From Thermoanaerobaculia bacterium (GTDB taxonomy: Bacteria; Acidobacteriota; Thermoanaerobaculia; Multivoradales; UBA5704): DNA of 64,000 nt. Positions 1 to 64,000 of this stretch are shown in pieces. A program made the position numbers and the translations under genes. The first letter of the stretch is position 1, and each line of letters starts with the position of its first letter. Below the pieces are notes generated by a model. The model ran no database searches and was not told the origin of the DNA. It worked only from the letters and a program-made list of their open reading frames with translations. The stretch is from assembly GCA_038250865.1 (NCBI GenBank), contig JBBSBW010000010.1, positions 77,256-141,255 of the forward strand. The letters run 5' to 3'.

Positions 1-2
1 AG

Positions 3-332
3 GAGCGCCGACGCGGTTGGATCTTCCCGATCCTCTCCGCCGCGGCACGGCGCGGCTTTCCCGGCTGGACCGGCTACTGCGCGACCAAGTGGGGGCTCGA
101 TGGCCTGATCGCCGCGCTGCGCGAAGAGCTGAAAGGGAGCGGCATCCGCATCTCGGCGCTCTTTCCTGGCGCCACCGACACGCCGATCTGGGACGGCATG
201 CCGGGCGACTGGAACCGCGCGAACATGGTGCCGCCGAGCGAGGTCGCCCGCGCGGTCGGCTGGGCGCTCGACGCTCCCGAGTCCACCTTATTAGAAGAGA
301 TCCACCTCGGCCCCGCTGGAGGCGCGCTGTGA
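3..332 (+). CDS. SDR family oxidoreductase, C-terminal part (5' end outside window)
   Basis: Frame 3 translates ...ILSAAARRGFPGWTGYCATKWGLDGLIAALREELKGSGIRISALFPGATDTPIW..., with the SDR YxxxK and PGxxxT motifs; TGA at 330-332. Confidence 0.85.
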   Translation, partial: ERRRGWIFPILSAAARRGFPGWTGYCATKWGLDGLIAALREELKGSGIRISALFPGATDTPIWDGMPGDWNRANMVPPSEVARAVGWALDAPESTLLEEIHLGPAGGAL

Positions 333-1048
333 GCCCCGCGCAAATCGCCCTGCTGGCGACACCGCTGGTCGTGCTGCTCGCCTACGTCCCCGGCGGTATG
401 TGGCTGCTGCCGATCCTCGCGCCGCTCACGCTCTACCCAACGTTTCGAACCCGGGTGAAAGCGGGCGACGTGCGCGGCGCCTGGCTCGCCGGCATGACTT
501 GGGCGGTCCTGCTCTCGCTCGGCGTGATCGTCCTCACCCAGCTCGCGCCCGAGGCGGCGGCGCGCGGCATCTTGAACGGCGAGCCCTACCGCAAAGAGAT
601 GTTCGGCTGGATCCTGACCGGCGTCGCGCCGGAGAACTCGCCCCGCCTGTTTCTCCCCATCCACCTGCTTCACCTCAGCCTGTTCGTCCTGCTCACCTAC
701 GTCTCGGCCGGCTACCTGGGGCTCGTCCTCGGCGCCGCGCTCACCAGCTACATGAGCTACTTCGTCGGCTCCTACGCCGCGGCCTCACACCACCCGCTGC
801 TCGGCTCGCTCGTCGCCTGGGTCCCCTGGTCGGTGATCCGGGTCGCCGCCTTCGTCCTGCTCGGCGCCCTGCTCGCCCGGCCGCTCCTGGTCCGCCGCCC
901 CTGGCCCTTCGAACGGAGCGAATCGCGCCTCTTCGCCCTCGCTGGGGCCGGCATCGCCGCGGATCTCCTACTCAAAGCCCTGGCCGCCCCCGCCTACGGC
1001 CGCGCGTTGCGGTCGCTCGCCGGGGGAATCTTGGGGATCGCGGGCTAG
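329..1048 (+). CDS. multi-pass membrane protein, unknown function
   Basis: GTG overlaps the SDR stop (GTGA); about 7 hydrophobic segments. Confidence 0.7.
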   Translation: MSPAQIALLATPLVVLLAYVPGGMWLLPILAPLTLYPTFRTRVKAGDVRGAWLAGMTWAVLLSLGVIVLTQLAPEAAARGILNGEPYRKEMFGWILTGVAPENSPRLFLPIHLLHLSLFVLLTYVSAGYLGLVLGAALTSYMSYFVGSYAAASHHPLLGSLVAWVPWSVIRVAAFVLLGALLARPLLVRRPWPFERSESRLFALAGAGIAADLLLKALAAPAYGRALRSLAGGILGIAG

Positions 1049-1102
1049 ATTCGCGCGTCGGCTACAACGAATTCCGGCGGCCGTCCCCCTTTCGTAGGCC
1101 AT

Positions 1103-1855
1103 TTGCACACTCCTGAGCTAGGGGGTTCTCTCTTGTCTACGGAACAACGTCCGGCATCCTGGTTGATTCTCGGTCTGTTCGTGCTCCAGACGGTATTGCT
1201 CGGGCTGGTGGTGCTCCGCCTGCGCGGGGTCGAGCGAGAGCTGGCTGGGCTGCGCCGGAGTCTCTCGGCGGGTGCGGCGGGCGCAACTCTCGCCGGAGCT
1301 GCGCCGGTGGTGATCGAGGCCGGTGACGGACCCTCCCAAGGCCCGGCCGAGGCGCCGGTCACAATCGTCGAGTTCTCCGATTTCACCTGCCATTCCTGCT
1401 CGCAGCTTCAGCCGGCGTTGCGGGAGGCGCTCGCCGCGCGCGTCGGCAAGGCAAGGCTCGTCTTCCGCTACTTTCCGCTCGCCCCCGAGGGCAAGCCGTT
1501 CGAGCTGGCCCGTGCCGCCGAGTGTGCCCGCGCCCAGGGCAAATTCTGGCCGGCGCACGACCTGCTGTTTTCCGAGGCGACTGAGATTTCGAGCCTGCCG
1601 GTAGCGGTCGACCGGCTCGCCAAGCTAGGGCTCGATCGCGGCGCACTTGAATCCTGTCTCGCCGGCTCTGCGAGTGGCGAGAGGGTACGCCGCGAGGCCG
1701 AGGCCGGTCGCAACTACGGCGTCAATGCGACCCCCACCCTGTTCTTCAACGGCCGGCGCGTTGAAGGTGCCGTCTCGGCGGAAGAGCTGGAAAGCGCCAT
1801 CGACCAGGCAGAGACCGCACACGGCGCATCGAAACCGGCCGGCTCAAAGCCATGA
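1103..1855 (+). CDS. membrane-anchored DsbA/thioredoxin-like disulfide oxidoreductase
   Basis: N-terminal TM helix; GPAEAPVTIVEFSDFTCHSC (CxxC) and GVNATPTLFFNG (cis-Pro loop); start may be the TTG at 1133. Confidence 0.88.
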   Translation: MHTPELGGSLLSTEQRPASWLILGLFVLQTVLLGLVVLRLRGVERELAGLRRSLSAGAAGATLAGAAPVVIEAGDGPSQGPAEAPVTIVEFSDFTCHSCSQLQPALREALAARVGKARLVFRYFPLAPEGKPFELARAAECARAQGKFWPAHDLLFSEATEISSLPVAVDRLAKLGLDRGALESCLAGSASGERVRREAEAGRNYGVNATPTLFFNGRRVEGAVSAEELESAIDQAETAHGASKPAGSKP

Positions 1856-1947
1856 CCGCGCCCACTCCCTCTCCGGTGTCTCAGGCGTTCCGCGATCGGC
1901 CGTTCGGTCGATCGATCGAAGGTCAACCGTTCGAGAAAGGAAGTCCG

Positions 1948-2205
1948 ATGTCCATTCCCTCGTCGAAGTCGCACCTCGTCCTCCTGTCCGCCCTCGTCCT
2001 GTCCGCGTTGTTCTTGATCGGTCTCGCGATCGCGCCCGAGCCGGCCTATGCCTCCTGTGTCGATGGCCAGCAGCGCTGGGTAGTCACCGGCACCTGCTGC
2101 TATACCGGCTCGGGTGTCTTTGAGAAGCTCAAGCTGCAGTGGTGCGACCGCGGAGTCTGGACCAGCACGACCACCTACAAGTGCTCAGGTCCCTGCTCCT
2201 TCTGA
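1948..2205 (+). CDS. small secreted Cys-rich protein (6 Cys in mature part)
   Basis: RBS GAAAGGA before ATG 1948; signal peptide ending AYA; mature SCVDGQQRW...CC...C...C...CSF. Confidence 0.75.
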   Translation: MSIPSSKSHLVLLSALVLSALFLIGLAIAPEPAYASCVDGQQRWVVTGTCCYTGSGVFEKLKLQWCDRGVWTSTTTYKCSGPCSF

Positions 2206-2269
2206 GCAACGTTTCCGGCCGGGGGGCTCGCGCGTGCGGCGCGGCTCCCTGGGCAGGTTCCTCCGGTCT

Positions 2270-2350
2270 CACGGTGACGTCAAGAGCAGCTGGTCGTCGT
2301 CTAGGCAGTGCGAGAGCTTCGTCGATGAGGCGATCAACTTTCGCGTTCAT
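2270..2350 (-). pseudogene. truncated addiction-module antitoxin remnant
   Basis: MNAKVDRLIDEALALP resembles the N-terminus of addiction-module antitoxin components, then degenerates; TGCTAAACT extended -10 lies 6 nt upstream; left boundary approximate. Confidence 0.4.
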
Positions 2351-2393
2351 GCGTCAAGTTTAGCAGTCTTGACCAGCCGTCGGCACCGGCTCG

Positions 2394-2828
2394 TCAGCTT
2401 TCGGCCTCTGGAGGCCGCCTCAGCAGGCGGAGGAATTCGGACGGTTGAAGCATGGGAATTCCCTCGAAAGGATCGAGCACCCGAAGGTCATCGTCGCCTG
2501 TCACGATCACTTCGGCTCGACCCGCGACGGCGAGATCGAGGAACTTGTCGTCCTTAGGATCGCGGCATGCCGTGATGGTTCGGTTGGGTTGAACTCGCTC
2601 CCCTCTCAGGATCACGAGGGCGCAAACGGCTTCCGTTTCTTCAGCCGTGATGCCGTACCGTAGGACCATTCGCGATCGGCCGAGGACGTCGATCAGCTCG
2701 TCCAGAGTGGCGTCCGAGTAGAGGAAGACGAAGCGGCCGTCGCGGAGGAAATCGAGCAGAGGGCCGACCGAGCCGTGCGGTTTCAACAGGGCTCTTACCA
2801 GAATGTTGGTGTCTACAACAGCCCGCAT
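2394..2828 (-). CDS. PIN-domain toxin (type II TA)
   Basis: MRAVVDTNILV, CRDPKDDKFL and IVTGDDDL PIN motifs. Confidence 0.92.
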   Translation of the reverse strand: MRAVVDTNILVRALLKPHGSVGPLLDFLRDGRFVFLYSDATLDELIDVLGRSRMVLRYGITAEETEAVCALVILRGERVQPNRTITACRDPKDDKFLDLAVAGRAEVIVTGDDDLRVLDPFEGIPMLQPSEFLRLLRRPPEAES

Positions 2829-3109
2829 CAGCTCGGGAGCTCAGCGCGGGCGGCAGCTACATCGGCGGCGACCTCTTCTTCTGTTACGCCGGCAGTACGG
2901 CTCCGGATCCGATCTCGGACCTCTTCGAAACGACGAAGTACCTCCTCGCTCGACTGCTTGAGAAGGCGCTGGAATCGGTCGAAGGGAAGAATGACGGCCT
3001 CCGGGTGCTGACCGCGTGTCAATACGTACTCAACGTGATCTTCGGCAACTTCGTCGAACACGGAACGGAATCCCTCACCCAACTCGGCGGCAGCGACGGT
3101 CTTTTGCAT
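2828..3109 (-). CDS. Phd/YefM-like antitoxin
   Basis: VLTRGQHPEAVILP Phd-type motif; stop overlaps the toxin start. Confidence 0.8.
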   Translation of the reverse strand: MQKTVAAAELGEGFRSVFDEVAEDHVEYVLTRGQHPEAVILPFDRFQRLLKQSSEEVLRRFEEVRDRIRSRTAGVTEEEVAADVAAARAELPS

Positions 3110-3242
3110 CGGCTTCTCCTTTCGGGGGGCGACTTCTCTACAGCCTTCATTCTAGCCCTTCTGGGGTTTTCAGCTCCCCTGCCGTTGCCATAGCCTTCAA
3201 TCGCTGGCTGGGCGCCGACCTACGCGATTTCCCGCTATAGAG

Positions 3243-3485
3243 TTGAAATCGGCGATCAAACAGTCCCCGCGCGAGGCCGCGTTCCGCCGGAAAGGGGCTG
3301 CGTTGATCACCTTCCTCACGCTCGTGCTGGAGAACGGGTGGGATGCTTATGTGATTCCCGCGCGCGGCACTGCGCCCATCGACCTGCGACTCCAGGTCTC
3401 ACACGACGAGTGGCTGAAAGTTCACTCGGCCGTGCCGATCGAGATCGGCGAAGTCGATTTCGAGATACCTCGTCCGACCCCCTGA
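3243..3485 (+). CDS. hypothetical protein, possibly a gene fragment
   Basis: 80-aa ORF filling the intergenic gap with protein-like composition; no family recognised. Confidence 0.3.
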   Translation: MKSAIKQSPREAAFRRKGAALITFLTLVLENGWDAYVIPARGTAPIDLRLQVSHDEWLKVHSAVPIEIGEVDFEIPRPTP

Positions 3486-3541
3486 GCTTTTTCAGGTTCG
3501 GCTGGGCATAGACTCAACCCTTCCCAAGCGAGGTCCAATCC

Positions 3542-4390
3542 ATGGCGATCGAGAACGTCTCCGACACCGCGCGCTGGGTGGCGGTCTATCGGGCGATGGA
3601 GAGCGCGCGGCCCGATGCGATTTTTCGCGATCCGTTCGCGGAGCGGTTGGCGGGGCGGCGAGGCCAGGAGATCGTCGACCAGTTGCCGCAGGGTCGGGCT
3701 TCGGCCTGGCCGATGATCGTGCGGACGGCGGTGTTCGACGAGATCATCCGGGAGGCCGTCGCCTCGCGCGGGGTGGATCTGGTGCTCAATCTCGCCGCCG
3801 GGCTCGATGCCCGTCCGTGGCGGTTGCCGCTGCCCCCGTCTCTCCATTGGGTGGATGCGGACCTGCCCGGGATCCTGAACTACAAGACCGAGATGCTGGC
3901 GGGCGAGACGCCGGTCTGCCGCTACGAGGCGGTCACGATCGACCTCACCGACCTGGCGGCGCGGCGCGCCTTGTTCTCCCGCCTGGGGGCCGAGTCAAAG
4001 TGCACCCTGGTCGTCAGCGAAGGGCTGCTCATCTACCTCGAGCCCGAGCAGGTGGGTTCGCTCGCGGCCGACCTTCACGCGCAGCCGAGCTTTGCCGAGT
4101 GGCTGATCGACCTCGGGAGCCCGCAGCTGATCAAGCGGCTGGAGCGCACCTGGGGCAAGAGCCTTGCCGAGGCACCGTTTCGCTTCGCCCCGGCTGAAGG
4201 GACCGAGTTCTTCCGTCCCCACGGCTGGCGCGAGGCAGAATACCGGTCGATGTGGGAGGAGGCCGGGCGGCTCCACCGCTCGATGAAAGGCGCCTGGTTC
4301 TGGAACCTGATCGGCCGGATGATGCCGAAAAAGACCCGCGACGCGTTCCGGCGGTTTTCAGGGATCGTGCGGTTCGAGCGGACTGCCTGA
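3542..4390 (+). CDS. class I SAM-dependent methyltransferase (leucine carboxyl methyltransferase-like)
   Basis: VSDTARWVAVYRAMES, DPFAERLAG, VLNLAAGLDARPWRL and SEGLLIYL motifs. Confidence 0.9.
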   Translation: MAIENVSDTARWVAVYRAMESARPDAIFRDPFAERLAGRRGQEIVDQLPQGRASAWPMIVRTAVFDEIIREAVASRGVDLVLNLAAGLDARPWRLPLPPSLHWVDADLPGILNYKTEMLAGETPVCRYEAVTIDLTDLAARRALFSRLGAESKCTLVVSEGLLIYLEPEQVGSLAADLHAQPSFAEWLIDLGSPQLIKRLERTWGKSLAEAPFRFAPAEGTEFFRPHGWREAEYRSMWEEAGRLHRSMKGAWFWNLIGRMMPKKTRDAFRRFSGIVRFERTA

Positions 4391-4441
4391 GACCCGAGGT
4401 CACGAACTGCCCTTTCCGCTGCCGTGCGGTACGATGGCGCC

Positions 4442-4555
4442 ATGCGGCAGGTATTCGCAGATCCTAAAACCGACTTCGTCTTCAAACGCATCTTCGGCAG
4501 CGAACCGCACAAGCCGCTTCTCATCGAGCTGCTCAACTCGGCGCTGGAGCTGAAG
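4442..4555 (+). pseudogene. 5' fragment of Rpn-family PD-(D/E)XK nuclease
   Basis: MRQVFADPKTDFVFKRIFGSEPHKPLLIELLNS matches the start of the full gene at 39692; homology stops after about 37 codons. Confidence 0.85.
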
Positions 4556-4576
4556 CGGGCCCGAACGCGAATCACC

Positions 4577-5047
4577 TCACTTCACACGGTTCCCGGTGAA
4601 GGTGTCGGTGAAGGCGGGAGGCACACTGGTGGCACCGGGACCTAAGGGATCTTCGTCGGGGGCGAAGATGCGCACCGCGAGCGAACCGGCGACGTGGTTG
4701 CAGCCGTTGCCTACGGTTTCTAGAGAGATGTCGATGCGGGCGATGCTTGCGAGCGCCTTGTCGTCGTCGAAAACGAAGGCGAGCAAGATCCCCTTGGCGC
4801 CGTCGTTGCCGTCTTTCTTCCAAGTTCCCTGTTGGTTGGAAAAGTTGAACAGCGGCTGGGTCGAGGTGGTGCCTAAGAACGTCCCGTCGGCCGAGAGAGT
4901 CCAGAAATCTCTCGCGCCGCCCCCCTCCTGGGTCAGATAGGTTCCGGCACAGTTTGCCGGGAAGCCGTGGGCGAGGAGGGGAGCGGTCGAGCCGGCGAGC
5001 AGGAGGACGAAGGCGAGGAGGAGGGCGTGGACGAGCGTGGTTTTCAT
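4577..5047 (-). CDS. secreted hypothetical protein (beta-rich)
   Basis: AAGGAG RBS; signal peptide MKTTLVHALLLAFVLLLAGSTAPLLA. Confidence 0.75.
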   Translation of the reverse strand: MKTTLVHALLLAFVLLLAGSTAPLLAHGFPANCAGTYLTQEGGGARDFWTLSADGTFLGTTSTQPLFNFSNQQGTWKKDGNDGAKGILLAFVFDDDKALASIARIDISLETVGNGCNHVAGSLAVRIFAPDEDPLGPGATSVPPAFTDTFTGNRVK

Positions 5048-5100
5048 GAGCGGATTCTCCTTGAGGTCGTTAACCGGAACTTGACCGGATTTTTCCATAC

Positions 5101-5199
5101 TTGGGTTTAGGTACGCCGTGGAGAACGTTCCCCGACGCGCGGAGATTGGCGCGCAAACGCCTTCGAAGATCCTTCGAGCGAGGTAGGGCGACCGTGGCC
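5101..5199 (-). promoter_or_regulatory. copy 1 of a conserved ~99-bp upstream element
   Basis: 76/99 ungapped identity (manual count) to 7671-7769; lies 5' of the gene at 4577-5047. Confidence 0.6.
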
Positions 5200-5258
5200 G
5201 CCTTCCGAGGGAGGCGGCCACGATCTCTGGTCTTTCAGTGTCTGCCTTGAACTCGGCT

Positions 5259-7655
5259 CTACTGGTAAGTGACCACGAGCTGCGGTCGGTTGGCGGAAGT
5301 GCCGTTGTCGCCCGAGTAGTAGCCGACGTAGTCGTTGCCCTTGTCGTCGTTGTCGTCGAGGTTGAAGTAGACACGCAGCTGGGTCGTCCCGGTCTTGTTG
5401 AGGGTGGCGAGGCCCGCGGCGTTCAAATTGCCGGTCGACCAGGTGCCGTTGCTCGCCGCGTTGCTGAGGCTCGCCGACTGCACCGCCGTCGCCGTGGCCT
5501 GGAAGTCGCCGGTGGCCAGCGCCGTCGAACCCGAAAAGCCGCTGCCGCCCTGGACGTCCACCCAGCAGGTGCCGTGGGTGGTGAAGGGATTGGTGCCCGT
5601 GAGCGAGCCGCGCAGCAGCCGCAGGGTCACCGAGAGGATGGTCGCGCCGTCGGGGATCGACGAGGTGTCGAAGGAGACGACCGACTTGTACTGCTTGTCC
5701 TTGTTGTCGTCGCCCACGCGCAGGGCGCTGGTGTTGGTGGCGGTCGAGCTGATCGAGCCGCCGACGTTGCTGGTCTCGCTCGATTCGAGCACCCAGCCGT
5801 CCTGGGAGGCGACGGAGGTGAAGGTCACCTGGGTGGGAGGAGTGCCTGGGATGGTCTGCTCGACACAGTTGCTCACCTGAAACGGGCAGGTGCGGATGCG
5901 ATAGCCGTAGGTCGAGCCGGAGGCGACGGTCGAGTCCGTAGTCCCCGCGGTGGCGGTCGAGGCGATGCCGGCGAAGCTGCCGCCGCAGCCGCCGGCTGCC
6001 CGCTCGACCACGTAGTTGGTGACCGGCGGCACGTCGGCCCAGGTTAGCGTTACCTGCTGCGCGGTCGCCGTGGCGCTCAGCGAAGCACCCGCGGCCGGGC
6101 AGGCGTAGAGCGGCTCGGCGGTGTGGGCGATCAGCGCGATCGCCGCCTTTTCGGTCGGCCAGGAGAAATTCTGGTCGAACATCAAGGTCGTGCTGTTGGT
6201 GGGATAGAACTGGGTGACCGTGTCGCGGCAGGTCGAGCTCTGGAACTGGTCGAAGCAGGGGCAGATGTCGTTGTTGGTGAGGTCTTCGTTTAAGTCGATC
6301 GCGGTGACGCCGACGTTCCAGAACGGGCAGTGATCGGTCTGGCACATCTTGGCCGTGTTGCGCACGATCTTGGCCGGGTTGATGATGGTGCCGTAATCGG
6401 AGTTGGCCTGCACGAAGGCGTCGCCGAAGGCGACGCACGAGGGGCAGCTTGCGGTGCTCCAGTTGTACAGGTTCATCAGCCCGTTCTTGTTGCCGTCAAA
6501 AGCGGTCTGATCCATGTTCAGCACGCGCCACATCGGCGCGGTCGGGTGCATCCGGGTGTAGGCGGTCGAGCCGCACAGGCCGACCTCTTCGCCGGAGACG
6601 AACAGGAACTTGACCGGGAAGCGCCAGGCGTAGTCCTTGAACAGGCGCATCGCTTCGAGCAGTGCCGTGCCGCCCGAGATCGCGTCGTCTGCGCCCTCGG
6701 AGTTGTTGGCGTCGTTGGCGGCACTTTCCGAGATCGTGTCGTAGTGGACGAGGAAGATGACCTGCTGGTTCTGCGCGTAGTCGACCTGCGCGGGCAGCGT
6801 GAAGACCAGGTTCTGCCAGGTCTGCGAGCCCTGCCGGGTGGTACAGCCCGAGTTGGCCGAGGTGTAGCTCTCGCGCGCCGCGTTCGGCGCCGTAAAGCCC
6901 CAACCCGCCGCCTTGTCTTCCAGATACTCGCTGGCGAACGGATTGCCAAGCGGGCTGCCGGTGTTGTTGAGCGGGAACATGTAGTTGGAGGCGCGGGTGC
7001 GGATGCGGCAGTTGGTGCAGTAACCGGGGATGGTTACGTCGCTGTCGCCGGAAAGGTCGCGGACGAACTGAAACCAGCTCGCCTGGCTGGTGGCGTCGAC
7101 GATCTGCTGCACCAGCCCGATCGGGGCCGAAGGCGCGGGTGCGGCGAAGTCGAGCAACGCGTCGGCGGGGTGGACGCGGACGGGAGGCAGCGCGACGCGC
7201 GGCACGCCGTGGAAGAGCGCGTGGAACTTCGAGTGCGGCAGCTCCATCCGCAGCTCCGCGGGCAGGAGATAGAGAATCGCCCGTTCGTTGATCGGGAAGC
7301 GGAACACGCCCTTCCAGTCGGGCGGGCTGAAGGTCCGGTCGTAGCTCAAGACGTGGAGGGCTTCGCCGTGGTCCGGCGCGCTCCACCGCGGCTCGATGCC
7401 CGCGGCGCGCAGCGCATCGAGCTGGCCGAGGGAAAGCCCGGCGATGACCACGTCCTCCTCGCGATCCCAGATCGCGACCGAAGCCTTACGGAGGTTCGGC
7501 TCCAGGTCGCCCGAAAATACCGCGAGCCACGGCTCGCGGTCGATCTCCGCCGCCGCCGCTCCGGAGGCGGGCGCGGCTGCCGCGGTTGCAGAAAGCGTCG
7601 CGAGGCACACCAGTGCGAAGATGCCGGTCACAATCCTTCTCGTGAACGAACTCAT
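5259..7655 (-). CDS. secreted M28 family metallopeptidase with FN3-like and C-terminal DNRLRE-like domain
   Basis: Signal peptide; HYD, GADDAISG, GEEVGLCGS, NMD and TDH M28 zinc-ligand motifs; beta-sandwich C-terminus ending RPQLVVTY. Confidence 0.88.
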   Translation of the reverse strand: MSSFTRRIVTGIFALVCLATLSATAAAAPASGAAAAEIDREPWLAVFSGDLEPNLRKASVAIWDREEDVVIAGLSLGQLDALRAAGIEPRWSAPDHGEALHVLSYDRTFSPPDWKGVFRFPINERAILYLLPAELRMELPHSKFHALFHGVPRVALPPVRVHPADALLDFAAPAPSAPIGLVQQIVDATSQASWFQFVRDLSGDSDVTIPGYCTNCRIRTRASNYMFPLNNTGSPLGNPFASEYLEDKAAGWGFTAPNAARESYTSANSGCTTRQGSQTWQNLVFTLPAQVDYAQNQQVIFLVHYDTISESAANDANNSEGADDAISGGTALLEAMRLFKDYAWRFPVKFLFVSGEEVGLCGSTAYTRMHPTAPMWRVLNMDQTAFDGNKNGLMNLYNWSTASCPSCVAFGDAFVQANSDYGTIINPAKIVRNTAKMCQTDHCPFWNVGVTAIDLNEDLTNNDICPCFDQFQSSTCRDTVTQFYPTNSTTLMFDQNFSWPTEKAAIALIAHTAEPLYACPAAGASLSATATAQQVTLTWADVPPVTNYVVERAAGGCGGSFAGIASTATAGTTDSTVASGSTYGYRIRTCPFQVSNCVEQTIPGTPPTQVTFTSVASQDGWVLESSETSNVGGSISSTATNTSALRVGDDNKDKQYKSVVSFDTSSIPDGATILSVTLRLLRGSLTGTNPFTTHGTCWVDVQGGSGFSGSTALATGDFQATATAVQSASLSNAASNGTWSTGNLNAAGLATLNKTGTTQLRVYFNLDDNDDKGNDYVGYYSGDNGTSANRPQLVVTYQ

Positions 7656-7670
7656 TTAGGTTTCCCTTTC

Positions 7671-7769
7671 TTGGGTTTATGTAGGTCGCGGGGGACGTTT
7701 CTCAACGCGCGGAGATCGACGCGCACACGTCTTTGAAATCCTTTAGAGCGAAGCGGGGAGACCGTGGCC
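7671..7769 (-). promoter_or_regulatory. copy 2 of the conserved ~99-bp upstream element
   Basis: Matches 5101-5199; directly 5' of the M28 peptidase RBS. Confidence 0.6.
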
Positions 7770-7792
7770 TCTTGGCCGAACGCAGAGACATA

Positions 7793-7824
7793 GAAAGAAG
7801 GCCGGGCCCTTGAAGGACCCGGCC
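7793..7824 (-). terminator. probable intrinsic terminator of the YVTN gene
   Basis: GGCCGGG/CCCGGCC stem followed on the minus strand by TTCTTTC. Confidence 0.5.
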
Positions 7825-7855
7825 GGTGCTGACGTCGAGAAGTACGAGGGGCGGC

Positions 7856-9511
7856 CTATCTGCCGCAGGTCGAGTGAGCGGCGGTATTTACGGTCTGGAT
7901 CTTCTGGGCCAAAGTGATGCGCCCTTCCAGCCAGAAGGCGGCGGAAGTGACCGCCACGCAAGCCACGTACTGCCCGTGATTGCCCCACTGGTGGTTGGTG
8001 CCGAACGGCCCGCTGCAGGGGCAGAGCTGGGCGATCGAGCAGCCGGTGAACAGGCCGGTCGGCAGGCCCGCCGGGGTGAAGGGGCAGAGGTCTTGGCCGT
8101 TGGCGCGGCCATCGCCGTCGATGTCGCCGTCGCAGACGTTGCCCAGGTGGTCGCCGTCGAAATCGGCCTGGTCGGCGTTGGCCACCAGCGGGCAGTTGTC
8201 CACGCCGTTGCCGATTCCGTCGCCGTCGAGGTCGGCGTCGCAGGAGTCGCCGATGCCGTCATGGTCGAGATCCTGCTGGCCGGGGTTGGCGACCAGCGGA
8301 CAGTTGTCGCCCGTGTCGAGCACGCCGTCGTTGTCGTCGTCGGAGTCGCAGGCGTCGCCCAGGCCGTCGTGGTCGTTGTCCGCTTGGGTTGGGTTGGCGA
8401 TCACCGGGCAGTTGTCCGCCGTGTCGAGCACGCCGTCGTTGTCGTCGTCCGGGTCGCAGACGTTGCCGAGGCCGTCACCGTCGCCGTCGGCCTGATCGGG
8501 GTTGGCATCGACGGGGCAGTTGTCGAGGCTGTTCGCAATTCCGTCGAGATCGCTGTCGAGGGAGATAACGATGCCCCAGGGAGTTCCCAGGGGAAAGGTC
8601 GTCGACACGGTGTTCGTCGCCGTGTCGATCACCGAAATCGAGTTGCCGTTGTTATTGGATACGTAGGCGGAGGCCCCATCCGGAGTGATGGCGAGCGCCC
8701 GTGGAAACGCTCCCACCGGCACGGTGGCCACCACGGAATTCGTGGTCGTGTCGATGACGGACACGTTGTTGCTCGTGAGGTTGGCGACGTAGGCAAAGGC
8801 CCCGTTCGGCGTGATGGCGACGTAATCGGGAAACGAGCCGGCCGTCACGACGGCAATCTCGACCTGCGTTGCCGTGTCGATCACCGCAACGATACTGAAG
8901 TTCGCCAGGTAGGCGAAAGCGCCATCGGGTGTGAAAGCGATCGAGCTGGGTGCCGACGCCCCATGGCCGAGGGGAAAGCTCGTGAAGGTGTTCGTCGCCG
9001 GGTCGATCACGGACATCACAGCGGGAAATACCGGGGGGGTGAGATCGTTCCCCGACACCCAGATGGCGCTCCCGTCGGGTGTGGCGGCGAGAGTCTGGCA
9101 GAACAGAGGCAAGGTCGCGACCACCGTATAGGTGGCGGGGTCGATCACGGAAACCGTGCCGAGGTTGTTGTTGCAGGCGTAGAGGAAACCGTTGGAGGCT
9201 TCGGCGACGGCGGTGATGATGTTGCCGCCGGGCACGTTGGCGATCACCGTGTTGGTCGCCAGGTCGACCACCTGGACGGCGTTGTTACCCACCGAGTAGA
9301 GGCGGGCGCCGTCGCGGCTGACGGTGAGGTTGCGGTTGCCGGTTCCCGAGATGGTGTTGGTCACCGTGTTGGTCGCCGTGTCGACCACACTGATCGCGCT
9401 CCCGGTTGCCACGTACGCGTTGAGTTGAGCCTGGGCGGCACCGACACCAAGAGTCGTGGCCAGCAATCCGGCCAGAAGGCAGGTCGCCAGCTTTTTACGT
9501 ACATCTCTCAT
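7856..9511 (-). CDS. secreted YVTN/YncE beta-propeller protein with thrombospondin type-3 Ca-binding repeats
   Basis: Signal peptide; repeated AYVAN..SNNVSVIDTATN blades; repeated DNCPxxANPxQxDxDxDGxGDxCD units; C-terminal WGNHGQYVACV domain. Confidence 0.92.
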   Translation of the reverse strand: MRDVRKKLATCLLAGLLATTLGVGAAQAQLNAYVATGSAISVVDTATNTVTNTISGTGNRNLTVSRDGARLYSVGNNAVQVVDLATNTVIANVPGGNIITAVAEASNGFLYACNNNLGTVSVIDPATYTVVATLPLFCQTLAATPDGSAIWVSGNDLTPPVFPAVMSVIDPATNTFTSFPLGHGASAPSSIAFTPDGAFAYLANFSIVAVIDTATQVEIAVVTAGSFPDYVAITPNGAFAYVANLTSNNVSVIDTTTNSVVATVPVGAFPRALAITPDGASAYVSNNNGNSISVIDTATNTVSTTFPLGTPWGIVISLDSDLDGIANSLDNCPVDANPDQADGDGDGLGNVCDPDDDNDGVLDTADNCPVIANPTQADNDHDGLGDACDSDDDNDGVLDTGDNCPLVANPGQQDLDHDGIGDSCDADLDGDGIGNGVDNCPLVANADQADFDGDHLGNVCDGDIDGDGRANGQDLCPFTPAGLPTGLFTGCSIAQLCPCSGPFGTNHQWGNHGQYVACVAVTSAAFWLEGRITLAQKIQTVNTAAHSTCGR

Positions 9512-9647
9512 CGATCTTCTCCTTGAACCAATTTAGGATGGAGCGGAAACGAGGGTTGAGCCGTCCGCCCCTTGGATCAGCCTGCTCTCATGAACAGTTC
9601 GCTGATTGTGCGGACACATTACCTACTCCTTTTCGCGCTGGGTATCG

Positions 9648-9693
9648 TCTCTAGGGAGGAGATTTACGCCCCGCCCTCCTCTCTAGGGAGGAG
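9648..9693. promoter_or_regulatory. candidate response-regulator operator (14-bp direct repeat, second copy within a near-perfect palindrome)
   Basis: TCTCTAGGGAGGAG at 9648-9661 and 9680-9693; CCTCCTCTCTAGGGAGGAGG is a 20-bp palindrome with one mismatched pair; lies between divergent genes. Confidence 0.5.
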
Positions 9694-9818
9694 GCGCCGG
9701 CCCGGGAATTCGGCTCTCAACGGTTCGCTCCATGTATAGTTGTTTTTAGATAAGCAGGATCGGCAAGACCTGCGGTCCCTAGATCCACCGATCGCTCGGT
9801 TCGTGAGGCCGGCTTGGG

Positions 9819-10568
9819 ATGGCTTTCCTCAAAGAGTGGAGACAGGCCTTGGAGAACAGTGGTTCGCTCGCGCCGGTTCGGCGGCGCCCGACGGTCATCC
9901 TGGCCGATGACCATCCGATGATTACCGGTGGCTTGAAGAAGCTGCTCGAGCCGGAGTTCGAGGTGGTGGCGGTCGCGCGCGACGGGTTGAGCCTGGTCGA
10001 GATCGCCGCCCGCTTGGCCCCTGACCTGGTGATCACCGACCTTTCGATGCCCGGCATTGATGGCATCGAGGCGACCCGCCGGCTGCGGGCAATCCGGCCG
10101 GGGGCACGGGTCCTGATCCTCTCCGTCCATGCCGAGCCCGCCTGGGTGCGCGTGGCGTTTGCGGCCGGGGCCTGCGGCTATCTGGCCAAGACCTCGGTCC
10201 CCGAGGAGATCGAGGACGCCGTCCGCGTCGTGCTCGACAACCGTTTCTACCTCTCTCCGACCGTCGCCCGCGAAACCCTGCTGCCCGCGGCCCAAGGTAA
10301 AGCCGTCCCTCAAACCTTCGACCCGGCGCCTTCGGAAGCCGGCCCGACGCTCACTCCGCGCGAACTCGAAATCCTCCGGATGGTGGGCGCGGGCCTGGGC
10401 AACAAGGAGATCGCCGGGCAGCTTGGTATGGCGTTGACCACGGTGCGCACCCACCTCTCCAGCGTCTACAAGAAGCTGGGCCTGGAAGGGCGGGTGGAGC
10501 TCGCCCTGTACGCCGCGCACCTCGAAGGAGGTGCCGCCGCCGCACCTCCGGGCGGGCCGGCGGCTTGA
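9819..10568 (+). CDS. NarL/LuxR-family response regulator
   Basis: VILADDH...PDLVITDLSMP receiver domain; LTPRELEILRMVGAGLGNKEIA LuxR HTH. Confidence 0.95.
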   Translation: MAFLKEWRQALENSGSLAPVRRRPTVILADDHPMITGGLKKLLEPEFEVVAVARDGLSLVEIAARLAPDLVITDLSMPGIDGIEATRRLRAIRPGARVLILSVHAEPAWVRVAFAAGACGYLAKTSVPEEIEDAVRVVLDNRFYLSPTVARETLLPAAQGKAVPQTFDPAPSEAGPTLTPRELEILRMVGAGLGNKEIAGQLGMALTTVRTHLSSVYKKLGLEGRVELALYAAHLEGGAAAAPPGGPAA

Positions 10569-13500
10569 AGAGCGCGGCGGCGGTCTTCGCCCAGGCGTTC
10601 GAGCAGGGTCAGGAGGCGTTCGTCGGAATCGATGCCGCCGGAACGATCGTGGCCTGGAACCGTGCGGCGGAGCAATTGTTCGGCTATGCGGCGGCGGCGG
10701 CGGTCGGCCGGCCGCTCGCCCTGCTCGGGCTGCCCGACCGAACGACCGGGCTGGCCGCTGGGGCACCAGAGCGGATCGAAAGCCTGCGCCACCGCAACGG
10801 ACGCGAGGTTCGAGTCGCCCTGCGCCGGATCGCGCTCGCCCCCGGTGAAAAAGAGGTGAGCTGGCTGCTTTCCGCCGTCGACGTCGGCGAACGCCACCAG
10901 GCGGAGGAGAAGCTCGCGGGGAGCCGGGAGGCGCTCGCGGCCAGCCGTTCCGAGCTGCGCCGGCTCGCCGCGCGCCGGGTCGCCGCAGAGGAAGAGGCGC
11001 GGTGGCGGGTGGCGCGCGAGCTTCACGACGACCTCGGCCAGCGGGTGACCGCGGCGGCCATAGAACTCAAAGTCGTGCGGCGGCGCATTCCCGACGGCGA
11101 TCCGCTGGGCCCCGACCTGAGCGCTGTTGGGGGTCTCTTGGCGGATCTCGGCGAGGACCTGCGCCGCCTGAGCCACGAGCTTCACCCCGCGGCGCTCGAA
11201 CGTTGCGGTTTGGTCGCGGCGCTCCGCGACCACTGTGTGGAGGTCGCGCGCCGCTTCGACCTGGCGATTCGCCTGAGTCTTTGCGAGATCGACGGGGCTC
11301 TGCCTCAAGACGTTGCGCTCGGCCTGTACCGCTGCGCCCAGGAGGGGCTCGCCAACGTGGTGCGGCATTCCGCGGCGCGCACGGTGCATGTGACCTTGAT
11401 GAAGGTCGAAGGCGCGATGCAGTTGAGCTTGGTCGACGACGGCGTCGGGTTCGATCCCGTCGCCGCGCGCGCAATTCGCGGCTTGGGACTTGCCAGCTTG
11501 GAAGAGCGCGCCGAGTTGCTCGGCGGCGCTTGCCGCATCGTCTCGGCTCCCGGGGCCGGCACCGAGATCGAGGTCACCGTGCCCGCCTCTCTCGAATCGG
11601 ATTTCGATTCGGACGCCGCGCCCGGCCGAGGAGGGACCAGGGCCGGCGAGCTGCCCCGCCAACTCGGGCCGTATCGCCTGCTCGAAGAGATCGGCCGGGG
11701 AGCGGCCACCGTCGTCTATCTGGCCGAGGAGCCCGCGCCTCTCAGCCGCCGGGTGGCGATCAAGCTCCATCAGAGCCCCCTGCCCGGCCGCCCCGAGACG
11801 CTGCGCTTCAAGGCCGAGCAGCAGGCGCTCGCCCGGCTTCACCATCCGGCGATCGCCGAGGTCTACGAGGCGCGCACCACGCCGGACGGCGATCCCTACA
11901 TCGTCATGGAATACGTGCCGGGCCTGGCGATCGATGCCTATTGCGACCGCTATGCCCTCGATTTGCGCCGCCGCCTGGAGCTGTTCGCGACGGTCTGCGG
12001 CGGTGTCCAACACGCGCACCAGAAAGGCATTCTCCATCGCGCGCTTTCCCCCTCGAACCTGCGGGTGATGGAGGACGGTGGGGTGGCACTGCCCAAGATC
12101 ATCGACTTCGGCGTCGCCAAAGGGCTCGACCGGCCGCTCGCCGAGAGCACCGTCTGGACCCCCGAGGACCTGGAGGGTGACCTCGCCTATCTCGCGCCCG
12201 AAGCGCTCGACGGCGGCGAGATCGACGCCCGCGCCGAGGTCTACAGCCTCGGCGCCGTGCTCTACGAGCTGCTGGTCGGCGCGGTGCCGATCGAGGTGGG
12301 CGAGGGGGGAATCGCGGCGCGGCTCGACCCGGATCGCCGGGCGATCGGCTACCCGGTGCCGCCGCCCAGCGAACGCCTCGCCTCAAGAAGCCCGGACACC
12401 GCCGCCGAGATCGTCCGGCGTCGGGGCTTTTCGCGGCCGGGGCAGCTGCGGCGCCGGGTCGCGGGGGATCTCGATCGGATCGCCGCCAAGGCGCTCGCGC
12501 TCGATCCGGCCGAACGCTACCCGACCGTCGAGGCGCTCGGCCTCGAGGTCGAACGCGCCCTGTCCGGTCAGCCGGTCGAAGCGGGCGGCCAGGGTCCTCT
12601 CCCCTCGTTCGGTCGCTTCCTGCGCCGTCACCGCCGGATCGCGGTCGCCGCTGCGCTGCTCGTGCTGGCGCTGCTCGGCGGTTGGCTCGTGAGCGCCCGG
12701 GAGGCGCGCCGCGCGGCCGAAGAAGCGACCCGGGCGGACGCCGTGGCGCAGTTCCTGGAGGATCTGTTCAAGGCGTCCGACCCGCGCGTGGCCAAGGGGG
12801 CGCCGGCCAACGCCCGCGACCTGCTTCGCCGGGGGACGGAGCGCCTGGGCACGGCGCTGGCCAACCAGCCGCTCTTGCGGGCACGGCTGCTCGACAGCCT
12901 TGGGGGCATTCACACCGATCTCGGCCTCTATGCCCAGGCGCGTCCGTTGCTCACCGAGGCGCTCGCGATCCGCGAAAAACTTCGCGGGCCCGACCACCCG
13001 GAGGTCGCCGCGACCCTCCTGCATCTCGGGGCGCTCGCGCAGCTCTCGGGCGAGGGCGACCCCGAGTCGCTTTTTCGCCGCGCTCTGGCGATCCGCGAGA
13101 AGAGCCTCGGAGAGGGGGCGCCCGAGGTGGTCGAGGCGCTGAACAAACTGGGCATTGCGCTCGCGGCCAAGGGGCGGCTCGCCGACGCGAACCCGATCCT
13201 CCACCGCGCGCTCGACCTGGCGGAAAAACTCTGGGGAGCAGAAGACCCGCGGGTGGCGAAAATCCTCCACAATCTGTCGGGGCTGGCGCTCTATCGCGGC
13301 GAGACGGCGGAGGCCGAGCGGCTGCTCGAACGGGCGCTTTCGATCCGCGAAAAGAGCCTGCCGAAAGACGACCTCGACCTCGCCGGCAGCCGCGAGGCCC
13401 TGGCGGTCCTCCGGCTCCGGCAGGGGCGTGCGGCGGAAGCGGAGGCGCTCCTGGTGCCGCTGGTGGCGACGGCGGAGAGGGTCTACGGCCCGGAGCATCC

Positions 13501-13855
13501 CGACTTCGCCCGAGCGCTATTAAACCTCGCGCTCGCGAGGAGCCAGCTCGGGCAAGACGCCGAGGCGAGCCGACTCTTCGAGCAGGCGTTGGCGATCTTC
13601 GACCGCACCCTGGCGCCCGAACACCCCATGGTCGTGCGCGCCCTGGCCAAATTCGCCGATCATCATTTCAACCACCAGCGCTACCGTGAGGCCGAACCGC
13701 TCTACCGGCGCCTGGTCGAGCTGCGCCAAAGAGGAGCCGTGCCTGAAGAATGGGACCGATCGCTCGACAACTACGCCCGCCTGCTGCGGATCGAAGGGCG
13801 CGAAGCCGAGGCGGCGCGGGTGCCGGTGGGAGTGGCGAGGGGGGGCGGCCCTTAG
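10565..13855 (+). CDS. hybrid PAS / HisKA_3-HATPase histidine kinase / Ser-Thr (pseudo)kinase / TM / TPR protein
   Basis: PAS (IVAWNRAAEQLFGY); H-box ARELHDDLGQ; QEGLANVVRHS, DDGVGFD and GLGL boxes; Hanks motifs VAIK, HRALSPSN, DFG, APE; TM; TPR repeats (ALAIREKxLGPDHP). Confidence 0.9.
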   Translation: MKSAAAVFAQAFEQGQEAFVGIDAAGTIVAWNRAAEQLFGYAAAAAVGRPLALLGLPDRTTGLAAGAPERIESLRHRNGREVRVALRRIALAPGEKEVSWLLSAVDVGERHQAEEKLAGSREALAASRSELRRLAARRVAAEEEARWRVARELHDDLGQRVTAAAIELKVVRRRIPDGDPLGPDLSAVGGLLADLGEDLRRLSHELHPAALERCGLVAALRDHCVEVARRFDLAIRLSLCEIDGALPQDVALGLYRCAQEGLANVVRHSAARTVHVTLMKVEGAMQLSLVDDGVGFDPVAARAIRGLGLASLEERAELLGGACRIVSAPGAGTEIEVTVPASLESDFDSDAAPGRGGTRAGELPRQLGPYRLLEEIGRGAATVVYLAEEPAPLSRRVAIKLHQSPLPGRPETLRFKAEQQALARLHHPAIAEVYEARTTPDGDPYIVMEYVPGLAIDAYCDRYALDLRRRLELFATVCGGVQHAHQKGILHRALSPSNLRVMEDGGVALPKIIDFGVAKGLDRPLAESTVWTPEDLEGDLAYLAPEALDGGEIDARAEVYSLGAVLYELLVGAVPIEVGEGGIAARLDPDRRAIGYPVPPPSERLASRSPDTAAEIVRRRGFSRPGQLRRRVAGDLDRIAAKALALDPAERYPTVEALGLEVERALSGQPVEAGGQGPLPSFGRFLRRHRRIAVAAALLVLALLGGWLVSAREARRAAEEATRADAVAQFLEDLFKASDPRVAKGAPANARDLLRRGTERLGTALANQPLLRARLLDSLGGIHTDLGLYAQARPLLTEALAIREKLRGPDHPEVAATLLHLGALAQLSGEGDPESLFRRALAIREKSLGEGAPEVVEALNKLGIALAAKGRLADANPILHRALDLAEKLWGAEDPRVAKILHNLSGLALYRGETAEAERLLERALSIREKSLPKDDLDLAGSREALAVLRLRQGRAAEAEALLVPLVATAERVYGPEHPDFARALLNLALARSQLGQDAEASRLFEQALAIFDRTLAPEHPMVVRALAKFADHHFNHQRYREAEPLYRRLVELRQRGAVPEEWDRSLDNYARLLRIEGREAEAARVPVGVARGGGP

Positions 13856-13916
13856 CGGTCTCGCTTTCCCGGCGCGGCCGAGAACCCTCGAACGGGGGGT
13901 AACGGGGGGTAAGGAG

Positions 13917-14309
13917 CTAAACGGTGCGTGGCATCGCGAAGCGCTCGCGAATAAGGTCCATGACGTCGCGCGTCTTCTGCCCTTCCCGCTCTTCCAGGTG
14001 GGTGACGCGTTCGTCGATCCGGCGGTAAAGAGGAGTCACCAGGGTCCGCAGCTCGTCGAGCTTGAGGTTGACCTCTTTCTCCGTCCTCTCCATCACGTGG
14101 TTGATCCCCATCATCCCTTCCGCGAGCAGCCGGGTCTCGTCCCGACTCCCCTCCAGCAGGACGTGAAGGTGGCGGATCTGCTCGTCCAACTGCTCGAAAC
14201 GTTGGCGGGTTTCCTCTCGGAGGCTCCCGACCTGCGCCTCCAACTGCTCGAATCGCTGGCGTGTCTCCTGGAACTGCCGTTCCAGATAGGTCAACAATTC
14301 CTGGTCCAT
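13917..14309 (-). CDS. coiled-coil hypothetical protein
   Basis: GGAG RBS; duplicated ETRQRFEQL; heptad pattern. Confidence 0.7.
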   Translation of the reverse strand: MDQELLTYLERQFQETRQRFEQLEAQVGSLREETRQRFEQLDEQIRHLHVLLEGSRDETRLLAEGMMGINHVMERTEKEVNLKLDELRTLVTPLYRRIDERVTHLEEREGQKTRDVMDLIRERFAMPRTV

Positions 14310-14572
14310 GTGGCTTCGTCTCCTCGGAGAGCGTACTCCCCAGCGTCTCGACAGGCTAGCACGATCGCTCCGCCCACTCTACCAGCCGTCGGCCTTGATA
14401 CGGCCTTGATCGAAGGAAACCTTTCTCCCCAAGTTAATCCGAATCCCCCGTTCCAAATCACCCCGTAACAAAACCTCCCCCAGAGCGCCCAAGCTTCTGA
14501 GCGAACACGAGAGCTGCCGATCCCTTCGGGATTTCAGGCGGTCTCCGGGGCGCCTTAAGGGAGGACTGTGCC

Positions 14573-15574
14573 GTGCCGATTCCGGGGAATGCGACGCCGC
14601 AATTTGCGGATGTTTTGGCGGGTATGTTGAGCGGGGTTTCCGCGCAGCTAATGAGCTTGCCGGTTCCTTTGCCTACGGTTTCGGTGACGGAGGCGACGCC
14701 TAAGTCGGTGGGGCTTTCGAACCTGGTCGGATTGGACAACACCTTCGGTTTGCAGTTCGCGACAATCAAAGGGGGCCGGCTGGATGTGGGGTTGAGCGTG
14801 GGGGTGGAGGCCGCCGATGCCGCGGCGGCGGATGCCGCTCTGCTCGCGGCGCATGCCACCTTGCTCGACCGTCGGCCGCAGTTGCGGGCGCGTGGGTTTC
14901 TACGTTTCGAGCCGGGCGTGCTGGCGCCGGTCGTGGAGGCTTCGGGCGTGTTCCGGCGGGCAAGCTCGTACCGTGCGCTTTATGAATACCGTTACACCGA
15001 CGTCGACGGCGCGGCGAGCCTGATCTCTCGAATCCCCGTCGATTCCGATCTCGATTCTCCTCTGGGCGGTCTCGATCCGAGCGGCCACGAGACGTGGGTT
15101 GTCACCGGCCCACTGGTCCGTTGGGACCGCGAGGGGCAATCGACGCTGCGCCTGCGCGGCCCCGGTCAATTGTTGCGTTTCTCGGCGGTCGCCTACCTGC
15201 CGGGCGCGCCTCCACCGGTTGCGGTGACGCTCACCCGCACCTATACCGGGGCGCTCGGCGCGCCGGCCGTGGCGGGCTCGCTCGCCGATCTCACCGCCTC
15301 CGCGCACGCTTCGATCACCTTTCCAACGCTCGGCGACTTTCTCAACCTGTTCGCGGCGGCGACCGAACAGGTCGAGCTGGGCGATTGGGATCTGGACGCG
15401 GTCGCCGACCGCTATGACCTGCGCGATCTGGCGCTCACCCCTGTCCTCACCCTTCCTCGATCGATCGACCGGCTCGAAATCTCGGTGGCTCCGGCCGCCG
15501 GCTGGGTGGGCGATCCCTCGGTTCTCTATCTGCGCACGCATGGCGCGCAATTCCGATTCCGTAAAGAAAACTGA
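14573..15574 (+). CDS. hypothetical first gene of tail operon (possible tail terminator/cap)
   Basis: GGAGG RBS before GTG; position immediately before the sheath gene; function inferred from position only. Confidence 0.6.
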   Translation: MPIPGNATPQFADVLAGMLSGVSAQLMSLPVPLPTVSVTEATPKSVGLSNLVGLDNTFGLQFATIKGGRLDVGLSVGVEAADAAAADAALLAAHATLLDRRPQLRARGFLRFEPGVLAPVVEASGVFRRASSYRALYEYRYTDVDGAASLISRIPVDSDLDSPLGGLDPSGHETWVVTGPLVRWDREGQSTLRLRGPGQLLRFSAVAYLPGAPPPVAVTLTRTYTGALGAPAVAGSLADLTASAHASITFPTLGDFLNLFAAATEQVELGDWDLDAVADRYDLRDLALTPVLTLPRSIDRLEISVAPAAGWVGDPSVLYLRTHGAQFRFRKEN

Positions 15575-15592
15575 CCGAAAGGAGATCCTCAC

Positions 15593-17269
15593 ATGGCCGA
15601 AACGGTGCTTCCAGGCGTATCCATCGAAGTTCGCGACGAGGGGCTGATCGTTCCCACCGCGATCACGGTGGGCAATCTCGGGGTGGTGGGGACGGCGAGC
15701 AAAGGACCGGTCGATCAGCCGGTCATCCTCGCGAGCTATGCCGATGCGCGAGCGCGCTTCGGCGAATATGACCTCTGGCAGGGCGGCACGGCGGATGAGC
15801 TGACGCTCACCCGCGCGCTGGAGCTGGCGTTCCAACATGGAGCCACGACCGCGATCGCAGTGCGGGTCTCGGCGAAAGACAACGATTCGCAGCACACGAT
15901 CCTCGCGACCCGCGCGGAGCGGGTGTTGACCGCCGGTGCGGCGACCCCCGTCAAGGTGGTGGCGAAGAGCCCCGGCACGTGGGGCAACGATCTCGAAGTG
16001 CGGATCGAAGCCGCGACCGAGAACGCGTTCGTCGAAGACGAGGACGTTCAGGGCCTGCAACTGGCGGTCGAAAAAGTGATCCAGAGCGCGCGCAACCGGA
16101 TCCGTATCCGCCCGGCGGGCGGCGGCTCCGACCGTCCGCTCGCAATCGTCTACGACACCGCGGTGGTGCCGAACCCGGGCCAGGCGGTGGTCGACCTTTC
16201 GACCGGCGCGCTCACCCTCGCGGCGGGGCTTCCCGGCGCCGACAAGGTGATCGCCTCCTACATGGCCGACAGCAGCAAGGCGGTGCAGGTGACGATCCGC
16301 CTCGGCGAGGCGAAAGAGGTCTATCCGGTGGTTTCGGGGCGCGACCTGATCCGGGACCTCGCGGCTTCGGCGTGGGTCGACGGCAAGGTCGACAACGCCG
16401 CGCACCTCGACGAGTTGCTCGACCTCACGCCGAGCTTCGATCGCTTGACCGGCGGCAGCAACGGCGCCGGTGGGGCCGATTATCAAACCGGCCTCGATCT
16501 GCTGGAAAACCAGGACGCGCACATCATCGTCGCGGCCGGCCAGGACGAATCGTTCGGCGACGAGCTGTCGGCCCATTGCGCGATCGCCTCGTCCGACTTG
16601 GTGCAGCGGAACCGCATCGGTGTGATCGGCTGCGGCTCGGCCGCGAACAAAGATGCGTTCTTGGCCAAGGCCCTCGGCCATCCGCTGTCGAGCGACCGGG
16701 TGATCTTCGTCGCCCCGGGCATCAAGACCGCCGATCGCGCGGCCGTGCCGCCGGCGGACGTTTCGCTGCCGGGTTCGTACGCGGCGGCCGCCGTAGCCGG
16801 CGTGCTGTCGAGCCTGCCGGCGCACGTGAGCTTGACCAACAAGACGCTGTTCGTGGGAGGCCTCGAATACGAGCTCTCCCGCGCGGAGCTGGAGCAGATG
16901 GTCAAGGCGCGCGTCCTCGCTTTGGAAAAGCGCCAGGGCATCCGGATCGTTCAGGGGCTCACCAGCTCGACCAACACCGCGTTTCGCCAGATCACCACGC
17001 GGCGGATCGTCGATTTCGCCTCGTTCGGCGTTCGCTCGGCCGCCAATCCGTTCATCGGCCGGCTGAACAACGAGCGGGTGCGCGGCGCGCTGCGCACCGC
17101 GATCAACGGTTTCCTCGCCGAGATGGTGCTGGACAAGATGCTGGTCAGCTACGAGCTGGCCGTCTCGGCCACGCGCGATCAGGAGATCCGCGGCATCGTC
17201 CAAGTCACCATGACCCTCCGTCCGGTGTTCAGCATCGATTACATCCGCGTCGTCATGTTCCTACAGTGA
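15593..17269 (+). CDS. contractile tail sheath protein
   Basis: VLPGVSIEV, VVGTASKGPV, AKSPGTWGN, ITTRRIVD and FIGRLNNERVR...VTMTLRPVFSIDYI sheath motifs. Confidence 0.95.
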   Translation: MAETVLPGVSIEVRDEGLIVPTAITVGNLGVVGTASKGPVDQPVILASYADARARFGEYDLWQGGTADELTLTRALELAFQHGATTAIAVRVSAKDNDSQHTILATRAERVLTAGAATPVKVVAKSPGTWGNDLEVRIEAATENAFVEDEDVQGLQLAVEKVIQSARNRIRIRPAGGGSDRPLAIVYDTAVVPNPGQAVVDLSTGALTLAAGLPGADKVIASYMADSSKAVQVTIRLGEAKEVYPVVSGRDLIRDLAASAWVDGKVDNAAHLDELLDLTPSFDRLTGGSNGAGGADYQTGLDLLENQDAHIIVAAGQDESFGDELSAHCAIASSDLVQRNRIGVIGCGSAANKDAFLAKALGHPLSSDRVIFVAPGIKTADRAAVPPADVSLPGSYAAAAVAGVLSSLPAHVSLTNKTLFVGGLEYELSRAELEQMVKARVLALEKRQGIRIVQGLTSSTNTAFRQITTRRIVDFASFGVRSAANPFIGRLNNERVRGALRTAINGFLAEMVLDKMLVSYELAVSATRDQEIRGIVQVTMTLRPVFSIDYIRVVMFLQ

Positions 17270-17301
17270 TGCCGCGAACTGGCTCTTAGGAGAACCGAGA
17301 C

Positions 17302-17847
17302 ATGCCATTGAACGACGTCTACAGCGGAGCGGACGGCACCTTGGTGCTGATCGCCGCGGGCACCGACGCTGAGTCGGCCGACGCGACCGCGATCACCAGC
17401 CTCGAAGCGTTTACGATCGCCGACGTGGGGCGCGTCACCGGAGTCGAGCTGCACGTCGACACCGACTTGCGCGAGTTCCACGAAGTGGGGCGGCGTCACG
17501 CGACCTCGCTCCACCCGGGCAACATCCACATTTGGGGCACGATCGACCGTGCGTACGTGAACGGTGCCCTGCTCTACCTGCTGCTCGGTCGCGGCGCCTC
17601 CCCCAACAATATCTCCGAGCCGTATCCCCAGCCGGCCCTGGCGATGAACCTGGTGTTTCAAAACCCCGCCGTCCCTGGCCACCGCAGCGTGATCGACGTG
17701 GTCGACATCAAGTTTGAGAACTGGGCGGTGCGCATGCCGGAAGACGAGTTCGTGATGGAGAAGGTCCGATTCCGCGCCTTGCGGATCGACGTGCGCGACC
17801 AGGAAGGCACGGAGATCCGCGTGCCGACCTTCCCCGCCGCGGCGTAA
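17302..17847 (+). CDS. tail tube protein (putative)
   Basis: 181 aa directly after sheath; beta-rich; EFHEVGRR...GNIHIWGTIDR and VMEKVRFRAL tube-like pattern. Confidence 0.7.
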   Translation: MPLNDVYSGADGTLVLIAAGTDAESADATAITSLEAFTIADVGRVTGVELHVDTDLREFHEVGRRHATSLHPGNIHIWGTIDRAYVNGALLYLLLGRGASPNNISEPYPQPALAMNLVFQNPAVPGHRSVIDVVDIKFENWAVRMPEDEFVMEKVRFRALRIDVRDQEGTEIRVPTFPAAA

Positions 17848-17859
17848 AGGAGCCGAGCC

Positions 17860-18315
17860 GTGCCCCTTTCCGCGGAAGACCTGCTCGCCGGCGGCGCGCT
17901 CACCCACGAGGTGGAGCTGCCGGCGAGTTTCCTGGCCGAGGGGGCGACCTCCGGCCAGGTCTCCTTGCGACCGCTCACCGTGCGCGACCTGCAACGCATC
18001 GCCAAGGCCGCCCCCGGCGACGAAGATCTCGCCGCCGCGCTGATGGTTCAGCTCGCCCTGGTCGAGCCGGCCCTTTCGATCGATCAGGTCCACAAGCTCC
18101 CCGCGGGGCTCGCGCGTTTCCTGGTCGAAAAGATCAACGAGCTGTCGGGTATCTCCACCCCGCGCGACGCGCTCGAAGAGCTGGTGCAGGCGCCTCTCGC
18201 CCGGGCCTGCTTCCAGCTCGCCAAAGAGTTCGGCTGGACCCCGGAAGAGGTGAGCGGCATGACCATCGGCCAGATCCTGCTCTACCTCGAAATGGTGCGG
18301 AGAGACCGCAAGTGA
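17860..18315 (+). CDS. tail assembly chaperone (gpG/gpE-like with fused C-terminal extension)
   Basis: VSLRPLTVRDL chaperone motif; C-terminal FGWTPEEVSGMT resembles the P2 gpE' segment. Confidence 0.7.
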   Translation: MPLSAEDLLAGGALTHEVELPASFLAEGATSGQVSLRPLTVRDLQRIAKAAPGDEDLAAALMVQLALVEPALSIDQVHKLPAGLARFLVEKINELSGISTPRDALEELVQAPLARACFQLAKEFGWTPEEVSGMTIGQILLYLEMVRRDRK

Positions 18316-19532
18316 AACGAGCCCACCCGCTCCGCTCCTTTCGGCAGTCGTACCTCCGACAGGCCCAAAAGCTGCCGGATCTCAGAAGATCCGGTGGCTG
18401 GGCACTTGCCTTCTCGGCCGAAAAGCCGAGACTGAACGACAGCCCGCTGTTCGGCTCGTCCCTCGAAGAGCTGACCGGAGCCGAGACCTCGACTCCCAAA
18501 CCCCAACAACACCCGACGCGGCGAGGAGGAAGAGCGGAAGAACCGCCCACCTCGCCCGCGCCGAGACGCAGCGGGTCGAACGTAGCCAAAGCCTTTCGAA
18601 GAGAAGAGCCGAGAGAGCCGGCTCCGCCGAGAGCCCTACCCCCGGAAGCTCCTGCGGCGGAACTCGCCCGCTGGGCAGGGGAGAAGGTGGAAGCCGTTCA
18701 ACAGCCGCAACGAAGAAAAAGAGAGAGCCCGGCAAGCGGAAGGCAAGCGCCCGATCCACAGGCCGTTGCCGACCATCGGCGGGAAGTCGCGACGCGTTCG
18801 AGGCGGCCTCTCTCCGTGACGGGCATGCCCAATGAATTGTCAGTAAGGGAGGAATCTCCCGAGGCCCGCGGGCGCGCGGAGCATGCGGCATCTCTGGAGA
18901 CCTCCGAACGCGGTGAGAAGAAGGCTGCCGGTAGCCTCGGGGTTGTTTCTCACTCCCGGTTGGGAGCGGCGCCTGACATCTCCGTCCGCGAGCCCGCCCC
19001 GCGGGTCCCTCTTTCCTCCCTACCCAGACAGGGCGGGAGGGGGAACGACCCATGGGGCACCCTCGTTTCCGGCGCGCAAGCGCCGCGTACCCTCCTGGAT
19101 GTGCCAACGAAGGAAAACGTTGCCCAACGAAGCCCGAAGGCAGCTCGCCCACGTGCTTCGAGTTCGCCGTTTTTACCCATCGACGAATCCCCAGCATCCC
19201 AGCCCAACGCGGCCAACGTTTCGCCGTTCTCGCACGATCGATCCTCCGCGCCCACGTTCGACGCCCACGAAGGCCACCCTTCTCCCTTCGCGCCGATCGC
19301 CGCCGATCCGCTCTCTCCGCACCCTACCGGCTCGCCGCTCGGGCCGTTCCCGAACGGCCCGACGCCCGACCGGGCGCTCCCCGACACCTTGCAGGGCGTT
19401 CCTTCTTTTTCTCCACCTGAAGCTTTTTCTTTTGCCCCTTCTTCTTCGTCTTCCGACGACCTATCCGATCTCGCTTCGAAGATCGAGCGCATCCTTACCG
19501 ACGAAGCGCGCCGCCATGGGATCGACGTCTGA
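18312..19532 (+). CDS. Pro/Ser/Ala-rich low-complexity protein in the tape-measure position
   Basis: Start and stop overlap both neighbours; mostly disordered composition with helical C-terminus DLASKIERILTDEARRHGIDV. Confidence 0.6.
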   Translation: MKRAHPLRSFRQSYLRQAQKLPDLRRSGGWALAFSAEKPRLNDSPLFGSSLEELTGAETSTPKPQQHPTRRGGRAEEPPTSPAPRRSGSNVAKAFRREEPREPAPPRALPPEAPAAELARWAGEKVEAVQQPQRRKRESPASGRQAPDPQAVADHRREVATRSRRPLSVTGMPNELSVREESPEARGRAEHAASLETSERGEKKAAGSLGVVSHSRLGAAPDISVREPAPRVPLSSLPRQGGRGNDPWGTLVSGAQAPRTLLDVPTKENVAQRSPKAARPRASSSPFLPIDESPASQPNAANVSPFSHDRSSAPTFDAHEGHPSPFAPIAADPLSPHPTGSPLGPFPNGPTPDRALPDTLQGVPSFSPPEAFSFAPSSSSSDDLSDLASKIERILTDEARRHGIDV

Positions 19533-20080
19533 TGCGCCCGATGCTCGACGACCTCGCTCTCCCTCAGGTGCAGGAGATCCGCACCTTGGAGCTGCGCTCG
19601 CTCGTCGAGCACAAGCCGCCGGGCATGTCCGGCAGCTTGCTCCAAAACCTTGGCCGTAAACCGGCGGTGCTCCAGCTCTGGGGGGTGGCCTCCGGCCCGG
19701 ATTCGAAACAATTCTTGGCCGATCTCGAAACGAAGTTCCGCGCGGCGACGCCGGTACCTTTCGTCGCCGACATCGCGACCAGCGCGGCGGTCCTAAAGTT
19801 CGCGATCCGCGATCTGCGGATGGAAGAGCTTGCCGGCCGCCCCGAGCGCTTCGCCTATGTCTTGACGCTCGCCGAGTTCATCGAGCCGGTCGAACCGGCG
19901 GAGCTCGAATCCGCGCTCGTCGATGCCGACCTGCTCGACCAGGCCGCAGGCCTGATGGACCAGATCACCGCCGGGCTCGACCTGGTGCCCGATTTCGCAA
20001 CTGGTCTTGAACGCTTCATCGCACCGCTCTCCGAGATGCTCACCCGCGTTCGCCAGTTCAACGCGGGCGGGGCTCACTGA
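19532..20080 (+). CDS. Mu gpN 'DNA circularisation N-terminal'-like (tube initiator-like) protein
   Basis: VEHKPPGMSGSLLQNLGRKP pattern; paralog of the N-terminus of 20574. Confidence 0.65.
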   Translation: MRPMLDDLALPQVQEIRTLELRSLVEHKPPGMSGSLLQNLGRKPAVLQLWGVASGPDSKQFLADLETKFRAATPVPFVADIATSAAVLKFAIRDLRMEELAGRPERFAYVLTLAEFIEPVEPAELESALVDADLLDQAAGLMDQITAGLDLVPDFATGLERFIAPLSEMLTRVRQFNAGGAH

Positions 20081-20093
20081 AAGGAAAACCATT

Positions 20094-20528
20094 ATGGCCA
20101 CCACGCCCGCCAGTCTGTTTGAGGATCTGAAGCGCACCCTCACCGAATTCAAAACCTTTCTCGACGCCAACATCGGGATCATCCGCCCGGCGATCCAGAC
20201 CCTCGGCTCGGTCGTGCCGCAGCTGCCGCAGCTGATCGGCCCGCTCGCGACGCTTCTCACCCAGTTGAAGACGGAGGTCCACAACCTGAACCCCGGGGCG
20301 GTCGCGGGGGATGCGCTGGCGAAAGTGACCGAGTTCTCCACCTCGACCCGCTCGCTGCTCGAAACCGCGAAGAACCTGCTCCCCGCGCAGGCCGCGGCGA
20401 TCGATCAGGTGCTCGGCGCGTTGGACATCGTGGGCTCCCTGCCGTCGCTCGGCGCGATCAAGGCCGAGATCGAATCGCTGCTCGATGCGGTCATCGTGCA
20501 CATCCGTTCACTTCAACCCTCGTCGTAG
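20094..20528 (+). CDS. all-helical hypothetical protein
   Basis: AAGGA RBS; amphipathic helices; in operon. Confidence 0.75.
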   Translation: MATTPASLFEDLKRTLTEFKTFLDANIGIIRPAIQTLGSVVPQLPQLIGPLATLLTQLKTEVHNLNPGAVAGDALAKVTEFSTSTRSLLETAKNLLPAQAAAIDQVLGALDIVGSLPSLGAIKAEIESLLDAVIVHIRSLQPSS

Positions 20529-20573
20529 CCGCCGGTTTAAGAACACCGCACGATTCCGAGGAGCCGTAAGCCC

Positions 20574-22481
20574 ATGCCGCCGCCCCGCCCCATGCTCGAC
20601 GATCTGGAGCTCGTCCAGGCGCAGCGCATCGCGTCCTCGGACGAGCAGGTATTCGCCGAGCACGCGGTTCCCGCGCTCGAAGGGGATTTCCTTCAGGATC
20701 TCGGCCGGCGCGCGGTGCGGATCGAAGCCTCCGCCGTGCTCACCGGGCCGGAGGCGAAAGACAAGGTGGCGGACCTGCGGGAGAAGTTCCGGGTTGCGGA
20801 ACCGATGCCGTTTACCGCCGACATCGCAACCGCCACGAGGGTCGATCCGGTGCTCGTCGAATCGCTCGCGATCCGCGAGCGCGCCGGCCGGCCCGAGGCG
20901 TTCGAGGTGGCGATCTCGCTGCGTGAATTCATCGCGCCGCCTACCCCTGAGACCGAGGATCCGCCGATCCTGCCGCCCGATCCGCCGGTCGAAGAGATCG
21001 GCTCGCTTGAGGTGACGGTGCTGGTCGAAGGGCGGCCGGAGTTCGATTTCTCAACTGTCACGGTGACGGCCACCGGCACGCAGGACAGCGGCCCAACTCT
21101 CGACCGGCCGGTGACAGGCCGGAGCGGCAACGTCTGGACCGAAGACGGCTTTCCGCCAGGGAAGTACACGATCAACGCGGTGGTCGAAAGCCCAGAGGCT
21201 CTCTCGGGCGCCGCGCCCGCGGACGTGCGGTCGGGCCAGGTGACGGAGGTGATGATCGTCCTTCATCCCGGTGCGCAGATCGCCAAGGCGTTCATCATCC
21301 ATTACCGCTTCGACCGGGCGTTCGTCGAGCCCTGCCTGCGCGAGGTGCTGCGTCGGGTGGTCGACTATTCGGACGTCCATCCGAAGGAGAAGATGCTGGT
21401 GGTCGGCCACACCGACCGGGCCGGCTCGGGCGACTACAACCAGTTCCTCTCCGAACGCCGGGCGCGCGGCGTCTACGCATTCCTCGCCTTCGGCCGCGAG
21501 CGAGATCTCGCGATCGATGATTGGAACGAGCTGCGGAAGAAGGCTGTCGGCGGGTCGAGCCTCGCCGATTCGTGGAGCGAACGCGAGCAGCAGTACATGC
21601 TCCAGGATCTCGGCTTTTACGTCGGCAACATCGACGAGAAACCGAGCGCCGATCTGACCGCGGCGACCGTGCGATTTCAGACCGATCGGGGCCTAACGGC
21701 AGACGGCGTGATGGGCGACACCACATGGAAGGCGCTGGTGACGGCCTACATGGAACAGGACTCGTTCGCGATCCCCGAAGCGCGCCTGTTCCGCAACGCC
21801 GACGGCTCGGGCGACGCCGGGCCTCTCCGTTGGCTCGGCTGCGGCGAGCAGGTGCCGGTCAAGAACACCGAGGACGCCTGGCGGCCGAATCGGCGGACCG
21901 AGATCCTGTTCGTGCGTGCCGAAAAGATCCCCTGCCAGGTGGCAAAGCCGGTCACGCTCGACCTGCCGCCGAATTCGCCGACGCTGGGGCCGCCGCCTCG
22001 CCCGTGGCGGCTCGGGCCGGGCAACGTGAACCAGCGGCAATGCTTCGCCACCCGCGATCCGAACGAGCGCGGCAAGTGGCTGATCCAACCGGCGGAACCG
22101 GGGAAGGTCAGGGTGGAAGGGCAGATCGTCTTCGAGGACGGCAGTCCCGTGCCGAACGCGCAGTTCGCGCTCGCCGCGGCCGACGGCGAATACCTGCACA
22201 CCAACGAGGCGGGGGAGGCCGATCTCGGCGAGGTGCCGCGGACCACCGCGTTTTCTCCCGATCATCCGACCCAGGCCGGCCGGCCGATCCCCGATCGCGC
22301 GGACGCCGAGGGAAAGTTCTCGTATCCCAAGGAGACGCCGGAAGGGGTCTACATCCTGGAGCTGTTCGGCCTCGACCGACCGGCAACGGCGCGCGCGGGC
22401 GACGACGCGCCGGAAGAGGCGCGCGGCAACATCGTCTGTCTTCATTTCGAACCGGGCGGCGGCTCGGTGGTGGTTCGGTGA
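20574..22481 (+). CDS. gpN-like domain fused to OmpA-like and peptidoglycan-binding domains
   Basis: N-terminal AEHAVPALEGDFLQDLGRR; OmpA GHTDRAGSGDYNQFLSERRA...NRRTEILF interrupted by PG_binding_1 (FQTDRGLTADGVMGDTTW); Ig-like flanking domains. Confidence 0.85.
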   Translation: MPPPRPMLDDLELVQAQRIASSDEQVFAEHAVPALEGDFLQDLGRRAVRIEASAVLTGPEAKDKVADLREKFRVAEPMPFTADIATATRVDPVLVESLAIRERAGRPEAFEVAISLREFIAPPTPETEDPPILPPDPPVEEIGSLEVTVLVEGRPEFDFSTVTVTATGTQDSGPTLDRPVTGRSGNVWTEDGFPPGKYTINAVVESPEALSGAAPADVRSGQVTEVMIVLHPGAQIAKAFIIHYRFDRAFVEPCLREVLRRVVDYSDVHPKEKMLVVGHTDRAGSGDYNQFLSERRARGVYAFLAFGRERDLAIDDWNELRKKAVGGSSLADSWSEREQQYMLQDLGFYVGNIDEKPSADLTAATVRFQTDRGLTADGVMGDTTWKALVTAYMEQDSFAIPEARLFRNADGSGDAGPLRWLGCGEQVPVKNTEDAWRPNRRTEILFVRAEKIPCQVAKPVTLDLPPNSPTLGPPPRPWRLGPGNVNQRQCFATRDPNERGKWLIQPAEPGKVRVEGQIVFEDGSPVPNAQFALAAADGEYLHTNEAGEADLGEVPRTTAFSPDHPTQAGRPIPDRADAEGKFSYPKETPEGVYILELFGLDRPATARAGDDAPEEARGNIVCLHFEPGGGSVVVR

Positions 22482-22491
22482 GGCAACGGCG

Positions 22492-25400
22492 ATGACCGAT
22501 CCGCAGAAAGGCGTGATCCAGCGAGTGCCGGTCGTGCCCTCGCCGATCGCTGGAACGTTCACGTTTCCGGCGAATCGCGCTGCGCTTTCCGTGCCGCTCC
22601 CGGTGATGGTGCAGCGCCCGCACACTACGCCCGCACGGGTCGAAGTGGTGATCGGCGTCTCGCGCCGCTTCCGCGGCACCGGAGGAACGTTGGACGAGAG
22701 TGGGAAGATCGCCGCGATCAGCTGGTTCGACAGAGCGGGCAACCCAATCGTTTTCACCAATGGTGCCCGCTCTCTCACCACGGCCCAGCTCAACGCGGGT
22801 TTTCATATGTTCGGCGAGAGCACCGTTCCGAGCGATTCGGTCGGCGACTACGTGCTCACACTCACGCTCGTAGGCGGCCCCGATCCGCTCGCCACACCGG
22901 CTTCTCATGCCGACCTGACTGCGGTGCGCCTGACGCTCGATGTCTTTCCGCCTGGCCCACGGTTCGGCCCTGGCGTGCCGGCGCCGATGCCCGAGCCGCC
23001 AGCCGCGGCGCCGGCTCCCGGTACCGCGACCGACAAGTGGTTCCTCGGCCGCACGGTGAACGTCCAGGACGCGGCGCTGGCACAGGAGCGGGCGCGCATT
23101 CGGGTCCGCCAGGTCGAGCCGTCGAGCTTCGCCGGCAGGCTTTCAATTCGCCAGCGGGCTCTCTCGGGCACCACGATCGGTCGCGACACCGCGCGCGCCG
23201 CGCTGTTTGACGACGATCTGGTTCCACCGCCCGGTCTGCCGCCGCCAGCAGTTGCCCCCCCGGCGAACACGAACCCGTTCGCTTTCGATCCGCCGAGCAT
23301 TCTCGGTCGCGACTTCTTCGTCGAGGGGCGAGCGCTAAGCGCTGCGCGGCGCGATATCGCTTTCCAGGTCGGTTTTGAAGGGGGGGAGCCGGACGGCGAC
23401 CGGATCGCCTTTACGGTCGGTGTCGGCTGCTCGATCGCGATCGGTAATCCATTGCGTGCCGTGCTGGTGAAGAAAGCGCCCGCGAACCCCGCCCGCCAGA
23501 CGGTCACGCTCAAAGCGAACGTCGCATTTGCGGGGACCGGTTCGTTCGACGTGACCGCCGGCAATGCGCCGACGAAAGTCCAGTTCTTTGCCACGGCGAT
23601 CAGCGTGGCGGCGCTACCCCTGCCGATCACCGCGCCGGGCGCGCAGCTCTCATCCGCCACGGGTTTCCAGCTGTTCGCCGAGGGGATTGCGCCGAGCGGC
23701 ACGGTGGACGAGCTGGAACTCGCGTTGACTCTCGCAGACGGCACGCCCCCTTCGGGAGTACCCGCGAGGGCGAAGATGACTGCGGTCGAGGTCACCCTCG
23801 ACGTCTTCCTCTCTCGCCCTCTCGCCGGTGGAGCGGCGCCGCAGATGCCGACGGCGGACAAGGTGGCGACCGGCCGATTCATCCAGGTTGCGAGCCCGAC
23901 CGCGAGTCACGAGCGGGTTCGTTTGGTCGTTCAGCCTCCGACCCCGAATCTCTCCTGTGACCTCATGCTAAGGGCGCTCGGGCCGGCACCGGCCGCGGTC
24001 AGACCGTTCACTGATGAGAGGATCAACGTCGGTCGCGAGGTGGCTCTGCCGGAGAGGATCTCCTCTCTGGCCGCGGGCCTGGGGCAGTTCGATCGCTTCG
24101 CGGAAGGGATCCGGCCGAGCGCCGCATTGCGCGATACCGGCTTCCAACTCGGCATCGATACCCTCGACGACGACGGCGATCGGGTGCCGATGACCGCGCT
24201 CGAGTTCGCGGTGGCGGAAGATGACACGGCGGCCGCAGCGGTGCTCCACGCGGTTCGTTTCGGGCTGTGGGACCAGGGGTACGACGCGGCGGGCGATGTG
24301 CGCGCGGATTTCATCGACAGCGACCGCCGACGCTTTCATTTCCAGACGCGGGGCGGGCCGAACGTGGCGACGCTAAGTCTCGCTTGGCGAACGCTACGCG
24401 CCGACCGGACGACAGGTGACGACGTGCCGGCTTCAGACCTCCTAACTCTTTCCCGGACACCCGACGGGCGGCTCGTTTCGCGCGGGGTGATGCTGGTGAC
24501 CGACGACATCGACGCGGCGCAGTCCACTCAGAGCGGCCTCGTACCACCGCTCGGCGTGGAGCCCAGAGTCCGCGGTGCCTCGGACCATCGGCTCCGTCGC
24601 GCGCGAATCGACGGCTTCGTGCGCGCGACGATCCAGCCGGCCGCCGGTCAGATTCATAGCTTGACGCTTCCGGTCTTCGATCGCGAAGTGCCGTTCTCGA
24701 CCACCTCGACGAGCGTGGTGGCGCCGGGTGTCGCGGCGGTGACTCCAGCGGCTATGAGCGGCACGGCGAACACGGGGGCGCGGTGGCGGATCAAGGTGGG
24801 CTCGAAGCTGACGATCGACAGCGGCGCAAACCAGGAGACGGTGACCGTGACGACGGTTGCCGCTGGTTCCTTCACGGCGAACTTCGCCGGAGCTCATGGT
24901 GGCGCGCCGTACCCAGTTGCAGGAGCCACCGATGAGCGGCGCAGGCTTCGGGTCAGGGTCGTTCGCTACCTGAATGCTTTGGATTTCTCGTACGTGGCTG
25001 CGCTCGACGGCGATATTGATGCGCAGTTCGCTCATGCCAACCAGCGTTGGATGCCGGCGGGCTTGCAGATCGATCGGTCGGCGACCGAGGACCGGCAGAT
25101 CCCGGCGGCGGCGCTGGATGCCGGCAAGTTCCCTGCTGATCCGGTCAACAGTCCGCAGGAACTCGCCGCTTACTCCGATCTGATCGCGGGGAGCGCGGAT
25201 GGTGGCATCACCGTCGTCTTCGTCGACCTGAGCGGGGGGGCAAATGCGATCACCTCCATCCAGGACGTGCCGAACATCGTGACCTCGGCGGGACCTGTGC
25301 CCTTTGGCGACCGGATGTTCATCTTCATCGCGGGCCGGCTCGATCCGCTGGACGAGACCCTCGCCCATGAGTTGTCGCACGCCCTCTACAATCGGTCGGA

Positions 25401-25644
25401 TGCGGCGCAACTCCGCCGATTCTTCACCCTGAACACGAACGCTCCTACCGGCTTTGGGATCCCGCTGCCCGACGTGAGAATTTACCGCCGGATGCATACC
25501 CTGCACGGCAATCCGAATCTCGACCTGAACAATGACTGTTCGTTCAATTGGTTTCGCCGTCCGCGGACTATTAAGAACTCCGCGGCGATCGGGTTTGCGC
25601 TGCCTACGAACACGACGGGCAGCAATGCCACGGAAGACTTCTAG
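22492..25644 (+). CDS. large repeat protein with C-terminal HExxH zinc-metalloprotease-like domain (putative effector)
   Basis: Two internal ~300-aa repeats (TAVRLTLDVF/TAVEVTLDVF; DGDRI/DGDRV); ETLAHELSH near C-terminus; no signal peptide. Confidence 0.7.
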   Translation: MTDPQKGVIQRVPVVPSPIAGTFTFPANRAALSVPLPVMVQRPHTTPARVEVVIGVSRRFRGTGGTLDESGKIAAISWFDRAGNPIVFTNGARSLTTAQLNAGFHMFGESTVPSDSVGDYVLTLTLVGGPDPLATPASHADLTAVRLTLDVFPPGPRFGPGVPAPMPEPPAAAPAPGTATDKWFLGRTVNVQDAALAQERARIRVRQVEPSSFAGRLSIRQRALSGTTIGRDTARAALFDDDLVPPPGLPPPAVAPPANTNPFAFDPPSILGRDFFVEGRALSAARRDIAFQVGFEGGEPDGDRIAFTVGVGCSIAIGNPLRAVLVKKAPANPARQTVTLKANVAFAGTGSFDVTAGNAPTKVQFFATAISVAALPLPITAPGAQLSSATGFQLFAEGIAPSGTVDELELALTLADGTPPSGVPARAKMTAVEVTLDVFLSRPLAGGAAPQMPTADKVATGRFIQVASPTASHERVRLVVQPPTPNLSCDLMLRALGPAPAAVRPFTDERINVGREVALPERISSLAAGLGQFDRFAEGIRPSAALRDTGFQLGIDTLDDDGDRVPMTALEFAVAEDDTAAAAVLHAVRFGLWDQGYDAAGDVRADFIDSDRRRFHFQTRGGPNVATLSLAWRTLRADRTTGDDVPASDLLTLSRTPDGRLVSRGVMLVTDDIDAAQSTQSGLVPPLGVEPRVRGASDHRLRRARIDGFVRATIQPAAGQIHSLTLPVFDREVPFSTTSTSVVAPGVAAVTPAAMSGTANTGARWRIKVGSKLTIDSGANQETVTVTTVAAGSFTANFAGAHGGAPYPVAGATDERRRLRVRVVRYLNALDFSYVAALDGDIDAQFAHANQRWMPAGLQIDRSATEDRQIPAAALDAGKFPADPVNSPQELAAYSDLIAGSADGGITVVFVDLSGGANAITSIQDVPNIVTSAGPVPFGDRMFIFIAGRLDPLDETLAHELSHALYNRSDAAQLRRFFTLNTNAPTGFGIPLPDVRIYRRMHTLHGNPNLDLNNDCSFNWFRRPRTIKNSAAIGFALPTNTTGSNATEDF

Positions 25645-25656
25645 AGGAGTGAGGAA

Positions 25657-26061
25657 ATGGACGGGATCGAGGCAGATGTGCGCACGATGATCGGTGGCAG
25701 CTTCACCCAGCATTCGCTGGCGCCGACGGAATACGAGGCGATTCTTAGCCGCGCTCGCGAGAAACCCGACGCCTACCTGGACGTCTTCGAACGCGATTGC
25801 CTCGGGGTTCGCTTCGACGCCGAGCAGCACTCGAACCTTCATGCCGCCGTCCTGCTGCGCCACCTACGCGACGTGGCACCCGATCGAGTTCGCGCGCTCG
25901 CGGCGAGTTTGCTCCGGCAATACGACGCAGTGCTCGTGATCTATGACCAGCTCCCGGATAAAGCGATGCTCGACGCGCACCTCCCGCTGCGAAGCGCGAA
26001 CTACCTGGTCCGCCTGAGCGAGCGACGCCGCGAGCTGCGCCGCCTGGCGGAGGAGCCATGA
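25657..26061 (+). CDS. small helical protein, putative immunity/inhibitor
   Basis: GAGG RBS; 134 aa directly after the putative effector; function inferred from position. Confidence 0.55.
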   Translation: MDGIEADVRTMIGGSFTQHSLAPTEYEAILSRAREKPDAYLDVFERDCLGVRFDAEQHSNLHAAVLLRHLRDVAPDRVRALAASLLRQYDAVLVIYDQLPDKAMLDAHLPLRSANYLVRLSERRRELRRLAEEP

Positions 26062-27101
26062 CCGCAGGCCTCACCCCCGCCTACCGCCTGCGCCTCGGGA
26101 GCAAGGTGGTCGATACGTCGAGAGAGCCGAAGGCGAGCACGCTGGTGGCGCTCGACCTGGTGCTCGATCTCGACGTGCCGGCGGATGCGTTCACCCTGGC
26201 GCTCGGCGCCGTGGGCTCGTTCCGTCCCGCCCAGGGCGACGTGGCGGAAATCTCTCTTGGCTATAAAGGGGAGGCCGCCGAAAAGGTGATCTCGGGCTCC
26301 GTGGTCGCGGTCGAATCGGGGCTCACCGAAATCCATGTCACGGGCAAAAGCGGCGCGGCGAAACTGCTGCGCACGTTTCTCGACAAGACGTTCGAAGGAA
26401 TGAACGCGGGCGACATCGTGCGCGAGCTGTGCAAGACGGGAGGTGTCGACATCGCGCGCTGCGAAGACGGCACGCACTTTCCGGCGTACGTGATCGACTC
26501 GCGGCGCAGCGCCTGGCACCACCTGCGCGATCTGGCGGACCTCTGCGGCTTCGACCTCTGGATCGACCGCGACGGCAAGCTGGTCTTCGAACGCTTCGCG
26601 GGCGGGCGGATCGCCCACGTGCTCGAATTCAAAAAGCACCTTCTGGCGCTCGAAGTGCTGCGCCATGCACCCGGCGTCGCGCGGGTCGAGGCCTGGGGCG
26701 AGAGCCCCGCTTCGGCGCGCGGCGAAAAAACCTGGGGCTGGCTCACCCACGACTTTACCGGCGCGCGCGGCACCCAAGGCGAAGGCGATCCGCTCCGCCG
26801 GCTCGAACGGCCGGTGCTCCGCACGCGCCAGGCGGCGCAGACGGCGGCCACCGCGCTCTGGCGAAAAATCCAGAGGAGCGCGCTCACCGGCCGCGCGCTC
26901 ACGGTCGGCCGACCGCAGGTGCGGCTCGGCGACTCGATCCGTCTGCGCGGCCTCGCCGACGAATCGCTCAACACGTTCTTCCAGGTGCGCCGCGTCCGAC
27001 ACCGCTTGACCAAGGCGGGGGGCTTTACCACAGAGATCGGTTTTCGTTCGATCGAGATCCCGGGCGATCCCGCCACGTCGGTCGGAGGGGGCGCGCCATG
27101 A
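26058..27101 (+). CDS. phage late control D / baseplate hub (gp27/VgrG N-terminal-like) protein
   Basis: AEISLGY, LRDLADLCGFDLWIDRDGKLVF and VRRVRHRLTKAGGFTTEI gpD motifs. Confidence 0.88.
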   Translation: MTAGLTPAYRLRLGSKVVDTSREPKASTLVALDLVLDLDVPADAFTLALGAVGSFRPAQGDVAEISLGYKGEAAEKVISGSVVAVESGLTEIHVTGKSGAAKLLRTFLDKTFEGMNAGDIVRELCKTGGVDIARCEDGTHFPAYVIDSRRSAWHHLRDLADLCGFDLWIDRDGKLVFERFAGGRIAHVLEFKKHLLALEVLRHAPGVARVEAWGESPASARGEKTWGWLTHDFTGARGTQGEGDPLRRLERPVLRTRQAAQTAATALWRKIQRSALTGRALTVGRPQVRLGDSIRLRGLADESLNTFFQVRRVRHRLTKAGGFTTEIGFRSIEIPGDPATSVGGGAP

Positions 27102-27895
27102 GCCTGATCGGTACCTTGCAGGAGATCGTCCGCGCCGAGCTGGCGGGATTGCGCATCGCCGAGCTGGGCGTGGTCGATGCGGTGCAGCCGCACGAGGAGG
27201 GGGGCGACTCCGACAACTACGCCTGCGACGTCAAATTGAAGAACAGCGGCCTGCTGCTGCGCCGGGTGCCGATCGCGACCGACCGGATCGGCGCGGTCGC
27301 CCCGCCGAACGTCGGCGATCTCGTGCTACTGGCGTTCGACAAGGGAGACGTCAATCAGCCCATCGTCATCGGCCGGCTCTACGACGAGCGCCAACGCGCG
27401 CCGACGAGCCATTTGAACGAGGTGATCTTCCGCCTGCCGCTCGACGAAGCCGACGACAAGACGATCAAAGCCGCGATCCGGAAGACCGACGGTGACCCGA
27501 AGCGCGAGCTGCTGTTCGAGATGCCGCCGAAGATCAAAGTGCAGGTGACCGACGATCACGTCAGCGCCACCGCGGGCCAGACCGAGATGAAGCTCACACA
27601 GGCGGGCGGGGGCGCCGATGGAAAGGTTACGGTGACCGCCGGCCGGACCACGATCACGATGGATCAGGATGGCACCGTGACGATCGAATCCGCCACCAGC
27701 CTTTCGATCGAAGCGGAAACCGATCTCACGATCAAAGGCGCCTCCGTGAGCATCGAGGCGACCGGCGGCGTCACCGTTTCGGGCGCCACGGCGACGCTCA
27801 AAGCGAGCGGAAGTGCCACCGTGCAGGGCAACGGCGGCGCCACGCTCAAAGGCTCGATGGTCCTGATCCAAGGCAATACCAGCTTCTCGCCCTAG
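27098..27895 (+). CDS. baseplate assembly protein V / spike (gp5 OB-fold + beta-helix)
   Basis: PNVGDLVLLAFDKGDVNQPIVIGRLY; C-terminal beta-helix repeats. Confidence 0.92.
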   Translation: MSLIGTLQEIVRAELAGLRIAELGVVDAVQPHEEGGDSDNYACDVKLKNSGLLLRRVPIATDRIGAVAPPNVGDLVLLAFDKGDVNQPIVIGRLYDERQRAPTSHLNEVIFRLPLDEADDKTIKAAIRKTDGDPKRELLFEMPPKIKVQVTDDHVSATAGQTEMKLTQAGGGADGKVTVTAGRTTITMDQDGTVTIESATSLSIEAETDLTIKGASVSIEATGGVTVSGATATLKASGSATVQGNGGATLKGSMVLIQGNTSFSP

Positions 27896-27904
27896 GGGAA
27901 AATC

Positions 27905-28240
27905 ATGCCCGGACCGCCCGTAACAATAGGTTGCGCAGTCGTAGTAACGCCGGGGGCTGCTGTAGCGCCCGATACTGGTGTGATCGCGCTGATTCCACCT
28001 CCGTTTATCACCGCCGGCGGCATGCCGCTCGCCACCGTGGGATCGACTTGCACGATGGTGAACTCGGTAACCGGCGTGCCCTACCCGTTGGTGATCGGTC
28101 CGCTCGGCGCGAGCATGGGCGTCACCGTCGGCGGCAAGGCTCTGGTGCGGGCCGGCGATCGGATTCTTCTCGGGCCTTTGACTCTGGTGATCGGTGGTCC
28201 GCCCGCGGCGACGTTCGTGCTCGACACCTGGGGACCGTAG
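27905..28240 (+). CDS. PAAR-like spike tip protein
   Basis: 111 aa after spike; AGGMPLATVGS and VTVGGKALVRAGD PAAR-like motifs. Confidence 0.7.
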   Translation: MPGPPVTIGCAVVVTPGAAVAPDTGVIALIPPPFITAGGMPLATVGSTCTMVNSVTGVPYPLVIGPLGASMGVTVGGKALVRAGDRILLGPLTLVIGGPPAATFVLDTWGP

Positions 28241-28252
28241 CGCCGTCTTTCG

Positions 28253-37921: not shown

Positions 37922-38259
37922 CCAAGGAATCAGGCGTTTTTCCTTCCGAATCCCGCTCTCCGTGACGGATTACCGAATTCGGCGGCGGCAAGCCGCCATC
38001 GACGGCCGCGCCGCGAGCGCGGCGGGCGCCAACGCCCGGCGGAGCTCCCTGAGCGCATTCTCCGCTCGGCACCGGGCCAGCCGGAGCGTATAGCTCTATT
38101 GCGTCGGCGCTGTCCTTGCGCAAGCGAGGACGATGCTGCTCGCGGGCGCTTCCTGCCAGAGCGGTGTGATTTTTCGTTTCCTGGATCGAATCATAGGGTG
38201 TAGGTGGTTTCGCTCGACGAGCGTCCGACACCTCACTTCGACGGAAGGAACCGAACCCG

Positions 38260-38775
38260 ATGACCCCGACCCCGCCGCAGGAGCGATTCCAGATCCTGCT
38301 CGACCCACACAAGAAGATCCTCTGGAAGGTGGCGAGTTCCTACTGCAAGAGCGCCGCCGATCGCCAGGATCTGGTGCAGGAGATCGCGGTCCAACTCTGG
38401 CGCTCGTTCGACCGCTATGACGCGCGCCTGCGCTTCTCGACCTGGATGTACCGGATCGCTTTGAACGTCGCGATCTCCTTTTATCGCAGCGAATCGCGAC
38501 GTATCCGCCACACGGTGCCGGCCGAGGAGTCGATCCTGGAGATCGCGGAAATCGCGGCGGAACCTTCGTCTCCCGAGATCAACCCCAACCGGGAGCTGCT
38601 GCACCGGTTCATCGCCAAGCTCGATCCGCTGGATCGGGCGCTCGTCCTGCTGTATCTGGAGGGCACCCCGTACGACACCATCGCCCAGATCCTGGGCATC
38701 TCGGAAACCAACGTGGGAACCAAGATCGGCCGGATCAAGCAAAAGCTCCGGCGTGAAGCCGCCAACGCGGCTTGA
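38260..38775 (+). CDS. ECF RNA polymerase sigma-70 factor
   Basis: DLVQEIAVQLW, FSTWMYRIALNVAI (region 2); YDTIAQILGISETNVGTKIGRIK (region 4). Confidence 0.95.
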   Translation: MTPTPPQERFQILLDPHKKILWKVASSYCKSAADRQDLVQEIAVQLWRSFDRYDARLRFSTWMYRIALNVAISFYRSESRRIRHTVPAEESILEIAEIAAEPSSPEINPNRELLHRFIAKLDPLDRALVLLYLEGTPYDTIAQILGISETNVGTKIGRIKQKLRREAANAA

Positions 38776-38792
38776 CGGAAAGGAACATGAAC

Positions 38793-39476
38793 ATGGATCT
38801 CGACGACCTGAAACAAACCTGGCAGGAGCAGGACAGTGCCCTGGATGCGAATCTGCGCCTGAGGACGTTCGCCCGTCATGCGGGAAATGTGCGGCAGACC
38901 GATACGGCGGGCCGGCGGTTGGTGCGCGGGCTCTGGATCGAAGTGATCTTGAGCTTCGTGGCAACCCTGCTGTTCGGATCGTTCCTCGCCGACCATATCT
39001 TGGAGCCGCGCTTCCTGGTCCCCGCGGCGATGCTGCAACTGGCCGCGGTCTTGAGCATTGCCACCGGTGTGCGCCAGCTGGTGGCCGCCAAGATGCGCGA
39101 CGACAGCGAGCCGGTCGTGGCGGTGCAAAAGCGGCTGGAATCGCTCCGCGTCGAGCGGCTGCGGGCGACGAAATGGACGTTCCTGGTCGCGCCGCTTCTC
39201 TGGACGCCGCTCCTGATCGTCGGGCTGAAGGGTCTCTGGGGCCTCGACGCCTGGGCGGCTTTTCCGCCGGCGTACCTGCCCGCCAGCCTTCTGTTCGGCC
39301 TGGCGATGATCCCTCTCGGCCTCTGGCTCGCCCGGCGCTTCGCCGACCGCCTGGCTTGCTCGCCGCTGTTGCAGCGCCTGGCGCGCGACCTGGCCGGCCG
39401 GAATCTGAACGCGGCGCTGGCGTCGCTCGCTTCGCTCGCGGAGTTCGAACGGGAGGAGGCAGTGGGGTCGAATTAG
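38793..39476 (+). CDS. membrane protein, putative anti-sigma factor
   Basis: MDLDDLKQTW start; 4 TM segments; follows the ECF sigma. Confidence 0.8.
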   Translation: MDLDDLKQTWQEQDSALDANLRLRTFARHAGNVRQTDTAGRRLVRGLWIEVILSFVATLLFGSFLADHILEPRFLVPAAMLQLAAVLSIATGVRQLVAAKMRDDSEPVVAVQKRLESLRVERLRATKWTFLVAPLLWTPLLIVGLKGLWGLDAWAAFPPAYLPASLLFGLAMIPLGLWLARRFADRLACSPLLQRLARDLAGRNLNAALASLASLAEFEREEAVGSN

Positions 39477-39691
39477 CTCTCCACCGTCGGTCGCCGGCCC
39501 CGTTGGGGTGAAACCGTCCGCCTCCTTCAAACCCGAGCGACAGCGATGGGCCGGGGAGGCGGGCGACTCGAGCCGGATGGCAAGGGCCACGCGATTGCTC
39601 AGCGCGAGGTCGAAGCGCTGAGCGGAACTGGGCTCTACTTTTCGGCGCGCGGTTCGCCGGGCATCCCGCTGTCTTGCGGTACGATGGTTCC

Positions 39692-40630
39692 ATGCGGCAG
39701 GTATTCGCAGACCCAAAAACCGACTTCGTCTTCAAACGCATCTTCGGCAGCGAGCCCCACAAGCCGCTTCTCATCGAGCTGCTCAACTCTCTGCTGGAGC
39801 TGGCGGGCGACCACCGGATCGTCGACCTCAAATACCTCTCCTCCGAGCAGCGCGTGCCGGTGCAGGAGTTAAAGCTGTCTGTGGTCGACGTCAAGTGCTT
39901 CGACGAGCGAGGGCGGCACTATGTGGTCGAGATGCAGGTGCTCAACGTCGAGGGCTTCGAGAAGCGGGTGGTGTACAACACCTCCAAGGCCTACGTCACT
40001 CAACTGCGTAGAGGCGAGGACTACCCCGGTCTCGACGACGTGGTGGGGGTGACGATCTGCGATTTCCTGCTCTGGCCCGGGCCACCGGTCCCGGGCGGTG
40101 CACCGGTGCCGATGCTCAGTCGCTGGCGGATGCAGGAGCAGCACGGCGGCGCGCTCGGCCTGTCCCAGGTGCAGTACGTCTTCCTGGAGCTACCGAAATA
40201 CCGAGCAGGCAACGATCCACTTGGGACGATCGACCGCTGGGCCTACTTCTTCCGCGAGGCGGAGAACCTGGAGGTGGTGCCGCCGGCCCTGGCGCAGGCG
40301 CCGTACCGTCAGGCGTTGGAGGTCGCGCGCGTGGCGGGATTCAGTGCCGGCGAACTCGATCTCTACGACCGCGCGAAGATCGCCGAGCAGGATGCCCGCG
40401 GAGCCCTCAGTCTGGCCGAACGGCAGGGCCGAGACGAAGGGCGTCGAGAAGGGCGCGACGAAGGGCGTCGAGAAGGCCTCGACGAGGGGTTGCGCGAAGG
40501 AATCCGCGCCCTTTGCCAAGCCTTGGAGATCGAACTCGACGCGGAGCGGGAAGCCGTCCTGGGCCGCTTGGGGGGCGACGAGCTGAAGGCGTTGCAGGCC
40601 CGCCTGTTGCGCGAGCGGCGCTGGAGCTGA
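39692..40630 (+). CDS. Rpn family recombination-promoting nuclease / PD-(D/E)XK protein
   Basis: DPKTDFVFKRIFG, VVDV..D..G..YVVEMQ, FLELPK and C-terminal EG repeats. Confidence 0.93.
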   Translation: MRQVFADPKTDFVFKRIFGSEPHKPLLIELLNSLLELAGDHRIVDLKYLSSEQRVPVQELKLSVVDVKCFDERGRHYVVEMQVLNVEGFEKRVVYNTSKAYVTQLRRGEDYPGLDDVVGVTICDFLLWPGPPVPGGAPVPMLSRWRMQEQHGGALGLSQVQYVFLELPKYRAGNDPLGTIDRWAYFFREAENLEVVPPALAQAPYRQALEVARVAGFSAGELDLYDRAKIAEQDARGALSLAERQGRDEGRREGRDEGRREGLDEGLREGIRALCQALEIELDAEREAVLGRLGGDELKALQARLLRERRWS

Positions 40631-40801
40631 ACGGTCTTTCTTGGCCGAATGAGTCCGCGGAGCGGCAGATCGCCTCCCCTTGACCCTGGAACCGATTCCA
40701 GGGTTTACCATCCCTCCATGTCTCTCCGCACCCCGCCCCTCCGGCCTCTCACGGCAACTGCCGGAAGCCCCGGGATAGTTCCCCGTCCTAGCATCTGATG
40801 C

Positions 40802-41047
40802 ATGCGCACCACACTTGACATCGCAGAAGAGGTACTGATGGCGGTCAAGGACAGTGCACGACGGCAGAAGCGCAGTATCGGAGACCTCCTGTCCGAGCTT
40901 GCCCGGGCGGCTTTGACCCACAAGTTCCGGGAAAACAATGAAGCCGACAAGCCGAAGAGCTTCTATGGCTTCGATCCGTTGCCTCTTCGTGGCGGGACGG
41001 TCTCCAACGAGCTGATCGACAAACTCCGAGAAGACGACCTCGATTGA
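40802..41047 (+). CDS. VapB-like RHH antitoxin
   Basis: MRTTLDIAEEVL...SELARAAL, GGTVSNELIDKLRE; stop overlaps a PIN start. Confidence 0.85.
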   Translation: MRTTLDIAEEVLMAVKDSARRQKRSIGDLLSELARAALTHKFRENNEADKPKSFYGFDPLPLRGGTVSNELIDKLREDDLD

Positions 41048-41350
41048 TGCGTGCGCTTCTCGACATCAACGTTCTCCTCACACTGCTGGATGCAGAACAC
41101 GCCGACCATCAGCGAGCCCAAAAGGGTGAGGTCGTCATGAAGCCGATCTCTCTCCACGTCGAAGACGAGACCTGAAGGCTCTGGCGAGTTGGACCGAGCG
41201 GAAGGTGGCCGAGTTGATCCGCTGGAGTTCATGGCGGCCCCGCTTCGGGCGGAAGAGGATTCTCGACACCGCCCTCGCGACAACCCTCGAATGTGCCGGG
41301 GTCCATCGCCTGGCCACTTTCAACTCGGCGGATTTCGCCCGTTTGCGATC
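41047..41350 (+). pseudogene. mosaic of truncated VapC N-terminus, second RHH antitoxin fragment and PIN C-terminus
   Basis: MRALLDINVLLTLLDAEHADHQRA, then MKPISLHVEDET* (41137), then GRKRILDTALATTLECAGVHRLATFNSADF. Confidence 0.7.
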
Positions 41351-41467
41351 GACCTCGGGCAGCACGGCCAGCCATCCGATCCTTCCTCCGAAACCCCAGA
41401 AGACGTGGAGTAGCGAGAGCGCGGCGAGGATGAGGACGACGCCGGGACCTATGAGAGGGGGAGTCAT
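41345..41467 (-). pseudogene. N-terminal fragment of a DUF3995-like membrane protein
   Basis: LAALSLLHVFWGFGG...AVLPEVD, then runs into the antisense strand of the PIN remnant. Confidence 0.45.
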
Positions 41468-41535
41468 TCCGAGAGCGTATCAGCCTGCGATTTCCCAGTT
41501 GAAAAGGCCGAAGTTGGGCTACGCTCCCGGACGCG

Positions 41536-42768
41536 ATGCGCCGTATACCTGCCCGCCGCCTATGGGTGTTGGCGCTCTTCCTCGGGATGACCGCTGCGGC
41601 GGTCGAGCTCGCTTCGCGCGCCGGCTTGGCCGTACTGAAACGGCGCGGAATCGAATACCAACCGCTCGTCGCCGATCGACTAAGCGCGGAGCATCGCGGC
41701 CTGCTCAAAGATCTTCTGGCCGGACGTCCCTCGCTCTTCCAGCACGACGCGGTGCTCGGCTGGACGCTGCGGCCGGGTTTCCATTCGGCGGTGAGCACCG
41801 TCGGCCTCGACGGAAGGCGCAGGGACCCCGAGCGTCCGAAACCGACGGGAACCGGGGTGCGAGTGGCGACTTTCGGCGATTCCTTCACCTTTGGCGGCGA
41901 CGTTGCCGATCGCGACGCCTATCCCGAGGTTCTGGCCCGGTTGGACGCCGGGCTTGAGGTCGACAACTTCGGCGTCCCCGCCTATGGCCTCGACCAGGCG
42001 TTCCTGCGCTATCAGCGGGCCGGCCGGCCGACGCACCCGCAAATCGTGATCATCGGATTCATGTCGGAGAACATCTTCCGAGACGTGAGCGTTTTCCGGC
42101 CGTTTTATCGCTCGCTGAGCCAGGTGCCCTTTGCGAAGCCGCGGTATCTACCGGGCCTGCCCGGCCGGCCTGAACCGATCCTGGTCGAGAACCCGCTACC
42201 ACGACTCGCGGACTATCGACGCCTTCTGGAGCAGCCGGCGGAGACGCTGAAGCTCTTGGGGCGGAACGATTATTTCTACCGGACGCGACCCCGCGCCGGA
42301 GCGTTTGACCGGAGCGCCACGGTGCGATTGGTGAAGCTCGCGAGGGAGCACCTCTTGCCGGACACCGGGATCGTACGTCACGGGTACTACAACATCGACG
42401 GCGAGGCATTCCGTGTGAGCACCGGCCTGTTTTCGGCGTTCTACGAGATGGCGCTGCGCGATGGAGCGCAGCCCGTCATCTTGATTTTTCCCGAACGCGG
42501 CGATCTCGACCGCTGGCGCAGTGAGCACACCAAGCGCTACGCGCCGCTCCTGCAATTCTTCGCCGCCAAGGGGTACCGGCTGGTCGATGGGATGACCGCT
42601 CTCGATGCCGCCGGCAATGTTCACCCGGCCCAAGATCTCATTCCAGCGCACTTGAGTCCGCTCGCCAATCAGATGGTCGCCACGTACCTGCTCCAGCAAC
42701 TGCAAAGTTTTGACCTGATCGGCGAGGCGAGGACGGTCGGCGGCTCTGCCAGATCGATGGGTCGGTGA
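41536..42768 (+). CDS. SGNH/GDSL hydrolase family protein, membrane-anchored
   Basis: FGDSFTFG, NFGVPAYGLDQ and C-terminal HLSPLAN. Confidence 0.88.
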   Translation: MRRIPARRLWVLALFLGMTAAAVELASRAGLAVLKRRGIEYQPLVADRLSAEHRGLLKDLLAGRPSLFQHDAVLGWTLRPGFHSAVSTVGLDGRRRDPERPKPTGTGVRVATFGDSFTFGGDVADRDAYPEVLARLDAGLEVDNFGVPAYGLDQAFLRYQRAGRPTHPQIVIIGFMSENIFRDVSVFRPFYRSLSQVPFAKPRYLPGLPGRPEPILVENPLPRLADYRRLLEQPAETLKLLGRNDYFYRTRPRAGAFDRSATVRLVKLAREHLLPDTGIVRHGYYNIDGEAFRVSTGLFSAFYEMALRDGAQPVILIFPERGDLDRWRSEHTKRYAPLLQFFAAKGYRLVDGMTALDAAGNVHPAQDLIPAHLSPLANQMVATYLLQQLQSFDLIGEARTVGGSARSMGR

Positions 42769-42872
42769 TAATTAAAGTTGCAGATTTACAGTGGAGCTGT
42801 TGAAGGGGTACCTTCTTTCGAGTAAGCCCCGCGTCGCGAAATCCCGCCCGCGGGATCGAGAAGGAGGTTCCC

Positions 42873-43196
42873 ATGAAGCTACATTCCTCCGTCCTCTGTT
42901 GCCTCCTGGTCCTCGCTGCGGCCCTGATGTTGGCTCCGGCCCCCGCGGCGGCCGCCCCTCCGGGATGCTCCTGCGGCGCCTTTGAGCAGACCCCTCAGGA
43001 TTATGCCTATGGCTCCTCCTGCGCCCAAGCCCAGTCGAATCTTTGGGCACAGGCCGACCCCTACATCGTCTGTGAGGATCTTCCCTACACCTGCGGCCGC
43101 CAGAACGTCTTGACCGCGGGCTGCCACTGGGACGCCTACACGAGCCAGTGGCAGGTGGACGGCTACGTCAAGTTCAAGTGCTGGTGGTGCAGCTAA
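42873..43196 (+). CDS. small secreted Cys-rich protein (8 Cys in mature part)
   Basis: AAGGAGG RBS; signal peptide; mature APPGCSC...KCWWCS. Confidence 0.8.
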   Translation: MKLHSSVLCCLLVLAAALMLAPAPAAAAPPGCSCGAFEQTPQDYAYGSSCAQAQSNLWAQADPYIVCEDLPYTCGRQNVLTAGCHWDAYTSQWQVDGYVKFKCWWCS

Positions 43197-43205
43197 AGCC
43201 TCCAT

Positions 43206-43236
43206 TCCCCTGCCCGTACCGGCTTCGGGCAGGGGA
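43206..43236. terminator. hairpin between convergent small genes
   Basis: TCCCCTGCCCG / CGGGCAGGGGA 11-bp stem; U-tract weak. Confidence 0.45.
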
Positions 43237-43254
43237 CCTGAAAAATCGATCCGC

Positions 43255-43425
43255 TCAGCAGAGGTTCGTCCCGCAAGGCGTCCGGCAGGTAGCGCAGGTC
43301 TGATAGCCGCTCCACTCGCAGGCTTTCGGACCCGTAACGCCCGCCACGGCGGGTTCGAGCGTCCGGCTGTCGAGGGCCTTCAGGGTCTCGCGGTGGAGCT
43401 TCAGGGCGCAGCTCTTCCTCTTCAT
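43255..43425 (-). CDS. RiPP (lanthipeptide-like) precursor peptide
   Basis: MKRKSCALKLHRETLKALD...VAG leader; core VTGPKACEWSGYQTCATCRTPCGTNLC; GAAGGGA RBS. Confidence 0.7.
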   Translation of the reverse strand: MKRKSCALKLHRETLKALDSRTLEPAVAGVTGPKACEWSGYQTCATCRTPCGTNLC

Positions 43426-43560
43426 CTCGTGTCCCTTCGAGCCGGCGCGGTGGGGCGGCGAAATGCCGAACCCGCGCCGGGCCTCCTGTAAAGAACCGGT
43501 GCGCGTTACGAGTCGGAGCGAGCCAAACCGCCCGGGACCCACGCTCGCGTGTCCGTTTTC

Positions 43561-44136
43561 TCAGAAACTCGACGGGAAGGTCCTCGTCAAAGCCCGCGCC
43601 CCCGCGAGCAGGTTGCAGAACAGCTGCCCTTGCTCGATCGCGTCGCCGAGCGCGATGTGGGCATGGGGCGCTTCGCCGAGCCATCTCTGCGGAATGCTCC
43701 CCTTCTTGATCTCGCGGTACTCCTTGCCGAGGACCACCATCGCCAAAGTCTTGATGTCGAGCGCGGAGAACGAGAAGGGGCTCCGCCCCGCGAAGCGGAT
43801 TAGGTACCAATAGACGAACTGAAAGTCGTATGCCGCCGGGTAGCCCACGAACACGGGCCGGGCCGGCAGGTTCTCGAGCCACAGGGCATATTCTTCGATC
43901 GCTTCACCGATTTCGCGGAGATTCTCCCGGCAAACTTTCCACTGTTCCGGATGGCTCGCCCAAAATGCCATCGTCTCCGGATGTTCGGCCGCCCCCTCCA
44001 GTGTCTTCAGATTCGCGGTAAAGGTAGAGACCAGCGTGCCGTCGGCCTGAAACGCAGCCGAGCCGAAGCTCAGCATCGAATAAGGACCGGGAATCGGGCC
44101 GTTCGCTTCGACGTCGGTGCTAACGTAGATCTCCAT
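43561..44136 (-). CDS. DEDD 3'-5' exonuclease (Rv2179c-like)
   Basis: [16 protein letters not shown] and HIALGDA motifs. Confidence 0.88.
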
Positions 44137-44137
44137 C

Positions 44138-44794
44138 TCAGGCTAAACCCTCCAGTTGCTTTCGAGCGTCGCGACGAATCCAACGCTCAAGGTCAGAGGT
44201 TCCGATCCGGCGCGCGGCGGCGTTCCAATCGCCGCGTCCCCCCGGCGGGCGGAGGCGAAAGGTTCGAGCCTCCGGCAACTGGGCCGCCCACTCCCTAGCC
44301 CAACGATCGCCCGGCCGGTTGCCGTCGAAGGCGAGCCAGACCTCGCGTCGCTCGATTCGGGCGGGGAGCCAGTCGACCCAACGGCCAATCGTCGCCACGC
44401 TGGGGAGCCCGGCGGCCGCGAGGGACAGGGCATCGAACAATCCTTCGACGAGGACCAGCGGAGCGGCCTCGAGACCACCCGGCGAAATGTAAGCTCCTCC
44501 GGAACGACCGACCGTGAACATCTTCCCCTCGCCGCGACAGACGTGGAGGTAGCGGCCATGCACCGATCGGAGCTCGTCGCCCGGCCCGGTCAATCGCGCC
44601 AGCAGGGCGGGGCGTCCTTCCAGGTCAGCGGTAAACCGAACGCTGGCCGCTTCAGCGGCGGCGAGAGGCACCCGGCGCTTCGCGAGATACGCCTCGGCGT
44701 CGCTTCCTGGGAGAGGTAGGGAGCGATGCCAGAGATCTTCCGGCCCTTCCCCCGCGGGGAAAAGGGCTGGGGCATCTGGAGGAAGCATCCACAT
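44138..44794 (-). CDS. stand-alone Toprim (primase-like) domain protein
   Basis: [36 protein letters not shown]. Confidence 0.8.
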
Positions 44795-45223
44795 TTGCGT
44801 TCAAATAATTGTAGCTCGCAAACGCGAGCGATCGGATCCATAAGCGGGGCGAGAAAGAGGGGGGCGAATTCCTGGTCGTCCGCCAACACGCGGACACCAC
44901 CGGCGGATGGCAGACGGAGCCCGCCCAGATTCGCGAGATCGTCGCCGCCGCGTTCGAGGGAGGCACCTTATACTCCCGGCCAACCGGTACCTCCATGCTC
45001 GGAATCTGCGGTTCGAAAGCGCGTGCCCTCTTCGGGCTGGCCGCACTACTCGCACGGTCATCCTCAGCCGTAGGGCAGAACGCGGGAGAGTCGGTGCGCC
45101 TGGCGCCCGGCGAGCGGCTCTGCCGCCCGCTCGCGGCCGATTCGTCGCTCGGAGTCGTGATCGCGCCTCCGGCGAGGCTCCGGCGCGGACGATCGACAGC
45201 CCGCAGGATCGACAGGGGGAAGA

Positions 45224-45528
45224 GTCGACTTGACCCGTCTCGAATGCCGCGTCGGACCGCTGCGCTCGGGCGCGGCAGACCTCCTCGAGAGATATGATGA
45301 AGTGTTCTCGTCAGGTGTGTTTTCCCGCCTACTGATCGACTCTGCTATCTATGATCGGGCGACCACCTTCGCGCGCGGGAGGGCTGGAAGACGCCAGACT
45401 CGCTCCACGTTGCGGCGGCTCTGGCAGGCGACTGCCGAGAGTTCTGGACCAACGATGACCGCCTTGCCAAGTCGTCGGTTCGTCACGTTTCGGTTCGAGT
45501 CTTCCCCGTAATCCAGGAAGAGAGTTAG
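45224..45528 (+). pseudogene. VapC/PIN toxin remnant (5'-truncated, frameshifted)
   Basis: LTRLECRVGPL...IYDRAT, frameshift near 45365, then LRAREGWKTPDSLHVAAALAGDCREFWTNDDRL. Confidence 0.8.
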
Positions 45529-45655
45529 CCTGGGACCGCCGCCGTCTCGGCGGCGCAGGGGGCGATCGGACGAAACCCCCGGAGCCGCGCCGATTCTCCC
45601 GATCCCGACTCCGCTTCGGCTACCATTGCGGCTCCACCTCTAACAGGAGCCGCAG

Positions 45656-45862
45656 ATGAAGAAGAAACTCTCCCTTCGCCGCGAGACGCTGTTCCGCCTT
45701 ACTCAAGCCGACGCCGTACGAGTGCTCGGCGGTGTGCGACTCGTCCACGAAACCTTCGATTCGGGCGAGACCTACTGCTGGTGCTCGCGGGGCTGCCCGC
45801 CGCAGAGCGATGGCTGTCCAGGGACCGACCCGATCGAGACCTCGGCCTGCAACGCCGCCTGA
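45656..45862 (+). CDS. RiPP precursor peptide with double-glycine leader
   Basis: AGGAG RBS; MKKKLSLRRETLFRL...VLGG leader; core with 5 Cys and several Ser/Thr. Confidence 0.75.
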   Translation: MKKKLSLRRETLFRLTQADAVRVLGGVRLVHETFDSGETYCWCSRGCPPQSDGCPGTDPIETSACNAA

Positions 45863-46068
45863 ACCGCCCCGGGGCGGCTTGGATCCCTCTGAGCTGCCCT
45901 GCCTATTACATGATGCCAGCTGCCGAAGTGGCCTTGAGGCTGGTACCAAACAGTAGGGCCTCTCGCTTTTCACAGCCTTCGCGCCTGCATTGGGGGGCTC
46001 GGCGGTTGGGTGAAACCGTCGGCCCTTGCCTGCCGTAAGATGGGCTCGGCAGGGAGGTCCACCTACAC

Positions 46069-46254
46069 ATGCCCCTCACTCGCTCTTCCCGACACAAAAT
46101 CATCGCCGGCGTCTGCGGCGGCTTGGCGGACTGGCTCGGCTGGGACGTGACGCTGGTGCGCGTCCTCTACGTCGTCGTCTCGGTCGTTTCGGTCGCGTTC
46201 CCCGGCATCCTGGCGTACGTGATCCTCTGGATCGTGATGCCTGCTGACTCGTAA
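46069..46254 (+). CDS. PspC domain-containing protein
   Basis: LTRSSRHKIIAGVCGGLADWLGWDVTLVR...YVILWIVMP. Confidence 0.93.
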   Translation: MPLTRSSRHKIIAGVCGGLADWLGWDVTLVRVLYVVVSVVSVAFPGILAYVILWIVMPADS

Positions 46255-46260
46255 CGAGGT

Positions 46261-46460
46261 CTACTCGTAGCCCTGACCACGCTTGAAGACGTGAAGGATG
46301 ATGAGGACTCCCAGCGCCTGGTCCCAGCCAAAGCGGACTCGCCAGCCGCCGACGCGCAGCCGATATTCGGGGGGTTGCTGGCCCGCAAGCTTGACCACAT
46401 CACCCTGACGGGTCTCGGCAAACCTCAGAACGGTGGCGACAATTCGCGCGCGGTCGTGAG
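46261..46460 (-). pseudogene. RelE/ParE toxin lacking its N-terminus
   Basis: GDVVKLAG...YRLRVGGWRVRF...ILHVFKRGQGYE; no plausible start, fused into the antitoxin tail. Confidence 0.7.
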
Positions 46461-46676
46461 GCTCTTCCCTTCCCGTTGATCTCGCCAAGCTTCGGCCACC
46501 GCCGCAATCTCGCCGGGCGTCTCGTCCTCATCATCCTCGGGGGCGTTCTCTAAGGTAAAGAGAGGTGGCTCAGCCGTCTCCTGGAGGACCGCGAGCAAGA
46601 GCTTGGCGCGGGGGATCTCGGTCTCCGGAAGGTCGTCTACCAGACGGTGAAGGCTGTCTCGCATCGTCATAGCCAT
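46425..46676 (-). CDS. antitoxin-like protein (C-terminus altered by deletion)
   Basis: GAGGAG RBS; RDSLHRLVDDLPE...APEDDEDET.GEIAAVAEAW...GK pattern upstream of the RelE remnant. Confidence 0.7.
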   Translation of the reverse strand: MAMTMRDSLHRLVDDLPETEIPRAKLLLAVLQETAEPPLFTLENAPEDDEDETPGEIAAVAEAWRDQREGKSLTTARELSPPF

Positions 46677-46715
46677 CTCCTCGGCCTCTTTTCTAACTCT
46701 ACGCGGACGTCCATC

Positions 46716-48305
46716 TCACGTCGGACGGATCTCCGCCTCCACCTCAGCCCCCGCCCCATGCCGGGCGGCGACCACCGCCGCGGTGAACATTCCGCAGACG
46801 GCGGCGAAGGTGATCAACGCCACCAGTGACATCCAGCCTTTGAGGTCGGTCGGCTGGAGGAAGGTCAGCAGCTCCGCCATCGGCGCGAACGGCTTGCCGT
46901 CTTTCACTCCTTCGAGCGCGCGGAGGGTTGCGCGGATCAGCGCGCCGATCGCCAATCCTCCAATCGCTCCGATTGTGCCGCGGACGGCGAGCTGCGCGAC
47001 GGAGAGCGGGTCTTTGAACTTCGGCGGCTCGATTGAGAACTCCGGTTCGCGTTGGCCCCAGGGGACGAAGCGGGCGAGCAGGATCATGCCGGGGATGCCG
47101 GCGAAGATCGAGAACCAGAAGAAGCTGGTCCAGCCGATCGCGTGGACCAGGAAGCCGGTAATCGGCCCGGAGAGCAGACGCGGCAGGCCGAACAGGCTGG
47201 AGAACAGGGCGTATTGGGTGGCGGAGAAGCGCTTCTGGGTGAGGCGCAGCAGGAGCACGCCATAGGCGCCGGTGCCCATGCCGGAGGCGAGCGTTTCAAA
47301 CGCCATCGCGCCATACATCAGCCAACGGTTCGGACCCGGCTGGACCGAGAGGATCACGTACCCTAAGTTCGAGAAGATCTGGAGGAACCCGAACAGCCAG
47401 AGCGAGCGGCCGAGGCCGAGCGTGGTGGTGAGCGCACCGCCGAAGAAGACGCCGATCAGGTTGCCGATCAGGCCGACCGTCGCCAACGCCACGCCGCGAT
47501 CGAAATCGCTGTAGCCGGCCTGTACCAGGAACGAACGCTGGAGCGTCTGCGCGAGTTGGTCGGCGAACTTGTAAAACAGCACGAACGCCAGAATTTCAAG
47601 CGCCCGATGGCGCGAGAGAAAGCCGAGAAACGGTAGCCAGACCGCCTCGCGCAGCGTCTTCGGCGCTGGGGGTAGGCCCTCGGGCTCCGGCGCTTTCCAG
47701 GTGATCGCGATCAACGGCAGGTAGCAGACCGAGAGCAAGACGATGACCAGCGGCCACGAGGTCATCCCCGCGAGCGTGATCGAGAATCCGCCCGCGAGGT
47801 ACATCGCCGCGCGGTAGATCGCGGTGCGCGCACCGACGGCAACGCCTTGCTCCTCCGGCCGCAGCACGTCGACCGCATAGGCGTCGAGCGCGATGTCCTG
47901 GGTGGCGGCGGAGAAAGCGACCGCGAGCGCCAGAGCGCCCACCACCCAGGGGGTATCCGGATGGCCTCCGACTCCCGCCAGAGAGAGCGTGGTCGCAAAC
48001 AGCGCCACCTGCGCGATCGCGATCCAACCCCGCCTGCGGCCCAGCCACTGGAGCGGGACATAGCGGTCCATCAGCGGCGCCCAAAGGAACTTGAACGTCC
48101 ACGGCGCCTGCGCGAGCGTGATCAGGCCGACGACCCGCAAATCGACGCCGATCTTGGTCATCCAATCCGGAATCGCGATCCACACCAGCCCGAGCGGCAG
48201 GCCGGACGAGAACGACATCAAAGAGACCGAAGCGGTCCGCCAAGAGGTCATTGCGCGGACCAGGGCTTGCCAGGTCGAAAGGCGCTGCTCAGGCTGTGGG
48301 GTCAT
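46716..48305 (-). CDS. ampG: AmpG family muropeptide MFS transporter
   Basis: FSSGLPLGL, PWTFKFLWAPLMDRY, GRRRGW, SAATQDIALDAY and SATQYALFSSL. Confidence 0.93.
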   Translation of the reverse strand: MTPQPEQRLSTWQALVRAMTSWRTASVSLMSFSSGLPLGLVWIAIPDWMTKIGVDLRVVGLITLAQAPWTFKFLWAPLMDRYVPLQWLGRRRGWIAIAQVALFATTLSLAGVGGHPDTPWVVGALALAVAFSAATQDIALDAYAVDVLRPEEQGVAVGARTAIYRAAMYLAGGFSITLAGMTSWPLVIVLLSVCYLPLIAITWKAPEPEGLPPAPKTLREAVWLPFLGFLSRHRALEILAFVLFYKFADQLAQTLQRSFLVQAGYSDFDRGVALATVGLIGNLIGVFFGGALTTTLGLGRSLWLFGFLQIFSNLGYVILSVQPGPNRWLMYGAMAFETLASGMGTGAYGVLLLRLTQKRFSATQYALFSSLFGLPRLLSGPITGFLVHAIGWTSFFWFSIFAGIPGMILLARFVPWGQREPEFSIEPPKFKDPLSVAQLAVRGTIGAIGGLAIGALIRATLRALEGVKDGKPFAPMAELLTFLQPTDLKGWMSLVALITFAAVCGMFTAAVVAARHGAGAEVEAEIRPT

Positions 48306-48469
48306 GGCGGGGGAGTGTATCCGACACGTTCCGCCGGCCGGGCTAGAATCTTCGCCATCATGCCGCGCGCCACGGCTCGGCGCGACGGTGCGCGGGCCAT
48401 CGGGCGTGCAGGAAATCGGCTGATCGGCCGAGTGCTACGATGACCACGCGATCCTCGGAGGAAGCGACG

Positions 48470-48640
48470 ATGCACAACGAGTTCACTGCGATCATCGAGC
48501 AAGACGGCGATTGGTTCATTTCCTACTCGCCCGAGATTCCCGGCGCCAACGGCCAGGGCCGCTCGAAGCAGGACTCCCTCGAGAGTCTGGCCGCTGCCAT
48601 CTCGCTGATTCTGGAAGATCGGCGCGACTCAGCTCGTTGA
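48470..48640 (+). CDS. orphan HicB-family antitoxin (probably 3'-truncated)
   Basis: MHNEFTAIIEQDGDWFISYSPEIPGANGQGRS; GGAGGA RBS; no hicA adjacent. Confidence 0.78.
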   Translation: MHNEFTAIIEQDGDWFISYSPEIPGANGQGRSKQDSLESLAAAISLILEDRRDSAR

Positions 48641-48686
48641 CAGCGCCGCCTCGCCGCCATAGCCTCTAGGAAGATCCTCAACTCAT

Positions 48687-51600
48687 GTGCCGGCCGCCCA
48701 GGTGATCTTCGTTTCCCACGCCTCCGCGGACGACTCCTTCGTGGCGGAACTGCGCCGGGAGCTGGAAGCTCGCCACCTTCCCGTATGGGTGGACTCCCGC
48801 ACTTTGCGCGGCGGCGACAAGCTGGGGCCGAAAATCGAGAGGGCGATCGAGACGGCCTCCCGGGTGCTCGTCGTATTGAGCCCTCACACCGTCAACTCAG
48901 CCTGGGTGCGCCGCGAGATCCGGAAGGCGCTCGAGGTGGAGGGGCGCCGTAAGGCGGAGGGCTACCGTGTCATCCCGCTGCTTTTGCCTGGGATCGCCCA
49001 CGGCGCGCTCGGCACCTGGTTCGACGAGGAGCCGGTCGCGGTGCCGATTACGATCGGCCCGGCCGGTCTGAGCGCGGCGCTTCCCGCCCTCCTTGCCGCC
49101 CTGGGGGAGCGCCTCCCCACCGATCCGCAGCCGTACGAGGAACCGGCCGCCCAGCCGGTCGAGGAGCTGATTCTCACCCTCACCGATCCCGTGATCGACA
49201 CTACCGAGGGAAAACGCCGCGCGCGGGCGACGGCCACGCTCGCTTACGAGCCGGCGCAAGCCGGCGCGCGGCGCATCGAAAGCCGGAGGTTCATATTCCT
49301 CGCCCCGCTCGGTCCCATCGAGACCGCGGACCTGCGGTGGTATCTGGAGAGCTACTACGACTGGCCGGTGGGCGTTTTTAAGGACCGCGCGGCGGGCATC
49401 GAAGAGAAGCTCCCGGTGTGGGGCCAGGATCTGTTCCAGGCCGCATTGGGCGACGAGGAAGCGCGCGATGCTCTCTCCGCTTGGCAAAACGCCAAGGAGG
49501 CCGATCGGCGTTTCTCCGTGCTGGTGGACAGCGACCTTGCGAAGGGCGCGTCCGATGAGGCTAAGGCCGGCGCGCTGGAGGCCGCTACCGATCTGCTCTC
49601 TCTACCTTGGGAGCTTCTCCATGATCGCCGCGTCTGGCTGTTCAAGGGAAAGAACCCCGTGCGCGTCCGCCGTCGCCTGCCCAACCGGCAGGCCCAGCCC
49701 GCCCGGCCGACCTCCTTGCCCCTTCGCATTCTGCTCGTCAGCTCGCGGCCGGAAAGGGATGCTAAGGGCAACCGCATCGGTTACTTCGACCACCGGGCGA
49801 GCGCCCTACCGTTAACCGAAGCCGTGGAAAGTCTCGGAGCGCTGGCCCGGCTCGCCCTGCTGCAGCCACCCACCTTTGCCGCACTCGAAGCGGCTCTGCA
49901 AGCGGGAAACGAAGGTCAGCCGTTCGACATCGTCCATTTCGACGGCCATGGCGTGTACGACCGTCGGCTCGGTTTAGGCGGGCTGTGCTTCGAAGACCCG
50001 CAAGACGCGGGGAAGTGGGAGGAAAGAACGATGGAGTTCGTGGACGCCGCCCGGCTCTCCGAGCTGGTCCACGAGCACCGCATCCCCCTGGTGTTTCTCG
50101 AAGCCTGCCAAACCGCCGTCGCCGAAATGGACCCCACCGCCTCCGTGGCCGCAAAGCTGCTCGACGAGGGGGTCACCTCGGTGGTGGCGATGAGCCACAG
50201 CGTGTTGGTCGAGACCGCCCGCCGTTTTGTCCAAGCGTTCTACGCCGAGCTGGCCCGGGGCGCGCGGGTCGGCCGGGCGATGCTCGCCGGACAACTCGCG
50301 CTGTTCGCCGATTCGCGACGCGGCAAGATCCTGGGAGCCGGCGAGTTGCAGCTCCAGGACTGGTTCGTGCCCGTGCTCTATCAGGAGGAGCAGGACCCGC
50401 AGCTCCTCACCAAGATTCCGCCGCAGCAGATCCAGCAACTCGAAGCGGAGAAGCGCCGCTTGAGCCTGGGTGCCCTGCCTGAGCCCCCGCCCCATGCCTT
50501 CCAGGGGCGCAGCCGCGAGCTGCTGGCACTGGAGCGGCTGCTGCATCGCGAGCCCTGGGCGGTGGTGCGCGGGACCGGGGGTCAGGGGAAAACCACCCTC
50601 GCTACCGAGCTGGCCCGTTGGCTCACCCGCACCTCCCGCTTCGCCCGCGCCGCCTTTGTGAGCTTGGAGCACCACCGGCACGCGCAGGCCGTGCTTGACA
50701 CCCTGGGCCACCAGCTTCTGCCCGAAGGGGACAAGTATTCCGTGGCCCAGTTCCACACGTTCGACGAAGCTCTCCAACCCGTTGAGCGCGCGCTACGCGA
50801 CCAGCCCACGATTCTGGTCCTCGACAACTGCGAGAGCATCCTCCCCGAGCGGGAAGATCCGCTGGCTCCGGGCGACCCGAGCGATCCGGCCGTTCCGTTC
50901 GCCACGGACACCGCAACGGAGATCTTCGCTCTCTGCCAACGCCTGCTGGCCGCCGATCCGCGCACCCGGCTGCTGTTCACCACCCGCGAGCCGCTGCCGG
51001 CGCCGTTCAACACCCCGGGACGCGAGCGGGAGCTGGGCGCTCTCTCCCCGGGCGACGCCGTCAAGCTAGTCGGCGAAGTGATGAAACAGAACGGTTGGAT
51101 CCCACCGAGCGACGACGCGGGCTCTACGCCAGAGGAGATCACAGCCCTGGTTGAGGCAATGCATTGCCATGCCCGCGGACTGGTTCTCCTGGCACCCGAG
51201 GTGGCCCGCAGCGGTGTGAAGGCGGCTACCGGGGATCTGCGAAAGCTGATGGCGGACCTGGAACGAAAACACCCGGGGGACCGCGAAAACTCGCTCTACG
51301 CCAGCGTCGAGCTGTCGCTGCGCCGGCTGCCCGCGGAATCGCGAGAGCGCGTGAAGGCCCTGGCGGTCTGCCACGGAGGCGTGCATCTCTGGGTCTTGAG
51401 CGTGCTCACCGGCTTGGAGCCGGACGCCGCCTGCCGGTTGGCGATTGAGCTGAAACAGGTCGGCCTGGGCGAGGACATGGGCTATGGCCACCTGCGCCTC
51501 GACCCCGGCCTGCCGCCCTGTCTGCTTGGCGATCTTCCGGAGGACGAAGCCGAGGCCCTCCGTTCGCGCTGGGCGGAGGCGATGGCGGGCCTGACCGGAT

Positions 51601-53087
51601 ATCTCTACGAGCAGAGCTTCAAGGACGCCCGGCTCGCCGCGCAGTTGACTCTGCTGGAGCTGCCCAACCTTCTGGAGATGCTCGACTGGAGTCGATGCCG
51701 TCAAGCGGCGGAGCGGGTGGTGGATCTCGCGAGGTTAGTGGAATCTCTGGTGGCTGACCTCGGCCAGCCGCGGGCGTTGGTGCGAGCAATGCGGGTGCGG
51801 GAACAGGCGGCTCGGACGCTGGGGGAGTGGAGCCACGCCCGGTACCTGGCCGAGGACGCCGCCATTGAGCGCCTGACGGAGCGCGGCGATTTGCCCGCGG
51901 CCGATGCCGCCACCCGGGAGCTCGTCGCGAAAGCCTTCGCCGCGGGCGAGGCGGCGTACCCTGGGGCGGCCTACGACCTGGCGATGGTGCACTGGAGGCT
52001 TGGGAGGATCCTGAAGAAGAGGGGCGCTGCCGAAGACGCCTTGGCTCCCCTGGCGGAGGCACAGCGCCGTTTTCAGGCGTTGGCCGATGCGGGCAACAAA
52101 GGCGCTGAGCACATGGACGGAGTGGTCATCACCGAGACCGGGGATTGCCTTCGGAATCTAGGCAGGTTGGACGCGGCGGCCAGTGCCTACGAGAAGGCCA
52201 TCGCGCTTGATCGGAAAGCGGATCGGCATAGAGATGTCGCTGTCGCCAAGTTCCAGCTCGGCACGGTACGACTCCTCCAGCAGCGATATTCGGATGCGCT
52301 GGCCATCTACGCCGTAACGCGCGAAGGCGCCGAGAAGCTGGGCGAGCCCCAGATGGTGGCCACGATCTGGCATCAGATCGGCATGGCCCACCAGGAGGCG
52401 GGCCAGCACGAACAAGCGGAACACGCCTACCGCCAATCGCTGGCGATCGAGGTGCGCGAGAACAACCTCGGCGGTCAGGCGGCTTCCCTGAATCAGCTCG
52501 GCAACCTCTACGCTGCAATTGACCGCCTGGAAGAAGCGGTTACCTTTCACAGGCAGGCCGTCGAGGTTGATGTTCGGCTCCAGGATCTCGCCAGCGAAGG
52601 CCGCGGCCGGAGCAATCTTTCGAACATGCTGATCCGCCTTCACCGTTATGACGAAGCCCGGCAGGAGCTCCGGCGGGCGATCGAGTGCTTAGAACCATAT
52701 GGCCACACCGCCGAGCCCTGGAAGGCCTGGGCGATACTGGAGAAACTCGAACGCGCCACCGGCCAGGTCGAAGCTGGACAGGCGGCCCGGCGGCGGGCGA
52801 TCGAGGCCTATCTGTTCTATCGGCAGGCCGGAGGGGAGAGCCAGACCAATCAAGCCTCGCTGTTTGCTCTGGTGGCCCAGGCGATGCAGGAGAAGGCAGA
52901 GGAGAGCGCGGGGCGGCAGTTGAACGAGATGCTCGCGCCCGGCGATCCGCCGCAGTTCACGGCGCTCGTACGACAGCTTCAGCGGATTCTGGGAGGTGAA
53001 CGCGATCTGGCTCTTGCGGAGGAGTCTGAGCTGGACTACAGGAGCGTGGCAGAGCTGCGGCTTCTGCTGGAGGCGTTCAAATCCTGA
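48687..53087 (+). CDS. TIR - CHAT (caspase-like) - STAND NTPase - TPR protein (NLR-like)
   Basis: TIR IFVSHASAD...SAWVRREI; CHAT IVHFDGHG and VFLEACQT; Walker A GTGGQGKTT; Walker B ILVLDNCE; C-terminal TPRs. Confidence 0.92.
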   Translation: MPAAQVIFVSHASADDSFVAELRRELEARHLPVWVDSRTLRGGDKLGPKIERAIETASRVLVVLSPHTVNSAWVRREIRKALEVEGRRKAEGYRVIPLLLPGIAHGALGTWFDEEPVAVPITIGPAGLSAALPALLAALGERLPTDPQPYEEPAAQPVEELILTLTDPVIDTTEGKRRARATATLAYEPAQAGARRIESRRFIFLAPLGPIETADLRWYLESYYDWPVGVFKDRAAGIEEKLPVWGQDLFQAALGDEEARDALSAWQNAKEADRRFSVLVDSDLAKGASDEAKAGALEAATDLLSLPWELLHDRRVWLFKGKNPVRVRRRLPNRQAQPARPTSLPLRILLVSSRPERDAKGNRIGYFDHRASALPLTEAVESLGALARLALLQPPTFAALEAALQAGNEGQPFDIVHFDGHGVYDRRLGLGGLCFEDPQDAGKWEERTMEFVDAARLSELVHEHRIPLVFLEACQTAVAEMDPTASVAAKLLDEGVTSVVAMSHSVLVETARRFVQAFYAELARGARVGRAMLAGQLALFADSRRGKILGAGELQLQDWFVPVLYQEEQDPQLLTKIPPQQIQQLEAEKRRLSLGALPEPPPHAFQGRSRELLALERLLHREPWAVVRGTGGQGKTTLATELARWLTRTSRFARAAFVSLEHHRHAQAVLDTLGHQLLPEGDKYSVAQFHTFDEALQPVERALRDQPTILVLDNCESILPEREDPLAPGDPSDPAVPFATDTATEIFALCQRLLAADPRTRLLFTTREPLPAPFNTPGRERELGALSPGDAVKLVGEVMKQNGWIPPSDDAGSTPEEITALVEAMHCHARGLVLLAPEVARSGVKAATGDLRKLMADLERKHPGDRENSLYASVELSLRRLPAESRERVKALAVCHGGVHLWVLSVLTGLEPDAACRLAIELKQVGLGEDMGYGHLRLDPGLPPCLLGDLPEDEAEALRSRWAEAMAGLTGYLYEQSFKDARLAAQLTLLELPNLLEMLDWSRCRQAAERVVDLARLVESLVADLGQPRALVRAMRVREQAARTLGEWSHARYLAEDAAIERLTERGDLPAADAATRELVAKAFAAGEAAYPGAAYDLAMVHWRLGRILKKRGAAEDALAPLAEAQRRFQALADAGNKGAEHMDGVVITETGDCLRNLGRLDAAASAYEKAIALDRKADRHRDVAVAKFQLGTVRLLQQRYSDALAIYAVTREGAEKLGEPQMVATIWHQIGMAHQEAGQHEQAEHAYRQSLAIEVRENNLGGQAASLNQLGNLYAAIDRLEEAVTFHRQAVEVDVRLQDLASEGRGRSNLSNMLIRLHRYDEARQELRRAIECLEPYGHTAEPWKAWAILEKLERATGQVEAGQAARRRAIEAYLFYRQAGGESQTNQASLFALVAQAMQEKAEESAGRQLNEMLAPGDPPQFTALVRQLQRILGGERDLALAEESELDYRSVAELRLLLEAFKS

Positions 53088-53403
53088 AACTTCGTGCCGC
53101 ACTCCGGATGGACCACGTCGGTCGCTCCAACGTCTCCTACCCAGACAGGGTCAAGATCTAGCCCCGCGAGGCGGAAGGCCATTTACCCCAAGGCGATAAC
53201 CTCGGGGGTCTCTTGCTCCGTTGAGGGGTAAAAAACGCAGGCCCCGGGCTCCAGGATCCCACCCGCTAGGGGCTGCCGCTCTGATCGAACGACCTGGCGC
53301 TGTTCCCGCGCTTGTCTGCATGTCCAGAATACCCCCCTTAATTACCGACGGTCAACCACTAGCTAACCGACCTCAGCAAAGCCCGGCCTGGGAGATCACT
53401 TCA

Positions 53404-53823
53404 TTGCGCACCCAACACCTCTTCGAAACCTGCCTCTACGCCCCCGACCTCGCCGCGACGGTCGACTTCTACCGTCGAGTGTTCGGCCTGGAAGTGATCT
53501 CCGATTTCTCACCGAGGGGTGTAGCGCTGCGAGTCGAATCCGGCGTCCTCCTGATCTTCTGCCCCGAGCGCACCCGCGAGCGCATCGCGGCGATGCCGGG
53601 CATCCCGAGCCATGGCGCCGTGGGCGAAGGACACGTCGCATTCCTGGTGACCGAGGACGAGCTTCCCGCCTGGCGCGAACGCCTTGCCGAGTTGGGCATT
53701 GAGATCGAGTCCGAGATGGGGTGGGAGGTTGGGGGGCGCTCGATCTACTTCCGCGATCCGGGCGGCAACAGCGTCGAACTCGCACCGCCGACGCTCTGGG
53801 GCGGCGGCTGGGAGCGCCGATGA
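53404..53823 (+). CDS. VOC/glyoxalase family protein
   Basis: ETCLYAPDL..FY..VFGL, GHVAF and RSIYFRDPGGNSVEL; start position uncertain. Confidence 0.88.
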   Translation: MRTQHLFETCLYAPDLAATVDFYRRVFGLEVISDFSPRGVALRVESGVLLIFCPERTRERIAAMPGIPSHGAVGEGHVAFLVTEDELPAWRERLAELGIEIESEMGWEVGGRSIYFRDPGGNSVELAPPTLWGGGWERR

Positions 53824-54491
53824 ACCTCCGTACGGCCGGGCAGGCGATCGACCACCTGCTGATCGGCGCCCCCGATCTCGCCTCCGGCGTCGCCTGGGTG
53901 GCCGATCAGTTCGGTGTAACGCCCACTCCCGGTGGCCGGCATCCGGGTCTCGGGACGCACAATGCGCTCACCGGTTTGGGAGGAGCGCGTTATCTGGAAG
54001 TGATCGCCCCCGATCCGGAGGGCACCGGGCTTGCGCCTCATTTCGCCTGGCTCGCGGCCTGTTCGACCCCGAGGTTCGCCACCTGGGCCGCGGTGGCGGA
54101 GGACCTTGCGCCGATCGCCGCCGCGCTCGATGCCGCGGGTCTGAGGCATTCCGGAATCACCGCCGGCTCGCGCCGTCGCGTGGATGGCTCGCTGCTCGAA
54201 TGGTGGACGCTGTTTCCCGTGGAGACGGAGGGCGGCCTGGTGCCGTTCTTCATCCGCTGGAAAGACCCCTCGCAGCATCCGGCGCTCTTTCTTCCGCACA
54301 GCCTGCGGCTTGAGGCTCTTTCGTTCGCCCACCCGGACCCTGAGCGGCTCGCGAAAGTCCTCGCGACGGTCGGGCTGGAAGAGCGGATTGGGGAAGGGGC
54401 CTCACCGCGCCTCCTTGCGACGATTCGCGGATCCGTTGCCCACCCGTCGATCACCGGGCGCCCACCCGGTGGGACGGCGGTTCGCTCCTAG
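53820..54491 (+). CDS. VOC family (glyoxalase-like 3) protein
   Basis: IDHLLI, GGRHPGLGTHNAL, YLEVIAPDP, PFFIRW. Confidence 0.9.
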   Translation: MNLRTAGQAIDHLLIGAPDLASGVAWVADQFGVTPTPGGRHPGLGTHNALTGLGGARYLEVIAPDPEGTGLAPHFAWLAACSTPRFATWAAVAEDLAPIAAALDAAGLRHSGITAGSRRRVDGSLLEWWTLFPVETEGGLVPFFIRWKDPSQHPALFLPHSLRLEALSFAHPDPERLAKVLATVGLEERIGEGASPRLLATIRGSVAHPSITGRPPGGTAVRS

Positions 54492-54585
54492 GCGGTTCCT
54501 ATACTGCTCCTGAGGCTCCTCCGGATCCATCTTGGGATCCGCCCTCGCGTGCATCTCTCCGGTGCGCCCACCTCAAGGAGGCCTT

Positions 54586-57078
54586 ATGAAAACTCGCTCG
54601 GTCCTTCTCCTCGCCTCTCTTCTCCTGTGGGCGGCTCCCCAGAGCGCGGCCGCGGTCGCCGGTCAGTGGACTCTGATCGGATGGAACAACCTCGGCATGC
54701 ACTGCATGGACAGCGATTACTCGTTGTTCTCGATCTTGCCGCCCTACAACACGATCCACGCCCAGCTGATCGATGGTTCCGGCAAATTGGTGAAGAGCCC
54801 CGCCGGGATCACCGTCACCTACGAAGCGGTCCGCGATGGCGCCGGTTCGATCAACACGACCTCCCAGGCCAAGACCAACTTCTGGCAGTTCGTCTCCGCG
54901 CTGTTCGGCGCATCTCCGGCTCCCGACGCCGGGCTCACGGGGCTGACCATGCCGGGGTCTGCGAACCGGCCGCAGCCGATGATCTGGGATGCCACGATGG
55001 GCCTGTTTACGGCGGAAGGGATTCCGATGACTCCCTACGACGACGCGGGACACAAGAACCCCTATCCGATGATGCGCTTGGTGGCGCGAAACAGCGCGGG
55101 GACGGTGCTTGCGGTGACCGAGATCGTCCTGCCGGTTTCCGACGAGATGACCTGTACCTCCTGCCACGCTTCGGGCTCCGCTCCGGCCGCGCGTCCGGCG
55201 GGCGGTTGGGTGAACGATCCCAATCGCGAACGCGATTTTCGGCGCAACATCCTTCGCCTGCATGACGAAAAGCAGGCGGGGAATTCCCTTTACACCACCG
55301 CGCTCGCCCGCGCCGGCTATCGTCCGGAAGGCCTGGCCGCCACCGCCGAGGCGGGCACTCCCATCCTTTGCGCGCGTTGCCACGCTTCCAACGCGCTCCC
55401 CGGCACCGGGTACACGGGAATCTCGCCGCTCACCTCGGCGGTGCACACGGGGCATGCCCGGGTGATCGATCCTGGCAACGGCATGACGCTCGAAAATTCG
55501 GCCAACCGGGCGGCCTGCTACAACTGCCATCCCGGCTCGACCACCCGCTGCCTGCGCGGCGCGATGGGCGCATCGGTCGCGGCGGACGGTACCCTGGCCA
55601 TCCAGTGCCAAAGCTGCCACGGCCCGATGAGCGAAGTGGGCGCCGCCACCCGGAAAGGGTGGCTCGAAGAGCCCGACTGCCAGAGCTGCCACACGGGGAC
55701 GGCGACCCACAACGCCGGCCAGCTCCGCTACAACACCGTGTTCACCTCGCCGGGTCATCCGCGGATTCCGGCCGACGACACGTTCGCGACCAATCCGAAC
55801 ACGCCGGGGGCCGGCCTTTCCCTCTACCGCTTCTCGTTCGGCCATGGCGGTCTCGCCTGCGAGGCGTGCCACGGCTCGACGCATGCCGAGTACCCGTCGT
55901 CGCACGCCAACGACAACGTACAGAGCCTGCTGCTGCAAGCGCATAAAGGCCCGATGGCCGAGTGCGCGGCCTGCCACGGCGCGGTGCCGGTCACCACGTT
56001 CGGCGGACCGCACGGCATGCACCCGGTGGGTCCGTATTGGGTGAGCCACCATGGTGAATCGGGAGGAGGCGACAGTCCGGCCAAGGCGCTGGTCAACTGC
56101 CAATCGTGCCACGGCGCGGACAACCGGGGCACCGTGCTCTCCCGCTCGCAAGCCGATTGGACGGTCAGCACGACCTTCGGCAGCCGCTACTTCTGGCGCG
56201 GTTTCCGGATCGGCTGCTACGCCTGCCATGACGGGCCGGGCGGCGAGGGCGCGAACCCGAACCGGCCGGCTCAGGTGACCGACGCGAACACCTCGGTCCG
56301 GAGCCCGGCGGCGGTCGCGATCGCGCTCGTCGCACGCGATCCGGACAACGATCCGCTGGAGCTACGCATCGTCTCCCAGCCGGACCACGGTACGGTGGGG
56401 TTGATCGGTCGCACCGCCACCTACTATTCCGAGGCCGGCTTTGCCGGGACCGCAACGTTTACCTTCGCGGCCTGGGACGGATCGATCGACTCGAATCTAG
56501 GCACCGTCCACGTCGCGGTGACCGGCGGTGGGGGAGGAGGCTGCACCCTCTCCTGCACGGCGACCGTGCCGGCGAACGCCCGGGAAGGAGCACCGGTGGC
56601 GTTCAATTCGACCGCCACGGCTACGAACTGCGGCGCCTTGCCTACCTACGTTTGGACCTTCGGGGACGGGCAGCAGGCGTCGCTCCAGAACCCGAGCCAC
56701 ACCTATCGCCGTTCGGGCGGCTACAACTGGAGCCTGCGGGTCACCGCCGCAACCACCACCTGCGACAAGAGCGGCACGATCGCAATCGCCGGCCAGCCCC
56801 CCCGGGTCACCCGCGTATTGCGCTTGGACAATCCGTTCCGCCTCCAGATCGACGGCGGCAACTTCCATACCGCGCTCCAGGTTTCGATCGCCGGCCAGCC
56901 CTGGACCAACCTGACCCGCCAGGGGACCACGCGCTTGACACTCGGCTCCGGACCTGCGCTGCGCAATCGATTCCCGGCCAACACCTGGGTCTCGATTCGC
57001 CTGCTCAATCAGGACGATGGGATGAACGTGACGGTGCAGTACAACCGGACGAAGAATCAGTGGCGCCCGGCGCCGTAG
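54586..57078 (+). CDS. secreted multiheme c-type cytochrome (9 CxxCH) with Ig-like and PKD domains
   Basis: AAGGAGG RBS; signal peptide; NNLGMHC; nine CxxCH; PDHGTV Ig-like domain and YVWTFGDG PKD. Confidence 0.9.
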   Translation: MKTRSVLLLASLLLWAAPQSAAAVAGQWTLIGWNNLGMHCMDSDYSLFSILPPYNTIHAQLIDGSGKLVKSPAGITVTYEAVRDGAGSINTTSQAKTNFWQFVSALFGASPAPDAGLTGLTMPGSANRPQPMIWDATMGLFTAEGIPMTPYDDAGHKNPYPMMRLVARNSAGTVLAVTEIVLPVSDEMTCTSCHASGSAPAARPAGGWVNDPNRERDFRRNILRLHDEKQAGNSLYTTALARAGYRPEGLAATAEAGTPILCARCHASNALPGTGYTGISPLTSAVHTGHARVIDPGNGMTLENSANRAACYNCHPGSTTRCLRGAMGASVAADGTLAIQCQSCHGPMSEVGAATRKGWLEEPDCQSCHTGTATHNAGQLRYNTVFTSPGHPRIPADDTFATNPNTPGAGLSLYRFSFGHGGLACEACHGSTHAEYPSSHANDNVQSLLLQAHKGPMAECAACHGAVPVTTFGGPHGMHPVGPYWVSHHGESGGGDSPAKALVNCQSCHGADNRGTVLSRSQADWTVSTTFGSRYFWRGFRIGCYACHDGPGGEGANPNRPAQVTDANTSVRSPAAVAIALVARDPDNDPLELRIVSQPDHGTVGLIGRTATYYSEAGFAGTATFTFAAWDGSIDSNLGTVHVAVTGGGGGGCTLSCTATVPANAREGAPVAFNSTATATNCGALPTYVWTFGDGQQASLQNPSHTYRRSGGYNWSLRVTAATTTCDKSGTIAIAGQPPRVTRVLRLDNPFRLQIDGGNFHTALQVSIAGQPWTNLTRQGTTRLTLGSGPALRNRFPANTWVSIRLLNQDDGMNVTVQYNRTKNQWRPAP

Positions 57079-57144
57079 GTGCTTTGGCTTCTCTGGGATA
57101 GGTAGTTCTTGGGGGGGACGCTTTCGCGTCGCCCCTCCCTTTCC

Positions 57145-58881
57145 CTACAGCTTGCCAACCTCCCCCACGAGCCGCCTGAGCACCCCGTCGATCTGCGCCA
57201 GCTCCTCGCGCGTGTCCGCCAGGTGCGCGCGCTCCGACCGAACGAAGCGGGAGTACGGACCCACGCCTTCGTCGATCCGGTGCAGGCTGCGTTCGATCTC
57301 GCGGTCGAACTGTCCGGTCAGGGCGGACATCAATTTCTCTCGCAGGGTCTCGATGTTCGCGCGCAGCTCGCGCTTGGCTTTTTCGCGGCGGCTGGGGAGG
57401 ATGAAGAAGCCGAGGGCCGCGACCGTTCCCGCCGCCAGGATGCCGGTGAAATCGGCGGCGGCGGTCGCCGCGAGATGGACCAGCAGAGCGCCTAGGCCGA
57501 GGGCGCCCACTTCGACCAGGGCGGTGTTGGCGACCGCGCCCTTGACCGATTCGGCCATCCGCTCGGCTTCCGCGGCGTGATCGAAACTTTCGACCGAGCG
57601 TTGCGCGGCGCGACCGACGCTTTCGAGTAGGCGGTTGCGGTCGACGTCGAACTGCCTGAGCCCCGCATCGCCGACGATCTTGTCGGCGTGGGCCACCTTC
57701 CGCTTCGCCAGATGCTCCAAGATCGCCTGCCACTGGCGCAGGTCGGACGAGACCATCCAGTCGATCACCTCGTGAACCCTGCGGTCGATCGCCTGCGGCA
57801 CGTCGGCTACCACTTCGCGAACGAAATCGTTGCGGGTTTTCTCCTTGTTCAACAGGTCGAAAACTTTTCCCAAGCGGAGCCGCTCGTCGAAGAAGGCGGT
57901 GCCCCGATTCTCTAGCTCATGGAGGACGGTGTCGACGTCCGCCAGGCGAAAGCGGAACTCGCGCCCCATGTCTTCTTTGTAGAGCGCGAGCTGCCGTTCG
58001 AGCGTGTCCAGGGTTGCGACGTCGTCGGCGAGCAGAGCGGTCCGCGCATCGGCCACGGCGAGGTATTTTTCGACCAGGTGCGCGGCCACCCCTAAAGGAT
58101 TTCCGAGCTTCAGGCGAATGCGTTCTTTTTCGTCAAGCGTTTCGACCAGATATTTTTCGAGCGCGGGGAAACGGCTGGTGGAAAGCAGCGTCTCGTCGTT
58201 TGATTCCTTGGCGCGCAGCGCCTGCCGCCCGGAGAGCGGGAACAGCTCGGGGGCGAAACCGAGCAAAGTCCGCGCGCTGTCGGAGACGAAGGCGAGCACC
58301 TTGGCCAAATCCTCGGGCTTTTCGAGCAGGTCGATCTTGTTGAGCACCAGGACGATCTTCTTGCCCCAGTCGCGGATCGCTTCTAAAAACGCGCGCTCGC
58401 TCTCGGTGAACGGTCGATCGGCCGAGGTGATGAACAGCACCAGGTCCGAGCGCGGTACGAAATCGCGGGTGATCGCCTCGTGCTCGCGGTGGATCGCATT
58501 GGTGCCCGGCGTGTCGACGATCGAGATCTCGCGCAGCAGCTCGACCGGGGCAGCGACCGTGTCGCTCAGCCCATCGACCTCGGTGCGCGAAATCTCCGGC
58601 CCGTACTGGATGAGGTGAATGCGCGTGGTGGTGGGGGTCGGTCCTTCTTCCAGGATGCGGCCGCCGAGCAGAGCGTTGATGAAGGCGGATTTGCCCGCGT
58701 TGAACTCGCCCGCGACGACCAGCAAAAACAGCTCGTCGAGCTGGCGGGCGGAGGCGGCGAGGGTCTTGGCGTCGTCTGCCCCGGCGTCGAACTTGGCGAG
58801 CGCCGCCTCAAGCCGCGCGAGGGCGGTGCGCTCTTCGACCCGAATCTGATCGGCCGATTTCGAAAGGATGCGCCGGAGCAT
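57145..58881 (-). CDS. bacterial dynamin-like GTPase
   Basis: GEFNAGKS, PTT, DTPG and NKID GTPase motifs; helical stalk; C-terminal hydrophobic paddle. Confidence 0.92.
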   Translation of the reverse strand: MLRRILSKSADQIRVEERTALARLEAALAKFDAGADDAKTLAASARQLDELFLLVVAGEFNAGKSAFINALLGGRILEEGPTPTTTRIHLIQYGPEISRTEVDGLSDTVAAPVELLREISIVDTPGTNAIHREHEAITRDFVPRSDLVLFITSADRPFTESERAFLEAIRDWGKKIVLVLNKIDLLEKPEDLAKVLAFVSDSARTLLGFAPELFPLSGRQALRAKESNDETLLSTSRFPALEKYLVETLDEKERIRLKLGNPLGVAAHLVEKYLAVADARTALLADDVATLDTLERQLALYKEDMGREFRFRLADVDTVLHELENRGTAFFDERLRLGKVFDLLNKEKTRNDFVREVVADVPQAIDRRVHEVIDWMVSSDLRQWQAILEHLAKRKVAHADKIVGDAGLRQFDVDRNRLLESVGRAAQRSVESFDHAAEAERMAESVKGAVANTALVEVGALGLGALLVHLAATAAADFTGILAAGTVAALGFFILPSRREKAKRELRANIETLREKLMSALTGQFDREIERSLHRIDEGVGPYSRFVRSERAHLADTREELAQIDGVLRRLVGEVGKL

Positions 58882-58903
58882 GGAAAAACCATAGCACGCC
58901 GTC

Positions 58904-59911
58904 TTAGAGCGCCGACGTCCCCGGCGGCACCAGCGCGTCGATCGCCGCCGCGTCTTCCGCCGTGATCTGGATATCGGGGACCGAGAGGCTGTCCTCCAGC
59001 TGTTCCATCGTGCGCGGGCCGACGATGATCGAGGTGACGGCCGGGTTGCGGAGCGCCCAAGCGTTCGCCAGCCGCGCGAGTGAAATTCCTTTCGCTTCGG
59101 CGAGCGGCAAGAGCTTTTCTACGATCTCCAGCCGGCGGTCGAACTTCGGGTTTTCGATGTCGCCCACCCAGTTGGCCGCGCGCGCCGAGTCCGCCGGGTT
59201 CGCCTGGCCGCGGCGGTACTTGCCCGTGAGCCAGCCCCCTTCGAGCGGGCTCCAAACGATGTTGCCCAGGCCGTGCTTCTGGGTCATCGGGAAGTGATCG
59301 AACTCCATCGTCCGGCGCAGGATGCTGTACGGCGGTTGAAGGCAGACGAAACGTTCGAAGCCCTTCTTTTCGGAGAGCCAGAGCGAATCGACGATTTCCC
59401 AGGCGGCAAAGCGCTTCTCCCACGGTCCCGGCCCTTCGTAATGGTTGGTCGAGCAGCCGAGGTAGCGAACCTTTCCCTGGCGTACCAGATCGGTGAGCGT
59501 CCCTAGCGTCTCTTCGAGCGGCGTCGTCGGATCGGGCCGGTGGGTCTGGTAAAGGTCGATCGCCTCCACCTTCAGGCGCCGGAGGCTCGCTTCCACCTGC
59601 TGCTGGATCGCCTTTCTCGACAGTCCGCGGTCGTAGACCCCCGGTCCCATCGGCGACCAGACTTTCGTCGCCAGCACGATCTCGTCGCGCTGCGCTTTGC
59701 GTTGCGCCAAAGCTTCGCCGACGATCTCCTCGGATTCGCCCGCCGAGTAGTTGTTCGACGTGTCGATGAAATTGATCCCGGCGTCGAGCGCGCGGTGAAT
59801 GATCCGGATGCACTCTTGCCGATCCGTATTACCCCAGGCGCCGAACATCATGGCGCCCAGACAGAGCGGCGAGACCTTCAAGCCGGTACGGCCGAGGCTG
59901 CGGGTTTCCAT
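58904..59911 (-). CDS. aldo/keto reductase
   Basis: LGRTGLKVSPLCLGAM, GINFIDTSNNY, LATK, IDLYQTH, WSPL. Confidence 0.95.
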   Translation of the reverse strand: METRSLGRTGLKVSPLCLGAMMFGAWGNTDRQECIRIIHRALDAGINFIDTSNNYSAGESEEIVGEALAQRKAQRDEIVLATKVWSPMGPGVYDRGLSRKAIQQQVEASLRRLKVEAIDLYQTHRPDPTTPLEETLGTLTDLVRQGKVRYLGCSTNHYEGPGPWEKRFAAWEIVDSLWLSEKKGFERFVCLQPPYSILRRTMEFDHFPMTQKHGLGNIVWSPLEGGWLTGKYRRGQANPADSARAANWVGDIENPKFDRRLEIVEKLLPLAEAKGISLARLANAWALRNPAVTSIIVGPRTMEQLEDSLSVPDIQITAEDAAAIDALVPPGTSAL

Positions 59912-59971
59912 GTCGATTCTCCTGCGTGGTTTCTTGTGCGTTGAGCCTGCCGGCGGTCCTGCTCGGCCAGG

Positions 59972-61324
59972 CTACCCTTGCGACACCACTTCGACCGGCC
60001 CGAGAGCGGCGAGCTGGGGTGCGACCTGCTCGGCGGGGCCGACCGCGATGATCGCGAGCTGCTCGGGGCGGATGTGCCGGTGGGCTAGCTCGAGCAGCTC
60101 GGCGCGATCGATCGAGGCGATCCGTTCGAGGTAGCGGTCGTAATAATCGTCGGGAAGATCGTAGATCGACAGCACTTCGAGCCTTTTCGCCACGTCGCCG
60201 AGAGTCTGGGACGAGTACGGGAAGACCCCCATGATGTAGCGCCGGGTCTCTTCCATCTCCTCTTCGGACACCTGTTCGGTGCGGATGCGCTCCAGCTCGA
60301 ACAGCACCTCGCGCACCGCGGCGCCGGTCGATTCGGTGGCGACGGCGGTCGAGACCGCGAACGGCCCCGGACCCAGGCGCCCGCCGAGCCGGGTGGTGGC
60401 GCCATAGGTGAAGCCGTGGCGCTCGCGCAGGTTCAAGTTGATCCGGCTGGTGAACTTGCCGCCGAGCAGCGTGTTGAGCAGCAGGAGCGGCACGTAGTCC
60501 GGATGGCGCCGGCCGACCGCGGCGTGGCCGAGCCGAAGCTCGGTCTGGGCGGCGTCGGGCCGGTCGATCAGGTGGATCGTGGTGCCTGTCCGGCAGATGG
60601 GCACGATCTCCGCGGCGGGCGGCGCAGGCGCGGTGGGGGTCAGCCCCAGCTTCTCTTCGATCTCCGCGGCGATCGCTTCCGGGTCGAGGTCGCCGACCGC
60701 GATCAGGGCCGCCGAACCGAGCGGGTAGTGGCGGGAGAAGAAATCGAGCGCCTCGTCGCGGCCGATCCGGGAGACGCTCTCGATCGTGCCGAGCGACGAT
60801 TCGGCATAGGGCGTGCCGAGATAGAGCACCCGGGCGAGCAGCTCGTCGGCGAGAGTGCTGGGCTCGAAGCGGCGGCGTTCGAGCTCGGTCGTGCGGAGTT
60901 TCTTGATGCGCTCGATCTCGCGTTCGGGAAAGGTCGGCGCGGTCGCCACCTCGGTCAACAGGTCGAACGCGGGTTTGAGCTCGCTCGCGAGCAGGCCGAC
61001 CTCGACTGCGCCGTAGTCCCACTCGGCGTAGCTGGCGAGATAACCGCCGAGATCCTCGGCGCGGCGGGCGATTTCGAGCGACGAACTGCCCGCCGTCCCT
61101 TCGTCGATCAACGAGGCGGAGAGCGTTGCCAAGCCGGGCAGCCCGGCGGGATCCCAATGCCCCCCGGCGGGAAAGACCAGCTCCAGCGTCGCGAGCGGCA
61201 CCCTGGGGACCCGTGCGGCGTAGATCCGCAGACCGTTTTTGCACCGCCGGTTGAGGAAGGCGGGGAAGCGGAACCCGCGCGCCGCGGTGGGCGGCGGCGC
61301 GTCGTCGCGGCGGATCGGGCTCAT
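59972..61324 (-). CDS. M16B peptidase, non-catalytic subunit
   Basis: Pitrilysin fold without HxxEH; LGGKFTSRINLNLRERHGFTYG; ATG overlaps the upstream TGA. Confidence 0.9.
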   Translation of the reverse strand: MSPIRRDDAPPPTAARGFRFPAFLNRRCKNGLRIYAARVPRVPLATLELVFPAGGHWDPAGLPGLATLSASLIDEGTAGSSSLEIARRAEDLGGYLASYAEWDYGAVEVGLLASELKPAFDLLTEVATAPTFPEREIERIKKLRTTELERRRFEPSTLADELLARVLYLGTPYAESSLGTIESVSRIGRDEALDFFSRHYPLGSAALIAVGDLDPEAIAAEIEEKLGLTPTAPAPPAAEIVPICRTGTTIHLIDRPDAAQTELRLGHAAVGRRHPDYVPLLLLNTLLGGKFTSRINLNLRERHGFTYGATTRLGGRLGPGPFAVSTAVATESTGAAVREVLFELERIRTEQVSEEEMEETRRYIMGVFPYSSQTLGDVAKRLEVLSIYDLPDDYYDRYLERIASIDRAELLELAHRHIRPEQLAIIAVGPAEQVAPQLAALGPVEVVSQG

Positions 61325-62613
61325 GCGGCGTCCTTCGGAACGATCCACAGGCTCGCGCGATCCACCGGCCGGCACCAGGTCGCGACGAAGCGGGAGATCT
61401 CCTCGGCCGAGATGGTGCTGTAGGCCTCGGACTCGCGGGCGACGCCGCCGGGATCGCCGAAATACGTTGTTAAGCGGGCCAGCAGGTCGGCTCGCATGTC
61501 GAGCCGCTGCAGGTTGCCGAAATAATCGGTGAGTGCCCGTTTGCGCGCTCGTTCGAGCGCCTGGGCGTCGACCTGGCCGGCGGCGATCTACTCCAGATGT
61601 CCGCCGAGCCGCGCTTCGATCTCCTCCGCAGCGACCCCCGGCCGCGCGGTCGCGACGAGAGTGAACGTTCCGGCGGCCTCGCCGAGGTGGACCCAGGCGC
61701 CGGCCTCCTGGGCGATCTGGCGGTCGTAGATCAGGTCGCTGTAGAGCAGGCTCGATTTGCCGCCGGTCAGAAGCGACGACAGAAGATCCGCGACGTACCA
61801 TTCGCGGCTGCCGTAAGGCGGGGTGGCGTAGGCGAGGTAGATCCGCGGCATCAGGACGGCGTCGGCGAACACGTCGCGCCGTTCCACTTCGGGGCGCTCC
61901 AGACGGCCGTTTGGATAGTTTGGCAGGACCACCGGCGGGATCGCCTCGCCGCGCGGGATCTCGCCGAACCAGGCTTCGGCCCGCTCCAACGCCTCGGCCG
62001 GCTCGAAATCGCCCGCGATCGTGAGCACCGCGTTGTTCGGCGCGTAGTAGGTGCGGAAAAAAGCGCGCACCTCGTCGATCGTCGCCCCGAGGATGTCTTC
62101 GAGCGTGCCGATCACCGGCCAGTGGTAGGGGTGGCCCTCCGGGTAGAGCAGGGCGTAGAGCCGCTCGCTCGCCTGGCCGTACGGCTGATTCTCGACCCGC
62201 TGGCGCCGTTCGTTGACCACCACGTCGCGCTGGGTGTCGAGGTTCTCTTGGGTTAGCGCCGGGAGCAGGAATCCCATCCGGTCGGATTCGAGCCACAGGC
62301 CGAGGTCGAGGTGGGCCGACGGCAGCGTCTCGTAGTAGTTCGTCCGGTCGTGCGAGGTCGAGCCGTTGGCCACTCCGCCGACCTGCTGAACGAACCGGAA
62401 ATGGCCGTTGGTCGGCACGTGGGCGCTGCCTTGGAACAGCATGTGCTCGAACATGTGGGCCAGGCCGGTGCTCCCCGGCTGCTCGTTTTTGGAGCCCACG
62501 TGGTACCAGAGGTTGACCGTCACCAGCGGCAGCGACCGGTCGGAATGGAGCACGACCCGAAGGCCGTTGGGTAAGGCGTGGCTTTCGAAGCTAAGCTCGG
62601 GCGTGGCGGTCAT
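61321..62613 (-). pseudogene. M16B peptidase catalytic subunit with one in-frame TAG (61588-61590)
   Basis: GLAHMFEHMLF HxxEH; frame continues past TAG with M16-like C-terminus to TGA at 61321-61323. Confidence 0.85.
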
Positions 62614-62783
62614 GGTATGGGTTTCGGAGCGAACGGCGGATCGGCCGCGATGCGGGCGCCCTGGATTCGAGGTAGACGTCTCGGAGTGTAGGAGCGGCGT
62701 CGCGGAGGTGTCAAGGAAGGTGCAAAGGACGCTATACACCCGCACTCTTGCGCCTTCCGCCTCGTTTGCGCTAGCCTTCTGCT

Positions 62784-63425
62784 ATGACTACGAGCCCGGC
62801 GTACCTCACCGAGAACCAGAAGAAGATCCTCGACTTCCTCCAGGAATTCCAAGGCAAGCACGGGATCTCGCCGACCCATCGCGAGATCTGCGAGCGTTTC
62901 GGTTACCGCTCGTACGGTACCGTGTACAAGCATCTGAAGCTGTTGCAGCAGAAAGGCTTCCTGCATCGCGACTGGAACCAGAAGCGGGGCATCGAGCTGA
63001 TCCGGGCGATCCCCGGAACGGATTTCGGCCAGCCCGAGCCGATGGTCGCGTTCTTCGGCAACATCGCCGCCGGTCGGCCGCTCGAAGCGGTGGAAGACGA
63101 GCGCAAGAGCGAGAAGATGGGGGTGCCGACCTTCCTGGTCAACGCCCGGCCGAACGACCATTACGTGCTGCGGGTGGTCGGCGAGTCGATGATCGAAGAG
63201 GGAATCCACGACGGCGACTTCGTCGTCGTCCAGCGGCGCGAGCTTGCCGAGCCGGGGGAGATGGTGGTCGCCCTGATTCACGACGAGGCGACACTCAAGC
63301 GCTTCTACCCGGAAGGCGAAATGGTCCGCCTGCAGCCGGCCCACCCGACCATGGCGCCGATCCGGGTCCCGGCCGCGGACGTCAGAGTGCGCGGCATCGT
63401 GGTCGGCCTGATGCGGCGGTTCTAG
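62784..63425 (+). CDS. lexA: SOS transcriptional repressor LexA
   Basis: PTHREI wHTH; IAAG cleavage site; GESM Ser; TLKR Lys. Confidence 0.96.
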   Translation: MTTSPAYLTENQKKILDFLQEFQGKHGISPTHREICERFGYRSYGTVYKHLKLLQQKGFLHRDWNQKRGIELIRAIPGTDFGQPEPMVAFFGNIAAGRPLEAVEDERKSEKMGVPTFLVNARPNDHYVLRVVGESMIEEGIHDGDFVVVQRRELAEPGEMVVALIHDEATLKRFYPEGEMVRLQPAHPTMAPIRVPAADVRVRGIVVGLMRRF

Positions 63426-63451
63426 AAAGGCCTTCCTTTTTGGGGAACGTT

Positions 63452-63509
63452 CCTGGGTGCGCGGGCCTCCGGCCCGCCCTTTTGCGGGCGAGACGCCCGC
63501 GCACCCAGG
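63452..63509. repeat. REP-like palindromic element
   Basis: 15-bp inverted arms CCTGGGTGCGCGGGC / GCCCGCGCACCCAGG with internal GCCCGC/GCGGGC hairpin. Confidence 0.65.
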
Positions 63510-63527
63510 CAAGAGGGCTATACGGCG

Positions 63528-64000
63528 ATGGAAAAGGCTTCGTTCTCGATCTTTCCCAGCGCGCTCGGCTGGGTGCTCGCGGTGGCGCGGAATGGCGAGC
63601 TGATCTGCCTCGAAAACCGGGTCTCGCGAGACGACTGCGAAAACGCCCGGGCGCGGCGTTGGGCCGACGCGACGGACGATCCGGAGGCACCGCCGCTGCC
63701 GGAAACCAAGAAACAGCTCGACGAGTACCTGATGGGCCAAAGGCGCGAATTCGACCTGCCGCTCGGCGTGCTCTCCCCGGGCACCGGCGGCACCGACTTC
63801 CAGCGCTCGGTCTGGGCCGAGCTGCTCCGCATCCCCTTTGGAGCCACCACCACCTACGGCGAGATCGCCCGCACCCTGGGGGTTCCCGGCGGAGCGCGAG
63901 CGGTGGGCATGGCGAACCACGACAACCCGATCGGGGTCGTGATCCCCTGCCACCGGGTGATCGGTGCGAACGGAGCACTCACCGGCTACGCGGGGGGCCT
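63528..64000 (+). CDS. ogt: methylated-DNA-[protein]-cysteine S-methyltransferase (3' end outside window)
   Basis: GTDFQRSVW..L..IPFG.T.TYGEIA, ARAVG.AN..NP, IPCHRVIG. Confidence 0.93.
   Translation, partial: MEKASFSIFPSALGWVLAVARNGELICLENRVSRDDCENARARRWADATDDPEAPPLPETKKQLDEYLMGQRREFDLPLGVLSPGTGGTDFQRSVWAELLRIPFGATTTYGEIARTLGVPGGARAVGMANHDNPIGVVIPCHRVIGANGALTGYAGG

Follow-up and report, generated by a model that had tools for sequence, protein, structure and literature searches.

The window, a 64,000-nucleotide stretch of DNA from a Thermoanaerobaculia bacterium, encodes a membrane-anchored HisKA_3 histidine kinase (HK) that is fused to a Hanks-type pseudokinase and a TPR domain and lies behind a NarL-type response regulator gene. 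The best explanation as a whole, to which we assign a probability of roughly 70%, is that regulator and histidine kinase would form a working two-component pair, and that the sensor contains a selected pseudokinase within a receptor chassis rewired from a sigma factor to a His-Asp output.

Gene pair and domain organization of the sensor

The features of the two genes are listed below; residue numbers are those of the encoded proteins.

9819..10568, + strand: NarL/GerE-type response regulator, 249 aa (Pfam Response_reg 26-136, GerE 177-232)
10565..13855, + strand: whole sensor ORF, 1096 aa, TTG start
10586..10915, + strand: PAS domain, cytoplasmic, residues 8-117 (Pfam PAS, PAS_8 and PAS_4; NCBIfam sensory_box 6-117)
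11000..11197, + strand: HisKA_3 dimerisation/phospho-acceptor domain (DHp), residues 146-211 (Pfam E 1e-10)
11024-11026, + strand: phospho-acceptor H154, within HisKA_3
11315..11587, + strand: HATPase_c catalytic domain, residues 251-341 (Pfam E 2e-9; N264, D291xGxG, G306LGL)
11594..11653, + strand: flexible HK-kinase linker, residues 344-363 (AF2 pLDDT below 50), the junction flagged in the original prediction
11660..12565, + strand: Hanks-type pseudokinase domain, residues 366-667 (Pfam Pkinase 370-579, E 5e-30)
12035-12058, + strand: pseudokinase catalytic loop HRALSPSN (sequence motif)
12638..12697, + strand: single transmembrane helix, residues 692-711 (hydropathy and charge count), preceded by RFLRRHRR
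12812..13816, + strand: kinesin-light-chain-like TPR domain, predicted extracytoplasmic, residues 750-1084 (pLDDT above 90)

The TTG start of the sensor overlaps the TGA stop of the regulator (gcTTGAag), and the sensor is translationally coupled to the regulator. A database protein, P0003, is identical to the sensor. The architecture originally predicted (PAS, HisKA_3, HATPase_c, Hanks kinase, TM helix and TPR) was recovered in full by Pfam and hydropathy analysis. The motifs quoted with it were all located: GRGAATVVY at residues 377-385, VAIK at 397-400, HRALSPSN at 491-498, DFG at 514-516, GDLAYLAPE at 538-546 and ARAEVYSLG at 555-563. The Pfam PAS match itself spans residues 13-86. TPR matches at about 770-1050 were to Pfam TPR_12 (2e-43) and TPR_10 (2e-37), and the PDB match of this domain was kinesin light chain (7ai4, E 6e-30). 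The hydropathy profile has one peak only, at 692-711, and the preceding 15 residues contain five K/R and no D/E; hydropathy and charge predict an orientation with the N terminus inside and the C terminus outside. In the AF2 model an unbroken helix (108-174) connects PAS to DHp, the pseudokinase core has pLDDT values of 80-95, and the TM helix lies within helix 690-737; confidence in the model is low for the juxtamembrane segment 675-712.

The HK-kinase junction was spanned by contigs of two sequencing runs from one study, X1 (2738-nt contig covering 10659-12600, 1 mismatch), which may be the source sample, and X2 (307-nt contig covering 11390-11696). An X2 "joint" from 10609 to 11872, whose shorter side is only 20 letters, was treated as foreign or repeat sequence. 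When loci were compared across genomes, no conserved neighbours of the sensor were found beyond the regulator, and the contractile-tail cluster and β-propeller gene of the window do not adjoin the pair in genomes G153, G213, G357 and G305. A 17-nt repeat upstream of the regulator was rejected as a conserved operator, its exact 14-mer being missing in all other loci. The host is described as a soil-type bacterium.

Predicted two-component output

The H-box His of HisKA_3 and the N, G1 and G2 boxes of HATPase_c are all present in the sensor. H154, D155, N264, D291, G293, G295 and G306-L309 are invariant in 40/40 long forms (proteins with HK, kinase and TPR domains), among which D493, at the HRD position, is not conserved. 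The acid pocket of the regulator is intact, with receiver residues D30, D31, D74, S102 and K124. Its Pfam domains agree with the proposed NarL-type partner, and NarL is the best NCBIfam match (E 6e-39, below cut-off). In other genomes, three long-form and five short-form (kinase-less) loci have an orthologous regulator gene immediately upstream; the long-form loci with a regulator in this position are those of G000, G153, G213 and G357. The output would pass from H154 to the regulator's D74 and on to transcription, with PAS as a probable proximal cytoplasmic input.

Receptor-kinase origin of the C-terminal half

The best solved match of the kinase domain (residues 366-664) was PknS (9EED, 9eed_A; E 2e-38), and PknB matched with 1e-35. 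According to the available text of PMC13147305, PknS spans the membrane, carries its TPRs in the periplasm and phosphorylates the ECF sigma factor EcfK, and kinase-associated ECF groups are described in that of PMC7826278. In the host genome an ECF sigma gene (Sigma70_ECF) is directly upstream of five of the six unfused STK-TM-TPR paralogues examined, in keeping with the expected pairing of such proteins with ECF sigma factors. The match to PknS and the position of these paralogues bear out a receptor-kinase origin.

The C-terminal half of the sensor (kinase, membrane helix and periplasmic TPR) would thus be a former PknS-like receptor Ser/Thr kinase, a chassis that in the ancestor stood behind an ECF sigma factor. 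In this family a PAS-HK module lies N-terminal to the chassis and a response regulator takes the upstream slot. In the host genus the Ser/Thr kinase domain has lost its catalytic base (D493A), the loop Lys, the P+1 Thr (T539D) and the subdomain IX Asp (D558E).

Catalytic residues of the pseudokinase

In the available text of PMC12599244 a pseudokinase is defined by absence of at least one of the β3 Lys, the HRD Asp and the DFG Asp. The sensor has the Hanks fold with A493 replacing the HRD Asp, and the domain is called a pseudokinase because of that loss. We infer from its sequence that the Ser/Thr kinase domain is inactive. The sensor retains K400, E418, N498 and D514 (β3 Lys, αC Glu, loop Asn and DFG Asp), and with these the domain may still bind nucleotide.

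The sensor and its nine closest homologues all have HRA in place of HRD and have all lost the catalytic-loop Lys and the P+1 Thr (10/10). The subdomain IX Asp is Glu in nine of the ten and the DFG Asp is additionally lost in four, and the Lys-Glu pair is retained throughout. Three of the five clade-defining C-lobe changes fall in the catalytic network (D493A, T539D and D558E). HRA occurs in these 10 of 53 aligned kinase domains, and more distant fusions have HRD; the fusion-bearing genomes of the host genus have HRA (3/3), and G357 and G305 have HRD. The HRA members form one clade in the FastTree phylogeny of the TPR region (10/10 rows, support 99), again in IQ-TREE (7/7 sampled, support 100) and in the HK tree (9/9, support 100). 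Loss of the HRD Asp is therefore conserved among related fusions within one clade, and random decay of the kinase domain, which had been named as a refuting outcome, is contradicted by the sharing of the same losses.

Selection on the domain was estimated within the HRA clade. The dN/dS ratios, which are rough values from only three genomes with dS of 0.4-0.9 and high GC content, are 0.09-0.16 for the N-lobe, 0.19-0.32 for the C-lobe and 0.18-0.21 for DHp, as against 0.90-1.36 for the HK-kinase linker. Mean identity in the clade is highest of any segment in the N-lobe (0.87) and is 0.43 in the HK-kinase linker. Both linkers flanking the pseudokinase are poorly conserved, and the HK-side one evolves neutrally. 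Judged from these comparisons, the kinase fold is held by purifying selection despite the catalytic loss, which argues for a pseudokinase with a non-catalytic job. The original pseudokinase call is strengthened both by this selection and by the clade-wide loss of the catalytic Asp.

Distribution and evolution of the family

The classification set (n = 120) comprised the sensor together with 119 proteins from the top 120 among 903 matches. Within it, 43 proteins including the sensor have the HK-kinase-TPR build, and 67 lack the kinase domain but keep HK, TM and TPR. The fusion is thus no singleton, 42 other database proteins sharing its build. A full-length copy is present in at least 5 of 401 genomes of the class, with two candidates scored per genome, and HK and kinase were matched as one stretch in 13 of the best 150 representatives from 1.84 billion proteins. 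Kinase-less forms have kept the regulator at five loci from other genomes and at the host genome's own paralogue. Dead-kinase and kinase-less versions co-exist in the host genome.

When unfused kinases served as the outgroup of the trees, long forms occupied the basal rows of the ingroup. PAS is absent from the short forms and from the long forms P0032-P0036, P0038 and P0039. On the TPR trees no fewer than 3-4 changes are required, whereas one origin suffices on the HK tree, and the pair P0016 and P0069 shares 88% identity in TPR as against 68% in HK. An exchange of TPR segments between paralogues is therefore as good a reading as several separate losses of the kinase domain.

The family may, tentatively, record a stepwise conversion of a receptor Ser/Thr kinase pathway into a two-component pathway. 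A possible series, about which we are doubtful, would lead from an ECF sigma factor with STK-TM-TPR to a regulator with PAS-HK-STK-TM-TPR and a live kinase, on to a dead, selected kinase in the host genus, and finally to HK-TM-TPR with the kinase deleted. In the preferred reading one receptor chassis has had its output swapped from sigma-factor phosphorylation to a His-Asp relay.

Role of the pseudokinase

The pseudokinase would lie between the HK core and the anchor formed by membrane helix and periplasmic TPR, and would serve there for dimerisation or docking. That this step is a true signal relay and not a tether we put at somewhat under even odds. The neutral HK-kinase linker, modelled as disordered, and the low-confidence juxtamembrane segment speak against a rigid relay, and it is PAS, not the pseudokinase, that the AF2 model ties to DHp by a continuous helix. 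The kinase domain is dispensable for the HK-TM-TPR-regulator core unit, because the kinase-less forms keep that unit. A complex prediction in which the HK core (120-345) plus the pseudokinase (364-670) was entered in two copies scored 0.00, the tool returning "no answer".

Some observations would suit a passive tether, in which the dead kinase is a leftover spacer, the signal comes through PAS, and TM and TPR localise or scaffold periplasmic partners: the flanking linkers are poorly conserved, PAS is joined to DHp, and short forms manage without the kinase domain. Such a tether is nevertheless unlikely, as a spacer is not expected to have the lowest dN/dS and the highest identity seen here in the N-lobe, and PAS cannot be the only input of the family because the short forms and several long forms are without it. 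The kinase fold could also serve as a docking site regulated in trans, paired with or phosphorylated by an active STK-TM-TPR paralogue, so that a Ser/Thr network would feed into the two-component output; HER3, which pairs with HER2, offers an analogy for a pseudokinase paired with an active kinase. The host genome has at least 20 further kinase-domain matches, and the activation-loop Ser/Thr residues (ESTVWT) are conserved along with the N-lobe, but no paralogue is found among the conserved neighbours, and we consider this reading quite improbable. Still more doubtful is a true dual His and Ser/Thr kinase of atypical mechanism, for which the β3 Lys, αC Glu, loop Asn and DFG Asp kept in the sensor could be cited: the catalytic base, loop Lys and P+1 Thr are gone from all ten clade members and the DFG Asp from four, and T539D is the only compensating acidic candidate among the clade-defining changes. 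That the gene is a chimeric assembly or a decaying pseudogene is almost certainly wrong, given a frame open over 1096 codons, a junction bridged by independent contigs, the same build in many assemblies and purifying selection on all domains.

The family holds natural controls, namely live-kinase, dead-kinase and kinase-less sensors with the same regulator upstream in all three. What a dead kinase domain contributes to a histidine kinase, and whether an ATPase domain can be controlled by a sensor domain placed C-terminal to it, are testable by ordinary biochemistry.

Comparison with known systems

Bacterial pseudokinases are mostly uncharacterised. Those treated in the available text of PMC12599244 (MviN/ActPs3, EssB/YukC, ActPs1-2, GLW, CP1, DYD and DLHK) have the Hanks fold with a canonical residue missing, often lie beside a TM helix and are thought to dimerise or scaffold. 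None of them is fused there to a histidine kinase or TPR, and the review text has no mention of TPR, Acidobacteri or HATPase. Unlike those families, the clade of the sensor loses only phosphotransfer residues, with the Lys-Glu pair kept in 10/10.

PknS of the PknS/EcfK pair of Xanthomonas citri, one of the ECF-sigma-associated receptor Ser/Thr kinases (ECF43 and allied groups), likewise has a single TM helix and a periplasmic TPR domain. The sensor shares the kinase domain of PknS including its extended C-terminal segment, and its predicted topology has the same order of kinase, one TM helix and periplasmic TPR. It differs in lacking the catalytic Asp and Lys (HRALSPSN, not HRD), in carrying PAS-HisKA_3-HATPase before the kinase, and in having a NarL-type regulator, not a sigma factor, encoded upstream.

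Most known proteins that unite a histidine kinase with a Ser/Thr kinase come from cyanobacteria and have the two domains the other way round. In the cbSTKIII proteins (HstK/Alr2258, Pkn40 and Pkn41) an N-terminal STK is followed by at least one GAF domain and a C-terminal HisKA kinase (PMC2176072, PMC1262709, available text), so the N-terminal position originally given for the STK in known hybrids holds for the cyanobacterial dual kinases (PMC2176072). The sensor has the reverse order, a HisKA_3 DHp and no GAF, adds a membrane helix and TPR, and has a dead kinase domain. No description of a HisKA_3-HATPase-Pkinase-TM-TPR protein was found among the papers that the literature searches listed.

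NarX/NarL, LiaS/LiaR and DesK/DesR likewise combine HisKA_3 and HATPase_c, with all catalytic boxes, with an adjacent REC-GerE regulator. In kinases of the NarX, LiaS and DesK type the membrane and sensor regions precede DHp, whereas the TM helix and large extracytoplasmic domain of the present sensor are C-terminal to the ATPase domain. No description of reverse-polarity control of a histidine kinase was found in the literature searched. If the periplasmic TPR domain controls the histidine kinase, these proteins would be sensor kinases of reverse polarity, in which the signal enters from the C-terminal side and passes through the TM helix and, here, the pseudokinase to the ATPase domain, bypassing entry through the DHp helix.

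Gene Pair and Domain Organization

The genes for the NarL-type regulator and the sensor overlap, with the TTG start codon of the sensor lying over the TGA stop codon of the regulator. The equivalent start residue in homologues of the sensor is Met. The genes and sensor domains are as follows.

Regulator, 9819-10568, + strand: 249 aa; REC and GerE domains, NarL closest (Pfam, NCBIfam)
Sensor, 10565-13855, + strand: 1096 aa; PAS, HisKA_3, HATPase_c, Pkinase, TPR_12/TPR_10 (Pfam, NCBIfam)
Sensor residues 146-211: HisKA_3 (Pfam)
Sensor residues 251-341: HATPase_c (Pfam)
Sensor residues 370-579: Pkinase (Pfam)
Sensor residues 692-711: single hydrophobic segment
Sensor residues ~770-1050: TPR_12/TPR_10 (Pfam)

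Every sensor motif quoted in the original prediction was found where it had been placed. Residues H154, D155, N264, D291, G293, G295, and G306-L309 are invariant in 40 long forms (histidine kinase, Hanks kinase, and TPR), and D493 is not conserved. As judged by their residues, the histidine-kinase core of the sensor and the receiver of the regulator are intact, and the two proteins constitute a conserved, translationally coupled pair. The 15 residues N-terminal to the hydrophobic segment contain 5 K/R and 0 D/E, and the 15 residues C-terminal to it contain 3 K/R and 3 D/E, a distribution from which both kinase parts are predicted to be cytoplasmic with the TPR region facing outward.

An AlphaFold2 model of the sensor, built from a 40-row alignment, had a mean pLDDT of 80.9. 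In it, one unbroken helix (residues 108-174) joins PAS to DHp. Confidence was high for the ATPase domain, kinase core (80-95), and TPR solenoid (>90) and low for residues 344-363 (histidine kinase-Hanks kinase linker), 517-535 (activation loop), and 675-712 (juxtamembrane region).

Occurrence of the Fusion

A database record identical to the sensor exists, and 903 proteins match it. Classification of the query and of 119 of the 120 best matches gave a set of 120 proteins, in which 43, including the query, comprise histidine kinase, Hanks kinase, and TPR, 67 have histidine kinase and TPR without the kinase domain, 7 are truncated pieces with histidine kinase and Hanks kinase, and 3 have Hanks kinase and TPR only. 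The junction between the two kinases, singled out in the original prediction for confirmation in reads, is bridged by contigs from two sequencing runs of one study: a Logan contig from X1, which may be the source sample, spanning 10659-12600 with 1 mismatch, and a 307-nt contig from X2 spanning 11390-11696.

Full-length copies are present in at least 5 of 401 genomes of the class, a floor because two candidates were scored per genome. The carriers G000 (this genome), G153, and G213 belong to one genus, G357 to the same family, and G305 to the same order. A search of 1.84 billion library representatives matched histidine kinase and Hanks kinase as a single stretch in 13 of the best 150, and the three of these 13 that were domain-scanned share the build of the query. 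Relatives of the sensor carry the source labels Thermoanaerobaculia or Acidobacteria.

A Degenerate but Constrained Kinase Domain

We aligned 53 kinase domains, from the query, 51 homologues fused to a histidine kinase, and one unfused kinase. The catalytic loop reads HRA in the query and in the nine homologues closest to it (database proteins P0004-P0011 and P0039), with S, C, E, G, or T at the position of the loop Lys. Loss of the HRD Asp, whose conservation the original prediction had left to be checked, is shared throughout this group; in the other domains the loop is mainly HRDLKP. All 10 HRA proteins have lost the P+1 Thr and retain the β3 Lys and αC Glu; the subdomain IX Asp is Glu in 9 of 10, and the DFG Asp is also lost in 4 of 10. 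The Gly loop GRGAATVVY lies where predicted, but the third Gly is missing in every fused member, so that this feature is not specific to the HRA proteins.

Degeneration recurs outside the group, as HRN in P0019, VALE in P0023, P0028, and P0029, and GFG in seven proteins. A 2025 review calls a pseudokinase on three diagnostic residues (PMC12599244); at least one of these is missing in 19 of the 53 domains.

The HRA proteins form one clade in all trees, with support of 99 for 10/10 rows (FastTree, TM and TPR region, 122 rows), 100 for 7/7 sampled rows (IQ-TREE, 45 rows), and 100 for 9/9 rows in the histidine-kinase domain tree, where one row was dropped by a length filter. The copies in G153 and G213 are of the HRA type and those in G357 and G305 of the HRD type. 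Five C-lobe substitutions define the clade, three of them being D493A, T539D, and D558E. In kinases generally, residues at these three positions belong to a single hydrogen-bond network around the catalytic loop.

Mean pairwise identity within the clade and dN/dS for each segment are listed below.

Constraint on segments of the sensor. Identity is the mean pairwise value in the HRA clade; dN/dS is from three genomes of the genus and is rough (dS 0.4-0.9, GC-rich genome, three sequences only).
Kinase N-lobe: identity 0.87, dN/dS 0.09-0.16
DHp: identity 0.78, dN/dS 0.18-0.21
ATPase domain: identity 0.75, dN/dS 0.28-0.36
TPR: identity 0.74, dN/dS 0.19-0.24
Kinase C-lobe: identity 0.73, dN/dS 0.19-0.32
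Histidine kinase-Hanks kinase linker: identity 0.43, dN/dS 0.90-1.36

Given the lost catalytic residues and this constraint, the kinase domain of the sensor is, at the level of sequence, dead by the usual criteria yet maintained.

The HRD-type fusions have a conserved Cys in the PAS domain (residue 103, window 10871-10873; 20/20) and another four residues past the phospho-His (residue 158, window 11036-11038; 23/26). Throughout the HRA clade these positions are Ser and Gly, respectively. A thiol-based input could have been lost together with kinase activity.

Probable Origin from a Sigma-coupled Receptor Kinase

Among solved structures, PknS (PDB 9EED) is the best match to the kinase domain together with the long C-terminal extension (E 2e-38). 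PknS of Xanthomonas citri is a membrane-spanning kinase that carries periplasmic TPRs and has the ECF sigma factor EcfK as its phosphorylation target; its function depends on the periplasmic domain (PMC13147305). ECF groups associated with kinases are catalogued in PMC7826278. The expectation that STK-TM-TPR proteins often pair with ECF sigmas was borne out in this genome, where five of six unfused paralogues examined (loci L003, L004, L005, L007, and L010, not L006) are directly preceded by a same-strand Sigma70_ECF (PF07638) gene. Such pairs are numerous in the genome.

In the fusion family this slot is occupied by an orthologous NarL-type regulator. Beside the long forms of G153, G213, and G357 it is 55-75% identical to that of the query, and beside short forms at five loci in other genomes it is 54-61% identical. 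The G305 regulator is located 2.2 kb downstream of the fusion gene. When the trees are rooted on unfused kinases, long forms with HRD-like loops (P0045, P0047, and P0043) branch off first within the ingroup, which places the kinase domain as ancestral in the family tree. Some relatives of the kinase domain have two Pkinase domains in tandem followed by TPR (P0129, P0132, P0135, P0149, and P0162), and the receptor chassis has therefore also gained an N-terminal second Hanks kinase rather than a histidine kinase.

The short relatives (614-651 aa) consist of ~20 residues, HisKA_3, HATPase, a short basic linker, TM, and TPR. This genome has one of them on a different contig (locus L002, G000:C40), behind its own regulator.

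182-847: NarL-type regulator, 61% identical to that of the query
844-2703: P0110, 619-aa HisKA_3-HATPase-TM-TPR protein

Because only ~20 residues precede the DHp of P0110, the one sensor-like domain in it is at the C terminus, with a predicted periplasmic location. On the TPR trees, presence of the kinase domain must have changed at least 3-4 times; the histidine-kinase tree allows one change. In one long/short pair the TPR regions are 88% identical and the histidine kinases 68%, which points to exchange between paralogues.

Genomic Neighborhood

A phage-tail-like/contractile-injection cluster (window 14573-30000, + strand) begins 0.7 kb downstream of the sensor. No such cluster was found beside the regulator-sensor pair in G153, G213, G357, or G305. 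Features in and around the cluster and the pair include the following.

15593-17269, + strand: sheath protein (Phage_sheath_1 and 1C)
20574-22481, + strand: OmpA/PG_binding/DNA_circ_N protein
7856-9511, - strand: β-propeller with five thrombospondin type 3 repeats, divergent from the regulator

The N terminus of the last protein resembles a signal peptide by eye. Different β-propeller proteins (Calx-beta/lactonase and Kelch) flank the distant fusion of G305, and this may be coincidence.

The direct 17-nt repeat TC(G/C)TCTCTAGGGAGGAG occurs at 9645-9661 and 9677-9693, 32 nt apart and 125-175 nt upstream of the regulator ATG, the second copy within a 10+10 palindrome. Its 14-mer is found in the window only at these two sites (0/100 shuffles reach two matches) and is absent from every other locus compared. 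The repeat may be an operator.

Proposed Mechanism

Phosphate would pass from H154 to D74 of the regulator, whose GerE domain would then act on promoters, with the PAS domain as the proximal cytoplasmic input. The kinase domain, which is dead and constrained, separates the ATPase domain from the membrane. It would have a non-catalytic role, most plausibly exerted by the strongly conserved N-lobe, in which the histidine kinase is coupled to the state of the periplasmic TPR region and the membrane anchor. In PknB-type kinases the N-lobe is the dimer interface. Neutral evolution and flexibility of the linkers, and the occurrence of relatives that lack the kinase domain, speak against a rigid allosteric rod; control by proximity or dimerization, or a mere tether, is compatible with them.

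Comparison with Known Systems

As the original prediction held, known STK-histidine kinase hybrids carry the STK at the N terminus: in the cyanobacterial dual kinases cbSTKIII and HstK, the STK comes first, GAF next, and the HisKA kinase last (PMC2176072, section 7; PMC1262709). The sensor, in contrast, is ordered PAS-HisKA_3-HATPase_c-Pkinase-TPR. In the passages of PMC12599244 covered here, no bacterial pseudokinase family has a histidine kinase or TPRs fused to it, and our literature searches listed no paper that describes the build of the sensor. From these comparisons the sensor is therefore a variation on known kinds rather than a new kind.
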